From Dehalococcoidales bacterium (GTDB lineage Bacteria > Chloroflexota > Dehalococcoidia > E44-bin15): a stretch of 38,066 nucleotides of DNA. Numbering within the stretch: the first letter of the stretch is position 1; every line of letters starts with the position of its first letter. Both the position numbers and the translations under genes were made by a program. The DNA lies in NCBI GenBank assembly GCA_030615555.1, contig JAUWZB010000001.1, positions 1-38,066 of the forward strand. The letters run 5' to 3'. Positions 1-38,066 of the stretch are shown in pieces. The notes under the pieces are model-generated. The model searched no databases, was not told where the DNA came from, and saw only the letters and a list, made by a program, of their open reading frames with translations.

Positions 1-308
1 TCATGGACTATGCCCGTCAATTCTCGGTCAAGATTCTGGCGGGTATAGTCCTGCTCGCATCAGCGAGAATGGCGAAGTATATGAACGAGAACGTACCCGG
101 CATCTTCGTACCCCAAGACCTGATCGATGAAATGGGGAGCGCGCCCAAAGGTGAAGCGCTCAATAAAGGTATCGAGATTGCCGGCTGGATGATCGCTGCA
201 CTGAAAAAGGATTCGATCTGCGACGGAGTGCACATAATGGCAATTGGCAGGGAAGAGGTTGTTCCAGATATCTTGGCAATAGCCGGGCTTTGGCCCAACC
301 TCTCTTAG
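1..308 (+). CDS. metF: methylenetetrahydrofolate reductase, C-terminal part (5' end lies outside the window)
   Basis: The ORF in frame 3 is open to the left edge. The segment NVPGIFVPQDLIDEM...GIEIAGWMIAALKK...DGVHIMAIG resembles the conserved C-terminal third of MetF/MTHFR proteins. Stop TAG at 306-308. Confidence 0.6.
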   Translation, partial: MDYARQFSVKILAGIVLLASARMAKYMNENVPGIFVPQDLIDEMGSAPKGEALNKGIEIAGWMIAALKKDSICDGVHIMAIGREEVVPDILAIAGLWPNLS

Positions 309-906
309 TTTCTGCTCAGTTCATTCGAATGAAAACCATCTTCACTATGTATTGCTTTTGAATCTCAGCCTTACCCGAGCGAGAGGATGCCATTGAGCGA
401 AGCTTATTGGTAACAATTGTCCAGATCGTTGAACCCTTGGCAGCTTGTGCAGTCGCAACTTCAGCCCTTTTTCTTTGTTCATACACTGCGTTTTACACCT
501 TCTTTTCGATACTCACGGATGTTCATGTCGGCGGCGCCTGGCGGAACTCGGAGGAGCGCGATGTGAGCACAGCGGATCAAATTTGCGTCTGGACGCATTG
601 CCGTGTGCTTTAGGTCTCCTCACAGTTGACAAATGCCCATGCCCCTGATATAACATGCCTGCGAAGCTCTGCCACGATATGGGTTCATGTCTCACTTTTC
701 GCTCTGCTCCCGCTGAGGGGGTAGACCTCAGTAACAGGAGTGGGTGTAGCCAAGCAGGAAAGGTGTTGTAAAACCGAGCATTTTAGTTTATGAACCTCCA
801 AGGATTGGCCGTCTCAGTGGTTAACACCAGTTGATCTAATACTAGTTCGGCTGCCTGCGGAGGATTTTTATTTATAAGAAAAGAACATAAGATTGGAGGT
901 GGTAAA

Positions 907-1518
907 ATGGCTATATTCCCGTCGAGAGAATGGGTGGAGGCAGTGTTAGAGGTCGCAAAGAGGAGTGAGGAGTACAAAGAGGCGTCAAAGGATTGGGAAG
1001 GCGATTTCCTATGTATAATCGAGGGTGACGAGGGATTTCTGAGGGATCTAAGCAGAAAAGAAGTTATGGAAGGTTTCCTGAGCTTCTTTGATATGATGCC
1101 AGCGGAGGACCGAAAGAAGTATAAAGGCACTCCTATGGGCGATTTTCTTGAAAAGAAATTGGGCATACCGTTGGGTGCCTCTACTAAAGGATTGGACGTA
1201 AGCGAAATGTTGAGAGAAATCTCAAAGTTATCTGCAGAGGACTTGAGGGGTGCAGCACTATATTTCTGGACAGATTTCTGGCATGGTAGTGTCAGAAACA
1301 TGACGCCTGTGGCTCCAGGTGAACACGAAGACGCCGCTTTCAAGCTTTCTGGGAAATATAGCTCTTGGAAACTGTTAGTTTCAGGGCAACAGGATGCCAT
1401 GAGATTGGTAATGAGCAACAGATTGAAGCTTGAAGGCGATATGTCGTATATAATGAAACGGCTGAAAGCAGTGCGAGCGTTAACGAAAGAGGTGTTCGCT
1501 GGAGTTCCGATTGATTAA
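907..1518 (+). CDS. SCP2 (sterol-carrier-like) domain protein
   Basis: 203-aa ORF with RBS GGAGGTG 5 nt upstream of the ATG. The N-terminus FPSREWVEAV...YKEASKDWEGDF and the C-terminus MSNRLKLEGDMSYIMKRLKA are typical of SCP2-fold proteins. The gene looks AT-richer than its neighbours. Confidence 0.65.
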   Translation: MAIFPSREWVEAVLEVAKRSEEYKEASKDWEGDFLCIIEGDEGFLRDLSRKEVMEGFLSFFDMMPAEDRKKYKGTPMGDFLEKKLGIPLGASTKGLDVSEMLREISKLSAEDLRGAALYFWTDFWHGSVRNMTPVAPGEHEDAAFKLSGKYSSWKLLVSGQQDAMRLVMSNRLKLEGDMSYIMKRLKAVRALTKEVFAGVPID

Positions 1519-1530
1519 TTTAATGAATCG

Positions 1531-1632
1531 ATGGTAAAGGGTTTGATTTGGGAGGAAGTTTGGCAGAGCTACCTCGCGTGGGCAAGCTCGGGCTCGCTGG
1601 AATGGAGGAGAGGGCGCGGCTACTTGGGGGCA
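1531..1632 (+). repeat. direct repeat copy A, 100/102 nt identical to 30640-30741
   Basis: Base-by-base manual alignment finds only two mismatches (A/C at 1565 and T/C at 1625). Identity drops sharply beyond both edges. Confidence 0.85.
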
Positions 1633-1693
1633 GTATAAGAATTGAATCCGAGCAGGCAACGGCACCACTGTGGTCATCGAGGCACCGGTATAG
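1531..1693 (+). pseudogene. 3'-terminal remnant of a NarL-partner histidine kinase (HATPase_c G2-box region), with no 5' part
   Basis: It reads (I)DGKGFDLGGSLAELPRVGKLGLAGMEERARLLGGSIRIESEQ and is preceded in frame by TAA TGA. A 1-nt deletion is needed to restore the family ending ..GNGTTVVIEAPV* (compare HK1 GKGTTVTIEVPI*). It lies directly after the SCP2 stop codon. Confidence 0.75.
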
Positions 1694-1940
1694 CTATAGA
1701 CTGCTCAACAACATATAAAGGTAGACAAGATTTCAAACCGAGGAGAGTAGGGGACTGTTGGTAGCAGTCCATTCCAAGCTGAACAATTCATCGGAATGTG
1801 ATCTAACAATACGTCATATTGTTCAATTAGGTAACAAAACAAGCTTTTGTCAACTTTACCGCCAAGTCTGGACAAATATCCAAATTTTCCACAAAATGCA
1901 ATTATGGTTTTGGAAATTCAAGCGTTGCAGAAAAGGAACC

Positions 1941-2060
1941 TCAGTCGCGTTTTCGAGGGTTGACTCTGGCTAATATCCAGATAGTAGCCGCGATACACAC
2001 TAATAGAATACCGATACCTATAGGCGACCCCCAACCCAATACTAGAGCAACGTCAGACAT
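1941..2060 (-). CDS. hypothetical 39-aa single-pass membrane peptide
   Basis: It lies below the ORF-track size cutoff. GGAGG sits 9 nt upstream of the ATG (2060). The translation is MSDVALVLGWGSPIGIGILLVCIAATIWILARVNPRKRD*, a hydrophobic helix followed by a basic tail. It is located in the AT-rich patch. Confidence 0.3.
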   Translation of the reverse strand: MSDVALVLGWGSPIGIGILLVCIAATIWILARVNPRKRD

Positions 2061-2157
2061 ATTCTATTTCCTCCATTACTTTCTTTCTAATGGAAACCAA
2101 ACCACAGTTCGCATTGTATATCCTTTATATCCTTTGAAGGCTAGATTCAATGATAAG

Positions 2158-2184
2158 TGGCTACGGGTAAATAGTAGCCTTTTT
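2158..2184 (+). terminator. hairpin plus T-run (GGCTAC-N9-GTAGCC-TTTTTA)
   Basis: A 6-bp stem is followed by five T on the plus strand only. No convincing plus-strand gene lies upstream, so its role is unclear. Confidence 0.3.
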
Positions 2185-2424
2185 ATCTCGAGGAAACAGA
2201 ACGTCACTTTGTTGTCTTGACGCACGCTCCCCAAACAATGTGGAAGCCCTTAAACCGTTTAGGTGCTATGAAGGCTAGCCTTCATAGCCTAGGCGTAGCT
2301 GCCAGGGTCATTGAATAGATAGATCTGCAGATGTAACTTTTGGGCGATGCTTGACTTCTAAGAAGGTCCCCAAGCGAGGGGCAAACCCGAATTGTTTTCC
2401 ATAGTTGATAACTCTGGGATCATC

Positions 2425-4317
2425 TCAAATTGGCACCTCGATGGTTACCGTGGTGCCCTTACCTGGCGCCGATTGTAGCGACAAGGTGCCGCCCAGAAGT
2501 CGCGCTCGCTCCTCCATTCCTGCCAGTCCAAGCTTGCCAAGGCTAGCCAGATCGCTAAGCCTTTCTGGTAACTCAAAACCTTTACCATTGTCGCTAACGC
2601 GTATGATGGTTTTATCCTCGCCATATTCCATGGCAACCGAGGCCCTTGATGCCTGGGCATGCCGGCACGTGTTCCTCAATGCTTCTTGAGCGATGCGGAA
2701 CATCACCAGCTCAGCCTCAGGGCTAAAGCGGCGCTCCGTGCCCACCACTGCCGTAGCTATAGCGATGTCAAACTGCTTTGTTAGCTCAGATGCCAGCCAT
2801 TCCAGTGCCGGAAGCAGCCCCAAGTCATCCAGTATGGATGGCCTAAGGTCCCGGCTGAAGCGACGGACCCCTTCCAGGATCCTATCGACATCTTGCTGCG
2901 CTTCCTCCAGAAGCGTGCTATCCCGCCTGGAGAGCTTCGTGCTGGTAGCACTTAGCTTGTCTAGCCGGCGGGACAGGGCAACCAGCTCCTGGGCGGTGTC
3001 GTCATGAAGTTCCCGGGCGATACGTTTCCGTTCCTCCTCCTGAGCTATGGTAACCTGATGCAGGTAGAAGCGCGTGCTATCCCGCATTTTTCTTTCCTCG
3101 GTAACATCCCTAACTGTGGCCTGGATAGCCACCGGTTGCTCGTTTTCATTGATTACACTGATCATCGCCTCGATGACCGCTCTCGTCCCGTCCTTCCTGA
3201 CCATCTCCAGTTCATAGCGCTGGCTGGTGGCTTCGCCTTCGAGCTGCCTTCGTTGCTTTTTCATGGCAATCTCGAAACTCTCGGCGGTAAGGAATTGCCT
3301 AATGTTCGTCTTCACCAGCTCATCAACTGTATAACCTGTTAGCTCTGACGCCGCCTGATTGACCTCAAGAATATTGCCCTCCAGGTCGCGGATTAAAATA
3401 GCATCGCTGGCGCTGTTAAACAGGTCTCGGTAGCGGTTTTCCGACTCCTTAAGCGCCTCAGTTGCCCACTTGTGCTCTTCATCCTGCTCCATGACGTGCA
3501 GGGCTAAAGCGATGTCCCCAGCAACCTCTTTAAACAAAGATCGCTCTTCATCGTCGGTGGTGAACTCGGCGGGAATGGAGGTAGACACCAGGCCGTATAG
3601 CTTACCGTTGCGCTCCAGCCGGACACTCATCGCCCCTCTGCCACCGTACATCTTTGCTAGTGGACAGTCACTACAGGTGAGGAACGGGTCTTCGGTCACC
3701 ACAACGTCTGAGTGCGCCAATGCCCTACGAGCACAATTGGTCAACTCGCCATGCTTCATCTGCTCCACCATTGGAGCGAAGTACTTGCCCAAACCGGCTT
3801 CGGCGCTCGCCACAAAGTTTCCGGACCCATCTAACAGAACGATCCAAGCGTTATAGTAACCGCGAGTCTCAATGAGATTCTCGCAGGCGCCCTTAAGCAG
3901 TCTGTCTCTGTCCCTTTCAACAGCAATGAGGTGGTTGATGTTACGGATGGCACGTAGCACGGCATTGAGGTGTTCTACCCTGGACTCCGCCCGCTTGCGC
4001 CGGTCACTCAACAAACCAACCGCAAAGGCCACAACTACAAACAGAGCAGCCCGAAAATAATCATTGGCAGTCATCACATCCGACCTAAGGAAAAGGTGGC
4101 TGAGAATGAGGAGTGCCGCTAAGAACACAGCCACGACTAGACCCTTTCTTCCCCACCAAAACGACGCCAGAATAATTGGAATGTAAAAAGAATGGGTAAA
4201 AACAGTGCCCGCTTCAAGTACCACATGAAAATAGTATGTTAAAAAGCAAGCACCAGCTAGAAGCATAGCCATTAACGCAATTCTGTATTTTTGCCATTCA
4301 GCTCTTGTTCCTATCAC
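2425..4317 (-). CDS. sensor histidine kinase HK1 (membrane region, GAF-like, PAS-like, HisKA_3-type H-box, HATPase_c)
   Basis: 630 aa with a hydrophobic N-terminus. The H-box is ELHDDTAQ and the C-terminus carries DNGKGF...GKLGLAGMEERARLLGG...GKGTTV. It is a paralog of HK2 (28395-30803). The GTG start overlaps the stop of the small upstream ORF. Confidence 0.9.
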   Translation of the reverse strand: MIGTRAEWQKYRIALMAMLLAGACFLTYYFHVVLEAGTVFTHSFYIPIILASFWWGRKGLVVAVFLAALLILSHLFLRSDVMTANDYFRAALFVVVAFAVGLLSDRRKRAESRVEHLNAVLRAIRNINHLIAVERDRDRLLKGACENLIETRGYYNAWIVLLDGSGNFVASAEAGLGKYFAPMVEQMKHGELTNCARRALAHSDVVVTEDPFLTCSDCPLAKMYGGRGAMSVRLERNGKLYGLVSTSIPAEFTTDDEERSLFKEVAGDIALALHVMEQDEEHKWATEALKESENRYRDLFNSASDAILIRDLEGNILEVNQAASELTGYTVDELVKTNIRQFLTAESFEIAMKKQRRQLEGEATSQRYELEMVRKDGTRAVIEAMISVINENEQPVAIQATVRDVTEERKMRDSTRFYLHQVTIAQEEERKRIARELHDDTAQELVALSRRLDKLSATSTKLSRRDSTLLEEAQQDVDRILEGVRRFSRDLRPSILDDLGLLPALEWLASELTKQFDIAIATAVVGTERRFSPEAELVMFRIAQEALRNTCRHAQASRASVAMEYGEDKTIIRVSDNGKGFELPERLSDLASLGKLGLAGMEERARLLGGTLSLQSAPGKGTTVTIEVPI

Positions 4318-4463
4318 GTTCCCTCCGTTATTCTCGGCTCCTCCTCCGCCCGCTTGCGCTCGGTTTCCGATGTTTCCAATTCAGCAATACGTTGCCGCAG
4401 CACTGCCAATTCATTTATGAGTTGGTCTTTTGTCTTATCTTCATATCGTCGAGTGGTGCTCAT
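4314..4463 (-). CDS. hypothetical 49-aa coiled-coil peptide, possibly a gene fragment
   Basis: The translation is MSTTRRYEDKTKDQLINELAVLRQRIAELETSETERKRAEEEPRITEGT*. AAGAGG lies upstream of the ATG. The stop TGA overlaps the HK1 GTG start (GTGA). The sequence resembles the helical linkers that precede PAS domains in sensor kinases. Confidence 0.3.
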   Translation of the reverse strand: MSTTRRYEDKTKDQLINELAVLRQRIAELETSETERKRAEEEPRITEGT

Positions 4464-4525
4464 AGTTACCTCTTTAGGGGATTTTCGTCTCGGGCGCCGC
4501 TATGGGTAGCATCCTTTGTGGCCAC

Positions 4526-5188
4526 CTAAGGCAGATCCTCCAGGCTAATCCATCCCTTTTTGAGCGCGTATAGTACCGCCTCAGTGCGTGAACCGACACC
4601 TAGCTTATTGAAGATGTTCCCCAGATGGGCCTGAACCGTTCGCACGCTGAGCGAAAGCTCCTCAGCAATATCCTTATTGCTTATCCCTCTGGCTGCCTGC
4701 TTGAGCACCTCCAGCTCGCGCTCGCTCAGCGGCTCAGCTATTCGTTTCTCCTCGGGCTTGCCCGCTGATATGAAGCGTTCGATAACCTTGCGGGCGATAA
4801 CGGGGTGGAGCACCGACTCTCCGGCACAAACTGCCCTGGTGGCATCAATCAGCTCACGGCCGCGCACATTCTTCAACAGGTAGCCAGCGGCTCCCGCCTC
4901 CAAGAGGGCAAAGACATACTGGTCGTCATCATAGGCAGTAAGTATGAGCACTGCGGTGGCCGGGTATAGTTCCTTGATCTGCTTTGTCGCCTCAATGCCA
5001 TTGAGCTTGGGCATGGCAATATCCATGATCACCACATCCGGTCGCACCTTGCCAGCTAGCTGAACGGCCTCCTCTCCGTCGCTAGCCTCGCCAACTACTT
5101 CCATGTCCGGTTCATGCTGCACCAGCTCACGAGTGCCCTCCCGCACCACCACGTGATCTTCGGCGAGCAGAACCCTGATCTTGGCCAT
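4526..5188 (-). CDS. response regulator RR1, NarL/LuxR family (REC plus HTH)
   Basis: The receiver shows IRVLLAEDH...VVIMDIAMP. The LuxR HTH is LSERELEVLKQAARGISNKDIAEELSLSVRTVQAHLGNIFNKLGV. ATG 5188 with GGGAG 6 nt upstream is preferred over the TTG at 5215 used in the ORF track. Confidence 0.9.
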   Translation of the reverse strand: MAKIRVLLAEDHVVVREGTRELVQHEPDMEVVGEASDGEEAVQLAGKVRPDVVIMDIAMPKLNGIEATKQIKELYPATAVLILTAYDDDQYVFALLEAGAAGYLLKNVRGRELIDATRAVCAGESVLHPVIARKVIERFISAGKPEEKRIAEPLSERELEVLKQAARGISNKDIAEELSLSVRTVQAHLGNIFNKLGVGSRTEAVLYALKKGWISLEDLP

Positions 5189-5337
5189 CAGATGCTCCCA
5201 AAATTTCCTCTTCAATTATAAGCCATATTGCCGCGTCTCTCAATAGCGGCAATAGGGTAGGCAAAATGGCCTGGTTCGCGCATGTCTGGCTAGCGAAACT
5301 GCCTAGAGGGAAGGTCTTTAGATTAGTCCTTTCCCAC

Positions 5338-5366
5338 AGCCAGAAATAGGCGCTATTTCAGATGGC
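5338..5366 (+). promoter_or_regulatory. shared 29-nt motif, copy 1 (AGCCAGAAATAGGCGCTAtttcaGATGGC)
   Basis: 22/29 nt are identical (16/18 in the first block) to the reverse complement of 27537-27565. Both copies point toward the operon transcribed divergently from a NarL-type regulator gene. Confidence 0.4.
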
Positions 5367-5444
5367 AGTTGGCAAGGGACGTGGTAAGTTAGTATTGGGG
5401 TTGAAGCAGCGATGTGGTTCCCCCCCTAGAAAGGAGACAGGGAA

Positions 5445-5798
5445 ATGGGAATGAAGGCCTACTTCATGATTGACGTGACGGATGAGGTCTACCAGGAGGG
5501 TCGTTGGCAACATGCAAAGCAGGAGTTAGAGGCAATCCCCGAGGTGGAGGCTGTTGATCCAGTCTCCGGATCATGCGATTTCCTGGTCAAGGTGGATGTG
5601 CCAATAAGGGCCATCTTCGTGGCCAACAAGATCCGGACGAAGGAATGGGTCAAAGGTCTCCGTATCCTCAGGGTGGAGCCTGTCGAACCAGAGAAGGAGC
5701 GCCCGCTCAGCGAGATTTTGGCTGAAGAACGCAAGACGCTGAGTATTAGGGAGCAGTTGAGGAGCCGAGCTGGCAGACTTGGCCGTGGCAAAGGTTAA
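5445..5798 (+). CDS. stand-alone Lrp/AsnC ligand-binding (RAM-like) domain protein 1
   Basis: The pattern KAYFMIDV...ELEAIPEVEAVDPVSGSCDFLVKVDVP...IRTKEWVKGLRILRVEP fits the beta-alpha-beta-beta-alpha-beta AsnC_trans_reg pattern (G.yDllvkv). No HTH domain is present. RBS AAAGGAG. Confidence 0.7.
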   Translation: MGMKAYFMIDVTDEVYQEGRWQHAKQELEAIPEVEAVDPVSGSCDFLVKVDVPIRAIFVANKIRTKEWVKGLRILRVEPVEPEKERPLSEILAEERKTLSIREQLRSRAGRLGRGKG

Positions 5799-5817
5799 AC
5801 CAAAGGGGGTGAAGAAC

Positions 5818-6135
5818 ATGGGGACAAAGGCTTACTTCCTGATAAATGTGGATAAGCAGGTTGCGCAACGGGATGACTACTACATAAAGGCAATCAATGA
5901 GCTGGAGGCAATACCCGAAGTAGAGTTCGTGGAGCCAGTTTCCGGGATCTATGACCTTATGGTTAAGGTGGATGTGCCGATAAGGGCCATCTTCGTGGCC
6001 GACAAAATATTGGAAAAGGAATGGGTGAGACGTCTCCATGTGCTTAGGATTGAGGCTGTCGAGCGTGAGCGGGTTAGGCCTATTGAGCGTGAGAGTGTCT
6101 CAGAGCCACCGGTCAAGGGTGTGGTGCAAATTTAA
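5818..6135 (+). CDS. stand-alone Lrp/AsnC ligand-binding (RAM-like) domain protein 2
   Basis: It is a paralog of the preceding gene (MGTKAYFLINV...LEAIPEVEFVEPVSGIYDLMVKVDVPIRAIFVADKI). ATG 5818 with AAGGGGGTG upstream is preferred over the longer ORF-track start at 5779. Confidence 0.7.
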   Translation: MGTKAYFLINVDKQVAQRDDYYIKAINELEAIPEVEFVEPVSGIYDLMVKVDVPIRAIFVADKILEKEWVRRLHVLRIEAVERERVRPIERESVSEPPVKGVVQI

Positions 6136-6184
6136 GCCAATTAGCTACTAACTATAGTTACTAACTAGGAAGGACAATAGTAGG

Positions 6185-6970
6185 ATGGGAACCAAGGCTT
6201 ACTTCATGATCAAAACGGCGAGGGAGGCTGGTGGCGAGGGCTATGAAGAGGCGCTAAAGGCGCTGGAGGCAATGCCTGAGGTAGAGTCCATTGAGTCTGT
6301 CTCCGGGGATTATGATCATGTGGCCCGGATACATGCCCCGAAAAGCGTGGTTTCCGTGGCCAACAAGATCCTGGAAAACGAATGGATCAAGCATCTCGAG
6401 GTTTTCAAGGTGGAGACCGATGAACCCAATCCTTTCTTGGAGGAGGTCTGCGCTATCCCGGCTGGCGAGAGTATTCGCTCGTGTGCCCAATGCGGGATGT
6501 GCTCCGCCTCTTGTCCCAATATAGATAAAATGGATTATTCGCCACGAAAGATCATTGCCTTGATCCGGGCGGGGAGGCGCCATGAGGCATTGAGCAGCAA
6601 CACCATGTGGGTTTGTGCCTCCTGTTACCTTTGCACGGTGCGCTGCCCCAACGATGTCAAGATAACCGAGATGATGCACGCCCTCGAATGCTTGGCGGTA
6701 GATCGCGACTTAGCCTCCAGCAGAACAGCCACGCCCACGATGTACCAGCTTTTCGTTGACTCCATCAAGAAAAATGGGCGCGTTCATGAGCTGGGATTCA
6801 TGATCAGATTCTACTTGAAAACGAATCCCTTTGCTGCTATTAAGATGGCCCCCGTGGCGCTCCAGCTACTGCGTCATGGACGCATGCCCCTTAGAGCGCG
6901 GAAGATAAAAGGAACCGACCAAATCAAAGCCATTCTTGACCGGGCTCAGGTTTTGGGAGGTGCCCGATGA
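6185..6970 (+). CDS. hdrC: heterodisulfide reductase subunit C-like protein with an N-terminal RAM-like domain
   Basis: aa 1-85 form a third RAM-like copy (MGTKAYFMIKT...MPEVESIESVSGDYDHVARIHAP...WIKHLEVFKVE). Two CxxCxxCxxxCP motifs follow (CAQCGMCSASCP and CASCYLCTVRCP), as in HdrC. The gene overlaps hdrB by 4 nt. Confidence 0.8.
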   Translation: MGTKAYFMIKTAREAGGEGYEEALKALEAMPEVESIESVSGDYDHVARIHAPKSVVSVANKILENEWIKHLEVFKVETDEPNPFLEEVCAIPAGESIRSCAQCGMCSASCPNIDKMDYSPRKIIALIRAGRRHEALSSNTMWVCASCYLCTVRCPNDVKITEMMHALECLAVDRDLASSRTATPTMYQLFVDSIKKNGRVHELGFMIRFYLKTNPFAAIKMAPVALQLLRHGRMPLRARKIKGTDQIKAILDRAQVLGGAR

Positions 6971-7848
6971 GGTACTATCCTTTCTTCCCCGGTTGCTCTT
7001 TAGGGGCTACAGCAGTGGCCTATGGCGATTCAGTAAAAGCTGTAGCTGGCCCGTTAGAGATGGAGTTGATCGAACTGGAGGACTGGAATTGCTGTGGCTC
7101 CACGCCCTACGGCTCCACCGATGAACCGGAGGCGGTTTGCATTGCGGCCCGCAATCTGGCGCTGGCGGAGAAAACTGGCCTCGACCTCGTGACTCCGTGT
7201 AGCGCCTGCTATACCACCTTGCAAAATGCGAACCACAATATCCAGACGTATCCTGACCTGAAGGATCGGGTAAATGACGCGTTGGGTGCTGCCGGACTGG
7301 AGTATGGAGGAAAAGTCAGGGTGAGGCACCTTGCCGAGGTTATCTTCACCGACATCGGGCTTGAGGCCATTGAGTCCAAGGTGGTGAACAAACTCACCGG
7401 GTTGAAGGTTGCCCCCTACTATGGCTGCCAACTGGTAAGGCCCCATAGGGGCTTCGATGATCCGGAGCATCCCCAGACACTGGATCGCCTGATCACGAGC
7501 CTGGGTGCCGAGGCTGTTCCTTTCCCGCTGAAAAGCCGCTGCTGCGGGGGCTCCTTGATCATACCAGAGCCTAACCTGGCCTTAGGTTTGATTCACCAGA
7601 TTTTGGATAGCGCCACCGCAAACGGGGCGGAGTGCATTATTACTCCCTGTCCCCTTTGCCAGACAAACCTAGATGCCTACCAGGGCATGGTGAATGCCAG
7701 GTTCAAAACCAGATATGAAATTCCGATTCTGTTCTTCACCCAGCTCATTGGTCTGGCCTTCGGCATCGACCCTAAAGCACTGGGCTTGGATAAAGGAGCG
7801 GTCTCAGCAAAAAGGGTGCTTGACCCATATTTAGCTGTAGCCAAATAG
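6967..7848 (+). CDS. hdrB: heterodisulfide reductase subunit B
   Basis: 293 aa. The N-terminus YYPFFPGCS and two CCG-domain signatures (NCCGS and RCCGGS...CPLCQ) are present. Confidence 0.9.
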   Translation: MRYYPFFPGCSLGATAVAYGDSVKAVAGPLEMELIELEDWNCCGSTPYGSTDEPEAVCIAARNLALAEKTGLDLVTPCSACYTTLQNANHNIQTYPDLKDRVNDALGAAGLEYGGKVRVRHLAEVIFTDIGLEAIESKVVNKLTGLKVAPYYGCQLVRPHRGFDDPEHPQTLDRLITSLGAEAVPFPLKSRCCGGSLIIPEPNLALGLIHQILDSATANGAECIITPCPLCQTNLDAYQGMVNARFKTRYEIPILFFTQLIGLAFGIDPKALGLDKGAVSAKRVLDPYLAVAK

Positions 7849-7857
7849 GAGGCTTCT

Positions 7858-10800
7858 ATGGAAAAGAAAATCGGCGTCTATATCTGCCACTGCGGAAGCA
7901 ACATTGCGGGCACGGTGGATGTGGAGGAGGTAACTAGGTTTGCCCAGGGATTGGGTTCGGTGGTAGTGGCACGCGACTACAAGTACATGTGTGCCGACAC
8001 GGGGCAGAACCTTATCAAAAATGATATCCAGGAGCTGGAGCTTAACCGGGTTGTTGTTGCTTCCTGCTCTCCCCGGATGCACGAACCTACCTTCAGGCAC
8101 GCGTGCCAGGATGCAGGGCTGAACCAGTACCTCTTCGAGATGGCTAACATCCGGGAGCATTGCTCCTGGGTAACCGAAGACCGCCAGGCGGCCACGGAGA
8201 AGGCCAAGGCTCTGGTGAGTGCGGCGGTGCGCCGCGTTTCGCTTCATGAGCCATTGGAGACCAGGGAGGTTCCCGTCAATCCCAATACCCTGGTCGTGGG
8301 AGGGGGGATCGCCGGGATCCAGGCGGCGTTGGAGATCGCAGCCTCCGGTCACCAGGTTTACTTTGTGGAGCGGGAGCCATCTATCGGGGGGCACATGGCC
8401 CAGCTGGATAAGACCTTCCCCACCCTGGATTGCTCTGCCTGCATCCTCACCCCCAAGATGAGCCAGGTGGGGCAGCACCCCAATATCGAGCTCTTCAGCT
8501 ACAGCGATGTGGTAGAGGTCTCAGGCTATGTGGGCAACTTCAAGGTTAAGGTCAGAAAAAAGGCAAGGTATGTGGATGTTGATAAATGCACCGGTTGTTC
8601 GGAGTGCGAAAAGGTATGTCCTGTTGAGGTGCCCTCTGAATTCGACCTTGGATTGAGCCATAAGAAGGCGGTATACCGGCCTTTCCCTCAGGCTGTTCCC
8701 AATGCTTTCACCATTGACAAACGAGGCTATCCACCCTGCCGGGTTGCCTGTCCCGCCGGGGTCAATGCCCAAGGGTATATAGCTCTTATCTCACAGGGCA
8801 AGTTCAAGGAGGCACTTGAGGTGCTTAGAAGAACTATGCCTTTTGCTGGGGTCTGTGGGCGGGTTTGCACCCATCCCTGTGAGATAGATTGCGAACGGGG
8901 CAAGGTTGATGAGCCTATAGCCGTCCGCTCTCTAAAGCGCTTCATGGCTGACTATGAGTTGAGGGTAGGGAGAGAAAAGGTATCCCCCATCGAAAAGACA
9001 AAAGAAGACAAAGTGGCCATCATTGGCTCTGGGCCAGCGGGCTTAGCCTGTGCTTATGACCTGGTTAGGGAAGGATACCCGGTTACTGTTTTCGAGGCTG
9101 CTCCCCAGAGTGGTGGACTATTGCGCTATGGTATCCCTGAATACAGACTGCCCAAGGAAGTATTGGACAACGAAATCAGCTACATTGAAGAGCTGGGGGT
9201 GGAGATAAAGATGAATACACCGGCGAGAAATCTGGAGGATATCTTCAATCAGGGCTATAAAGCTGTCTTCTTGGCAACTGGCGCTGGGACAAGCCAGAAG
9301 ATGGGTATTCCTAATGAAGACACCAAGGGGGTAATCCATGCCCTTGACTTCCTGAAGCAGGTAATTTCAGGGGAAAAAGTCAGCCTGGGTAATCGAGTAG
9401 CCGTTATCGGCGGTGGCAACGCTGCCATAGATGCGGCTAGAGTGGCTCGTCGCCTCGGGGTAAAGGAGGTTTCAATCGTTTATCGCCGCTCTCGAGCCGA
9501 AATGCCTGCTGTCAAGACCGAGGTCGATGAAGCGGAGCGGGAGGGGGTGAGAATTAACATCCTAGCAGCACCGGTTAGTATCCTAACCGAAAATGAGCGG
9601 CTAGTTGGCATCCAATGTATTCGGATGGAGTTAGGAGAGCCTGATGCTAGTGGTCGCCGACGGCCGGTACCTATTAAGGGCTCAGAATTCAATATGGATG
9701 TTGATAATGTAATCATCGCCATAGGTCAGGCAGTGGATAAAGCCATGCTGCCCGAGGAGCTTGAATATGCTGATTGGGGAACCCTCTCCGTCGACCCTGT
9801 CACCTTACAGACAAATATTGAAGGTGTTTTTGCTGGCGGTGATGTAGTCTCTGGTCCGGCTGATGTTATCGCTACTATTGCTGCCGGGAGGGAAGCAGCC
9901 ACCTCTATAGAGCGTTACCTTAGTGGAGTGGACCTGAAAGACGGAAGACCAACACCGATTAAAAGAGTGAGAGAGGTGTCAAAGGAAAGGGTAGAGACGA
10001 GGGCAAGAGCGGCTATGCCAGCTCTTGAACTGAAGGAGCGAGAAGGTTTTGCTGAGGTTGAGCTCGGCTTTGACGAGAAGATGGCCATTGAGGAAGCTAA
10101 GCGCTGTTTGAGCTGTGCCGTGTGCTCAGAGTGCATGGAGTGCATTAAGGCTTGTGAAGCTGGAGCAATTAGTCATGAAATGGAAGACGAATATGAAGAG
10201 ATTGAAATCGGTAATATAATCGTAGCTACTGGCTATGATGCCTTTGACCCATCTGCGCTGCGCCACTATGGCTATGGGGAGCTTGATAATGTCATTACCG
10301 GTCTTGAGTTTGAGAGAATGGTCAATGCTTCAGGGCCAACCGAGGGCAGGATTGTATTGAATGGCGGCTCAGAACCAAAGACTATTGGTATTATTCACTG
10401 TGTGGGAAGTCGAGATACGAAATACCACAAGTATTGCTCGCAGGTGTGCTGTATGTATTCCATGAAATTCGGCCACCTGGTACGAGAACATGTCCCAGGG
10501 GCTAAAGTCTATGAATTCTATATTGACCTCAGGGCGGTGGGCAAGGCTTTCGAGGAGTTCTATAACCGCGTGCTGGATGAGGGGACCGTCTTTGTGCGGG
10601 GTCGCCCCAGCGAAGTGATCGCGGATGATGGCAGACTGGTTGTCCAGGTTGAAGATACCCTGGCTGATTGTGAGCGCCGTGTCCCTGTAGATATGGTGAT
10701 ACTGAGCACAGCTCTTGAGGCAAGATCAGATGCCGAGGAGGTTGCTAGGCTATTCTCCGTGAGCCGGAGCGCCGATGGCTTCTTCCTGGAGAAACACCCC

Positions 10801-11181
10801 AAGCTTGACCCAGTAGCTACTGCCACCGATGGCATATATGTCGTCGGTTGTTGCCAGTCACCTAAGGACATTCCTCAGAGCGTGGCTCAGGCTTCAGCGG
10901 CTGCGGCAAGGGTCTTAGCCATGATCGAGAAGGGCGAGATTGAGCTCGAGGCTGCTAGTTGTGTTATCGATGAGGAGCTTTGCTCCGGGTGCAAGACCTG
11001 TAACAACCTCTGCCCCTATAATGCCATCTCCTTTGATGAGGAGCGTAAGATGTCCCGCATAAACGAGGCATTGTGCAAAGGCTGTGGTGCCTGTGCTGCC
11101 GCTTGCCCTAGCGGTGCCATTGCCGCAAGGCATTTCACCTCAGAGCAGATCATGGCTGAGATTGAAGGGGTGCTAGTATGA
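7858..11181 (+). CDS. hdrA: HdrA-type flavoprotein with an inserted GltD/NfnB-like NAD(P)H-binding module (HdrL-like architecture)
   Basis: 1107 aa. HdrA hallmarks are IGVYICHCGSNIAG, the FAD site VVGGGIAGIQAALE, CTGCSECEKVCP, CSQVCCMYS, VVGCCQSPKDIPQS and the C-terminal CSGCKTCNNLCP / CKGCGACAAACP. aa ~290-745 resemble the glutamate synthase small subunit or NfnB (CPAGVNAQGY..., GVCGRVCTHPCE, KVAIIGSGPAGLACAYDL, RVAVIGGGNAAIDAAR, FAGGD). Confidence 0.9.
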   Translation: MEKKIGVYICHCGSNIAGTVDVEEVTRFAQGLGSVVVARDYKYMCADTGQNLIKNDIQELELNRVVVASCSPRMHEPTFRHACQDAGLNQYLFEMANIREHCSWVTEDRQAATEKAKALVSAAVRRVSLHEPLETREVPVNPNTLVVGGGIAGIQAALEIAASGHQVYFVEREPSIGGHMAQLDKTFPTLDCSACILTPKMSQVGQHPNIELFSYSDVVEVSGYVGNFKVKVRKKARYVDVDKCTGCSECEKVCPVEVPSEFDLGLSHKKAVYRPFPQAVPNAFTIDKRGYPPCRVACPAGVNAQGYIALISQGKFKEALEVLRRTMPFAGVCGRVCTHPCEIDCERGKVDEPIAVRSLKRFMADYELRVGREKVSPIEKTKEDKVAIIGSGPAGLACAYDLVREGYPVTVFEAAPQSGGLLRYGIPEYRLPKEVLDNEISYIEELGVEIKMNTPARNLEDIFNQGYKAVFLATGAGTSQKMGIPNEDTKGVIHALDFLKQVISGEKVSLGNRVAVIGGGNAAIDAARVARRLGVKEVSIVYRRSRAEMPAVKTEVDEAEREGVRINILAAPVSILTENERLVGIQCIRMELGEPDASGRRRPVPIKGSEFNMDVDNVIIAIGQAVDKAMLPEELEYADWGTLSVDPVTLQTNIEGVFAGGDVVSGPADVIATIAAGREAATSIERYLSGVDLKDGRPTPIKRVREVSKERVETRARAAMPALELKEREGFAEVELGFDEKMAIEEAKRCLSCAVCSECMECIKACEAGAISHEMEDEYEEIEIGNIIVATGYDAFDPSALRHYGYGELDNVITGLEFERMVNASGPTEGRIVLNGGSEPKTIGIIHCVGSRDTKYHKYCSQVCCMYSMKFGHLVREHVPGAKVYEFYIDLRAVGKAFEEFYNRVLDEGTVFVRGRPSEVIADDGRLVVQVEDTLADCERRVPVDMVILSTALEARSDAEEVARLFSVSRSADGFFLEKHPKLDPVATATDGIYVVGCCQSPKDIPQSVAQASAAAARVLAMIEKGEIELEAASCVIDEELCSGCKTCNNLCPYNAISFDEERKMSRINEALCKGCGACAAACPSGAIAARHFTSEQIMAEIEGVLV

Positions 11182-11218
11182 GCTTCCTGCCATCGAAGAA
11201 CCTTAAAGAGGAGGCAGA

Positions 11219-11746
11219 ATGGCTGACACGAATATCGGAATAGTCATGGTATACACGGGACAAGGCAAGGGCAAGACTACGGCTGCTCTGGGAACAGCAC
11301 TGCGGGCTGCTGGTCACGGATTGAAAGCGATCGTGATCCAGTTTCCTAAAGCCGACCTCGATTATGGAGAATATCTCTTCACCGGGAAGTACTACCCTTT
11401 TGAGATAGTGCAGCTAAATAAGGGAAAGACCTCCACCCAATCGGAGCAGGAACTGCACTCAGTCATCCGGCAGACCTTAGCATATGCGGAGGAAGTGCTG
11501 TTTGAGGGGCACCATCATGTGGTTGTCCTCGATGAGATTTTCAATGCAATTGACGGGGGCGGGTTAAGCACTGAGGACGTTATGGGCTTGATCAGCATAA
11601 AGCCACATTGGGTAAATCTAATCCTGACTGGGGAAAGGGCGCCAAGAGAGGCTGTCAAGCGAGCTGATTTGGTCACTGAAATGATTAAGGTCAAGCATCA
11701 CTTCGCTCAGGGCGTTGGAAGTATGCTCGAAGGGATAGATTACTGA
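11219..11746 (+). CDS. CobA/CobO/BtuR-family ATP:cob(I)alamin adenosyltransferase-like protein
   Basis: 175 aa with the P-loop VYTGQGKGKTTAALGTALRAAGHG...IVIQF, and then VVLDEI. The size is typical of the family. RBS GAGGAGG. Confidence 0.7.
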   Translation: MADTNIGIVMVYTGQGKGKTTAALGTALRAAGHGLKAIVIQFPKADLDYGEYLFTGKYYPFEIVQLNKGKTSTQSEQELHSVIRQTLAYAEEVLFEGHHHVVVLDEIFNAIDGGGLSTEDVMGLISIKPHWVNLILTGERAPREAVKRADLVTEMIKVKHHFAQGVGSMLEGIDY

Positions 11747-11765
11747 CATTGCCCTGAAAAGCCTG

Positions 11766-12893
11766 TTGGCGAACATTTATGCGATGGTTAATTTGGAAAT
11801 CGAGCAAACCCAATCCTTGCAGACGCAGCAGGAACAAAGGCAGTTCCTCCGATTGGAACAGGCCAATCTGTTGGAAATGCCTGAGGAGGATTTTCACCGG
11901 CTCATCAGTGAGATAGAAAATAGCTCCCTTTTCAAAAAGCTTTACCGAGAAGAAAAGATAATCCACTACCAGCGATTCCCCAGAACCGATATCTCCTCTA
12001 GTTTCTATCAACTTAAAGAAGAGATCGTGGCTGATAAAGGCTCTCTCGATGTCGAATCCCTCCTGCTGAATAAAGAGCATCTTGTTCATCAAATACAAAA
12101 TTTGGGGCTGGAAAAATTCAAGCGATATTTCCTATACCCAGAACTGGACATGGGCGTGGAGGACATTGCCCGAGAGTGCGATTTGGATGTTTCAGAGGTT
12201 CGGAAGATAAACAGCCTTGTTGATGAATTCTCTATCTTGAGCGAGTTTTATAATCCCTCTTCTCTCAGCGCGGAGCACGGAATCTACTATTCCAAGATCG
12301 CCTCGGTAGAAAGGGGGCTAGAGGGTTTTGTCATTGGCTATTTTTCCCCCTCCTTCGCCCGGGGAAGGTATTCCATCGATTATGAGAGATTTGAAGAGTT
12401 GAAGAGGGGTGGCACTTTTAGTGAGACAGAGGCCAAGCAGCTATTGAGGAAACTGGAGCTAATTAATACCCGTAAGGACACGGTAACTCGAATATTGCAA
12501 AATATTGTGGAAAAGCAAGCGCTCTACTTCGAATCTGGCGATTTGAAGGCTCTTCTACCTTTTAGCCAAAAGGAGCTAGCCAAAAGGGTCGGACTTGCCC
12601 CCAGCTCCATCAGCCGTGCCATCAGGGGCAAAAGCCTTGACACACCCAGGCGTGAAGAGAAACCCCTTAAGGACTTTTTCCCCCGACCGAGGAGGTTTAA
12701 GAAAGAGTTGATCAGGCGACTCCTTGAAACTGAGACTGAGCCCCTATCTGATGAGGCGATTAAAGGCGGGCTAAACAGGGAATTCGGCGTCTCCATTTCC
12801 CGTCGCTCGGTAGCGAGCCTGAGAAAGGAACTGAAAATACCTGCAGCATGGAAGAGAAGGAAAAACTTTCCTAGAAAGGCAGAGGAAGCCTGA
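11766..12893 (+). CDS. rpoN: short, divergent RNA polymerase sigma-54 factor
   Basis: The Gln/Leu-rich N-terminus (LEIEQTQSLQTQQEQRQFLRLEQANLLEMPEEDF) resembles region I. The C-terminal HTH is SQKELAKRVGLAPSSISRAIRGKSLDTPR..PLKDFF. An RpoN-box-like sequence GVSISRRSVASLRKELKIP replaces the consensus ARRTVAKYR. The start is uncertain: TTG 11766 or ATG 11784, and neither has a clear RBS. Confidence 0.7.
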   Translation: MANIYAMVNLEIEQTQSLQTQQEQRQFLRLEQANLLEMPEEDFHRLISEIENSSLFKKLYREEKIIHYQRFPRTDISSSFYQLKEEIVADKGSLDVESLLLNKEHLVHQIQNLGLEKFKRYFLYPELDMGVEDIARECDLDVSEVRKINSLVDEFSILSEFYNPSSLSAEHGIYYSKIASVERGLEGFVIGYFSPSFARGRYSIDYERFEELKRGGTFSETEAKQLLRKLELINTRKDTVTRILQNIVEKQALYFESGDLKALLPFSQKELAKRVGLAPSSISRAIRGKSLDTPRREEKPLKDFFPRPRRFKKELIRRLLETETEPLSDEAIKGGLNREFGVSISRRSVASLRKELKIPAAWKRRKNFPRKAEEA

Positions 12894-12895
12894 GA

Positions 12896-14845
12896 ATGGG
12901 CATTGTCTTCACCGTGCGAGAAAAATGTAAAGGGTGTTATGCTTGTATTCGTAGTTGCCCATGCAAGGCAATCAGGGTGGAGCAGGGCTTAGCACAGGTG
13001 ATGAAGGAACGCTGCATCGCCTGCGGCACCTGTCTTCAGGTGTGCGCCACAGGGGCAAAGCAGGTGGAGAGCGACCTAGGAGTGGTTTGGCAATTATTGG
13101 CACAATATCCTAATGTAATCGCTATCCTTTCCTCCTCCTTTCCGGCTGCCCTGCCCGAGATTCGCCCTGGACAGCTTGTAACTGCCCTAAAAAGGCTAGG
13201 ATTTAGTGAGGTTATGGCGGACTCCTTTGGTGCTGAGCTTGTCGGCCGAGAGTATGCCCAGCTTCTAAGTAAAGACAAAGATAGGCCTATCCTTTCGTCT
13301 AACTGCCCAGCGGCAGTAACCTACATTGAGAAATACCATATCCCGCTAATCAGTTATCTGGCACCTATCGTTTCGCCTATGATTGCCATGGGTAGAGTGG
13401 TCAAATGGCAGTATAATCCGGAGGCTAAGGTAGTCTTTATTGGTCCTTGCGTAGCCAAGAAGGCTGAGAGCAAAGACGAAAAGGTTGCTGGAGTCATAGA
13501 TGCTGTGCTGAGCTTTGCTGAGTTGAAGGAGATGTTCGCTGCCAAGGGGATTACTCCTGAATCTGAGGAAGGGGGGCAATTCTCAGGTCCCAAACCCTAC
13601 CTTGGTCGCCTGTTTGCCATATCAGGGGGGTTACTTAAAGTAATGGGACTCTCCGATGATATTCTACAAAACGATGTCATCAGCGCCCATGGTAGGGATT
13701 ATGTGGTCAAAATCCTTCGGGAATTTGTTCGAGGCGACATCACTGCCAGATTTGTCAACCTACATTTCTGCCACGGGTGCATTGATGGACCAGTTATTGA
13801 CAATGAGCTAAGTGGCTTTAGGCGCAAGGAACTCATCGCCAATTATACTACGGGTAGGGCAGACCCAGTTCAAACTGAGAGGGATATCCAAGAGTATGCC
13901 AGTATTAACCTCAGCCGCAAATTTACCAGTCAAAGTATTGGACTAGCTACTCCCAGCGATAAAGATGTCCAAAGTGTCTTGAAACAGATGAATAGGGCAA
14001 ACCCTGAAGAGCAGTTCAACTGTGGTGCCTGTGGCTATAGCTCCTGCTGGGAGTTGGCGGTCGCTGTCTGTCAGGGCTTGGCTGAGACTGATATGTGCTG
14101 GCCATATGTCCTTAACAGGTTGAAGGCTACCCAAGAAGAGCTAATACAGGCAGAGAAGCTGACTTCTCTAGGCCAGATGGCAGCCTCTATTGCCCACGAG
14201 GTCAATAATCCCTTGTCCGGGGTTTTGGTCTACACCAAACTATTATCAAAAAAGTTAGATAGCGACACCTTCTCTAAACAAGAAGCCCTGGGCTACCTGT
14301 CGAAAATGGACTCAGAGGTCAGCCGTAGCTCGAAGATAATCCGCAATCTTTTGGATTTCGCCCGCCAGTCGGAGCCAGTGTTGAGGGCAGTGGATGTCAA
14401 CCAGGTTATCGAGCAAGCCCTCTCGCTGGTCAGCCATCAGGCCCAACTGCAAAACATCGAGGTAGTAAAAGAGCTAAGCCCCTCCTTGCCCAAGGTGATG
14501 GCCGATTTCGATCAGTTGCAGCAGGTTTTCACCAATCTCATCCTGAACGCGATTCAGGCTATGCCCGATGGGGGGAGGTTGACCCTCCGCACCTCGGTGG
14601 ATAGCGATGGTCAACTCAAAGTAGACATTCAGGATACCGGCTGCGGCATTTCCAGAGAGAATTTGCGAAGGCTCTTCACCCCCTTCTTTACCACCAAAGA
14701 GAAGGGGAAAGGCGTTGGCTTAGGATTGGCTGTGGTCCACGGGATCATCCAGAGGCACCAGGGAAGGATCGAAGTGCAAAGCGAGGTGGGGGAGGGAACC
14801 ACCTTCACCATCTACTTAGGAGCTCACTATGAAGAAGAGGCCTAA
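12896..14845 (+). CDS. [FeFe]-hydrogenase-like (HydS-type) sensory domain fused to a histidine kinase
   Basis: Two ferredoxin motifs are present (CKGCYACIRSCP and CIACGTCLQVC). H-domain motifs are SSNCP, GPCVAKKAE and FCHGC. An additional CGACGYSSC-x16-C motif follows, then HisKA (SIAHEVNNPL) and HATPase_c (NLILNAIQAM, DTGCGI, GKGVGLGLAV). The start lies 3 nt after the rpoN stop. Confidence 0.8.
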   Translation: MGIVFTVREKCKGCYACIRSCPCKAIRVEQGLAQVMKERCIACGTCLQVCATGAKQVESDLGVVWQLLAQYPNVIAILSSSFPAALPEIRPGQLVTALKRLGFSEVMADSFGAELVGREYAQLLSKDKDRPILSSNCPAAVTYIEKYHIPLISYLAPIVSPMIAMGRVVKWQYNPEAKVVFIGPCVAKKAESKDEKVAGVIDAVLSFAELKEMFAAKGITPESEEGGQFSGPKPYLGRLFAISGGLLKVMGLSDDILQNDVISAHGRDYVVKILREFVRGDITARFVNLHFCHGCIDGPVIDNELSGFRRKELIANYTTGRADPVQTERDIQEYASINLSRKFTSQSIGLATPSDKDVQSVLKQMNRANPEEQFNCGACGYSSCWELAVAVCQGLAETDMCWPYVLNRLKATQEELIQAEKLTSLGQMAASIAHEVNNPLSGVLVYTKLLSKKLDSDTFSKQEALGYLSKMDSEVSRSSKIIRNLLDFARQSEPVLRAVDVNQVIEQALSLVSHQAQLQNIEVVKELSPSLPKVMADFDQLQQVFTNLILNAIQAMPDGGRLTLRTSVDSDGQLKVDIQDTGCGISRENLRRLFTPFFTTKEKGKGVGLGLAVVHGIIQRHQGRIEVQSEVGEGTTFTIYLGAHYEEEA

Positions 14846-16193
14846 AATCCTTGTTGTTGATGATGAAGCTGTTATGCGCGAATCGCTTCATGATTGGCTA
14901 AGCGATGCTGGCTACCAGGTGTTCACTGCGGAAAATGGCCCACAAGCCCTAGAGATTATCGAAAAAGAGAACCTTGGAATTGTCATCGCCGATCTGGTGA
15001 TGCCAGGGATGGACGGGATCGAGTTGATGAAGCAGGCCAGGGAGATCCTTCCCAACATCCAGGTGATCATCATTACCGCCTATGGAAGCATCCCCACCGC
15101 TATTGCTGCCATGAAGGAAGGAGCCTATGACTATATCGAGAAGCCCTTCTGCCCCGAGAGAGTGGAATCGCTGCTCGAGAGGTTGGTTGAGCATCAAGGG
15201 CTAATTGAGGAGAACCTTTCCCTGCGCCAGAGATTAGAGGATCGCTACCGCTTTGAGAATATCATCGCTAAAAGCCCTGAGATGCAGCGGGTGATTGAGG
15301 TGATCAAGGTCGTGGCCAGGAGCAACGCCACCGTATTAATCACGGGCGACAGCGGCACCGGAAAGGAGCTAGTGGCGCGAGCCATCCACTCCCAGAGCCA
15401 TCGCCGGGACAAGCCCTTTGTTGCCGTCAGCTGCGCTGCCTTGCCCGAGAGTCTCCTGGAGAGCGAGTTGTTCGGTCACGAGAAGGGTTCCTTCACCGGG
15501 GCTTATGCTCAAAAGAAGGGGAAATTCGAGTTCGCCAACCGGGGGACACTCTTCTTGGATGAGATCGGCGAGATGAGTGCCAACATTCAAGTCCATCTGT
15601 TGAGAGTCTTGGAAGAAAAGGCATTCACCAGGGTTGGTGGCAACGAGGAGATCAAGGTAGATGTGAGGATTATCTCAGCCACCAACAAGGACCTGAAAAA
15701 GGCAGTAGCCAGGGGGGAATTCCGGGAAGACCTTTATTACCGGCTCAATGTGGTTACCATCGACTTGCCTCCATTGAGGGAAAGAAGGGAGGACATTCCG
15801 CTCTTAGCTGAGCACTTCTTGAACAAATTTGCCCTAGAGAATCAGAAAGAGGTTGCCGGGTTCTCCCCCGAGGCGAGGGAGTTTCTGTTGCGTTATGACT
15901 GGCCAGGAAACGTCCGTGAGTTGGAAAACGCTATCGAAAGGGCGGTTATCCTGGCCAAAAATTCTTTAATTGAGGTTGCCGACCTACCTGACCAAAGCTG
16001 GTCGTTGGCCCGTTCGGCTTTGCAGGGGAAAAGCCTTAAAGAGATGGAGAAGAACCATATCCTGAATGTGCTCTCTGAAACTGGGGGGAATTATAGCCAA
16101 GCGGCCAGGATCTTGGGGATTAGCAGAATGACGCTCTATAATAAAGCGCGGGAGTATGGGTTAGATGTAAAGAAAATAGACAACGCTGGCTAA
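14829..16193 (+). CDS. sigma-54-dependent response regulator (NtrC family: REC, AAA+, Fis-type HTH)
   Basis: REC shows ILVVDDE...IADLVMPGMDG. The AAA+ domain shows Walker A GDSGTGKE, GSFTGA (a GAFTGA variant) and LFLDEIGE. The C-terminal HTH is NYSQAARILGISRMTLYNK. It overlaps the kinase gene by 17 nt. Confidence 0.9.
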   Translation: MKKRPKILVVDDEAVMRESLHDWLSDAGYQVFTAENGPQALEIIEKENLGIVIADLVMPGMDGIELMKQAREILPNIQVIIITAYGSIPTAIAAMKEGAYDYIEKPFCPERVESLLERLVEHQGLIEENLSLRQRLEDRYRFENIIAKSPEMQRVIEVIKVVARSNATVLITGDSGTGKELVARAIHSQSHRRDKPFVAVSCAALPESLLESELFGHEKGSFTGAYAQKKGKFEFANRGTLFLDEIGEMSANIQVHLLRVLEEKAFTRVGGNEEIKVDVRIISATNKDLKKAVARGEFREDLYYRLNVVTIDLPPLRERREDIPLLAEHFLNKFALENQKEVAGFSPEAREFLLRYDWPGNVRELENAIERAVILAKNSLIEVADLPDQSWSLARSALQGKSLKEMEKNHILNVLSETGGNYSQAARILGISRMTLYNKAREYGLDVKKIDNAG

Positions 16194-16254
16194 TTCCTTT
16201 ACACATTACAGAAAGTCAGTGAATCCTTAGCCTCTCCGTTGAGGCAGAGAAAAA

Positions 16255-16287
16255 GGCTATCCAGAGGTTTCAGGGTAGTCTTTTTTT
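16255..16287 (+). terminator. intrinsic terminator after the ntrC-like gene
   Basis: The stem GGCTATCC / GGGTAGTC has 8 bp including two G-U pairs. It has a 10-nt loop and is followed by seven T. Confidence 0.5.
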
Positions 16288-16302
16288 GGCAGGAAAATTG
16301 CA
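16287..16302 (+). promoter_or_regulatory. sigma-54 (-24/-12) promoter TGGCAG-GAAAA-TTGCA
   Basis: It matches the consensus TGGCAC-N5-TTGCW at 10 of the 11 specified positions and has the exact GG-N10-GC spacing. It lies 84 nt upstream of the ATG at 16386 and directly downstream of a sigma-54 activator gene. Confidence 0.7.
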
Positions 16303-16385
16303 AGTTCATAGGGTGAAAGGAGATGATAGAAATGAGAGGACAACGAGTTGTGGCAACTAAGGAAAAAGAAAAGGAGGCCACAAAA

Positions 16386-17390
16386 ATGAAACCGGTGCTA
16401 ATCGTTGAGGATGAAGCCATCATGCGAGAGTCGCTCAGAGACTGGCTTAAGGATGAGGGCTACGAGGTAGAAACAGCCGAGCAAGGGGAAGAAGCTTTAC
16501 ACAGGATCGGTGAGGTGGACTTTGGTGTTGTGGTGCTCGACCTGAGATTGCCGGGAAAGGACGGGCTTGAGGTGTTGAAGGAGGCGATGGCACAAAGGCC
16601 ACAGCTCAAGGGGATCATCATTACCGCTTATCCATCGGTGGAGACAGCAGTGGAGGCGATGAAACTCGGGGCAGTTGATTACGTAGTTAAGCCCTTCGCC
16701 CCTGATGCTCTGGAAAAATTGATCCGGGAGACCCTTGGAGCTGTTCAGGTGGAGATAAGGCCTAAGACTGCTACTGAGGAGATAGTGGGAGCTCCCGCAG
16801 TTGAGGAGGCCAAGGTTGAGGAAGCCATAGCCATAACCGAGGAGGAAATCCCCACCCACCTCCAGCAAGGCAAGGATCACTTCAAGGCAGGCCGCTATGG
16901 GGAGGCAGTGAAGGAATTCGAGGCCATCCTCAACCTCGCCCCAGGGCACATCGAGACTCGGACTCTGATTCGAAAGGCGAAGGAAGAGCTGGCGAGGCCG
17001 AGGATTGAGGTGCCTGAAGGGGAGGCTGCTCTTGAGGAAGCGGTCAAGCCCAAGGAGTGTGTCTGGATGAAGCTGGGGGTGGTCTCCTATCGGCTTTGCA
17101 CCCAGGACTACGATTGCCTCAACTGCGAGTTTGACCAGATGATGCAAGAGCGGATGGCTAAGGGGGAGGCCCCGGAGATCGAAGAGGCTCTGGAGAGATT
17201 TAAGGAACTACCCGGCAACCAGAGGCTTTGTCGTTACGCTCTCAAGGGCGATGTCAACTACCGGCTTTGCACCAGCCTCTTTCAATGTGCCACATGTGAA
17301 TTTGGTCAAATGATGGACGATGCTCTCCAGCGAAAGCTGGATAAGCTAGCTACCCGACGGGAAGCATTACGCAAAAAGTCTCATCTTTAA
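16386..17390 (+). CDS. orphan receiver protein with a TPR-like segment and two C-terminal Cx12Cx5Cx2C modules
   Basis: REC shows VLIVEDE...VLDLRLPGKDG...KPF. A TPR-like segment is GKDHFKAGRYGEAVKEFEAILNLAPGH. The repeats are CVWMKLGVVSYRLCTQDYDCLNCEFDQMM and CRYALKGDVNYRLCTSLFQCATCEFGQMM. ATG 16386 with AAGGAGG 8 nt upstream is preferred. ATG 16323 and ATG 16332 are alternatives. Confidence 0.8.
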   Translation: MKPVLIVEDEAIMRESLRDWLKDEGYEVETAEQGEEALHRIGEVDFGVVVLDLRLPGKDGLEVLKEAMAQRPQLKGIIITAYPSVETAVEAMKLGAVDYVVKPFAPDALEKLIRETLGAVQVEIRPKTATEEIVGAPAVEEAKVEEAIAITEEEIPTHLQQGKDHFKAGRYGEAVKEFEAILNLAPGHIETRTLIRKAKEELARPRIEVPEGEAALEEAVKPKECVWMKLGVVSYRLCTQDYDCLNCEFDQMMQERMAKGEAPEIEEALERFKELPGNQRLCRYALKGDVNYRLCTSLFQCATCEFGQMMDDALQRKLDKLATRREALRKKSHL

Positions 17391-17479
17391 TTTGCTTTGC
17401 TAACTCTTGAGCACCATGGGAACCTATCCCATCATCTCCCAAGATCGGGTTCCCTATACCTAAAACAAGCTTTTTCACA

Positions 17480-18904
17480 TTAGCTCCTTAATCTCCGATA
17501 AATATTTCCCGCTGAATCGTAGACACTTATTTCCAAAGGCATCTGACCTAGGGAGTGTGTAGCGCAAGAGAGACATGGGTCATAGCAGCGAATAGCAACC
17601 TCAACCCGATTAAGTATCCCTTCAGTAACCTTGCCGGCTTTGATAAATTCCTTAGCTACCTCATAGACAGCGCGATTCATTGCTAAATTATTATGACCAG
17701 TAGCTACAATTAGGTTGACCTTGCGAATCATACCGCTTGTATCTATCCAATAATGGTGGAAAAGGGTTCCCCGAGGGGCTTCAACTACTCCCACCGCCTC
17801 TTCATTGAGCTTGGTGGAGGTGACCCATATTTCCGTGGAGCAGATGAGATCATCCTGCAGGAGTGACTTTATCCTTTCCGCGGCATGCAGTGCCTCGATC
17901 ATTCGGGCATAGTGGTAGTATAATGATCCTTCTACTACCCCCTTGCCCATCAGTTTCTTGAAGTTCTGAAACTCCTTATTGGCCAGGGGGGTGGCAATGC
18001 CATCGGCGATATTCAATCTGGCCAGCGGTCCCACGCGGTAAATGCCTGCGGGATAACCCTTCTTTTTATAATAGGGGAACTTGAGGTAAGACCAGTCCTC
18101 CACCTTTTCTTCAATGATGGAGAGGTAATCCTCGGGAGCAATCTTATCCTCCCGAATAATCCCTTTATCATCTTTCAATCTGAGCTTCCCATCATAAAGC
18201 TCCAGGTTGCCGTTATCATCGACTAGTCCGAGATAGCCAGTGGGAAAGTTGGCAAAGCGGGCAGACTCCTCGCTATGCTGGTCATAGTACCCCTTGATCA
18301 GGTCTATGGCGATTTGAACATCGGCGATCATCCCGTCTAGCTGTCCGAGGAATTCCTCGCGTTTCTCCGGGGAAAGGGCCTTATTCATCCCTCCCGGGAT
18401 GGCAGCATTGGGATGAACCCTCTTATCCCCAAGCTCCTCGATTATCTTCAGGCCAAAAGCGCGCAGTCCTACTCCCTTTTTGGCGAGCTCGGGGTTTTTC
18501 GCAATAACCCCCATAACGTTTCGGATGGCGGGGTCAGCATCCATGCCGAAGAGCAGATCAGGGCTGGCCAGATGAAAAAAGTGCAGCGAGTGAGACTGAA
18601 GATACTGGGCCATGTGCATTAACTGGCGCAGCATCTTTGCTGTAGGGGTCAGCTCCACCCCCAGGAGAGCATCCCCAGCCTTGGCTGAGGCGAGGTGGTG
18701 GCTTACAGGACAAATACCACAGATTCGGCTGGTGATGACCGGCATCTCCCAGAAAAGCCGCCCCTCGCAAAACTTCTCAAATCCCCGCACCTGGGTCACA
18801 TGAAACCTGGCCTGAGCTACATTTCCGCTATCGTCAAGATGAATAGTTACCTTTCCATGCCCCTCAAGGCGGGTAACTGGCTCAATTATGATTTTCCTGG
18901 TCAT
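17480..18904 (-). CDS. hoxH: [NiFe] hydrogenase large subunit, group 3 (Hox-like by context)
   Basis: RLEGHGKV, the N-terminal ligand pair [10 protein letters not shown] and the C-terminal pair DPCLSCATH are present. A 24-aa tail follows the His and is the expected substrate of a maturation endopeptidase. Confidence 0.9.
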
Positions 18905-18916
18905 TCAATAGCCTCC

Positions 18917-19456
18917 TCAATCAAACCTCATCATCTCGCTCGGGAGCACTGGAATTCTGCCCTCCAGAAGTTCGGTCAGGGCATAGTGAATAGCTTTAGA
19001 GCTAGGGGGGCACCCCGGAACATAACAATCAACTTTAACCACCTGGTTTACCGGCTTAACCTGCTCTAAGAGCTGGGGGAGGTCTTCTGAGGATGGGACT
19101 TTACCGTCTTTGGTGCTCTCGGTCTCAAGATAATATCTGCGAAAAACCTCTTCTTTGCTGAAAAGGTTGCGCATGGTGCATATCCCCCCAAAGCAAGCGC
19201 AATCGCCCCACACCATCAGTATTTTGCAGTTGGCACGCAATTCCTTGGCTACTTCTTCATCGTGGGTGTTGCCTATTGCCCCTTCAATAATCCCAACATC
19301 GACAGGTGAAAACTCTTTAATGTCGGTTATGGGACTGGCGGTGATTTCAATTGCATCTGCCAGACCGATAAGCGCCTCATCTAAATCCAGAAAAGACATA
19401 TGGCATCCAGCGCAACAGTCTAACCATGCTGTAGCGACCTTAACCTTTGCCACCAT
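18917..19456 (-). CDS. hoxY: [NiFe] hydrogenase small subunit (HoxY / NuoB-like, proximal cluster only)
   Basis: 179 aa. WLDCCAGCHMSF, GDCACFGG and VPGCPP supply the four-Cys set of the proximal [4Fe-4S] cluster. The short length is typical of group 3 small subunits. Confidence 0.85.
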   Translation of the reverse strand: MVAKVKVATAWLDCCAGCHMSFLDLDEALIGLADAIEITASPITDIKEFSPVDVGIIEGAIGNTHDEEVAKELRANCKILMVWGDCACFGGICTMRNLFSKEEVFRRYYLETESTKDGKVPSSEDLPQLLEQVKPVNQVVKVDCYVPGCPPSSKAIHYALTELLEGRIPVLPSEMMRFD

Positions 19457-19463
19457 TAACCTC

Positions 19464-21437
19464 CTAGCTTGGCCTTAATTCGTGCCCTAGCTTTTTGGAA
19501 AGCTCGATCAATATCTCCTGGTCCTGAAGCAGACCATCTTTGGGTTGAAGCACTCGTTTTAATTCGAGAAGGCGGCCATCCATGCTCATATATTTGCCTT
19601 CCCTCTCTGCCCAGATGGGAGAGGGCAGAACTACATCAGCTATGGCTGTAGCAGGTGAGTGATAGCTTGCGTGCACCACCAGGAAATCGATTCCTTTAAG
19701 CCAGTCCAATAGCTCCTCGTCCTCCTGTTCATCGCCAAGGAGAAGGTAGAGCCCTTTCAGCCCATCCCGCTTTATCTCTCCTGCCGCGAGACCCAGCTCC
19801 CAGCCACCGCGGCTATTGGCAGCGGGTTTGAGCGAGATGACCCTTAGCCTACCGCCCGCCTGATTTCCTGTTAAATCAGCCAAATTGAGCAGGGAGGTAA
19901 CAATGCTTGGATCGTTCCGCTGCACCAATCCTTCTCCGTAGATGATTACGCCACGCTTAGCTTGACCGTACATCTCTGCTGCCAACTCCAAGCTCTCCCT
20001 CTCTATGCCTGTGGCTCTGTTTACCTCGCCTGTCTTATACTGGCTCAGAGATTGGACAGGCTCTGCGGTTACCTTTTCCCGCGCGACCAGGCCCTTATCA
20101 ATAATGATCTTGGCTAGGCCATTAAGAAGAACCCCTTCACTACCTGCCACGGGTTTAAGCCAGAGGTCGGTCCACAGAGGGAAAACATCCTGCGATGAAT
20201 CTACCACTATCAACTTTGCTCCCTTTTGGCTTACTGCTCGCTGCACGAGAGTGCCAATGATGGGATGGGTCTTCTTGGGATCGGCCCCTGCTATAAGAAT
20301 GCAATCTGCATCTAGTATCTCTTCAATGGGGCACTCGATGTCCAATCCCTTTCCGCCATTTTGAAGCTGGCTAACACCCTCGGCGATTATCCGATAGCTC
20401 CTTCCGCCCAGGGTATCGATGGAATCGCTGCCGATCACCTCACGGATAAATTTATAAAACAAGGAAAGTGTTTCATTTGGGAGTCTTGCGGACATTATGC
20501 CAGCAAAGCCATCCTTTAACCCGCTCACTCTCCCGGCAATGACCTCCGCTGCCTTATCCCAAGTACATTCTTCAAGCTTGCCTTGCTTGCCTCGCACCAA
20601 GGGAGAGGTGACCCGGGGACGAGTTTCGAGAAGCAACTCAAAACGCCCCATGCTGCACAGTGGCCCTCTTAGCTCCGTTAACCTTGGCGCTTCAATCCTC
20701 ACGATGTTATTGTCTTTCACCAGTACATTCAGTTCACAGCCAACTCCGCAAGCAGAACAAACAGTCGTTATCTGCTGGCAGTCGCTTGTGCTACCCTTAT
20801 AAAGACTGAGCTTGCTGAAAATAGCACCTGTGGGACATGCCTGCACACAAGCACCGCAGGAGGTGCAGGATGATTCGCCCACTGGTTGCTCCAAGTCGGC
20901 AGACACCAGCGTTCTCCAGCCACGTCTACTGAAATCCAGAGTATAGTTTGCCGCTATCTCACTACACGCCCGAATGCACCTGCCACAAAGGATGCAACGG
21001 TTATGGTCAATCACCAGGTAATCACTTAATGGATCCACAGGCAAAGAGGGAAAGGTATAGGGGTAGCGCACATTGTCCATCTGATATCGGTAGGCCAGTT
21101 TTTGTAGCTCACAGTCTCCGCTCTGCTCGCAGAACATGCAGAAATGATTGCGCTCGGTGAAGATGAGTTCCAATATCTGGCGGCGATATTTCTCCAGCTC
21201 CTCAGTGTGGGTTTTCACCACCAGTCCATCCCTGGTGGGGTAGGTGCAGGAAGGAACTGGCCTCCTCTCCCCCTCGATCTCCACCACACACATTCGGCAG
21301 GCTCCCACGTCACTTAATCCCTCCAGGTGACAGAGCGTAGGCACATCGATGCCATTAGCCTGACAGATTTCAAGAACGGTATCCCCTTCCCTCCCTTTAA
21401 CTTGCTGATCATTGATTGTCAAAGTTATCTCTTTCAT
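19464..21437 (-). CDS. NuoG/HoxU-like Fe-S subunit carrying a degenerate, non-catalytic molybdopterin-oxidoreductase domain
   Basis: Motifs are the N-terminal [2Fe-2S] site (CHLEG..GACRMC..C), HFCMFCEQSGDCELQ, CILCGRCIRAC, CTSCGACVQACPTGA and CSACGVGCEL. At the FDH active-site position it reads IDTLGGRSY, where the paralog upstream has IDHCARLCH. The C-terminal dinucleotide-binding barrel appears to be missing. Confidence 0.8.
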   Translation of the reverse strand: MKEITLTINDQQVKGREGDTVLEICQANGIDVPTLCHLEGLSDVGACRMCVVEIEGERRPVPSCTYPTRDGLVVKTHTEELEKYRRQILELIFTERNHFCMFCEQSGDCELQKLAYRYQMDNVRYPYTFPSLPVDPLSDYLVIDHNRCILCGRCIRACSEIAANYTLDFSRRGWRTLVSADLEQPVGESSCTSCGACVQACPTGAIFSKLSLYKGSTSDCQQITTVCSACGVGCELNVLVKDNNIVRIEAPRLTELRGPLCSMGRFELLLETRPRVTSPLVRGKQGKLEECTWDKAAEVIAGRVSGLKDGFAGIMSARLPNETLSLFYKFIREVIGSDSIDTLGGRSYRIIAEGVSQLQNGGKGLDIECPIEEILDADCILIAGADPKKTHPIIGTLVQRAVSQKGAKLIVVDSSQDVFPLWTDLWLKPVAGSEGVLLNGLAKIIIDKGLVAREKVTAEPVQSLSQYKTGEVNRATGIERESLELAAEMYGQAKRGVIIYGEGLVQRNDPSIVTSLLNLADLTGNQAGGRLRVISLKPAANSRGGWELGLAAGEIKRDGLKGLYLLLGDEQEDEELLDWLKGIDFLVVHASYHSPATAIADVVLPSPIWAEREGKYMSMDGRLLELKRVLQPKDGLLQDQEILIELSKKLGHELRPS

Positions 21438-21452
21438 CGTGTTAACCCTCTC

Positions 21453-24128
21453 CTAATCTTCAACGGGAGGCGCCTTTTCTACCCTGACCGCGCACACCTT
21501 AAGCTCGGGGATCTTGGCTATGGGGTCAACGGCAGGGTTGGTGAGTATATTTGTTGGGCTCTCAGCAAAATGGAAGGTCATAGAGATCACACCTGGCGGT
21601 GAAACTGGCGTTATCTTCACTCTCGCTGTTACCTCTCCGCGGCGGGAGACCACTTTTACCCTCTGGCCATCGGCGATGCCAAGGGCTTTAGCATCCACCG
21701 GGTTCATCTCCACCAGCTCCTCACCCTTCAAAACATTGAGCCCCTTCACCCTTCTGGTCACAGTTCCGGTGTGGAAGTGATACAGGCTGCGCTCCGTGGT
21801 GAGGATCAGGGGGTAGTCATTATCGGTCTGCTCCAGCGATGGCTTATACTCCAGAGGCAAAAACCTCCCCTTCCCACGGGTGAATTGCTCGGTGTGCAGG
21901 ATGGGTGTTCCCGGATGCTCCTTAGTAGGGCATGGCCATTGTAGGCCACCATCATCCAGGCGCTCATAGGAGATGCCCCCATAGGAGGGGGTAAGCTCGG
22001 CGATCTCTGCCATGATCTGGGAGGGATGTTCGAAATCGAAGCCCTGGCCTCCGAGCCGCTTGGCAATCTGGCAGGTGATCCACCAATCGGGCTTTGAATC
22101 GCCCTTGGGCTCGAGGGCCCGGCGCACCCGCTGCACCCTCCGCTCAGTGTTGGTAAAGATGCCGTCCTTCTCGGCGAAGGTTGCGGCCGGGAGGACAACA
22201 TGGGCAAGCTGAGCCGTCTCGGAAAGGAAGACATCCTGAACCACAAGGAATTCCAACTTCTTTAGCGCCTCATCGATATGGGTGGCCTCGGGATCGCTTA
22301 ACATTGGATTCTCGCCAACAAGGTAGAGTGCCTTGACCTTTTTCTCATATGCCGCCTGGAAGATCTCGGTGAGCGTCAGCCCAGGGGATGTATTCAAGCT
22401 ACACTGCCAGGCAGTCTCAAATTTCTCTTCGACCTTTGGGTCGTCGACTCGCTGGTAGCCGGTATACACATTGGGCAACGCACCCATGTCGCAGGCACCC
22501 TGGACATTGTTCTGCCCCCTTAAGGGGTTTACCCCAGTAGACGGCTTGCCAATATTCCCGGTGAGCATCGCCAAGTTGGCAGTAGCTAGCACGTTGTCAG
22601 TGCCATGGGTATGCTGGGTAATTCCCATAGCATAAAGAATGGTGGCAGGCTTGTTGGTAGCGTATAATCGGGCGGCTTCAGCCACCTGTTCAGCGGGCAC
22701 CGCCGTGACCCGTTCCACAAAATCTAAATCAAAAGGCTCAAGGGACTGCTTAAAGGCATCGAAGTTCTCGCAGCGTTCCTCTATAAAGGAGGAGTCGGCC
22801 AGACCTGCGTCGATGATAACCCGCATCATGCCCATGAGTAAAGCTACATCGCTGCCGGGACGATGCCTAAGCCAGAGATGGCCGATACGGCAAAGGTCGA
22901 TCTCCCGCGGGTTGGCCACAATGAGTTTTGCCCCATCTCTCACTGCCTTTTTTATCTTGAGGCCGATCACGGGGTGGGTGGCGGTGGTATTTGTTCCGAT
23001 AGCCAGGATACAAGCAGCCCCACTGATCTCGTCAATTGAGTTGGTCATGGCGCCGCTGCCGAAGCTTTGAGCTAAGCCTGCAACGGTTGGGGCATGGCAG
23101 AGGCGGGCACAGTGGTCGATATTATTGGTAGCCAGCACCGCTCGGGCAAACTTCTGGATAAGGTAGTTCTCCTCATTGGTGCACTTTGCCGAGGAGATAA
23201 CTGCAACTTTGTCTCCCTTATACTCGGCTAATCTACCAGCAATAAAGCCCAGTGCCTCGTCCCAGGTTGCCTCTGAAAGCTTGCCATTTCGCCTAATTAA
23301 GGGTGAAGTCAGGCGCTCTGGGTGGTTAATAAACTCAAAGCCAAACTGACCCTTGACGCAGAGACTACCCTTGCTCACGGGACTCTCCAGATCACCCCTG
23401 ATCCCCACCACCTCGTTCCCGCGAACGGCTAAATATATACCGCAGCCAACGCCACAGTAAGGGCAGATTGTCTTGACCTCCTTTGCTGGCCACCTGAAGT
23501 CCTTTGGCATGAGCGCCCCTGTTGGGCACTTGGCAACACACTGTCCACAGGATTCGCACACCGACTCAACAATCGGCCTGTCATCGACAGTGACGATCTT
23601 GGATGACGGGCCATCATTGAATACCTCCAAGGCAGCAACGCCCTGTACTTCATCGCAAACTCGCACGCACTTACCGCAGAGGATGCACTTGCTAGAATCG
23701 CGGACAAAGAAGGGATTGCTGGAGTCGATGAGGGCTGGCCTTTCCAGCTTCTTGAAGCGCTGCTGATCGATGCCAACATAGGCTGCGATCCGTTGAAGCT
23801 CACAGTGCTGATTCTTGGGGCATGTCAAGCAGTTATCAGGGTGATCTGACAAAAGCAATTCAACAACGTGACGGCGCACTTCGTTAACACGCCTTGCCTC
23901 GGTACGAACCACCATTCCTTCAGCCACCGGAGTGGTGCAGGAAGCGGGCAACCCATCGACATTTTCGATCTCCACCAAGCATAGCCGGCAGCCCCCGTAA
24001 GGTTCCAGGTCGGGATCGCCGCAGAGGTTGGGGATATAGATGCCCGCATCCTGTGCTGTCTCGAGCACAGTCGCCCCTTCCCTTCCCTCCACCTTGGTGC
24101 CATCTATGGTTAGACTAACTTTGCCCAT
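21453..24128 (-). CDS. fdhA: formate dehydrogenase catalytic subunit, Cys type, with an N-terminal NuoG-like Fe-S domain
   Basis: 891 aa with [2Fe-2S] and multiple [4Fe-4S] motifs. The active-site block HCARLCHAPTVAGLAQSFGSGAMTNSIDEI aligns with E. coli FdhH ARVUHGPSVAGL..GNGAMSNAINEI, with Cys in place of Sec. The molybdopterin and C-terminal barrel regions are present. Confidence 0.9.
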   Translation of the reverse strand: MGKVSLTIDGTKVEGREGATVLETAQDAGIYIPNLCGDPDLEPYGGCRLCLVEIENVDGLPASCTTPVAEGMVVRTEARRVNEVRRHVVELLLSDHPDNCLTCPKNQHCELQRIAAYVGIDQQRFKKLERPALIDSSNPFFVRDSSKCILCGKCVRVCDEVQGVAALEVFNDGPSSKIVTVDDRPIVESVCESCGQCVAKCPTGALMPKDFRWPAKEVKTICPYCGVGCGIYLAVRGNEVVGIRGDLESPVSKGSLCVKGQFGFEFINHPERLTSPLIRRNGKLSEATWDEALGFIAGRLAEYKGDKVAVISSAKCTNEENYLIQKFARAVLATNNIDHCARLCHAPTVAGLAQSFGSGAMTNSIDEISGAACILAIGTNTTATHPVIGLKIKKAVRDGAKLIVANPREIDLCRIGHLWLRHRPGSDVALLMGMMRVIIDAGLADSSFIEERCENFDAFKQSLEPFDLDFVERVTAVPAEQVAEAARLYATNKPATILYAMGITQHTHGTDNVLATANLAMLTGNIGKPSTGVNPLRGQNNVQGACDMGALPNVYTGYQRVDDPKVEEKFETAWQCSLNTSPGLTLTEIFQAAYEKKVKALYLVGENPMLSDPEATHIDEALKKLEFLVVQDVFLSETAQLAHVVLPAATFAEKDGIFTNTERRVQRVRRALEPKGDSKPDWWITCQIAKRLGGQGFDFEHPSQIMAEIAELTPSYGGISYERLDDGGLQWPCPTKEHPGTPILHTEQFTRGKGRFLPLEYKPSLEQTDNDYPLILTTERSLYHFHTGTVTRRVKGLNVLKGEELVEMNPVDAKALGIADGQRVKVVSRRGEVTARVKITPVSPPGVISMTFHFAESPTNILTNPAVDPIAKIPELKVCAVRVEKAPPVED

Positions 24129-24147
24129 GTATTATCACCTCATTTAT

Positions 24148-26325
24148 TTAAGTCGGTGCACCGGCTCGAAGCGGACAAATGGTATGATAGGAGAGAGTCT
24201 TTTGGCAGATACCAGCCGGGCAGCGTCTATCAAGGATGTGTGCCTCAAAGTGGTCGCGGAAATGCTCTAGGGTGAACAGGACTATATCCGGGGCAGTTTT
24301 GCCAACGGGGCATTCCGAAGCCACTCTCATGGTGTCACCGAGCTCGAAGAGCAGATCGAGCATCTCGAGCTTGCCCCTGCCGGTGGCGATGTCATCCAGG
24401 AGGCTCACCATCTGGGCTATGCCCAAACGGCAGGGCGGGCATTTGGTGCAGGACTTGTTTTGGGCCGGAACAGTCATCGAGAAGCGGGCAAGCTCGACGG
24501 CGCAGACCGAGGTCTGTAGTTTAGTGACAAGGCGCTCAGGGACAAGCTCGGGGAGCGCTGCGCTGAGTGCCTCATAGCCGCCAGCATCATAGCCGGCGAC
24601 AGCCTCAAGACAAGGCAGGCACTTGTCCTCCAGGGCGTGATAAGCTACCAGCGCCTTACAAACCCCGGCAGGGCACCTTTTATCGATGATATGAGACTCA
24701 TACTCCTCCCGAAAATGGCGAAGGGTGGTTAGCACCGGATTGGGGGAGGTCTGACCCAGGCCGCATAGAGAAGCCGAGGCAACCATCTCCCCTAACTCTG
24801 CCAAGATATCGAGGTCCTCCATCGTCCCCTCACCCCGGCTGATCTTGGTCAGGATCGCCAGCATTGCGGGGATCCCAGCCCGGCAGGGTACACATTTACC
24901 GCAGGCCTCGTCCCTGGTGAAGCCGAGGAAGTATTTAGCCACATCCACCATGCAGCTATCCTCATCCATCACAACAAGCCCGCCAGAGCCCATAATAGCC
25001 CCGAGCGCAGTAACCGCTTCGTAATCGACCGGCACATCTATATGTTGAGCCGGGATAACACCCCCCGATGGCCCTCCTATCTGCACTGCCTTGTATTTCT
25101 TGCCATCGGGTATGCCACCGCCGATGTCGAAGACTATCTGTCCCAGTGGTGTCCCCAGGGGAACCTCGACCAGGCCAGTGTTGTTTATCTTGCCCACGAG
25201 GCACAGGGTTTTTGTGCCCTTGCTTCCCTCCGTGCCGACGCTTGCGAACCAATCAGCCCCCCGCACAATGATCTGCGGGACATCCGACCAGGTCTCTACG
25301 TTATTGAGGGTGGTCGGCTGGCCAAAAAGCCCCTTATTGGCTGGGAAGGGTGGCCTCTGCCTGGGATTTCCCCTCTTTCCTTCGATAGAGCCCAAGAGGG
25401 CTGTTTCCTCGCCACAGACAAAGGCTCCGGCACCGGGGAAGATGTCAAGGGAGAACTCGAAACCAGTGCCCAGGATGTTCTTGCCCAGAAAGCCATATTC
25501 CCGCGCCTGAGCTATGGCGTGGCTTAAGGTCTCGATGGCAAGGGGATATTCAGCCCGAATATAGGCATAGCCCTGGCGCACATTGCCTATGGCGTAGGCC
25601 CCGATTACCATACCTTCAATTATCGAATGGGGGTTGCCCTCAAGAACAGCCCGGTTCATGTAAGCACCTGGGTCACCCTCGTCCCCATTACAAACTACGT
25701 ATTTCTCCTCCCCTGGTGAGCTACGGACAAAGCCCCACTTTCTAGCTGTGGGGAAGCCTGCGCCTCCCCGCCCCCGCAATCCCGCCTTACCGACCTCCTC
25801 AATAACCTCCTCAGGCCTCATCCCGGTCAAAACCTTGGCCAGGGCTTGATAGCCATCTCTGGCAATATACTCCTCGATATTCGTCGGGTCGAGGTCCTGG
25901 TTATGCATTACCCTGATCTCTTGAAGCTTAAGCAAGGGGACAGCCTCATCCAGAGTCCATTCCCCAACCACCTTTCCCCCTACAAGGTGCTGCTCCACGA
26001 TCTGGGGAACCTTGTCCTCGGTGACATCGGTGTAAATCACCCTCTTCTGCCCTGGGGTGATAACCGTGACCACCGGCTCCACACCGCACAATCCGATGCA
26101 GGCTGCCCTGAGTATAACGACATCGGATAGCTTGCGGGCTTCAACCTCCCGGAGAAAGGCTTCCAGGACCTTATTTGCCCCTGAAGAAATGCCACATGTC
26201 CCCAGGTGAACCTTAACCTGGATCTTCTCTCCTCGTTCCGCCAGCTTCCTTCGAGCTTGCTCCCTCAAATTCTGCAGCTCTTCTACAGACGCAAGTGGCT
26301 TCACTTCACACTCTTCCTTATTCAT
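24148..26325 (-). CDS. hoxF: NuoF/HoxF-like NAD(P)H-FMN subunit with an N-terminal thioredoxin-like [2Fe-2S] domain and a duplicated C-terminal [4Fe-4S] module
   Basis: Motifs are GRGGAGFPTARKW, CNGDEGDPGAYMNR and CGKCVPCR...LCGLG. N-terminal motifs are HLGTCGISSG...AACIGLCGVEP. A second CTKCPPCR...ECPVGK module lies C-terminal. It overlaps the upstream nuoE-like gene by 8 nt. Confidence 0.9.
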   Translation of the reverse strand: MNKEECEVKPLASVEELQNLREQARRKLAERGEKIQVKVHLGTCGISSGANKVLEAFLREVEARKLSDVVILRAACIGLCGVEPVVTVITPGQKRVIYTDVTEDKVPQIVEQHLVGGKVVGEWTLDEAVPLLKLQEIRVMHNQDLDPTNIEEYIARDGYQALAKVLTGMRPEEVIEEVGKAGLRGRGGAGFPTARKWGFVRSSPGEEKYVVCNGDEGDPGAYMNRAVLEGNPHSIIEGMVIGAYAIGNVRQGYAYIRAEYPLAIETLSHAIAQAREYGFLGKNILGTGFEFSLDIFPGAGAFVCGEETALLGSIEGKRGNPRQRPPFPANKGLFGQPTTLNNVETWSDVPQIIVRGADWFASVGTEGSKGTKTLCLVGKINNTGLVEVPLGTPLGQIVFDIGGGIPDGKKYKAVQIGGPSGGVIPAQHIDVPVDYEAVTALGAIMGSGGLVVMDEDSCMVDVAKYFLGFTRDEACGKCVPCRAGIPAMLAILTKISRGEGTMEDLDILAELGEMVASASLCGLGQTSPNPVLTTLRHFREEYESHIIDKRCPAGVCKALVAYHALEDKCLPCLEAVAGYDAGGYEALSAALPELVPERLVTKLQTSVCAVELARFSMTVPAQNKSCTKCPPCRLGIAQMVSLLDDIATGRGKLEMLDLLFELGDTMRVASECPVGKTAPDIVLFTLEHFRDHFEAHILDRRCPAGICQKTLSYHTICPLRAGAPT

Positions 26326-26830
26326 AGGGACTAAGGATGTCTTTTATCTCGCCGGGCTTGACCTTCCTATGGACATCATCCCCGATAGCCATTACCGGGG
26401 ATAGCCCACAACAGCCCAGGCAGCGGACAGTTTCCAGGGAGAATTTACCGTCTGGGGTGATGCCCTCAGGTTCAAGGCCAGAGTCTTTCTTCAAGGTATC
26501 GAGGAGCCTCTGACCTCCCTTAACATAGCAACTGGTGCCCAGGCAAATCTGGATGACATGCCTGCCCTTGGGCACCATGGTGAAGAAGTGATAGAAACTG
26601 ACTATTCCATATAGTTCGCTCAGGGGGATCTTTAAGTCCCTGGAGATGGTTTTTAGCACCGGTGGTGGCAGGTAGCCAATTAGCCCCTGTGCCTGTTGCA
26701 ACACCCGAATGAGAGTGCCAGCTTGTCCCCCCGTATCGTCGATTACCCTCTGGATTTGTCTGAAAATCCTCCCCGCATACCCAGCGCCAATCTCTTCTCT
26801 TGCTGGCGCCTCAGTCTCAATTCTTTCCAT
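26318..26830 (-). CDS. hoxE: NuoE/HoxE-like [2Fe-2S] subunit
   Basis: 170 aa with ICLGTSCYVKGG...VRCLGCCGLSPVM, the classic NuoE four-Cys pattern. RBS AAGAGGAGG. Confidence 0.9.
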   Translation of the reverse strand: MERIETEAPAREEIGAGYAGRIFRQIQRVIDDTGGQAGTLIRVLQQAQGLIGYLPPPVLKTISRDLKIPLSELYGIVSFYHFFTMVPKGRHVIQICLGTSCYVKGGQRLLDTLKKDSGLEPEGITPDGKFSLETVRCLGCCGLSPVMAIGDDVHRKVKPGEIKDILSPYE

Positions 26831-26986
26831 CCGTGGCCTCCTCTTTAGAAATAGCTATCGGTCCAATTGGCTAAGCCGATCCTTCGGGATGCAGTATAAC
26901 CACAAGGGGGCATGTGTAGCAACCTAGTATCCTGCCCCGACCACGCATGCCAGTGAATGGCACCGCATGACTCAGACTCAGGGTTA

Positions 26987-27412
26987 CTAGCTAGCTCCAG
27001 ACTTTTCCTTCTCCACTAGCTGCTCTATTGCTCTGAGAGAGGTATCGATGCCCTTGCCAAAGAGCTTTATCTGTATCGGCTTACCACCACCCCACCTTTT
27101 GTAAACCCGGCACACTTGGCAAATGCTGGTGTCGTCGCCTCTTGCCCCGTAATCGTCAAGCTTGCAGTAGGTCCCCTCTATCTCCCAGCAGGGCAAAGAT
27201 TGGTACTTGGGCGCGGGACACTCATTCCTGATCATCTCCGGGCATTGGCACATCTCCCAGCAGGGTCTCTTGCCTTCCCAGAAACCCCCGCTCGGTTCAA
27301 GCGGGATCTTCCCCTTTACTTCTGCGATGATCCTCTCTATCTCGGCGATGTCCTCTACACTCGTAACCCCCTTAAGAACCTCTTCCACTTGTTCAACCAC
27401 TTTCGACTTCAT
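26987..27412 (-). CDS. small 8-Cys protein that resembles what I recall as the two-CW domain
   Basis: 141 aa. The Cys-rich stretch is PCWEMCQCPEMIRNECPAPKYQSLPCWEIEGTYCKLDD...ICQVCRVYKRW. RBS GGAGGAAGGAGG. It is the first gene of the hox/fdh operon. Confidence 0.55.
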   Translation of the reverse strand: MKSKVVEQVEEVLKGVTSVEDIAEIERIIAEVKGKIPLEPSGGFWEGKRPCWEMCQCPEMIRNECPAPKYQSLPCWEIEGTYCKLDDYGARGDDTSICQVCRVYKRWGGGKPIQIKLFGKGIDTSLRAIEQLVEKEKSGAS

Positions 27413-27536
27413 TCCTCCTTCCTCCTTTCCCCCATTATTTGATCGTGTGGGTCTCCTTAAACTGTAATACCTTCTTCACCATCTCCCGTGGCCTTCTATC
27501 TTTTCCAATTTTATTTAACAATATCGGGAATCTAAC

Positions 27537-27565
27537 GCCATCCCTCTTAGTGCCTATTTTTGGCT
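27537..27565 (-). promoter_or_regulatory. shared 29-nt motif, copy 2 (minus strand: AGCCAAAAATAGGCACTAagaggGATGGC)
   Basis: See 5338-5366. It lies 125 nt upstream of the 8-Cys gene start and points toward the hox/fdh operon, away from RR2. Confidence 0.4.
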
Positions 27566-27701
27566 TTGCTTAAACGCAAGCAGCCCCGCACTGGCTAAGC
27601 CTTTATAACTAGGTATTTCCACCATAGAGGTTGCCCTTACAGAGGCGCTGCAAGTTGAAGATATGAGTAGGATGGACTACAATTGTAATGGGAGGCACGT
27701 T

Positions 27702-28367
27702 ATGGGAAGAATCAGGATCCTGCTCGTCGAAGATCATGTAGTAGTACGACAAGGTACTCGCCAACTTCTGGAGCGTGAGCACGACCTAGAGGTCGTCGGC
27801 GAGGCTGGCGATGGCGAGGAGGCGGTGCATTTGGCGAGCCAGCTTAAGCCTGATGTGGTCATCATGGATGTCGCCATGCCTAAACTCAGTGGCATCGAAG
27901 CTACCAGGCAGGTCAAGGAACTATTGCCCTCAGCTATAGTGCTCGTTCTCACCAGCTATGATTATGATGAGTATATTTTCAGCCTGCTGGAAGCAGGCGC
28001 CGCTGGCTATCTACTGAAGGATGTGAGCGGCGATGAGCTGATTGATGCAATCCGAGCAGTCTACACCGGAGAACCGGTGCTTCACCCGATAGTCGTTCGT
28101 AAGTTGATGACCCGCTTTAAATCCCAGGCTGCCACAACTGCTGGGGCCCGCCCCCAGGAGCTTCTAAGCCAACGCGAGCTGGAAGTGCTCAAGCTGGCAG
28201 CGAGGGGTATGAGTAACAAGGACATCGGCGAGGCGCTTTTCATCAGTGTGCGCACGGTTCAGGCCCACCTGAGGAGCATCTTTAATAAGCTGGGAGTGGG
28301 CTCCCGCTCTGAGGCAGTATTGTATGTGCTGAAAAGGGGTTGGTTTACCCTGGAAGACCTCCCTTGA
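27702..28367 (+). CDS. response regulator RR2, NarL/LuxR family
   Basis: It is roughly two-thirds identical to RR1 by eye (IRILLVEDHVVVRQGTRQLL...VVIMDVAMPKLSGIEAT...LSQRELEVLKLAARGMSNKDIGEAL). ATG 27702 with GGGAGG 6 nt upstream is preferred over ATG 27663. Confidence 0.9.
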   Translation: MGRIRILLVEDHVVVRQGTRQLLEREHDLEVVGEAGDGEEAVHLASQLKPDVVIMDVAMPKLSGIEATRQVKELLPSAIVLVLTSYDYDEYIFSLLEAGAAGYLLKDVSGDELIDAIRAVYTGEPVLHPIVVRKLMTRFKSQAATTAGARPQELLSQRELEVLKLAARGMSNKDIGEALFISVRTVQAHLRSIFNKLGVGSRSEAVLYVLKRGWFTLEDLP

Positions 28368-28394
28368 CAAATCGAGCATTTTGAGGCTTGACCA

Positions 28395-30803
28395 ATGAAA
28401 ATCCTGCGAAGTCGCCATTTCTGGCTGATCCTGATCGTGTTTGTGCTTTGCAGTCTCCTGCACTATGTTGAGCAGATAGGCATCGGGAGCACGACACCTC
28501 CTAGCCTCCACTTTGGCCTGACGCGACATGCCTTGGAGCGCATCCTTTTTTTGCTGCCCATAATCTATGCTAGCTTTGTCTTCGGGCTAACTGCGGGGTT
28601 GGCTACCTCCTTTGCTGCCTTGGTCGTTATGTTGCCCAGGGCGCTCCTCATCTCGCCTGTTCCTGCAGATGCCTCTCTTGAGACAGGCGGCGTCGTTGTG
28701 GTAGGTACACTTGCTACTCTGTGGCTTTGGACACGAGCCAACGAGAGAGAAAAATTCCGAGCAGCATTAGCGGAACTGGAGTCAGCGCACCAGTTGCTCC
28801 AGTACCATGTTCGGTCTGCGCGGAATAATGAAAAGCGGCTGACTATGCTTAATGCTATCTCTACCGTGCTCACCGAGTCTTTGGAGCTTGAGAATGTCCT
28901 ACACAGGGCCACTCATATGGTCATGGAGCTAATGGACGTAGAGGTCACCCTGATATTTTCTCTGGATGAGGAAACCCAGGAACTGGTGCTTGTTGCCTAC
29001 GAAGGTGTCTCCGATGAATTCGCCCGGGCCGTGGACAGGATGAAGGTCGGCGAAGGCTTTAATGGGGAAGTGGCCAAGACGGGCCAACCCATGGTAGTGG
29101 AAGATACCTCCCGTGACCCTAGGCTAACCAGGCCTGAGGTTAAGAAAATGAAAATCCAAAGCCAGCTCATTTTACCCCTGACTCTTAGAGACCGCGTTAC
29201 GGGCACGCTTTGTGTGGCTATGCGCCGCCCCAAGCAATTTCTTCCCGAAGAAATAGAGCTGCTTAGTGCTGTCGCTACCCAGATAGGCACCGCTATTGAG
29301 AATGCACATCTTTATGAGAAGGAGCGTCTCACGGCACAAAGATTGGCTGTGTCAGAGAGGAACTATCGGGAGCTATTTGAGAACGCCACTGATGCCATCT
29401 GGGTTCACGATCTTACCGGTAATATTATCGCCGCCAATAAGGCTGCTGAAAAACTCACCGGGTATAGCGTAGCAGAACTGACCAAAATGAACGTAAGGGC
29501 TTTTCTGTCGGATGAAGACCTTGATGTAGCCGGACAGACCCGGCGCAAGTTGCTCGAGAAGGAACCCATGGAACAACCCTATGAGCAGCGCCTGATCAGG
29601 AAAGACGGGACAAAGGCGCTTCTAAAGTTGGCCACCAGTTTAATTACAGAGGAGGGGAAGCCCACTGGCTTCCAGCATATAGCGAGGGATGTCACCAAGG
29701 AAAGGCAGGCGGAGGAGGCGCTGAAGGAGAGGGAGAGAGAGCTTTCGCAGATAGTTGAGGGAAGCTCAGTGCCAACCTTTGTAATCAACAATGAGCACAC
29801 CATCACCCACTGGAACAAAGCTTGTGAGAATCTGACCGGTGTTTCTGCAGGTGAAGTGGTTGGCACCAAAAGACAGTGGTTGGCTTTCTATTCTGAAGAA
29901 AGACCGGTCATGGCTGACCTCGTAGTGGATAAGGTGTCAGAGGAGGAAATCGCCGGGCTTTACCGCAGCAAATATGGAAAATCCGCTCTTATTGAGGGAG
30001 CATACGAGGCCGAGGATTTCTTCCCCCATCTCGGGGAGAGAGGGAAATGGCTTTTCTTTACTGCAGCACCATTGAGAGACCATGAGGGAAAGGTCTTTGG
30101 AGCGATAGAAACGTTGCAGGATGTCACCGAGACGAGGAGGATGCAGGACAACCTGCGCTATTATCTCCAGGAGATTACTAGGGCCCAGGAAGAAGAACGC
30201 AAGCGCATTGCCCGAGAGCTTCATGATGATACTGCTCAGGCTCTTTATGCCCTTAACCGCGAGGCGGACAATTTCCTTCGAAGTAATCCAAATCTGCCAG
30301 CAGACAATGCTGCGTTCTTAAGGGACTTGAACAAACAGATTAGGGAGGTCTTACAGGAGGTACGGCGCTTCGGTCAAGACCTAAGGCCACCCATGCTGGA
30401 TGATTTAGGATTTTTGGCAGCACTGCGCTGGTTGGTGGGTGAGCTCAAAGAACAATACGGGATAGAGGCAGATGTAACAGTGTCTGGCATTGAGCGACGC
30501 TTCTCGGCAGAGACAGAGCTAACAATTTTCCGCATAGTCCAGGAGGCACTAAGAAATGTCGAGAAGCATGCTCAGGCCTCAAAAGTGGAGGTTGTGATAG
30601 AATTTGGCGAAGGTAAAACGAGGGTATCTATTTGCGACAATGGTAAAGGGTTTGATTTGGGAGGAAGTTTGGCCGAGCTACCTCGCGTGGGCAAGCTCGG
30701 GCTCGCTGGAATGGAGGAGAGGGCGCGGCTACTCGGGGGCAACCTAAGACTACAATCGGAGCTAGGCAAAGGGACAGCAGTAGAAGTAGAAGTACCAGTT
30801 TGA
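28395..30803 (+). CDS. sensor histidine kinase HK2 (membrane region, GAF, two PAS, HisKA_3-type H-box, HATPase_c)
   Basis: 802 aa. The H-box is ELHDDTAQ and the C-terminus carries DNGKGFDLGGSLAELPRVGKLGLAGMEERARLLGG. It is a paralog of HK1 with an additional PAS-like segment. Confidence 0.9.
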   Translation: MKILRSRHFWLILIVFVLCSLLHYVEQIGIGSTTPPSLHFGLTRHALERILFLLPIIYASFVFGLTAGLATSFAALVVMLPRALLISPVPADASLETGGVVVVGTLATLWLWTRANEREKFRAALAELESAHQLLQYHVRSARNNEKRLTMLNAISTVLTESLELENVLHRATHMVMELMDVEVTLIFSLDEETQELVLVAYEGVSDEFARAVDRMKVGEGFNGEVAKTGQPMVVEDTSRDPRLTRPEVKKMKIQSQLILPLTLRDRVTGTLCVAMRRPKQFLPEEIELLSAVATQIGTAIENAHLYEKERLTAQRLAVSERNYRELFENATDAIWVHDLTGNIIAANKAAEKLTGYSVAELTKMNVRAFLSDEDLDVAGQTRRKLLEKEPMEQPYEQRLIRKDGTKALLKLATSLITEEGKPTGFQHIARDVTKERQAEEALKERERELSQIVEGSSVPTFVINNEHTITHWNKACENLTGVSAGEVVGTKRQWLAFYSEERPVMADLVVDKVSEEEIAGLYRSKYGKSALIEGAYEAEDFFPHLGERGKWLFFTAAPLRDHEGKVFGAIETLQDVTETRRMQDNLRYYLQEITRAQEEERKRIARELHDDTAQALYALNREADNFLRSNPNLPADNAAFLRDLNKQIREVLQEVRRFGQDLRPPMLDDLGFLAALRWLVGELKEQYGIEADVTVSGIERRFSAETELTIFRIVQEALRNVEKHAQASKVEVVIEFGEGKTRVSICDNGKGFDLGGSLAELPRVGKLGLAGMEERARLLGGNLRLQSELGKGTAVEVEVPV
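30640..30741 (+). repeat. direct repeat copy B (inside the HK2 3' end), 100/102 nt identical to 1531-1632
   Basis: Manual alignment. The two copies are in the same orientation and 29,109 nt apart. Confidence 0.85.
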
Positions 30804-30903
30804 TTTGCTGATATGGCAACAGCACCCACTGGATGACAGTTCCATTCCCATTTGGTTTGCCATTGCACAGAAGTCCAGAAGGTTCAACTTAGGCACACAA
30901 AGA

Positions 30904-30938
30904 GGCCGGGTATCCACAAGATACCTGGCCTTTGTTTT
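30904..30938 (+). terminator. intrinsic terminator of the RR2-HK2 operon
   Basis: The stem GGCCGGGTATC / GATACCTGGCC has 11 bp including one G-U pair. The loop is CACAA and the trailing sequence is TTTGTTTT. Confidence 0.7.
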
Positions 30939-30968
30939 AGAACCCCAGCCGGAGTTGCCTCGACGCTT

Positions 30969-30997
30969 TTGCAGCCTCCCCATGAGGAGCTTATAGA
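30969..30997 (+). promoter_or_regulatory. sigma-70-like promoter TTGCAG-N17-TATAGA
   Basis: The spacing is exactly 17 nt. The G-run at 31003 begins 6 nt after the -10 hexamer. Confidence 0.45.
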
Positions 30998-31002
30998 AAA
31001 AA

Positions 31003-31256
31003 GGGGGCGCAACGGGCTCGATTGGGTGCTTTACAAAGCTGGTGATAACTCTACTTGACCAGAGGTGATGGACTATCTCTGAGCCGAGCAAGATCAGGAC
31101 TTGAACAAGAAGCCATTTTGTTTGATCAGGTGCTGGCGTAACAGAGGAAACAATTCTTCGCTTCGCTCCCTCCCGCCGACTGAGAAGGCTCACCAGAGTG
31201 GTCAGAAGGTCAGTCAAGAGAGTGGGGCGTGGGTTCGAATCCCTCCAGGGACGCCA
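31003..31256 (+). ncRNA. tmRNA-like RNA (ssrA candidate) with a non-complementary, tRNA-Glu-like 3' terminus
   Basis: The 5' end GGGGGCGCAACGGGCTCGATTGGG resembles ssrA 5' ends. The 3' end is GGGCGTGGGTTCGAATCCC...GCCA, a T-arm plus CCA. A long-range helix pairs 31049-31059 with 31213-31222. A possible tag frame lies at 31088-31141 (...FDQVLA*). However, the acceptor strands GGGGGCG and CAGGGAC cannot pair. Confidence 0.4.
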
Positions 31257-31284
31257 GTTATAACGCAACGCCGTCTTATCCCCC

Positions 31285-31312
31285 AATCCCGGGCAAAATG
31301 CCCGGGATTTTT
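31285..31312 (+). terminator. intrinsic terminator downstream of the ncRNA
   Basis: AATCCCGGGCA / TGCCCGGGATT form a near-perfect inverted repeat. A workable stem is CCCGGGC / GCCCGGG. TTTTT follows. Confidence 0.75.
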
Positions 31313-31381
31313 GCTAAAAGACTGATTGCTCCGGCAAAAAGAGGCTCGAAGAGCAACTCATAGGCTGCCCCATATTGGGGA

Positions 31382-32824
31382 TTAAAGCCTCTCAAACTCT
31401 AACCGCAAAACCTGTTTTGTGCTATCGGTGACCCTCACCCGCTCCGCGATGCGCCAGCCTACCACCCAGAGGATGCCCTCAGGGGAGCAAACCAGGGGCA
31501 CGCAGTCACGCCAGGAGCGGGGGATCTTGGCATCGACCATGAAGTCCTGAAGCCTCTTCGGCTCACCCATGCCCAATGGCTGAAAGCGCTCGCCAGCCCC
31601 GCGAGATCGCACCACCAAATCAGCTCCGGCCTCATCAAGGTCGAGACATGCCCTGAAGCCCTCAGCCCGTCCCCCGGGCGGGATAATCCTTACCCTCACC
31701 CGCCACCCGGGAAGCGCCGTATCCCCAGGCACATTTAGCCGATGCTCCCCCTCTAAAGGGGGGAAAGGGCATGTATCAAGGGCACCTTTGGTCACCAGGC
31801 ATGTGTTATAGCCTACATAAAAAACGAGTCCCCTGGGCAGAGAAAGCCTCCTGCCCGCTGGCTTTGACAGGGCCTCCACCATCTTTTCGATGTGAATAGA
31901 CTGGATATTGACGAGGTCTCCCAAAACCTCGCCCAAGACCCGACGCAGCAGGTGCCGCTGGAGCGCCGGGTGCAGCGATAACAATTCTTTAGTATTGAGC
32001 AGGAGGCCATTGGGCTGCTCGCTGACCACCCGATCCCACACCAGGGAGACCCTTTCCTCAAGGAAGGAGAGGTCATCGGCAGCGGCGCGCGCGGTACGCA
32101 TCAGGGCAGCGCCAACCCTCTTGTTATAACTTTGAAGAAGGGGGATAAGCTCATGGCGAACACGATTTCTGCTGTAATCGAGCGAGTAGTTCGAAAAATC
32201 GCTCCTGGGTCTAAGATTATAGGCGCGGCAGTATTCCTCGGTCTCCTTCCTGGCGACCTCAAGAAGCGGCCTCACCACCAATAAGGCGCCGCGTTTCAGC
32301 GAGCGCCAGGTGGTAATTGGCCCCATCCCCCTCAGTCCCGCCAGACCGGTGCCGCGCACCAGGTGCATCAGGATGGTCTCCACCTGGTCGTCCTGAGTAT
32401 GCCCCAAGGCGATACGCCCTGCCCCGATGGACTCTGCCACCTGGGAGAAAAAATCGTAGCGCACCTCCCGTGCCGCCTCTTCCAGGGAGATCCGACGCTC
32501 CTTTCGATAAGATGCGACATCCCCCTTCTCCACAGTCGCCGGGATGCCCAGGCGCTGGGCTAATTCGGCGACATAGCGAGCATCGGCATCAGCGGAGGCG
32601 CCCCTCAGCATATGGTTAAGGTGCGCCACATGAAGGCTCACCCCCAGGGACTCTTTAAGCTGATCGAGAATATGCAGTAGGCAGACCGAGTCAGGGCCGC
32701 CGGAAACACCAACCAACAGGATTTTTTCGCTTTTTTCGTTCTCCCCACCCCCCAGGCCCCTTCCGCCTTGGATCAGGCCCTCTTTTTGGATGAACTGAAG
32801 CACCCTTTGCTTCAAATCCTCCAT
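31382..32824 (-). CDS. tilS: tRNA(Ile)-lysidine synthase
   Basis: 480 aa with the PP-loop LLVGVSGGPDS. HLNHMLRG, GHTQDDQVET and the C-terminal TilS substrate-binding region are present. Confidence 0.9.
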   Translation of the reverse strand: MEDLKQRVLQFIQKEGLIQGGRGLGGGENEKSEKILLVGVSGGPDSVCLLHILDQLKESLGVSLHVAHLNHMLRGASADADARYVAELAQRLGIPATVEKGDVASYRKERRISLEEAAREVRYDFFSQVAESIGAGRIALGHTQDDQVETILMHLVRGTGLAGLRGMGPITTWRSLKRGALLVVRPLLEVARKETEEYCRAYNLRPRSDFSNYSLDYSRNRVRHELIPLLQSYNKRVGAALMRTARAAADDLSFLEERVSLVWDRVVSEQPNGLLLNTKELLSLHPALQRHLLRRVLGEVLGDLVNIQSIHIEKMVEALSKPAGRRLSLPRGLVFYVGYNTCLVTKGALDTCPFPPLEGEHRLNVPGDTALPGWRVRVRIIPPGGRAEGFRACLDLDEAGADLVVRSRGAGERFQPLGMGEPKRLQDFMVDAKIPRSWRDCVPLVCSPEGILWVVGWRIAERVRVTDSTKQVLRLEFERL

Positions 32825-32827
32825 CGC

Positions 32828-33439
32828 TCAACCACCGCCTTCCAAATGGCAAGTATCATTAAACAGCACCAGGGAGGTACCACGCTCCCCAAAGTTGAGG
32901 ATGCTTATCGAGCCAACACTTAGCCGCAACCTTCTAAAATTGGAAAGGCTCATTCCCAATACCCTTGAGATAATGCTCAAGGTGGCTAAGCTATGACCGA
33001 CCAAGATAACCACCCCTTCAGGGTGCTCCCTGACTATTCTCTCCACCACAGGCCAGGTCCTTTCCTGAAGCTCGGTCATGGACTCCCCTCCGGGCATCCT
33101 TAAAGAAGGGTTATCCTTCATCCACTCCTCCAAAAAATCGCCGTAGCGCTCCGTGATCTCCTCATAGGTGAGCCCGTCCAGCTCCCCGGCATCGACCTCC
33201 TTGAGGGCATCATCGGTCACCACCTCCAGCCCGTGACCGCGCGCGATCTCATCAGCCGTCTCCCGGGCGCGCCTCAGGGGGCTGGAGTAGATAGCAGACA
33301 CATTTTCATCCTTGAGTGCCCGGGCCAATCGCGCCGCTTGTTTGCGCCCAGTTTTGTTTAGCGCGATCTCGGTTTGCCCCAGAACGCGGTTCTCCCGGTT
33401 CCACCTCGTTTCACCATGTCTCACTAGAATAAGCCTCAT
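32828..33439 (-). CDS. histidine phosphatase family protein (GpmB/CobC-like)
   Basis: MRLILVRHGETRWN...GHS. ATG 33439 with GAGGAAGGGG upstream is preferred. The ORF-track N-terminal extension to 33637 would overlap the upstream gene. Confidence 0.8.
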   Translation of the reverse strand: MRLILVRHGETRWNRENRVLGQTEIALNKTGRKQAARLARALKDENVSAIYSSPLRRARETADEIARGHGLEVVTDDALKEVDAGELDGLTYEEITERYGDFLEEWMKDNPSLRMPGGESMTELQERTWPVVERIVREHPEGVVILVGHSLATLSIISRVLGMSLSNFRRLRLSVGSISILNFGERGTSLVLFNDTCHLEGGG

Positions 33440-33504
33440 CTTGCCCCTTCCTCGTATTGGCGCGGCCCAGTTCGAAAAGTTCGAAAAAATCGAGCGCCGC
33501 CATG

Positions 33505-34152
33505 CTACCTGCCCGCCAAGATCAACTTGGTGCGGTGGATCGACCTCGGGGGATCGGGGTAACCCAGGGCCAAAGTTACCTGCTCCGCCCTCCCTGTAGC
33601 GGTGCTGTCGGTGCGCAGGCGCATCCCCAGGGTGCACCTAGATTCCTGCCACCCGATGAGCCAGAGCCGATCCACCAGAGAGCGAAGGTCGTAGTGGCGC
33701 ACCTCGCTGTCCCTCCGATGCTGCCAGGGCAACTGATTTTTCGCCATGAAGGAACGAAGTGCCTCCTCCACCTCCTGCGCCCGCTTATCGGTCGCCAATT
33801 CGACCCGGTATTCCGCCTGCCTGACCTGCGATTGCAGCGAGGAAAGCGGCAGCGCCACTTGCGCCACCCCTACGATGCCAATGCCGCGGGGCAACTGCTC
33901 ACCCACCGTCTTGATAAAAAAATAGGGGGAGACCCTCTTCTGGAGCAGGATGTCCATCAGCTCAGCATCGCTCGTCACCCCGATGGGCAGGGGCGCCGCA
34001 ATGGAGATTCTGGGGTGCGGGCTGAATCCCTGGGAGTAGGCTAGCGGGATGCCGGCACGCCGTAGTGCCCGCTCCCACAACCTCATCAAATCGAGATGAG
34101 AGAGATACTTAACCTCCTCACCCCGGGAAAAGGTGATGCGCAGCCGCTGCAT
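33505..34152 (-). CDS. radical-SAM-linked protein (DUF2344 family)
   Basis: MQRLRITFSRGEEVKYLSHLDLMRLWERALRRAGIPLAYSQGFSPHPRISIAAPLPIGV matches the conserved N-terminus of this family as I recall it. Confidence 0.75.
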   Translation of the reverse strand: MQRLRITFSRGEEVKYLSHLDLMRLWERALRRAGIPLAYSQGFSPHPRISIAAPLPIGVTSDAELMDILLQKRVSPYFFIKTVGEQLPRGIGIVGVAQVALPLSSLQSQVRQAEYRVELATDKRAQEVEEALRSFMAKNQLPWQHRRDSEVRHYDLRSLVDRLWLIGWQESRCTLGMRLRTDSTATGRAEQVTLALGYPDPPRSIHRTKLILAGR

Positions 34153-34153
34153 A

Positions 34154-35407
34154 TCACTCCTTGGTCACCAGGATCTTCTCGATCTTCAGCCCGCGCATCT
34201 CTATGACCACAAGCTTCAAGCCGTTATACCGCAACTGCTCCCCTTCCTTCGGGATATCACCGAGGAAGTTAAGCACAAAACCGGCTACCGTGTCATAATC
34301 GCCTTGGGGCAGCCCTAAACCCAGCTCTTCATTAGCATCCTCCACCCGCATGCTGCCATCGATTTGAACCGTTTGTTCATCGATAAACTCAAAATCCCTC
34401 GCTTCACTGATCAGTTCATCCCCCAGGCGACCCACGATCTCGCCCACCAGTTGCTCCATGGTCACAATACCACTGGTGACACCATACTCGTCAACGACTA
34501 CCACTATGTGATAGCCCTGGGACTGCATCTCCGCGAAAAGCTGGGCGATGCGTTTCGTCTCCGGAACAAAATGAACCGGACGCACTAGCTCATCGATCAC
34601 GCCCTTTTTATCCAACGAACCCTTAGCCTGAGCCATGAGCACATCCTTTATCGACAGGATGCCGATCACGTTGTCGATACTATCCCGATAGACAGGGAAG
34701 CGGGTATGAGGGGATTCGGCGTAGCTGGCGAGGAAGTCAGCTAACTTAGTCCCCTCCTCGATCCAGGCTACCTCAGGTCGAGGCGTCATCACCTCGCGGA
34801 CGCTGCGATCGCCGAACTCAAACACATTATGCAACATCTCAGCCTCAGCCTCCTCCACTGTGCCCTCCTCACGCCCCATAGAGATCATGCTGCGGATCTC
34901 CTCCTCACTCACCAGCGACTGCGTCACCCGAGCCCTCCCCCCGGCAAGCGCCGAGCCTAGCCAGCCTAATCCGGCCGCCATCGGGTAGACAATCATGGTG
35001 ATCGCCTCCAGGGGGTAGACATAGAGCAAAGCCAGTCTCTCTGGGTATCTGATGGCGAAGGTTTTAGGGGTCACCTCAGCGAAGATCAAAAGCAGTATCG
35101 TCACCACGATGGTGGCCACCAGCACCCCAATATCGCCCTCCCAGATGGATAGCGCAACCGCAGTGCCCAGGGCGGCAGCAGCTACATTAACGAAGTTGTT
35201 GCACAGCAGCACCGTCGCCAGTAGCCTCTCCGGCTGCTCCGTGATCCTCGCCACCCGCTTTGCACCACTCACCCCGGTGTCTACCAGATGCCGCACCCGC
35301 GTCTTGGGCAACGAGACAAAGGCAGTCTCCGCGCTGGAGAAGAAGGCGGAGACAACCAGGCAAATAAAAAGAAGCACTAGGTATAGAATACTAGTACTAC
35401 TTAACAC
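34154..35407 (-). CDS. CNNM/HlyC-CorC family membrane protein (DUF21, CBS pair, CorC_HlyC)
   Basis: 417 aa with four N-terminal hydrophobic segments. A CBS-like middle region and the C-terminal DYDTVAGFVL...GLKLVVIEMRGLKIEKILV follow. GTG start with GGGAGGG upstream. Confidence 0.85.
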   Translation of the reverse strand: MLSSTSILYLVLLFICLVVSAFFSSAETAFVSLPKTRVRHLVDTGVSGAKRVARITEQPERLLATVLLCNNFVNVAAAALGTAVALSIWEGDIGVLVATIVVTILLLIFAEVTPKTFAIRYPERLALLYVYPLEAITMIVYPMAAGLGWLGSALAGGRARVTQSLVSEEEIRSMISMGREEGTVEEAEAEMLHNVFEFGDRSVREVMTPRPEVAWIEEGTKLADFLASYAESPHTRFPVYRDSIDNVIGILSIKDVLMAQAKGSLDKKGVIDELVRPVHFVPETKRIAQLFAEMQSQGYHIVVVVDEYGVTSGIVTMEQLVGEIVGRLGDELISEARDFEFIDEQTVQIDGSMRVEDANEELGLGLPQGDYDTVAGFVLNFLGDIPKEGEQLRYNGLKLVVIEMRGLKIEKILVTKE

Positions 35408-35578
35408 GGCAGGATCCCTCCCTTTTTACTCTTTCTGACTCCCTACTCTCATCATATCATTGGCTCCTTCCCCTGTCAAAATTTTTCGTACTGGCCGCTG
35501 CGGTCTTGAAACCCTGCTTCTTTCACTTTTTCGAATTTTACGCGGTGGTATAAGAAAGCCCCTTGTTCAAAAAAGCGA

Positions 35579-35607
35579 TTTACATTGAGCAGAACATTTG
35601 CTATATT
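35579..35607 (+). promoter_or_regulatory. sigma-70-like promoter TTTACA-N17-TATATT
   Basis: The hexamers are close to consensus with 17-nt spacing. It lies 24 nt upstream of the tsaD ATG. Confidence 0.45.
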
Positions 35608-35630
35608 GCCCTAGGGCGAAAGAGCGAAGA

Positions 35631-36623
35631 ATGAAAATTCTCGGCATCGAAACCTCCTGCGATGAAACAGCGGCCGCCGTGGTGCAAGATGGCCAGGAGA
35701 TCCTATCCAATGTCATCGCCTCCCAGGTGGACCTCCATTCCCGCTATGGCGGCATCGTCCCGGAGGTGGCCTCACGCCAGCATTTGCTCGCTGCCATCCC
35801 CATCATCCAAGAGGCGATGGCTCAGGCCCAAACCCACTGGAGCGACCTGGACGCGATCGCGGTTACCATCGGGCCAGGGCTCGCCGGCTCCCTCCTTGTC
35901 GGGGTGAACATCGCCAAGGCCATCGCCCTGGCCCAGGGTCTCCCTCTACTGGGCATAAACCACCTGGAGGGACACATCTATGCCAACTGGCTTGAGGGAA
36001 GCGCCCCGGATCTCCCCGCGCTCTGCCTCATCGTCTCCGGGGGACACAGCGACCTCCTCCTGATGAGGGGGCATGGCGACTATCAACCCCTGGGGAGAAC
36101 CAGGGATGATGCCGCTGGCGAAGCCTTCGATAAGGTGGCCCGGATCCTGGGGCTGGGCTACCCCGGCGGTCCCGCCATAGAGCAGGCCTCCCGCGATGCC
36201 AATAGCGCGCGCTACCGCCTGCCCCGCGCCTGGCTCAAAGATACCGACGACTTCAGCTTCAGTGGATTGAAGACTGCGGTGCTCCACCTTGCGGCAGAAA
36301 AGGGCGAAGAGGGCGGGGAGAACGAAAAAGCCGCTATCGCCGCCAGCTTTCAGGAGGCGGTGGTCGATGTTTTGGTCACCAAAACGGTGTCCGCAGCGAA
36401 GCGGCTGGGCGCTCACCATATCCTCCTCGGTGGCGGCGTTGCCTCGAACCGCCTCCTTCGCCAGAGGATGGCCGCGCGCTCCCCCATCCCCGTGCTCACC
36501 CCCAGCCCCATCCTGTGCACCGATAACGCCGCCATGATCGCCTCCTGTGGCTACTTTCGCCTCACCGCGGGCACGTGCTCAGGCTGGGATCTCGATATAG
36601 CGCCCAACCTCAGGCTGGGATAA
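35631..36623 (+). CDS. tsaD: tRNA N6-adenosine threonylcarbamoyltransferase
   Basis: [18 protein letters not shown]...[11 protein letters not shown]...GINHLEGH...VSGGHS are Kae1/TsaD hallmarks. ATG 35631 is preferred over the ORF-track start. Confidence 0.9.
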
Positions 36624-36776
36624 AGCCCCGATGCCAAAAGGCGTTTGAGTGAGCTATAGCAATCTTCAAAGAAGTTATGCGGAGCAAAAGGGCATATAAG
36701 CATGTTTTAGTGCCCGAAATTGGCTATAAAAGGCTGTTTACTCACTTGCGGCATTAAGCAATCTAGGTTAGTATAA

Positions 36777-36803
36777 TTAGCACTCTCATGGTGAGACTGC
36801 TAA
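36777..36803. promoter_or_regulatory. CIRCE operator (HrcA site) TTAGCACTC-N9-GACTGCTAA, preceded by the -10 hexamer TATAAT (36772-36777)
   Basis: One mismatch to the consensus TTAGCACTC-N9-GAGTGCTAA. It lies 14 nt upstream of the groES start. Confidence 0.8.
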
Positions 36804-36816
36804 TAGGAGGTTAAGC

Positions 36817-37110
36817 GTGGCAATTAAGTTACAGCCGTTAGGAGACCGGGTGGTGGTGCGGCCAACAGGCGAGGAAGAGGTAACCAAGGGGGGCATTATA
36901 TTGCCCGATACCGCAAAGGAGAAGCCGCAGCGGGGCGTGGTCATCGCCGTGGGCCCAGGGAGGTCAGATGAGGAGGGCAAGCGAGTCCCCATGGAGGTGA
37001 AAAAGGGCGACAAGGTGATCTACTCCAAGTATGCCGGCACTGAGATCAAGCAGAACGATGAAGAGGTTTTGATCCTGCGGGAGAGCGATATCCTGGCTAA
37101 GTTCAGCTAA
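36817..37110 (+). CDS. groES: co-chaperonin GroES
   Basis: 97 aa. [14 protein letters not shown]...[27 protein letters not shown] start with RBS AGGAGG. Confidence 0.95.
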
Positions 37111-37113
37111 TAA

Positions 37114-38066
<953 letters not shown>

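Follow-up and report, generated by a model that had tools for sequence, protein, structure and literature searches.

A hydrogenase-domain sensor kinase, an NtrC-type activator, and a compact sigma-54-like factor in a conserved regulatory cassette of Dehalococcoidia

Four genes and one promoter in the window (the whole stretch of DNA analyzed, 38,066 nt of Dehalococcoidales bacterium contig JAUWZB010000001.1, assembly GCA_030615555.1) are supported by sequence comparison as a conserved, self-contained regulatory cassette of the Dehalococcoidia (Table 1). The comparisons largely confirm what was first seen in the letters alone: a kinase with a hydrogenase domain (H-domain), an NtrC-type activator, and their own compact sigma-54-type factor are encoded in one operon. 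We consider it likely that these parts work as a self-contained switch that would run from the kinase through the activator and the compact sigma-54-type factor to one conserved promoter and, from there, to a second receiver protein.

Table 1. Features of the cassette and its surroundings in the window
Feature	Coordinates	Strand	Basis
hdrC/hdrB/hdrA-like and cobA-like genes	6185..11746	+	Pfam Fer4_17, CCG, Pyr_redox_2/Fer4_20, CobA_CobO_BtuR
Compact sigma-54-like factor, 369 aa	11784..12893	+	PF04552 match, family alignment, profile and fold comparison
Sensor histidine kinase	12896..14845	+	Pfam domains, alignment to solved [FeFe] hydrogenases, family invariants
NtrC-type response regulator/enhancer-binding protein	14829..16193	+	REC, AAA+ with GSFTGA, Fis-type HTH (Pfam)
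Inverted repeat GTAAAGAAA-N18-TTCCTTTAC, candidate activator binding site	16167..16202	.	Recurrence in 18 loci
Intrinsic terminator-like hairpin and T-run, closing the upstream operon and abutting the -24 element	16248..16286	+	Folding versus shuffles
Sigma-54-type -24/-12 promoter TGGCAGGAAAATTGCA	16287..16302	+	Sequence match, conservation
Second receiver protein: REC, one TPR, two C-x12-C-x5-C-x2-C-E-F modules	16332..17390	+	Response_reg E 3.5e-30, TPR_2
nuoE/nuoF/fdhA/hoxU-like/hoxY/hoxH operon	17480..26830	-	Pfam assignments

Conservation of the cassette and its promoter

The order sigma-54-like gene, kinase gene, NtrC gene is kept in 34 of the 37 evaluable Dehalococcoidia species genomes; an initial annotation of this DNA had proposed a database search for the order rpoN/H-domain kinase/NtrC. 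All of the open reading frames that it listed (11766-12893, 12896-14845, 14829-16193, and 16386-17390) were found, the receiver frame opening at 16323/16386. The kinase and NtrC frames indeed overlap by 17 nt; the kinase gene does adjoin the sigma-like gene, at a gap of 2 nt instead of the 3 nt given, a trivial correction. The description of a self-contained unit of sensor, activator, sigma factor, promoter, and second receiver likewise agrees with conservation across related loci. In many species, the cassette adjoins hdr, nuoEF-hox, and hox genes.

The activator is of the expected kind, with Pfam matches to Response_reg, Sigma54_activat (E 4.5e-76), AAA_lid_14, and HTH_8, and its loop reads GSFTGA, as annotated initially; among related loci, this loop is GSFTGA in 31 and GAFTGA in 11. 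The hairpin that follows the gene folds at -20.5 kcal/mol (z -4.57), a stability equaled by none of 200 shuffles; this is the terminator-like structure first noted ahead of the receiver promoter. An equivalent hairpin occurs in about 25 of 34 related loci, with compensatory changes in the stem.

Directly behind this terminator lies the -24/-12 element. A near-consensus TGGCAG-N5-TTGCA was indeed present where first described, but the window by itself lends it no significance (one match against 0.57 expected by chance, with at least one in 45 of 100 shuffles). Its significance derives instead from conservation: 36 loci keep TGGCA-N6-TTGC ahead of the receiver gene (consensus TGGCAAGAAAATTGCA) while the intergenic surroundings diverge, and it relocates together with the REC-TPR-Cys receiver gene in loci L001 and L010. 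The related loci, 728 kb in all, contain no recurrent intergenic -24/-12 element other than the one preceding the receiver gene. A candidate activator binding site, the inverted repeat, spans the NtrC stop codon about 85 to 120 bp upstream of the promoter and recurs in 18 loci, in each of them at the 3' end of the NtrC gene (at most one mismatch per arm, spacer of 18 to 19 bp), a conservation partly confounded because the left arm falls in coding sequence.

The gene behind the promoter encodes the second receiver. Its two four-cysteine modules were correctly annotated, and all eight cysteines are invariant; the start was not, since family alignments favor ATG 16332, which has a conserved ribosome-binding site and adds an N-terminal extension, over 16386. 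Its REC domain is 53% identical to that of the NtrC-type protein, its Cys domain has no relative in Pfam or the PDB, and split forms exist in which REC and TPR-Cys are separate.

The compact sigma-54-like factor

The sigma-like frame opens at TTG 11766, and the preferred start, ATG 11784, corresponds to the family start M7 according to family alignments and ribosome-binding sites. The protein is laid out as a Region I-like N-terminus, a short divergent central region, a beta-hairpin, ELH, HTH, and an RpoN box. By homology, its C-terminal half is clearly sigma-54: PF04552 (Sigma54_DBD) matches residues 222 to 366 at 82 bits as the sole Pfam match, Aquifex sigma-54 is matched over positions 163 to 365 in PDB profile comparison (E 8e-27), and similarity is strong across the beta-hairpin, ELH, HTH, and RpoN box, with R278 of the HTH invariant and R341 and R347 of the RpoN box nearly so (≥90%). 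Region I is recognized by profile comparison only (hhalign, P about 1e-5, well above shuffles, whose maximum score was 17.3), and a CBD is barely detectable, its family signal barely exceeding shuffled controls. Pfam AID and CBD match neither this protein nor any of the 94 diverse family members searched; binding to core RNA polymerase is for these reasons only putative. The initial annotation named a short sigma-54 gene and foresaw the domains of all four proteins: the gene and the domains of the kinase, activator, and receiver stand, whereas the canonical status of the sigma factor does not, as DBD is its only Pfam sigma-54 domain and it reaches only 89.5 of the 277 bits that TIGR02395, the rpoN equivalog, requires. 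We rejected the idea of a canonical sigma-54 that is simply short; this is a divergent family with a weakly detectable Region I.

That family is large and unnamed, comprises sigma-54 relatives of ~360 aa, and occurs in Chloroflexota and Elusimicrobiota. Locus L022 also encodes a second protein whose match is confined to Sigma54_DBD and whose C-terminus is unrelated. Distant members, one of them from Elusimicrobiota, also adjoin genes for REC-type activators; this holds for 6 of the 7 examined, which is every one with an identifiable downstream neighbor; the neighbors of P0136, P0147, P0231, and P0266 were confirmed as REC-Sigma54_activat proteins. Because the family is typically encoded beside its own REC-type activator, the compact protein is most likely a sigma factor specific to its module.

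It could instead be the organism's general, lineage-typical sigma-54, serving many activators and promoters and lying next to a two-component system by historical accident. Some distant members do sit in a housekeeping-like enolase-DivIC neighborhood, and "some Chloroflexi" are reported to have sigma-54 and activators (PMC3162934). We think this unlikely, since the gene that follows begins with a REC domain even in the enolase-DivIC setting, and both the adjacency to activators and the single recurrent element in the related loci speak against it.

More improbable still is a DNA-binding regulator without sigma activity, for example a repressor or decoy acting on -24/-12-like sites that a canonical RpoN encoded elsewhere transcribes. 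The family-wide lack of Pfam AID and CBD, the weak CBD-like signal, the compact AF2 model (pLDDT 91.5, pTM 0.87), and the additional DBD-only protein of L022 would fit such a role. Against it, the N-terminus exceeds controls by a wide margin in its similarity to Region I, full-length structural alignments reach sigma-54 alone (the best 28 Foldseek matches are all sigma-54), the length is close to that of solved short sigma-54 chains (329 to 380 residues in the PDB table), and linkage to GAFTGA-type activators, which work via Region I, extends across phyla.

A module-specific sigma factor would have a counterpart in Cereibacter (Rhodobacter) sphaeroides, whose RpoN paralogs have cognate activators (RpoN1-NifA, RpoN2-FleQ, and RpoN3-AprX) and whose AprX has homologs that also carry GAFTGA/GSFTGA (PMC11999139). 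The shared concept is a sigma-54 protein that pairs with one particular activator and serves a small gene set. There, however, the paralogs exist alongside standard sigma-54 architecture in one proteobacterium, whereas here the gene of a divergent family spanning two phyla adjoins that of its activator.

The hydrogenase-domain kinase and its signal

The kinase joins 2x[4Fe-4S] ferredoxin, Fe_hyd_lg_C (E 2e-45), and FeS PF04060 domains to HisKA (H434) and HATPase_c, so the annotated input of ferredoxin, [FeFe] H-domain, and Cx2Cx4Cx16C cluster holds. Of more than 4,000 homologs, the best 120 share this architecture. Invariant in the family are C137, C185, C292, C295, H434, and the Cx2Cx4Cx16C cysteines C376/C379/C384/C401. 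When aligned to solved [FeFe] hydrogenases, the kinase reads NCP where they have TSCCP, and it carries PCvaKKaE and CHGC: all four H-cluster cysteines are invariant, the proton-relay cysteine is replaced by Asn, and the third motif is CxxC, versus the usual CxxxC. P83, which is invariant, and K188, nearly so, match in the alignment the residues by which catalytic enzymes contact CN.

In retaining the H-cluster cysteines and lacking the proton-relay cysteine, the predicted input matches sensory hydrogenases, and the kinase likely senses H2 or redox state. To our knowledge, no member of the [FeFe] group C1 hydrogenases has been biochemically characterized. Coupling of sensory hydrogenases to a His-Asp relay, initially described as outside the norm, is uncharacterized rather than unprecedented, because HydDB already lists group C1 as "histidine kinase-linked (putative)" (PMC5037454). 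That link defines C1, to which we liken the kinase by its features and by the class description. C1 and the group C and D proteins TmHydS/TamHydS share with it the N-terminal 2x[4Fe-4S], an H-domain that keeps the cluster cysteines and has lost the proton-relay cysteine, and a C-terminal Cx2Cx4Cx16C. It differs from them in that the H-domain is fused straight to HisKA/HATPase without a PAS domain and in that its gene shares an operon with those of an NtrC-type activator and a sigma-54-type factor.

The signal may be something other than H2, which we regard as possible though rather less probable: the domain could carry Fe-S clusters only (Nar1/NARF-like, without the 2Fe subcluster) or report general redox, O2, CO, or iron-sulfur status, either of which would turn the cascade into a redox rather than a hydrogen switch. 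The loss of the relay cysteine and the CxxC motif would agree with this, no maturase genes were seen in the window, and a survey found H-cluster motifs difficult to recognize in C1 proteins of another phylum (PMC11406978). In six loci, moreover, the hydrogenase input is swapped for another within the same cassette, so H2 sensing is dispensable for the module. Yet the invariance of the four cluster cysteines and P83 and the near-invariance of K188 speak against it, the relay is lost exactly as in characterized sensory HydS hydrogenases (PMC8163306), and the neighboring genes are hydrogenase and bifurcation genes.

Proposed switch and flanking operons

In the switch that we favor, H2 or the cellular redox state would alter the H-cluster/Fe-S chain of the kinase and so set autophosphorylation at H434. 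Phosphate would pass to the NtrC-type activator; the identity of the REC domains suggests that the second receiver, whose REC is paralogous, probably accepts it as well. The phosphorylated activator, with ATP, would remodel RNA polymerase bearing the compact sigma-54-type factor at the -24/-12 promoter, which would drive the REC-TPR-(Cys4)2 gene. NtrB/NtrC, ZraS/ZraR, and AtoS/AtoC likewise combine a HisKA kinase, a REC-AAA+-HTH_8 activator with a GAFTGA-type loop, and a -24/-12 promoter with canonically spaced GG and GC; here, in contrast, the sigma gene lies within the operon, the kinase takes its input from a metallo-sensor, and the promoter would drive a second receiver. In Cupriavidus necator, HoxBC-HoxJ-HoxA runs from an H2-sensing [NiFe] hydrogenase through a histidine kinase to an NtrC-family regulator of hydrogenase genes. 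It resembles the cassette in signaling from a hydrogenase-type sensor, but that sensor has a different metal center and is a separate protein complex, not a fused domain, and the sigma factor is not co-encoded. Its group, [NiFe] group 2b, is entered in HydDB as H2-sensing and linked to a histidine kinase (PMC5037454).

The hdr-cobA genes lie on the same strand as the sigma-like, kinase, and NtrC genes with short gaps, and the hdrA-cobA and cobA-sigma-54-like gaps (11182-11783) hold no terminator-like site; in the window, hdrCBA-cobA is probably co-transcribed with these three genes. The hox-fdh operon is convergent to the cassette, its promoter about 10 kb away. In the window, neither a -24/-12 element nor the candidate activator site was found ahead of either operon, and the region upstream of hox-fdh also has no half-site of the inverted repeat. 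The initial proposal that the cascade most plausibly tunes both gains no direct link here; such tuning is a matter of association, because the receiver gene is the only direct target seen in the sequence, and any effect on hdr or hox-fdh would pass through the second receiver. In many other species, the promoter also precedes hdrA-like or nuoEF-hoxU genes, and in about 17 loci the promoter and receiver gene are followed, on their own strand, by hdr or nuoEF-hoxU genes.

The sigma-54-like factor, kinase and activator cassette

The four open reading frames on which the initial annotation built its proposed cascade are all present on the forward strand (see the table), and the 17-nt overlap that it had reported between the kinase and activator genes is confirmed. 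The sigma-54-like and kinase genes are indeed separated by a short gap, but it measures 2 nt rather than the 3 nt claimed. Domain scans of the hdr and hox-fdh sides likewise agree with the neighborhood that had been described. Upstream, on the same strand as the cassette, lie hdrC, hdrB, a gene for a 1,107-aa HdrA-like protein, and then a cobA-like gene; downstream, a nuoE-nuoF-fdhA-hoxU-like-hoxY-hoxH operon converges on the cassette. Scanned against Rfam, the window matched no RNA family.

Features of the window and of related loci in other species (L numbers); window coordinates unless a locus is named
Feature	Coordinates	Strand	Remark
Sigma-54-like gene	ORF 11766-12893; start ATG 11784	+	Start placed by family alignment
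Kinase gene	12896-14845	+	ORF
NtrC-type activator gene	14829-16193	+	ORF
Receiver gene	ORF 16323-17390; ATG 16332 favored	+	Conserved ribosome-binding site and N-terminal extension
HdrA-like protein	7858-11181	+	
Two formate dehydrogenase-like proteins	19464-24128	-	Tandem, between nuoF and hoxYH
Flanking two-component system	2425-5215	-	
Flanking two-component system	27663-30803	+	
Two overlapping ORFs	5445-6135	+	Upstream of hdrC
Split receiver halves	L034:4539-8484, L046:14480-18391		Inside nuoEF-hoxU operon after sigma-54-type promoter
Decayed cassette	L012:1375-3412		
Decayed cassette	L032:9653-10992		NtrC gene in two pieces
449-aa protein with Sigma54_DBD	L022:1053-2402	-	
Near-consensus -24/-12-like string TGGCAWAGCCTTTGCT	L007:1509, L013:5439, L014:5618, L016:5479, L023:2615		Recurrent; rejected as promoter

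Scanning one genome per species gave 47 related loci, nearly all of them in Dehalococcoidia or Dehalococcoidales MAGs. The gene order to which the initial annotation drew attention (sigma-54-like gene, kinase gene, NtrC-type gene) recurs in 34 of the 37 loci having enough downstream sequence, and in about 35 loci the NtrC gene is succeeded by the receiver gene. The kinase carries a hydrogenase domain in 28 of the 34 ordered loci; the other 6 encode a kinase of ~413 aa, the N-terminal input of which has no Pfam match, and one locus has both kinase types in tandem. A PAS label considered for the shorter kinase was dropped, as weak tblastn similarity was its sole support and Pfam did not confirm it. 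Two loci hold decayed cassettes: in L012 the sigma-like gene, promoter and receiver gene persist, but the NtrC gene is reduced to remnants and the kinase is absent, and L032 has a broken NtrC gene. The cassette is real, conserved and coherent. Its parts are of known kinds, but their combination is unusual and undescribed; our literature search turned up no account of the cassette, nor of sigma-54 proteins with only a DNA-binding domain (DBD).

A compact sigma-54-like family

The first gene of the cassette had been called a sigma-54 gene, a designation that is secure for the DNA-binding half of the protein and needs correction for the remainder. Its sole Pfam match is Sigma54_DBD (PF04552; residues 222 to 366, 82 bits); neither the activator-interacting domain (AID; PF00309) nor the core-binding domain (CBD; PF04963) was matched, and the score against the NCBIfam rpoN equivalog model TIGR02395 (89.5 bits) falls below the cutoff of 277.35. 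Every one of 716 close relatives (360 to 372 aa) is likewise DBD-only. Among 50%-identity representatives, which were searched exhaustively, 185 family members were found at E<1e-30, mostly full length and down to ~30% identity, and in 94 diverse members neither the AID nor the CBD was matched by Pfam at a threshold as loose as E 0.1. This pattern across close relatives, representatives and diverse members shows that the protein in the window is not a one-off truncation.

Strong homology to solved sigma-54 chains covers the extra-long helix with the beta-hairpin that precedes it, the helix-turn-helix (HTH) and the RpoN box, the best PDB sigma-54 match in profile comparison being Aquifex sigma-54 (E 8e-27, family positions 163 to 365). 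In the 94-member alignment, R278 of the HTH is invariant, and R341 and R347 of the RpoN box are kept in at least 90% of members. An AlphaFold model built from the same 94 sequences (pLDDT 91.5, pTM 0.87) was used in place of an earlier one from 21 close homologs, which was discarded (pLDDT 60.8). The best 28 Foldseek matches of the 94-sequence model in the PDB are all sigma-54, some spanning 400 to 440 alignment columns, and sigma-54 is the only fold to which it aligns over its full length.

The N-terminal half matches canonical sigma-54 less clearly. With a single E. coli RpoN as the reference, hhalign aligned the C-terminal half only (98.7% probability), while a profile of eight canonical RpoN proteins gave an end-to-end alignment. 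In this comparison the N terminus, taken alone, could be aligned with Region I (family residues 5 to 53 against E. coli residues 4 to 50; score 26.6 to 36, P 1e-5 to 8e-5), the maximum among 30 column-shuffled controls being 17.3. The central region gave only a profile match of 28 to 30 residues to a CBD segment, with a score of 21 to 25 that is barely over the controls. Our reading is that the protein is a compact, divergent sigma-54-type factor without Region II and with a reduced core-binding region, which would presumably still bind core polymerase, and that it represents what appears to be an unrecognized family. Several family members are labeled "transposase" by JGI, and NCBIfam shows weak IS630/IS3 HTH matches; these labels are probably an annotation artifact of the HTH. 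In L022, a 449-aa protein divergent from the sigma-54-like gene matches Sigma54_DBD at E 6e-9; its C-terminal extension contains a GIY...YIG-like motif that was recognized only by eye and lacks Pfam support.

Distant members of the family also sit beside receiver-domain (REC) genes. Among seven that were examined, all six identifiable downstream genes are, or begin with, a REC domain, and four members have a confirmed REC-Sigma54_activat bacterial enhancer-binding protein (bEBP) as a neighbor. A REC-bEBP gene follows P0136 and the Elusimicrobiota protein P0147, in a ketoacyl-synthase/radical-SAM context; P0231 has the order sigma-like gene, kinase, activator; P0266 is divergent from a PAS kinase and activator; and P0200 follows enolase-DivIC, a context shared by P0168, with a REC gene next that is ended by the contig edge. 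Activator linkage is therefore a trait of the family and is not peculiar to this cassette. The nearest described precedent is Cereibacter sphaeroides, with four RpoN paralogs that each have a cognate activator (PMC11999139). There, several rpoN genes share one genome with one activator apiece, whereas here the factor gene itself adjoins an activator gene, in the 34 of 37 loci as well as in distant members.

Coverage of the group in two published sigma-54 surveys is slight: one reports sigma-54 only in "some Chloroflexi" (PMC3162934), and the other does not mention Chloroflexi and describes sigma-54 by three Pfam models (PMC12316311). A three-domain definition misses the compact family, so the extent of sigma-54-type regulation in Chloroflexota, Elusimicrobiota and other understudied phyla may be underestimated. 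The family may also be informative on the minimum of core-binding region that a sigma-54 requires.

The hydrogenase-domain kinase

What is known of sensory [FeFe] hydrogenases comes mostly from spectroscopy rather than from their onward signaling. The cassette offers a test case in which such a sensor is fused to a kinase and accompanied by an activator, a sigma-type factor and a single conserved promoter within ~5.6 kb, such that the complete H2-to-transcript path could be reconstituted, either in vitro or in a heterologous host.

All kinase domains predicted in the initial annotation were recovered by Pfam: a 2x[4Fe-4S] ferredoxin, Fe_hyd_lg_C (E 2e-45), the PF04060 Fe-S motif, HisKA and HATPase_c. 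In alignment with solved [FeFe] hydrogenases, NCP falls at TSCCP, PCvaKKaE at MPCxxKxxE, and CHGC at CxxGC. The four H-cluster ligand cysteines (C137, C185, C292 and C295), which lie within these aligned motifs, are invariant in 23 family members, as are the eight ferredoxin cysteines, the Cx2Cx4Cx16C motif and H434. The proton-relay cysteine (C299 of CpI) is lost, Asn occupying the position of the first Cys of TSCCP. Loss of this cysteine, two N-terminal clusters and a C-terminal four-Cys motif are the sensory marks of TmHydS and TamHydS (PMC8163306), and the kinase shares all three.

The fused architecture is both catalogued and abundant, given that HydDB already holds a class "C1, histidine kinase-linked (putative)" (PMC5037454) and that our homolog search returned >4,000 matches with generic annotations. 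Likeness to C1, as defined in that source, was judged here by motifs and domains. A 2024 survey described HATPase-containing C1 proteins in another phylum in which the H-cluster motifs are hardly recognizable (PMC11406978). H2 is the most economical reading of the signal; that the kinase senses general redox or Fe-S status instead is a minority reading to which we give some weight. Genes for the maturases HydE, HydF and HydG, on which a 2Fe subcluster depends, do not occur within the 38-kb window.

The receiver promoter and the neighboring redox operons

The activator is of the NtrC type, as had been proposed, with Response_reg, Sigma54_activat (E 4.5e-76), AAA_lid_14 and HTH_8 (Fis-type HTH) domains in Pfam and a GSFTGA loop in its sequence. 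Between it and the receiver gene, a hairpin and T-run are followed directly by TGGCAGGAAAATTGCA at 16287-16302, with GG and GC canonically spaced. The -24/-12 promoter of the initial annotation is therefore present, but in the window alone it does not rise above chance (1 strict pattern found against 0.57 expected). Its support comes from other species: in 36 loci the stretch separating the NtrC gene from the receiver gene contains TGGCA-N6-TTGC, most often as TGGCAAGAAAATTGCA, amid poorly conserved intergenic sequence. This comparative support for a predicted promoter is compelling, and a 36-locus element beside a GAFTGA-type activator is the genomic pattern by which a sigma-54 promoter working with a bEBP would be recognized. 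In L001 and L010 the receiver gene has come to lie upstream of the sigma-like gene, and the hairpin and promoter have relocated with it. Two tandem copies of the element, 55 to 70 bp apart, precede the receiver gene in L003, L008, L023, L032 and L039. Another -24/-12-like motif, TGGCAWAGCCTTTGCT, found several kilobases upstream in five loci, was rejected as a coding-sequence coincidence, as it lies inside a conserved opposite-strand ORF.

The hairpin in the window (dG -20.5 kcal/mol, z -4.6) is stronger than any of 200 shuffles (0/200 fold as well). Strong hairpins with a T-run reaching the -24 element occur in about 25 of 34 loci, and their stems differ by compensatory changes; they were assessed by single-sequence folds because the RNAalifold alignment mixed nonhomologous spacers. 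A terminator that closes the upstream operon immediately before the promoter would fit this arrangement. In 18 loci the stop codon of the NtrC gene lies within an inverted repeat, GTAAAGAAA-N18/19-TTTCTTTAC, a candidate activator site that we treat only as a lead since its left arm is coding sequence.

The promoter's product joins Response_reg and one TPR (Pfam) to a C-terminal third with no Pfam or NCBIfam match. The protein carries two C-x12-C-x5-C-x2-C-E-F modules, all eight cysteines of which are invariant; searches of Pfam and the PDB found no relatives of the Cys-module domain, only the TPR part being matched. The best database matches of the C-terminal half are stand-alone TPR-Cys proteins of ~208 aa. 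In L034 and L046, the REC and TPR-Cys parts are encoded separately and bracket nuoE-nuoF inside a nuoEF-hoxU operon. The REC domains of the activator and receiver protein are 53% identical, from which we infer that one kinase may feed both.

The initial annotation took the hdr and hox-fdh operons to be those that the cascade most plausibly tunes; no direct tie was found at the promoter of either. A permissive scan of the window's intergenic regions gave no convincing -24/-12 element upstream of hdr or nuoE-fdh-hox, and no inverted-repeat half-sites recur there. The reach of the promoter in the window is the receiver gene alone, as hoxH converges on that gene. In other species, hdrA-like genes (~13 loci) or nuoE-nuoF-hoxU (4 loci) lie downstream of the receiver gene in the same orientation. 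A tie to hdr and hox-fdh is thus suggested by conserved neighborhood and by operon arrangements in other species. For uncultured subsurface Dehalococcoidia, this points to a way in which hydrogen availability may be linked to the electron-bifurcation genes for Hdr, Hox and Fdh.

Our boldest reading, which we consider improbable, is of minimal sigma-54 factors forming an unrecognized, cross-phylum clade (~360 aa, lacking Region II, with the core-binding region reduced, missed by three-Pfam-domain surveys) that would be inherited as a unit with their own kinase and activator. In Dehalococcoidia the unit would form an H2-gated, single-promoter module, the product of which, a phospho-receiver carrying a new twin Cys4 domain, would act posttranslationally by docking on, and controlling, Hdr or NuoEF-Hox complexes of the flavin-based electron-bifurcating kind. 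The split REC and TPR-Cys genes of the nuoEF-hoxU operons are a hint of this.

Several features of the surrounding redox genes deserve mention. The HdrA-like protein has a GltD/NfnB-like insert (Fer4_20 plus Pyr_redox_2) and C-terminal ferredoxin domains, features that point to a fused, NAD(P)H-linked bifurcating Hdr. One of the two tandem formate dehydrogenase-like proteins is a complete FdhA of 891 aa; its 657-aa paralog combines a HoxU-like N terminus with a molybdopterin domain and lacks the Molydop_binding domain. The overlapping ORFs upstream of hdrC (117 and 118 aa, zero Pfam matches) may be the first genes of a long hdr-to-ntrC operon. The redox operons are also flanked by two more two-component systems, each composed of a GAF-PAS HisKA_3 kinase and a LuxR-type regulator, that could regulate hdr or hox-fdh directly.

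Follow-up and report, generated by a model that had tools for sequence, protein, structure and literature searches.

We propose, with a probability of roughly 55%, that the 649-residue protein encoded by the ORF at 12896..14845 (+ strand) of the DNA analyzed here (a 38,066-nt stretch from a Dehalococcoidales bacterium, hereafter the window) is an H2-sensing histidine kinase whose input half is a sensory [FeFe]-hydrogenase module of the Group C type. Pfam matches place, in order, two ferredoxin-type [4Fe-4S] motifs, a full H-domain, a Cx2Cx4Cx16C cluster motif, HisKA, and HATPase_c on the polypeptide; no PAS domain was found by Pfam at E values up to 0.1, and HisKA begins at residue 425. More than 120 full-length homologues share 70-95% identity with the protein. 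Conservation was scored over 121 close homologues from Dehalococcoidales MAGs, and, as no record matches the window protein exactly, a 95% identical protein, P0001, was used in its place. The protein type is known; the widespread kinase variant to which it belongs, marked by a Cx2C spacing in motif P3, is uncharacterized. The features discussed below are collected in Table 1.

Table 1. Features of the kinase gene, its product, and the surrounding genes, with positions in the window.
Feature	Position	Strand	Basis
HdrC-like, HdrB-like, and HdrA2/GltD-fusion (1107 aa) genes	6185..11181	+	Pfam
Short sigma-54-like factor, 375 aa	11766..12893	+	Sigma54_DBD
N-terminal ferredoxin-like domain, aa 7-54	12914..13057	+	Fer4_10, Fer4, and Fer4_7 matches
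H-domain, aa 74-299, [FeFe]-hydrogenase large-subunit fold	13115..13792	+	PF02906
P1 SSNCP, aa 134-138; ligand C137 kept, N136 at relay Cys	13295..13309	+	HMMER, aligned on TSCCP
P2 GPCVAKKAE, aa 183-191; C185, K188, E191 kept, G183 at M353	13442..13468	+	HMMER, aligned on MPCxAKKxE
P3 HFCHGCIDGP, aa 290-299; C292-x2-C295, GP tail	13763..13792	+	HMMER, aligned on MACPGGCMSG
C-terminal Fe-S domain, aa 373-402, Cx2Cx4Cx16C	14012..14101	+	PF04060
HisKA/DHp domain, aa 425-492, phospho-acceptor H434	14168..14371	+	PF00512
HATPase_c domain, aa 537-641; N, G1, F, and G2 boxes intact	14504..14818	+	PF02518, E = 6e-29
NtrC-type response regulator/sigma-54 activator, REC-AAA+-HTH_8	14829..16193	+	Response_reg, Sigma54_activat (E = 4.5e-76), HTH_8
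Terminator-like hairpin GGCTATCC...GGGTAGTC, then T-run, 3' of activator gene	16255..16287	+	Sequence reading
Predicted sigma-54 type -24/-12 promoter TGGCAGGAAAATTGCA	16287..16302	+	GG 16288-9, GC 16300-1
Response regulator with TPR and two Cys-rich repeats	16386..17390	+	Response_reg, TPR
Convergent operon: NuoE-like, NuoF-like, FdhA, NuoG/HoxU-like, [NiFe] small and large subunits	17480..26830	-	Pfam

The ferredoxin-like domain carries the motif CxxCxxCxxxC twice, with C11/14/17/21 (residues 11-21) and C40/43/46/50 (residues 40-50), and these eight cysteines are kept in 115-121 of the 121 homologues. The H-domain matches Fe_hyd_lg_C (PF02906) at E = 2e-45 over profile positions 3-245 of 245. 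It is followed by CGACGYSSC-x16-C at residues 376-401, whose four cysteines (C376/379/384/401) are invariant in the family. On the kinase side, H434, E435, N437, N438, and P439 of the H-box SIAHEVNNP (residues 431-439) are invariant, as are N547, N551, D580, G582, G584, F597, F598, and G606-G610, so that the H-box histidine and the N, G1, F, and G2 boxes expected of the HisKA family are all in place.

The three H-cluster motifs were aligned to solved [FeFe] hydrogenases with HMMER. A preliminary description, made from the sequence alone, had read SSNCP, GPCVAKKAE, and HFCHGCIDGP against canonical forms, including Cx3C and a GGGQ tail. The solved sequences carry those forms, and the three motifs, the cysteine motifs, and the H-box lie where that description had put them. 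It had also stated that the proton-relay cysteine is lost while the cluster ligands are kept, which both the alignment and the family bear out. The four H-cluster cysteines align to the ligand cysteines of the solved enzymes, the last two being spaced by two residues instead of three; C185, C292, and C295 are invariant in the 121 homologues, and C137 is present in 120, with a tyrosine in the remaining one. Position 136, by contrast, is N in 89, T in 21, S in 5, and H in 3 homologues, and a relay cysteine in none. Relative to MACPGGCMSG, with its canonical Cx3C, P3 has lost one residue, and the resulting Cx2C is invariant across the 121 homologues; F291 occupies the M497 position in the window protein. 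E191 is invariant, K188 is found in 118/121 and G183 in 119/121. S160 is also invariant, P161 nearly so, and G245 invariant or nearly so; S160 and P161 align with the CN-contacting SP pair, and K188 and E191 with K358/E361. Family members are no less alike in the H-domain than in the kinase core (mean identity 78.6% versus 72-75%).

The replacement of the relay cysteine in every family member, together with that of M353 and M497, makes it highly improbable that the protein works as a true catalytic hydrogenase in energy metabolism, with an incidental kinase attached. Group C and D proteins do keep a low H2 turnover in vitro (PMC8163306), but the activities of the characterized relatives lie orders of magnitude below those of catalytic enzymes (PMC6984386). 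Moreover, the protein has no electron-transfer partner subunit of its own, and the kinase and its regulator are intact and translationally coupled. The earlier reading of the domain as a sensor rather than a catalyst agrees with the published definition of Groups C and D, with the intact kinase fused to it, and with the signaling outputs fused to its relatives.

Structure prediction and phylogenetic placement of the H-domain, both proposed in the preliminary description, point the same way. An AF2 model of the sensor half (residues 1-410), built on a diverse 90-sequence alignment, reached a pLDDT of 92.6, and its top 50 Foldseek matches in the PDB are all [FeFe] hydrogenases (TMq 0.64-0.75). 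A full-length model from 45 close homologues was poorer (pLDDT 69.6), and its P3 loop and ferredoxin domain fell under 50. In the AF2 models, a helix starts at residue 402 and runs toward the kinase. In a neighbor-joining tree, the window family is monophyletic (100/100 bootstraps) within a radiation of Cx2C sensor kinases, and the window H-domain nests among sensor kinases linked to maturase genes; Group A HydA proteins from related loci form the outgroup over a long branch. Two Cx3C sequences nest among the Cx2C set, which is therefore not strictly monophyletic, and we do not claim a clean clade.

The sensor clade itself is very large and extends across many phyla: a search of representatives returned 812 clusters (50% identity) at E < 1e-30, and a profile search more than 6000 proteins. 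Cx2C is found in P3 of 86 of the 150 best-matching representative clusters and of all 118 newly returned profile-search matches. Being common to so many of the clusters, the Cx2C/GP form of P3 is not a private defect of the window protein. Most Cx2C clusters are fused to kinase, sigma-54-activator, GGDEF, or MCP outputs, and Pfam found a PAS domain in only 8 of 66 Cx2C relatives. The whole sensory clade generally has GP instead of the GGGQ tail and G instead of M353; the loss of the glycine-rich tail noted in the preliminary description is thus real but not peculiar to this protein. GTDB and metagenome scans with kinase H-box peptide patterns gave 160 loci, mostly of unrelated kinases, about 25 of which carry the sensor module.

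Whether the site can hold a [2Fe] subcluster bears on the main rival to an H2 sensor, a redox sensor with [4Fe-4S] clusters only. Its H-domain would bind a cubane through C137, C185, C292, and C295 without [2Fe], and with this cubane and the three accessory clusters the protein would report the reduction state of ferredoxin or NAD(P)H, or electrons from Hdr/Mvh, rather than H2 binding. The spacing CxxC is normal for two ligands of one cubane. As had been noted before, hydE, hydF, and hydG are absent from the window, by Pfam on all large ORFs and by tblastn with HydE and HydF queries from a related locus; nor do they occur within 10 kb of the kinase in 14 family loci (L001-L005, L007-L009, L017, L087, L088, L167-L169). 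Among the best 120 of more than 7700 matches to the HydF of L010, none is named as a Dehalococcoidia protein, a result that is uninformative at this depth, and our literature search returned nothing relevant on hydEFG in Dehalococcoidia. The family also differs at two second-sphere positions that the maturase-linked kinases conserve, with SSSF for APSF at residues 79-82 (aligned to A230-P231-S232 of CpI) and FAISGGLL for FP(I/V)SGGLL. In one member, L009, the H-domain is degenerate (C292 to H, E191 to G), while the kinase half is still 74% identical.

Outside the family, the picture is different. hydG-hydE-hydF lie directly upstream of the Cx2C kinase in L010, L011, and L170, those of L010/L011 being NCBIfam equivalogs above cutoff at 533, 397, and 517 bits for hydG, hydE, and hydF. 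The L013 kinase has hydG and hydF upstream and hydE downstream of it, and the L084 kinase has hydE and hydF upstream. In L010, L011, and L084, no other ORF within 10 kb of the kinase has an H-domain. These maturase-adjacent kinases come from MAGs labeled Clostridia, Aminicenantes, delta-proteobacterial, and Armatimonadota, and other Cx2C kinases directly follow HydABC (NuoE-NuoF-HydA) operons (L085, L090, L092, L097, L098). Because hydGEF or HydABC adjoin Cx2C kinases in other phyla, the Cx2C variant is most likely supplied with the [2Fe] subcluster. The neighborhoods are shared as well: L170 and L010 read HdrA/GltD - MvhD - NiFeS - NiFeL - HycI - hydGEF - kinase - NtrC, and L167, whose kinase is 79% identical to the window protein, reads HdrCBA/GltD - MvhD - NiFeS - NiFeL - HycI - sigma54 - kinase - NtrC. 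The sigma-54 gene of the window family thus holds the syntenic spot of the relatives' hydGEF, a replacement that fits a [4Fe-4S]-only sensor. Against such a sensor, the closest relatives outside the family, with the same Cx2C and the same neighborhood, carry hydGEF beside the kinase; the (nearly) invariant S160, P161, K188, E191, and G245 would serve no evident purpose at a bare cubane; and little can be concluded for a 2-Mb genome from an absence over 10 kb. We consider the [4Fe-4S]-only sensor unlikely, though it deserves to be taken seriously. The doubt about [2Fe] that the preliminary description had drawn from P3 is largely answered for the clade and stands for the Dehalococcoidales family, whose own H-domain may nevertheless carry the subcluster. 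A radical variant would have this branch drop [2Fe], turning an H-cluster scaffold into a pure Fe-S redox sensor that is becoming NARF-like.

The genes around the kinase suggest what it may control. The short sigma-54-like gene ends 2 nt short of the kinase start codon; of the sigma-54 domains, its product shows Sigma54_DBD alone, and TIGR02395 covers only the C-terminal 144 residues (89 bits; cutoff 277). A sigma-54 gene likewise lies upstream of the kinase in L001-L005, L007-L009, L017, L088, L167, and L168. The activator gene shares its first 17 nt with the end of the kinase gene, encodes the GSFTGA loop, and follows the kinase in all full family loci; by gene adjacency, its product is the cognate response regulator and putative phosphotransfer partner. 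The stem of the terminator-like hairpin behind it is retained despite changes on both arms in L003-L005, L007, L008, and L009 (alignment A5). The predicted promoter is the only site in the window scoring at least 13.5 (shuffle mean 0.2); it lies at the same position in nine aligned loci, where TTGGC....AATTGC is invariant, and also in L088. Directly downstream of it is a conserved gene, that of the REC-TPR protein, whose true start (ATG 16386) and RBS (16373-7) are both conserved in alignment A5.

Electron-bifurcation genes flank this module. The HdrA2/GltD fusion scores 869 bits against the NCBIfam HdrA2 model, under its cutoff of 1100 bits, and has a GltD-like part in addition; an HdrA/GltD homologue adjoins the kinase module in L001-L003, L017, L088, and L167-L169, and also in L010, L011, and L170. 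In the convergent operon, FdhA is above the NCBIfam cutoff at 858 bits, and the [NiFe] subunits are VhuG/VhuA-like; this [NiFe]/FDH block is missing from the 95%-identical contig L001. Upstream of the hdr-like and NiFe/FDH operons of the window, no sigma-54 site scored above 11. We treat weak sites 330-540 nt upstream of NiFe small-subunit genes in L005, L010, L011, and L088 as no more than a lead.

O2, CO, and NO are reactive toward Fe-S clusters and H-clusters alike, and the protein could in principle sense one of these molecules, or oxidative damage, through binding to its clusters or their destruction. A defined O2 product is indeed formed by TamHydS (PMC8163306). However, hydrogenase, Hdr, NuoEF, and FDH genes accompany this one persistently across phyla, as HydABC does in relatives, which points to H2/redox metabolism, and the neighborhood holds no recurring oxidative-stress or CO-metabolism genes. 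We regard sensing of this kind as improbable.

For the H2-sensing kinase that we favor, we envisage the following course. A soluble sensor histidine kinase would combine two accessory [4Fe-4S] clusters, an H-cluster site, and a C-terminal [4Fe-4S] cluster as its input. H2 would bind and be slowly split at an H-cluster without a catalytic proton relay, so that the redox or conformational state of the module would track the H2 partial pressure without turnover. The change would travel via the C-terminal Fe-S domain and the helix after C401 to the DHp helix bearing H434 and modulate, in either direction, autophosphorylation of the kinase. [quoted passage not shown] The phosphoryl group would then pass to the translationally coupled NtrC-type activator, which together with the short upstream sigma-54 would fire the -24/-12 promoter and so drive the second response regulator (REC-TPR-Cys-rich). 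Other promoters elsewhere would probably be fired too, tuning the Hdr/Mvh-type [NiFe]-hydrogenase and FDH/NuoEF electron-bifurcation genes.

A bolder version, possible but on balance doubtful, is that an [FeFe]-type H2 sensor kinase governs [NiFe] (Mvh-type)/Hdr/NuoEF/FDH modules, not [FeFe] hydrogenases, via a private truncated sigma-54. Such a sensor kinase would possibly be the only HydEFG client in some organisms that carry one, and the bridge shortened by one residue to Cx2C would be a large, uncharacterized H-cluster environment tuned for sensing. In the window family, the position of the sensor beside [NiFe]/Hdr bifurcation genes suggests cross-talk between the [FeFe] and [NiFe] hydrogenase superfamilies in subsurface Chloroflexota. 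H2 sensing by Group C/D [FeFe] "hydrogenases," and the way the signal leaves them, are still debated. The characterized models end in PAS or in nothing and so offer no measurable output; the direct kinase fusion supplies one, making H2 sensing directly testable in vitro. For annotation, metagenomic surveys should leave such proteins out of their counts of [FeFe] hydrogenases that produce or consume H2.

Among known systems, Groups C and D are defined by two N-terminal [4Fe-4S] motifs, the absence of C299, replacement of M353/M497, and a C-terminal Cx2Cx4Cx16C (PMC8163306; PMC13104023). The window protein has the N-terminal motifs, the four ligand cysteines, N136/G183/F291, and the C-terminal motif, and lacks the PAS domain of Group C. 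It resembles TmHydS in its N-terminal [4Fe-4S] pair, four H-cluster cysteines, missing C299, G at M353, and Cx2Cx4Cx16C (PMC8163306). It differs in being PAS-free, with the Fe-S domain leading straight into HisKA/HATPase_c; in having F291 at the M497 position, where TmHydS is reported to have S; and in lying beside [NiFe]/Hdr genes, not a Group A [FeFe] hydrogenase. The TmHydS-type proteins of about 570 residues with PAS are more distant relatives of the sensor module in the representative search, and their P3 is Cx3C, unlike the Cx2C here. Group D TamHydS (Thermoanaerobacter mathranii, M2e) is likewise PAS-free, with the same N- and C-terminal cluster motifs and the proton pathway lost, but has no fused output domain, and Group D has conserved Ser/Thr at M353 (PMC8163306) and Leu at M497 in place of G183 and F291. 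Group D identity was rejected on the G at the M353 position and the fused kinase, and a Group A catalytic identity on SSNCP, GPCVAKKAE, and HFCHGCIDGP in place of TSCCP, MPCxxKxxE, and ExMxCxxxCxxGGGQP.

HydDB has a table entry for [FeFe] Group C1, "histidine kinase-linked (putative)" (PMC5037454). C1 is a class from sequence-similarity clustering, and by this entry alone it shares with our protein a sensory H-domain coupled to histidine-kinase signaling (PMC5037454); here, the kinase is part of the same polypeptide. In the literature that we searched, Group C means PAS-fused proteins, direct kinase fusions and the Cx2C variant are not mentioned, no biochemically characterized Cx2C-type H-domain appears, and nothing relevant turned up on H-domain/kinase or sigma-54 fusions.

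Nar1/NARF proteins are eukaryotic hydrogenase-like Fe-S assembly proteins that lack the relay cysteine and are thought to hold only Fe-S clusters. As H-domain homologues without that cysteine they resemble the window protein, but what sets the latter apart is a bacterial ferredoxin domain with two clusters, a kinase, and the C-terminal cluster of Group C/D. Gene context and the closest relatives, all of them sensor modules of bacteria and some with maturase genes nearby, argue against a NARF-like identity. Clustering with Nar1/NARF-like proteins, which the preliminary description had named as its refutation, did not emerge; in the tree of sensor modules and Group A HydA proteins, the domain falls with the maturase-linked kinases. 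The kinase core is like that of the NtrB/AtoS/ZraS-type cytoplasmic kinases, aligning with ZraS (E = 4.5e-46), its best PDB match, and AtoS (246 bits); those kinases have periplasmic, PAS, or GAF input, whereas here an Fe-S/H-cluster module takes that place. The nearest functional parallel is provided by the regulatory [NiFe] hydrogenases of group 2b (HoxJ/HoxA, HupT/HupR), in which a hydrogenase without catalytic function senses H2 and governs a histidine kinase acting on an NtrC-family regulator of hydrogenase genes, HoxA being such an NtrC-type regulator. The metal site and the fold are unrelated, and sensor and kinase are separate proteins there, whereas here they form one polypeptide.

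The gene at 12896-14845 encodes an [FeFe]-hydrogenase-like H-domain and a histidine kinase in one polypeptide, in which a Pfam domain scan of all 649 residues detected no PAS domain, GAF domain, or membrane segment. Every motif listed in the preliminary description was found at its residue numbers in the translation and the family alignment, and the canonical motifs it used for comparison are confirmed by aligning the protein in HMMER with [FeFe] hydrogenases of solved structure (HydA of HydABC, HDCR HydA2, DdH, and CpI). In these alignments, SSNCP of the window protein corresponds to TSCCP of the solved enzymes, SPMI to SPQQ, GPCVAKKAE to MPCxAKKxE, SGGLL to TGGVME, SSSFP to APAVR, and, with one residue deleted, HFCH-GCIDG to MACPGGCMSG.

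Coordinates of the kinase, its domains, and neighboring or related features (L numbers denote related loci in other contigs or genomes)
Feature	Location	Strand	Basis or extent
H-domain histidine kinase gene	12896-14845	+	ORF, 649 aa
Two ferredoxin-type Fe-S motifs	aa 7-54		Pfam
Fe_hyd_lg_C	aa 74-299		Pfam, full profile covered, E = 2e-45
Small "FeS" domain PF04060	aa 373-402		Pfam
HisKA	aa 425-492		Pfam
HATPase_c	aa 537-641		Pfam
Weak AsnC/Lrp ligand-binding-domain matches	5445-6970		Two small ORFs and HdrC-like N-terminus
Corrinoid adenosyltransferase-like gene	11219-11746
Short sigma-54 gene	11766-12893		375 aa
REC-TPR gene	16386-17390
Hydrogenase/FDH block missing from L001	17400-30900		~13 kb; L001 14500-15000 compared
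Tandem Cx2C sensor kinases	L086 6340-12049
Extra sensor-less kinase	L004 11976-13232
Family member with degenerate H-domain	L009 7923-9869
Aspartate ammonia-lyase gene	L013 7225-8700		NF008909, 607 bits
NuoG-like protein with H-protein domain	L170 16783-18066		PF01597
NuoG-like protein with H-protein domain	L010 16762-18045		PF01597
Distal -24/-12 match	L005 3643-3658
Distal -24/-12 match	L010 2711-2726		Inside hdrA 3' end
Distal -24/-12 match	L011 2652-2667		Inside hdrA 3' end
Distal -24/-12 match	L088 15643-15658		Inside hdrA 3' end

An AlphaFold2 model of aa 1-410, built from a diverse 90-sequence alignment, reached a pLDDT of 92.6 (~87-91 in the P3 segment) and a pTM of 0.91, and its best 50 Foldseek matches in the PDB were [FeFe] hydrogenases without exception (TMq 0.64-0.75). 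The kinase half matched ZraS and HK853 structurally. In the predicted models, a helix starts at residue 402, immediately past the last cluster cysteine, and leads toward the DHp helix with H434.

More than 120 full-length homologs share 70-95% identity with the kinase, the named ones being Dehalococcoidia/Dehalococcoidales MAGs. Across 121 aligned family sequences, the ligand cysteines C137, C185, C292, and C295 are invariant save for one tyrosine at 137, K188 is kept in 118 and E191 in all, P3 reads FC[HE]GCIDGP throughout, and the Cx2Cx4Cx16C cysteines and all kinase boxes are invariant as well. The proton-relay position is occupied by N, T, S, or H, and by Cys in none. The H-domain is conserved equally to or slightly more than the kinase core (mean identity to the window protein of 78.6% versus 72-75%). 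A 63% identical Chloroflexota member (L009), whose kinase half is still 74% identical, has a degenerate H-domain with NLCFHEGC for NLHFCHGC, E191 changed to G, SGGLL changed to SESPP, and C292 lost; either the cluster site has decayed or the assembly contains errors.

The shortened P3 is, as judged by sequence comparison, a clade character. A search of aa 1-410 against 1.84 billion representatives returned 812 clusters at E < 1e-30, and the complete sensor module was present in all of the best 150. Among these, 86 carried the Cx2C spacing (median length 671 aa; relay Cys in 0/86) and 58 the canonical Cx3C (median length 575 aa; CCP in 11/58), a GP tail and a G at the M353 position being common to both types. 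Their output domains in Pfam differed sharply: among 66 Cx2C proteins, HATPase_c/HisKA occurred in 38, a sigma-54 AAA+ activator in 14, GGDEF in 5, MCP in 3, and PAS in 8, whereas nearly all of 54 Cx3C proteins had PAS alone. Searching with a Cx2C sensor-module profile gave >6000 proteins; the best 120 were nearly all kinase fusions of ~670 aa, the few named ones coming from KSB1, Aminicenantes, Calditrichaeota, Armatimonadota, and Chloroflexota, and all 118 newly returned matches were Cx2C.

The constant core of the family neighborhood consists of the short sigma-54 gene, the kinase, an NtrC-type activator, and a REC-TPR protein. It is usually adjoined by an HdrA2/GltD fusion, with or without HdrBC, and [NiFe] hydrogenase genes turn up repeatedly in its vicinity. 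In L167, whose kinase is 79% identical, these genes form one same-strand array (HdrC-HdrB-HdrA/GltD-MvhD-NiFeS-NiFeL-HycI-sigma54-kinase-NtrC-RR), and L088 and L005 are arranged similarly. The window carries a convergent NuoE-NuoF-FdhA-NuoG/HoxU-VhuG-VhuA-like operon. A 95% identical contig, L001, lacks the ~13-kb block that holds this NuoE/NuoF/FdhA/NuoG/[NiFe] hydrogenase operon together with a GAF-PAS kinase and a LuxR-type regulator; there, tilS directly follows the REC-TPR gene and a 45-aa HdrA-like fragment lies at the junction. The difference suggests that one of two near-identical strains recently gained or lost an entire hydrogenase/FDH module. The CobA/CobO/BtuR-type P-loop gene (ATP:corrinoid adenosyltransferase-like) between hdrA/gltD and the sigma-54 gene is kept at that site in L001 and L003 and in no other family locus. 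The AsnC/Lrp matches narrowly miss the Pfam cutoff in the two small ORFs and narrowly pass it in HdrC; Hdr-type operons do not usually include such a domain. In L004, the additional kinase lies between sensor kinase and activator and is 68% identical to the kinase half, and the L086 pair lies beside complex-I/group-4-like [NiFe] genes.

In the short sigma-54 protein, only the C-terminal DNA-binding domain was recognized (TIGR02395, 89 bits versus a cutoff of 277); the Pfam scan matched neither Sigma54_CBD nor AID, and the N-terminus is Gln/Leu-rich, resembling region I. Its constant company with the kinase-activator pair suggests a self-contained sigma-54 cassette. The activator, which is encoded at 14829-16193 and whose start is overlapped by the kinase stop, comprises REC, a sigma-54 AAA+ domain with GSFTGA, and HTH_8. 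It is separated from the next gene by a terminator-like hairpin, both stem arms of which vary across loci with pairing kept. Directly after the hairpin lies TTGGCA(G/A)GAAAATTGCA, a -24 GG/-12 GC element at 16287-16302, followed by a ~70-nt leader, an RBS, and a conserved ATG at 16386. Since this element is the sole high-scoring sigma-54 site in the window (shuffle expectation, 0.2) and is kept in ten related loci, the REC-TPR-Cys-rich protein is the directly supported target. Site scoring found no convincing sigma-54 site upstream of the hdr-like and NiFe/FDH operons in the window. In L007 and L008, nuoE and nuoF lie downstream of the REC-TPR gene on the same strand; L008 is from the closed MAG CP070842.1, whose kinase ortholog is 69% identical. 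Four related loci have sigma-54-like matches 330-540 nt, a long distance, upstream of Mvh-type [NiFe] small-subunit genes, and the cascade might act on these as well. At its C-terminus, the REC-TPR protein carries CVWMKLGVVSYRLCTQDYDCLNCEFDQMM and CRYALKGDVNYRLCTSLFQCATCEFGQMM, two copies of a Cys-rich repeat (C-x12-C-x5-C-x2-C-E-F-x-Q-M-M; aa ~235-330 of the ORF listed from 16323) that matched no Pfam family and may form a metal- or Fe-S-binding output domain.

We consider H2 sensing the most likely function of the kinase, with a probability of roughly 0.55. The gene neighborhoods of Cx2C relatives are informative on [2Fe] delivery to the Cx2C site. Maturases immediately adjoin Cx2C kinases at several of these loci. 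Two loci from Clostridia-labelled MAGs, L010 and L011, have a 47% identical kinase and run HdrA/GltD, [NiFe] small, [NiFe] large, maturation protease, HydG, HydE, HydF, kinase, NtrC-type activator, response regulator, NuoE, and NuoF, with HydG, HydE, and HydF above the NCBIfam equivalog cutoffs (533 versus 312, 397 versus 255, and 517 versus 326 bits); L170, labelled Aminicenantes, has the same arrangement. L084, a closed Armatimonadota genome, has hydE and hydF upstream of the kinase, which there and in L010 and L011 is the sole H-domain ORF within 10 kb. At L085, L090, L092, L097, and L098, the gene immediately downstream of a NuoE-NuoF-HydA bifurcating hydrogenase operon encodes a Cx2C kinase. 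A delta-proteobacterial MAG (L013) has the order hydG, aspartate ammonia-lyase gene, hydF, kinase, one gene, and hydE; the lyase fits the role in dithiomethylamine ligand synthesis reported for ammonia-lyases in the title of PMC11736057. The H-protein domain (glycine-cleavage type) of the NuoG-like proteins lies past NuoE/NuoF in hydGEF-containing clusters, and the abstract of PMC12752695 describes aminomethyl-lipoyl H-protein as a recently recognized participant in H-cluster maturation.

In a neighbor-joining tree rooted on catalytic HydA from NuoE-NuoF-HydA loci, all sensor modules fell into one clade, within which resolution was low. The Dehalococcoidia family was monophyletic (100/100 bootstraps) and lay among the Cx2C kinases, next to maturase-linked ones. 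The earlier doubt that the altered P3 binds a [2Fe] subcluster is eased by the Cx2C relatives with adjacent maturases and persists for the family itself: neither the window, as had been noted, nor the 10 kb around the kinase in 14 related family loci yielded a maturase gene. Moreover, the sigma-54 gene of L167 sits exactly where hydGEF sit in the out-family relative L170, and two sites that maturase-linked kinases conserve are altered in the family (APSF to SSSF and FP to FA). Together with the loss of C292 and E191 in L009, these observations keep a bare Fe-S, [4Fe-4S]-only redox sensor as the main rival to H2 sensing, one we regard as rather unlikely.

Putative sensory [FeFe] hydrogenases form groups C (M2f, TmHydS) and D (M2e, TamHydS) (Land et al., PMC8163306; Schumann et al., PMC13104023). 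They are defined by two N-terminal [4Fe-4S] motifs, a C-terminal Cx2Cx4Cx16C motif, and an H-domain that lacks both C299 and the proton pathway, in which M353 and M497 are replaced (by G and S in TmHydS); group C additionally has a PAS domain (PMC8163306, PMC13104023). The window protein shows every published group C feature save the PAS domain, in place of which it has a directly fused kinase, and the proposal that it is a sensor, not a catalyst, gains support accordingly. It is a group C-type sensory H-domain fused to a kinase, a kind foreseen by HydDB, which distinguishes C1 "histidine kinase-linked (putative)," C2 "chemotactic," and C3 "phosphatase-linked" (PMC5037454). Within this kind it represents an uncharacterized, very widespread variant, marked by the Cx2C bridge, the absence of PAS, a sigma-54 of its own, and linked [NiFe]/Hdr genes.

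Follow-up and report, generated by a model that had tools for sequence, protein, structure and literature searches.

Enzymes of the Bfu family are widespread in anaerobes, and the mechanism by which they bifurcate electrons is still debated. The closest solved relative of the enzyme considered here is NiFe-HydABCSL (NiFe-Bfu) of Acetomicrobium mobile (PDB 7t2r/7t30; Feng et al. 2022, PMC8880783), in which ferredoxin is reduced by two [4Fe-4S] clusters in a ferredoxin-like domain at the C-terminus of HydB. Schut et al. define the Bfu family by this C-terminal domain of BfuB; non-bifurcating relatives such as HoxF and FdsB are without other Bfu-specific features, namely the B2-site ligands, the N-terminal domain and a separate HydC (PMC8880783). 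The Hyt/Fdh complex of C. autoethanogenum combines a Bfu-type flavin core with a formate dehydrogenase (FDH) and a hydrogenase, as the present locus does; reportedly it converts H2/CO2 to formate and back, and pyridine nucleotides are among its substrates (Wang et al. 2013, as summarised in PMC9304861). Going by that summary, it has an [FeFe] subunit, keeps ferredoxin as a substrate and holds only clusters A1, A2 and A4 in BfuA.

In FdsABG(D) of Rhodobacter capsulatus (PDB 6tg9), FdsA docks on the NuoF/NuoE-like pair FdsB/FdsG, and the citing text holds that FdsA-type subunits need a NuoF/NuoE partner (Radon 2020, as cited in PMC8880783). Hox group 3d enzymes (HoxEFUYH; PDB 5xf9) are bidirectional and resemble the present locus as soluble NAD-linked [NiFe] hydrogenases with NuoE/F/G-like partners. 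A [NiFe] large subunit and an FdhA chain are listed together in PDB 9t1s. Methanogens reportedly have an Hdr-Vhu-Fdh supercomplex, which Costa et al. are said to have described in 2010, where [NiFe] hydrogenase and FDH are alternative inputs to a bifurcating flavoenzyme; its core is HdrA (FAD) rather than a NuoF-type FMN protein, with other partners and in other organisms. Here we compare these systems with a locus from an uncultured sediment Dehalococcoidia-like bacterium, analysed within a stretch of 38,066 nt (the window).

Gene order and conservation of the locus

The minus strand of the window holds seven intact ORFs, as given by the ORF listing, with all metal-binding motifs kept. The order is hydC, hydB, fdhA, hydA, hydS, hydL, with a small gene encoding an 8-Cys protein, p141, ahead:

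26987..27412, minus strand: p141, 141 aa, 8 Cys
26318..26830, minus strand: hydC, 170 aa, BfuC/NuoE-like, PF01257
24148..26325, minus strand: hydB, 725 aa, BfuB/NuoF-like flavoprotein, PF01512 and PF10589
24166..24510, minus strand: HydB module 2, residues ~606-720, second PF10589 stretch
21453..24128, minus strand: fdhA, 891 aa, FdsA-type formate dehydrogenase alpha subunit, TIGR01591
19464..21437, minus strand: hydA, 657 aa, BfuA, NuoG-like connector
18917..19456, minus strand: hydS, 179 aa, [NiFe] small subunit, PF01058
17480..18904, minus strand: hydL, 474 aa, [NiFe] large subunit, PF00374
17350..17478, minus strand: endopeptidase gene remnant, 42 codons, from tblastn against the gene of locus L002

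In transcription order, the intergenic distances are 156 nt, an 8-nt overlap, then 19, 15, 7 and 12 nt. An earlier interpretation made from the letters alone (the sequence-only reading) had given the same seven genes, coordinates and spacings, with which the ORF listing agrees exactly, and its gene content (NuoEF-like proteins, a Cys-type FDH, a NuoG-like protein and [NiFe] subunits) is borne out by domain profiles. It had also stated that no membrane subunits are encoded; a hydropathy and motif check found no transmembrane or Tat signal and no membrane domains in the operon proteins. The search for synteny in other genomes that it proposed recovered the identical gene order, with proteins at 55-88% identity, from some 25 independent loci of genomes and metagenomes, so the arrangement is not due to chance. 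No published account of such an operon was found in the literature.

Transcription units and candidate regulators

The seven genes had been read as a single operon. None of the gaps from hydC to hydL contains a terminator-like site, which supports this for six of them, but p141 may be its own transcription unit, because a hairpin follows it and a promoter-like site lies in the same 156-nt gap. The elements in question, and two neighbouring genes, are:

26907..26938, minus strand: weak terminator-like hairpin after p141, dG -11.3 kcal/mol
26893-26922, minus strand: promoter-like site ahead of hydC, TTGCTA-18-TATACT, overlapping the hairpin
27663-28367, plus strand: LuxR-type response regulator gene (Pfam)
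28395-30803, plus strand: GAF-PAS histidine kinase gene (Pfam)

Hairpins at the same place are strong in relatives (-23 to -36 kcal/mol, with T-rich tails, in L081, L089, L097 and L110), while the fold of the whole p141-hydC gap in the window is no better than that of shuffled sequences (z = -0.83). p141 itself is a conserved hypothetical protein with two CW motifs, no Pfam match and a weak match to NF045718 (two-CW) below the cut-off. Its family comprises 489 clusters, all unnamed and from Chloroflexota wherever a taxon is given; Cys51, 57, 65, 75, 98 and 101 are invariant, and the AF2 model has low confidence (pLDDT 61). The gene sits 5' of hydC in fdhA-bearing and fdhA-free relatives alike. 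The regulator and kinase genes diverge from the operon, and the same pair in the same position in L107-L110 makes them candidate regulators of it.

The hydrogenase arm

HydA aligns with 7t2r_A over residues 1-654 (1.3e-129, 436 bits) and carries five Fe-S Cys motifs and a cofactor-less molybdopterin-like domain; the molybdopterin-dinucleotide domain is absent. It is 35.5% identical to FdhA and shares its N-terminal Cys spacing, without the Cys-His and Arg motifs and the C-terminal cap domain. The protein is predicted to connect HydS/HydL with HydB. HydS (PF01058, 100 bits) is a short form with one proximal [4Fe-4S] cluster and is 41-89% identical to its counterparts in relatives. HydL has its L1 motif at residue 60 and its L2 motif, DPCLSCATH, at residue 442; its best PDB match is 7t2r_D over the full length (1.7e-176, 591 bits), compared with 457 bits for 5xf9_D (HoxH) and 427 bits for 5odc_F (MvhA). 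These PDB matches place HydL among group 3 enzymes and not group 4.

The sequence-only reading had likened the hydrogenase to Hox enzymes with a HoxEFU diaphorase. This affinity did not hold: HydL, HydA and the HydB core all match chains D, A and B of 7t2r/7t30 best. The connector is indeed NuoG-like, but is a full-length HydA (BfuA) and not HoxU, and the classification of the large subunit that had been called for gave group 3 affinity with the bifurcating NiFe-HydABCSL enzyme as best match and HoxH scoring lower. In identity, HydL reaches 52-56% with the large subunits of the Hox-type loci L051-L080 (so called here for their short HoxF-like flavoprotein and the lack of a long HydA), and its homologs carry the Pfam HoxH family. 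The flavoprotein in these loci is about 550-580 aa and has no domain added at its C-terminus, and a long HydA was not found there.

Several known systems were considered and rejected. A Hox group 3d enzyme (HoxEFUYH), which has a short HoxU that lacks the molybdopterin-like domain and a HoxF devoid of Bfu-specific sites, does not fit the 657-aa HydA that matches 7t2r_A over its full length or the retained HydB B2 ligands, and a formate hydrogenlyase with a group 4 [NiFe] hydrogenase does not fit the lack of membrane subunits or the group 3 large subunit. FdhFeFe-Bfu was set aside since the hydrogenase here is [NiFe] and the operon has no gene for an [FeFe] H-cluster subunit; the only Fe_hyd_lg_C domain in the window is part of a histidine kinase. 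HDCR, in which FdhF and [FeFe] HydA2 are joined via HycB-type subunits with no flavin, had been named as the known parallel, but the flavoprotein HydB is present here, no [FeFe] or HycB-like gene is, and a nearer parallel exists in the flavin-based FDH and [FeFe] hydrogenase complex of C. autoethanogenum (Hyt/Fdh; PMC9304861). The window differs from Hyt/Fdh in its [NiFe] hydrogenase, its full-length BfuA and the loss of the ferredoxin domain. An FdsABGD-type FDH with its own diaphorase was likewise rejected, the operon having a single NuoE/NuoF pair and the window ORFs including no fdsD or fdhD-like gene.

HydC and the flavoprotein core

HydC (PF01257, 152 bits) is a separate subunit, as is BfuC, with Cys96, 101, 137 and 141 for the [2Fe-2S] cluster C1. 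Residues 37-572 of HydB match 7t2r_B (6e-208, 696 bits), and the PF01512 and PF10589 matches cover an FMN/NAD(H) site, the B1 [4Fe-4S] cluster and the B2-site ligands. The A. mobile B2 ligands C438, H525, C531 and C536 are kept, and the semi-conserved C476 is replaced by Ser. The N-terminal 2Fe-2S-type domain is recognised by NF041612 (41 bits) and by PF01257 below the cut-off (20 bits), with His40 at the place of the first Cys of the A. mobile thioredoxin-like [2Fe-2S] domain (B5). A separate HydC, the B2 ligands, a long cofactor-less HydA and a short HydS are common to the window and the A. mobile enzyme.

The two enzymes part at the C-terminus of HydB and at the insertion of fdhA between hydB and hydA in the window. 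Homology to A. mobile HydB stops at the first CxxC of the ferredoxin-like domain, and a second PF10589 module (module 2) comes next; the B3/B4 domain (IPR017896) is absent, with no Fer4 match in HydB and no CxxCxxCxxxC after residue 572. A linker of about 45 residues, which retains a CxxC (Cys569, Cys572), leads to module 2. Where A. mobile HydB has its ferredoxin-like domain, the window thus has a duplicated B1/B2 module. The sequence-only reading overlooked this loss and replacement, which likely changes the mechanism.

Module 2 and FdhA

Internal alignment of the two copies, in the window and in L019, defined module 2 as a second copy of the [4Fe-4S] four-helix domain of HydB together with a B2-type Cys/His/CxxxxC site. 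Its Cys/His ligands are invariant in all 22 aligned relatives, which are 53-80% identical to the window in this region, and at full length it had a single representative among 1.84 billion proteins. The best PDB matches are Bfu-type HydB modules at 100 bits versus 36-39 bits for FdsB; judged by these scores, module 2 is derived from a Bfu HydB.

FdhA scores 858 bits against TIGR01591 (cut-off 666) and has full-length PDB matches to 6tg9_A (4.8e-243, 812 bits) and 9wxb_B (9e-245). It has a NuoG-like N-terminus (one 2Fe-2S and four 4Fe-4S clusters) followed by a Mo/W-bisPGD domain, and aligns end to end with R. capsulatus FdsA, with which it shares the catalytic motifs Cys344-His345 (CARLCH) and Arg537 (NPLRGQNN), also found in its relatives. 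From these features FdhA looks catalytically competent. The operon offers one NuoE/NuoF pair only: no dedicated fdsB/fdsG pair and no fdsD, fdsC, fdhD-like or molybdopterin genes occur among the window ORFs.

Gene order and co-variation tie module 2 to fdhA. In 25 of 27 loci fdhA directly follows a module-2 hydB, and in the other two the contig ends first. The gene always lies between hydB and hydA and always accompanies module 2 on HydB; it has this position in none of about 55 relatives whose HydB C-terminal domain is GltD-type, ferredoxin-like or absent. Distances in module 2 correlated with those in the FdhA N-terminus (Mantel test, r=0.79, p=0.0004) and far less with those in its own HydB core (r=0.16). 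However, fdhA lies right beside the module 2 coding sequence, and co-transfer by recombination alone could give both the association and the Mantel signal.

Sister Dehalococcoidia (e.g. L002) provide a natural comparison. Their operons also contain p141 and hydC, their HydB core shares 90% identity with the one in the window, and HydA, HydS and HydL are 75-89% identical (HydA 80% for L002); by these identities the hydrogen arm is the same as in fdhA-free relatives. After the CPAxxC, L002-type HydB continues into a GltD-type FAD/NAD(P)H domain of about 440 aa, with no module 2 and no fdhA, a cassette exchange at the same junction.

Models for a probable complex

The best explanation as a whole appears to be a complex in which a bifurcating core holds FdhA at the place of ferredoxin, a tentative choice to which we give somewhat less than an even chance. 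Its parts differ in strength. The products of hydC-hydB-fdhA-hydA-hydS-hydL probably form one soluble physical complex. H2 would be turned over at HydL, and electrons would pass through HydS and the five HydA clusters to B1 and the FMN of HydB, with its NAD(P)(H) site. In NuoF, FdsB and HydB, a NuoG-type N-terminus docks on a domain of the module-2 type and relays electrons with it. Whether the NuoG-type N-terminus of FdhA docks on module 2 in this way seems to us evenly balanced; FdhA might instead bind at B1, or to another copy of HydBC. The B2 site may hold zinc and not an Fe-S cluster (PMC8880783, PMC12018979), which makes any path for electrons between module 2 and the flavin tentative.

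A bifurcating or confurcating mechanism, as opposed to a plain hub, is possible, though we lean against it. In such a mechanism the CO2/formate couple would take the low-potential branch that ferredoxin normally uses, giving 2 H2 + NAD(P)+ + CO2 <-> NAD(P)H + formate; in reverse, formate and NAD(P)H would drive H2 evolution. The CO2/formate couple lies near -430 mV, and H2 and formate have nearly equal standard potentials, so bifurcation is not thermodynamically required. The fullest version, a ferredoxin-independent Bfu enzyme with its FDH hard-wired to the low-potential exit, bifurcating from H2 to NAD(P)+ and CO2 and confurcating formate and NAD(P)H to H2 in reverse, is doubtful.

That coupling is not needed between such similar potentials also favours a non-bifurcating complex in which FdhA and HydA-HydSL share one FMN/Fe-S pool. 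It would serve as a bifunctional NAD(P)-linked FDH/hydrogenase and as a soluble formate-hydrogen lyase or H2-dependent CO2 reductase, which is essentially what the sequence-only reading proposed. The gene-level evidence for it equals that for the bifurcating-core complex, and the B3/B4 domain needed in the known Bfu reaction is absent; on the other hand, the B2 ligands, the separate HydC and apparently the N-terminal domain are kept under strong constraint, and module 2 would sit at the low-potential exit, away from B1. We consider this electron hub rather unlikely, though next in probability to the preferred reading. The broader proposal of one soluble flavin-based enzyme joining formate/CO2 and H2 gains from the placement of fdhA, the dedicated module 2 and their co-variation, while its Hox and HDCR parallels fall away.

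Less probable again is that the operon encodes two enzymes, with HydBC pairing alternately with FdhA, as an FdsABG-like FDH, or with HydA-HydSL, as a hydrogenase; co-transcription would then mean co-regulation only, and H2 and formate would be linked via the NAD(P)H pool. FdhA matches FdsA over its full length and has an N-terminal cluster layout in common with HydA, so both could bind the same B1 site, and Sewell et al. (2017; PMC5736913) read a two-subunit FdhAB of deep-sea Chloroflexi, from an incomplete single-cell genome, as an NAD(P)-dependent FDH. This leaves no role for the invariant module 2, which is seen only with fdhA and replaces the C-terminal domain, and fdhA lies inside the hydrogenase gene order instead of being appended to it.

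Very improbable, finally, is a non-functional or decaying hydrogenase part that leaves only the FDH/diaphorase to matter: hydL is followed by the truncated hydrogenase maturation endopeptidase gene (73% identity to residues 1-33 of the 154-aa protein whose intact gene comes right after hydL in L002) and the window has no hyp genes, yet all seven ORFs are intact with their metal-binding motifs, most same-operon relatives lack a nearby protease gene and still conserve hydS and hydL, hypA adjoins the operon in L110, and accessory genes may sit elsewhere in the genome.

Implications

If the ferredoxin-independent, hard-wired version is true, the operon would encode a bifurcating CO2 reductase or formate-hydrogen lyase that is flavin-based and of the [NiFe] type, with an exit cassette naturally interchangeable with the GltD-type NADPH module of sister genomes. 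The exchange of a ferredoxin domain for a putative docking module serving a defined two-electron enzyme, together with the GltD swap in the sisters, would offer a comparative system for the role of the low-potential branch. For formate-based hydrogen storage, too, a flavin-linked H2:CO2 reductase built on a [NiFe] hydrogenase would be of interest. In uncultured sediment Dehalococcoidia, the enzyme would provide a soluble link among H2, formate/CO2 and NAD(P)H, which are central currencies of syntrophy and the Wood-Ljungdahl pathway.

Gene content and layout of the operon

An ORF table reproduced the seven minus-strand genes of the sequence-only reading, with their coordinates and spacings, and Pfam and NCBIfam matches supported the gene content it had given (NuoE-like and NuoF-like proteins, FdhA, a NuoG-like protein and the [NiFe] subunits).

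Genes of the operon, in operon order, with the family evidence for each
26987-27412, minus strand: small 8-Cys protein (p141); no family match above cut-off (Pfam, NCBIfam)
26318-26830, minus strand: NuoE-like [2Fe-2S] protein (hydC); Pfam/NCBIfam
24148-26325, minus strand: NuoF-like flavoprotein (hydB), 725 aa, with an N-terminal 2Fe-2S-type domain; Pfam/NCBIfam
21453-24128, minus strand: formate dehydrogenase alpha subunit (fdhA); TIGR01591, 858 bits (cut-off 666)
19464-21437, minus strand: NuoG-like protein (hydA), molybdopterin fold without the dinucleotide-binding cap; Pfam/NCBIfam
18917-19456, minus strand: short [NiFe] small subunit (hydS); Pfam/NCBIfam
17480-18904, minus strand: [NiFe] large subunit (hydL); Pfam/NCBIfam

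The first two genes lie 156 nt apart, the second and third overlap by 8 nt, and the remaining gaps are 19, 15, 7 and 12 nt. HydL has both nickel-binding motifs. Hydropathy and motif checks detected no membrane segments or Tat signals in the operon proteins, in line with the claimed absence of membrane subunits. Internal terminators or promoters that would split fdhA from the hydrogenase genes were not apparent: no hydC-to-hydL gap has a terminator-like site, and promoter-like matches within the operon occur at chance level. Rfam had no match in the window, and an exact-sequence look-up returned no identical record for HydL.

The hydrogenase is of the electron-bifurcating flavoprotein type

In a search of solved structures, HydL scored 591 bits against NiFe-HydABCSL of Acetomicrobium mobile (PDB 7t2r/7t30), compared with 457 for HoxH of Hydrogenophilus and 427 for MvhA. 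The NuoG-like protein matched A. mobile HydA over its whole length (436 bits), and the flavoprotein matched A. mobile HydB (696 bits). Because the closest solved structures are those of NiFe-HydABCSL, we assigned the genes as hydC, hydB, [fdhA], hydA, hydS and hydL of the electron-bifurcating flavoprotein (Bfu) type (Feng 2022, PMC8880783; Schut 2022, PMC9304861) rather than as a HoxEFU/HoxYH set. Along its full length, FdhA is homologous to FdsA of the NAD-dependent enzyme of Rhodobacter (812 bits), a subunit type that docks on a NuoF/NuoE-like pair. Its active-site Cys344-His345 (CARLCH) and Arg537 are both absent from the NuoG-like protein. This protein, called a degenerate nuoG/fdh paralog in the sequence-only reading, is a normal HydA of the Bfu family.

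A second HydB module replaces the ferredoxin-like domain

Homology to A. mobile HydB spans the FMN/NAD core, the B1 [4Fe-4S] cluster and the unusual B2 site, whose ligands (Cys438, His525, Cys531 and Cys536 in A. mobile HydB) all align; the semi-conserved Cys476 is Ser in the window. The homology does not extend past the first CxxC in the ferredoxin-like C-terminal domain, which in HydB holds clusters B3 and B4, the low-potential electron exit to ferredoxin (PMC8880783; PMC12018979). In place of this domain, the window HydB has a linker of ~45 residues followed by a second copy of the preceding module (module 2), consisting of a CxxCxxC...C [4Fe-4S] four-helix domain and a second Cys/His/CPAGxC site. 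In 22/22 aligned relatives, no substitution affects the linker CxxC or the metal ligands of module 2, which include the cysteines at HydB residues 626, 629, 632 and 672. Module 2 scored up to 100 bits against Bfu-type HydB modules and 36-39 bits against FdsB, which argues that it derives from a Bfu flavoprotein and rules out a remnant of the formate dehydrogenase's own NuoF-like diaphorase.

Among 1.84 billion representative proteins, a single full-length representative matched module 2 strongly, so the duplicated form of HydB is rare and narrow. Matches to this query in a word-indexed protein search were almost all gene fragments. One protein of the representative library (P0137, 2827 aa) matched the query in 15 separate stretches, best in the linker part (query residues 3-53). 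A stand-alone 118-aa ORF in locus L111 (8001-8357) comprises only the NADH_4Fe-4S module, with 69% identity to window module 2, and adjoins a transposase fragment and a pyruvate:ferredoxin-oxidoreductase/Bfu gene cluster. In the N-terminal 2Fe-2S-type domain of the window HydB, His40 (26206-26208) takes the place of the first Cys ligand of A. mobile HydB; the site may have a His ligand or contain zinc, as reported for an archaeal NfnB.

The duplicated HydB occurs with fdhA

The nearest genomes are Dehalococcoidia metagenome-assembled genomes (HydL identity 73-76%). We compared HydB among 80 genome loci fetched with HydL and distinguished four forms. Most close relatives, such as L002, have a fusion to a ~440-aa GltD-type FAD/NAD(P)H domain; Verrucomicrobia have the canonical ferredoxin-like domain; a "Hox-type" form is a short HoxF-like flavoprotein in loci where no long HydA was found; and the duplicated form was present only in L019, also the sole locus with fdhA between hydB and hydA. 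A metagenome scan with the linker and module 2 as query yielded 26 loci, several with the complete operon (L081, L086, L089, L099), and fdhA directly followed hydB in 19/19 scanned loci with module 2 and downstream DNA. Protein look-ups added further loci, some of which (L107-L110 and L112) are flanked, as in the window, by a divergent LuxR-type regulator and GAF-PAS kinase. The gene order of the window recurs in other genomes and metagenomes. In all, fdhA is next in 25 of the 27 module-2 loci, and the remaining two contigs end first. We left out of this count L113, where a module-2 C-terminus, fdhA and hydrogenase genes lie at a contig end.

The FdhA Cys-His motif was conserved in 17 of 18 relatives examined, with no match found in L095. 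Split gene calls had raised the suspicion of selenocysteine in fdhA of L107 and L108; this was rejected, as both read CARLCH and assembly accounts for the break. In L002 (4371-7457) and ~30 other loci, the HydB-GltD fusion totals ~1030 aa and has the same junction as window module 2; this gives a Bfu-like [NiFe] hydrogenase an NADPH module of its own. The close relative L103 (2531-4350; HydB core 85% identical) has no added C-terminal domain: its HydB stops ~19 residues past the conserved core segment (window residues 141-560) and hydA follows directly.

In methanogens, Fdh and the [NiFe] Vhu hydrogenase are joined on a bifurcating Hdr. Among Bfu enzymes, the bifurcating NiFe-HydABCSL (PMC8880783) and an enzyme joining formate dehydrogenase to an [FeFe] hydrogenase in C. 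autoethanogenum (PMC9304861) are known. None of the literature searched describes a [NiFe] Bfu enzyme that includes FdhA, the duplicated HydB module or the HydB-GltD hydrogenase. The survey of Schut et al. (PMC9304861) left out metagenomes and admitted only BfuB with a ferredoxin-type domain, so it would have missed the duplicated form. A single-cell genome of a deep-sea Chloroflexi, itself incomplete, has an FdhAB pair (Sewell et al. 2017, PMC5736913) that may be the same pair.

Module 2 and fdhA vary together

The window HydB core shares 90% identity with the core of L002 (GltD type) and only 76-88% with other duplicated-type cores, and the two types interleave in a neighbour-joining tree without support values. 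In Mantel tests on 14 non-redundant operons, module 2 co-varied with the FdhA N-terminal domain (r=0.79, p=0.0004) and not detectably with the HydB core of the same polypeptide (r=0.16, p=0.16). Module 2 plus fdhA thus behaves as one unit, which has been exchanged with a GltD domain immediately behind the CPAxxC motif. This pattern is what a functional adaptor-plus-enzyme pair would show; since the two lie side by side on the DNA, linkage by itself could also produce it. Within the window operon, the HydB core and a protease remnant are closest to L002, and module 2, FdhA, HydA, HydS and HydL are closest to the duplicated-type L081, a mosaic that suggests recombination inside the operon.

Operon boundaries and neighbouring genes

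The 8-Cys protein belongs to a large unnamed family (489 clusters; Chloroflexota wherever the organism is named), and its gene lies upstream of hydC in relatives both with and without fdhA. Downstream of it, L081, L089, L097 and L110 have strong terminator-like hairpins and the window a weak one; in the window, a promoter-like site precedes hydC. The gene is therefore probably a separate transcription unit, with the terminator reading drawn mostly from the relatives; in the window itself, the 156-nt gap folds no better as RNA than shuffled sequences do. A structure model of the protein (pLDDT 61.5, pTM 0.40) was too poor for a fold search. Some relatives have tandem copies (L081 3834-4662; L097 1258-1989), and L107 has an extra copy on the opposite strand downstream of hydL (19783-20046).

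Beginning 2 nt past the hydL stop is a 42-codon remnant of a maturation endopeptidase gene (17350-17478, minus strand). Within its first 33 residues this remnant shares 73% identity with the intact L002 gene (154 aa), and it breaks off at the end of a convergent response-regulator gene. GltD-type relatives carry the intact gene, which most duplicated-type relatives lack. The window contains no hyp, fdhD or molybdopterin genes.

A nearby sigma-54 activator had suggested a sigma-54 promoter for the operon, but none lies upstream of it. The sole good site, of the -24/-12 type (TGGCAGGAAAATTGCA, 16287-16302), serves the neighbouring RR-TPR response-regulator gene (16323-17390, plus strand), which starts 21 nt beyond it and converges on hydL. 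A plus-strand histidine kinase (12896-14845) may sense H2, since its N-terminus is an [FeFe]-hydrogenase-like domain in which the H-cluster Cys motifs are retained; on the same strand, it is preceded by a Sigma54_DBD protein (11766-12893) and followed by the sigma-54 activator (14829-16193). Divergent from the operon are a LuxR-type response regulator and a GAF-PAS histidine kinase (27663-30803, plus strand), likely regulators of the operon because the same pair occupies the same place in L107-L110. A heterodisulfide-reductase-like cluster (5445-11181, plus strand) encodes HdrC-like and HdrB-like (CCG) proteins, two small AsnC-ligand-domain proteins and a 1107-aa protein combining FAD/NAD(P) oxidoreductase, GltD-type Fer4_20 and ferredoxin domains.

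A proposed mechanism

Relatives with one B1 site only have almost the same HydA and HydB core as the window, so retention of the H2 arm, in which electrons would pass from HydL through HydS, HydA and B1 to FMN, is the parsimonious inference. In sequence, module 2 occupies the position of the former ferredoxin exit, and its domain type is the one on which NuoG-like N-termini dock in complex I, FdsABG and HydABC (PMC8880783). On these two grounds we propose that FdhA docks on module 2, a placement we consider about evenly balanced; that the operon products form a single complex is probable. One main rival is the non-bifurcating electron hub of the sequence-only reading. The other, in which HydBC assembles alternatively with FdhA or with HydA-HydSL, leaves module 2 unexplained. 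True bifurcation by the complex is plausible, if rather doubtful. In the bifurcating complex that we propose, formate/CO2 (about -430 mV) would take ferredoxin's place on the low-potential branch, and the enzyme would catalyse, in either direction, 2 H2 + NAD(P)+ + CO2 <-> NAD(P)H + formate.
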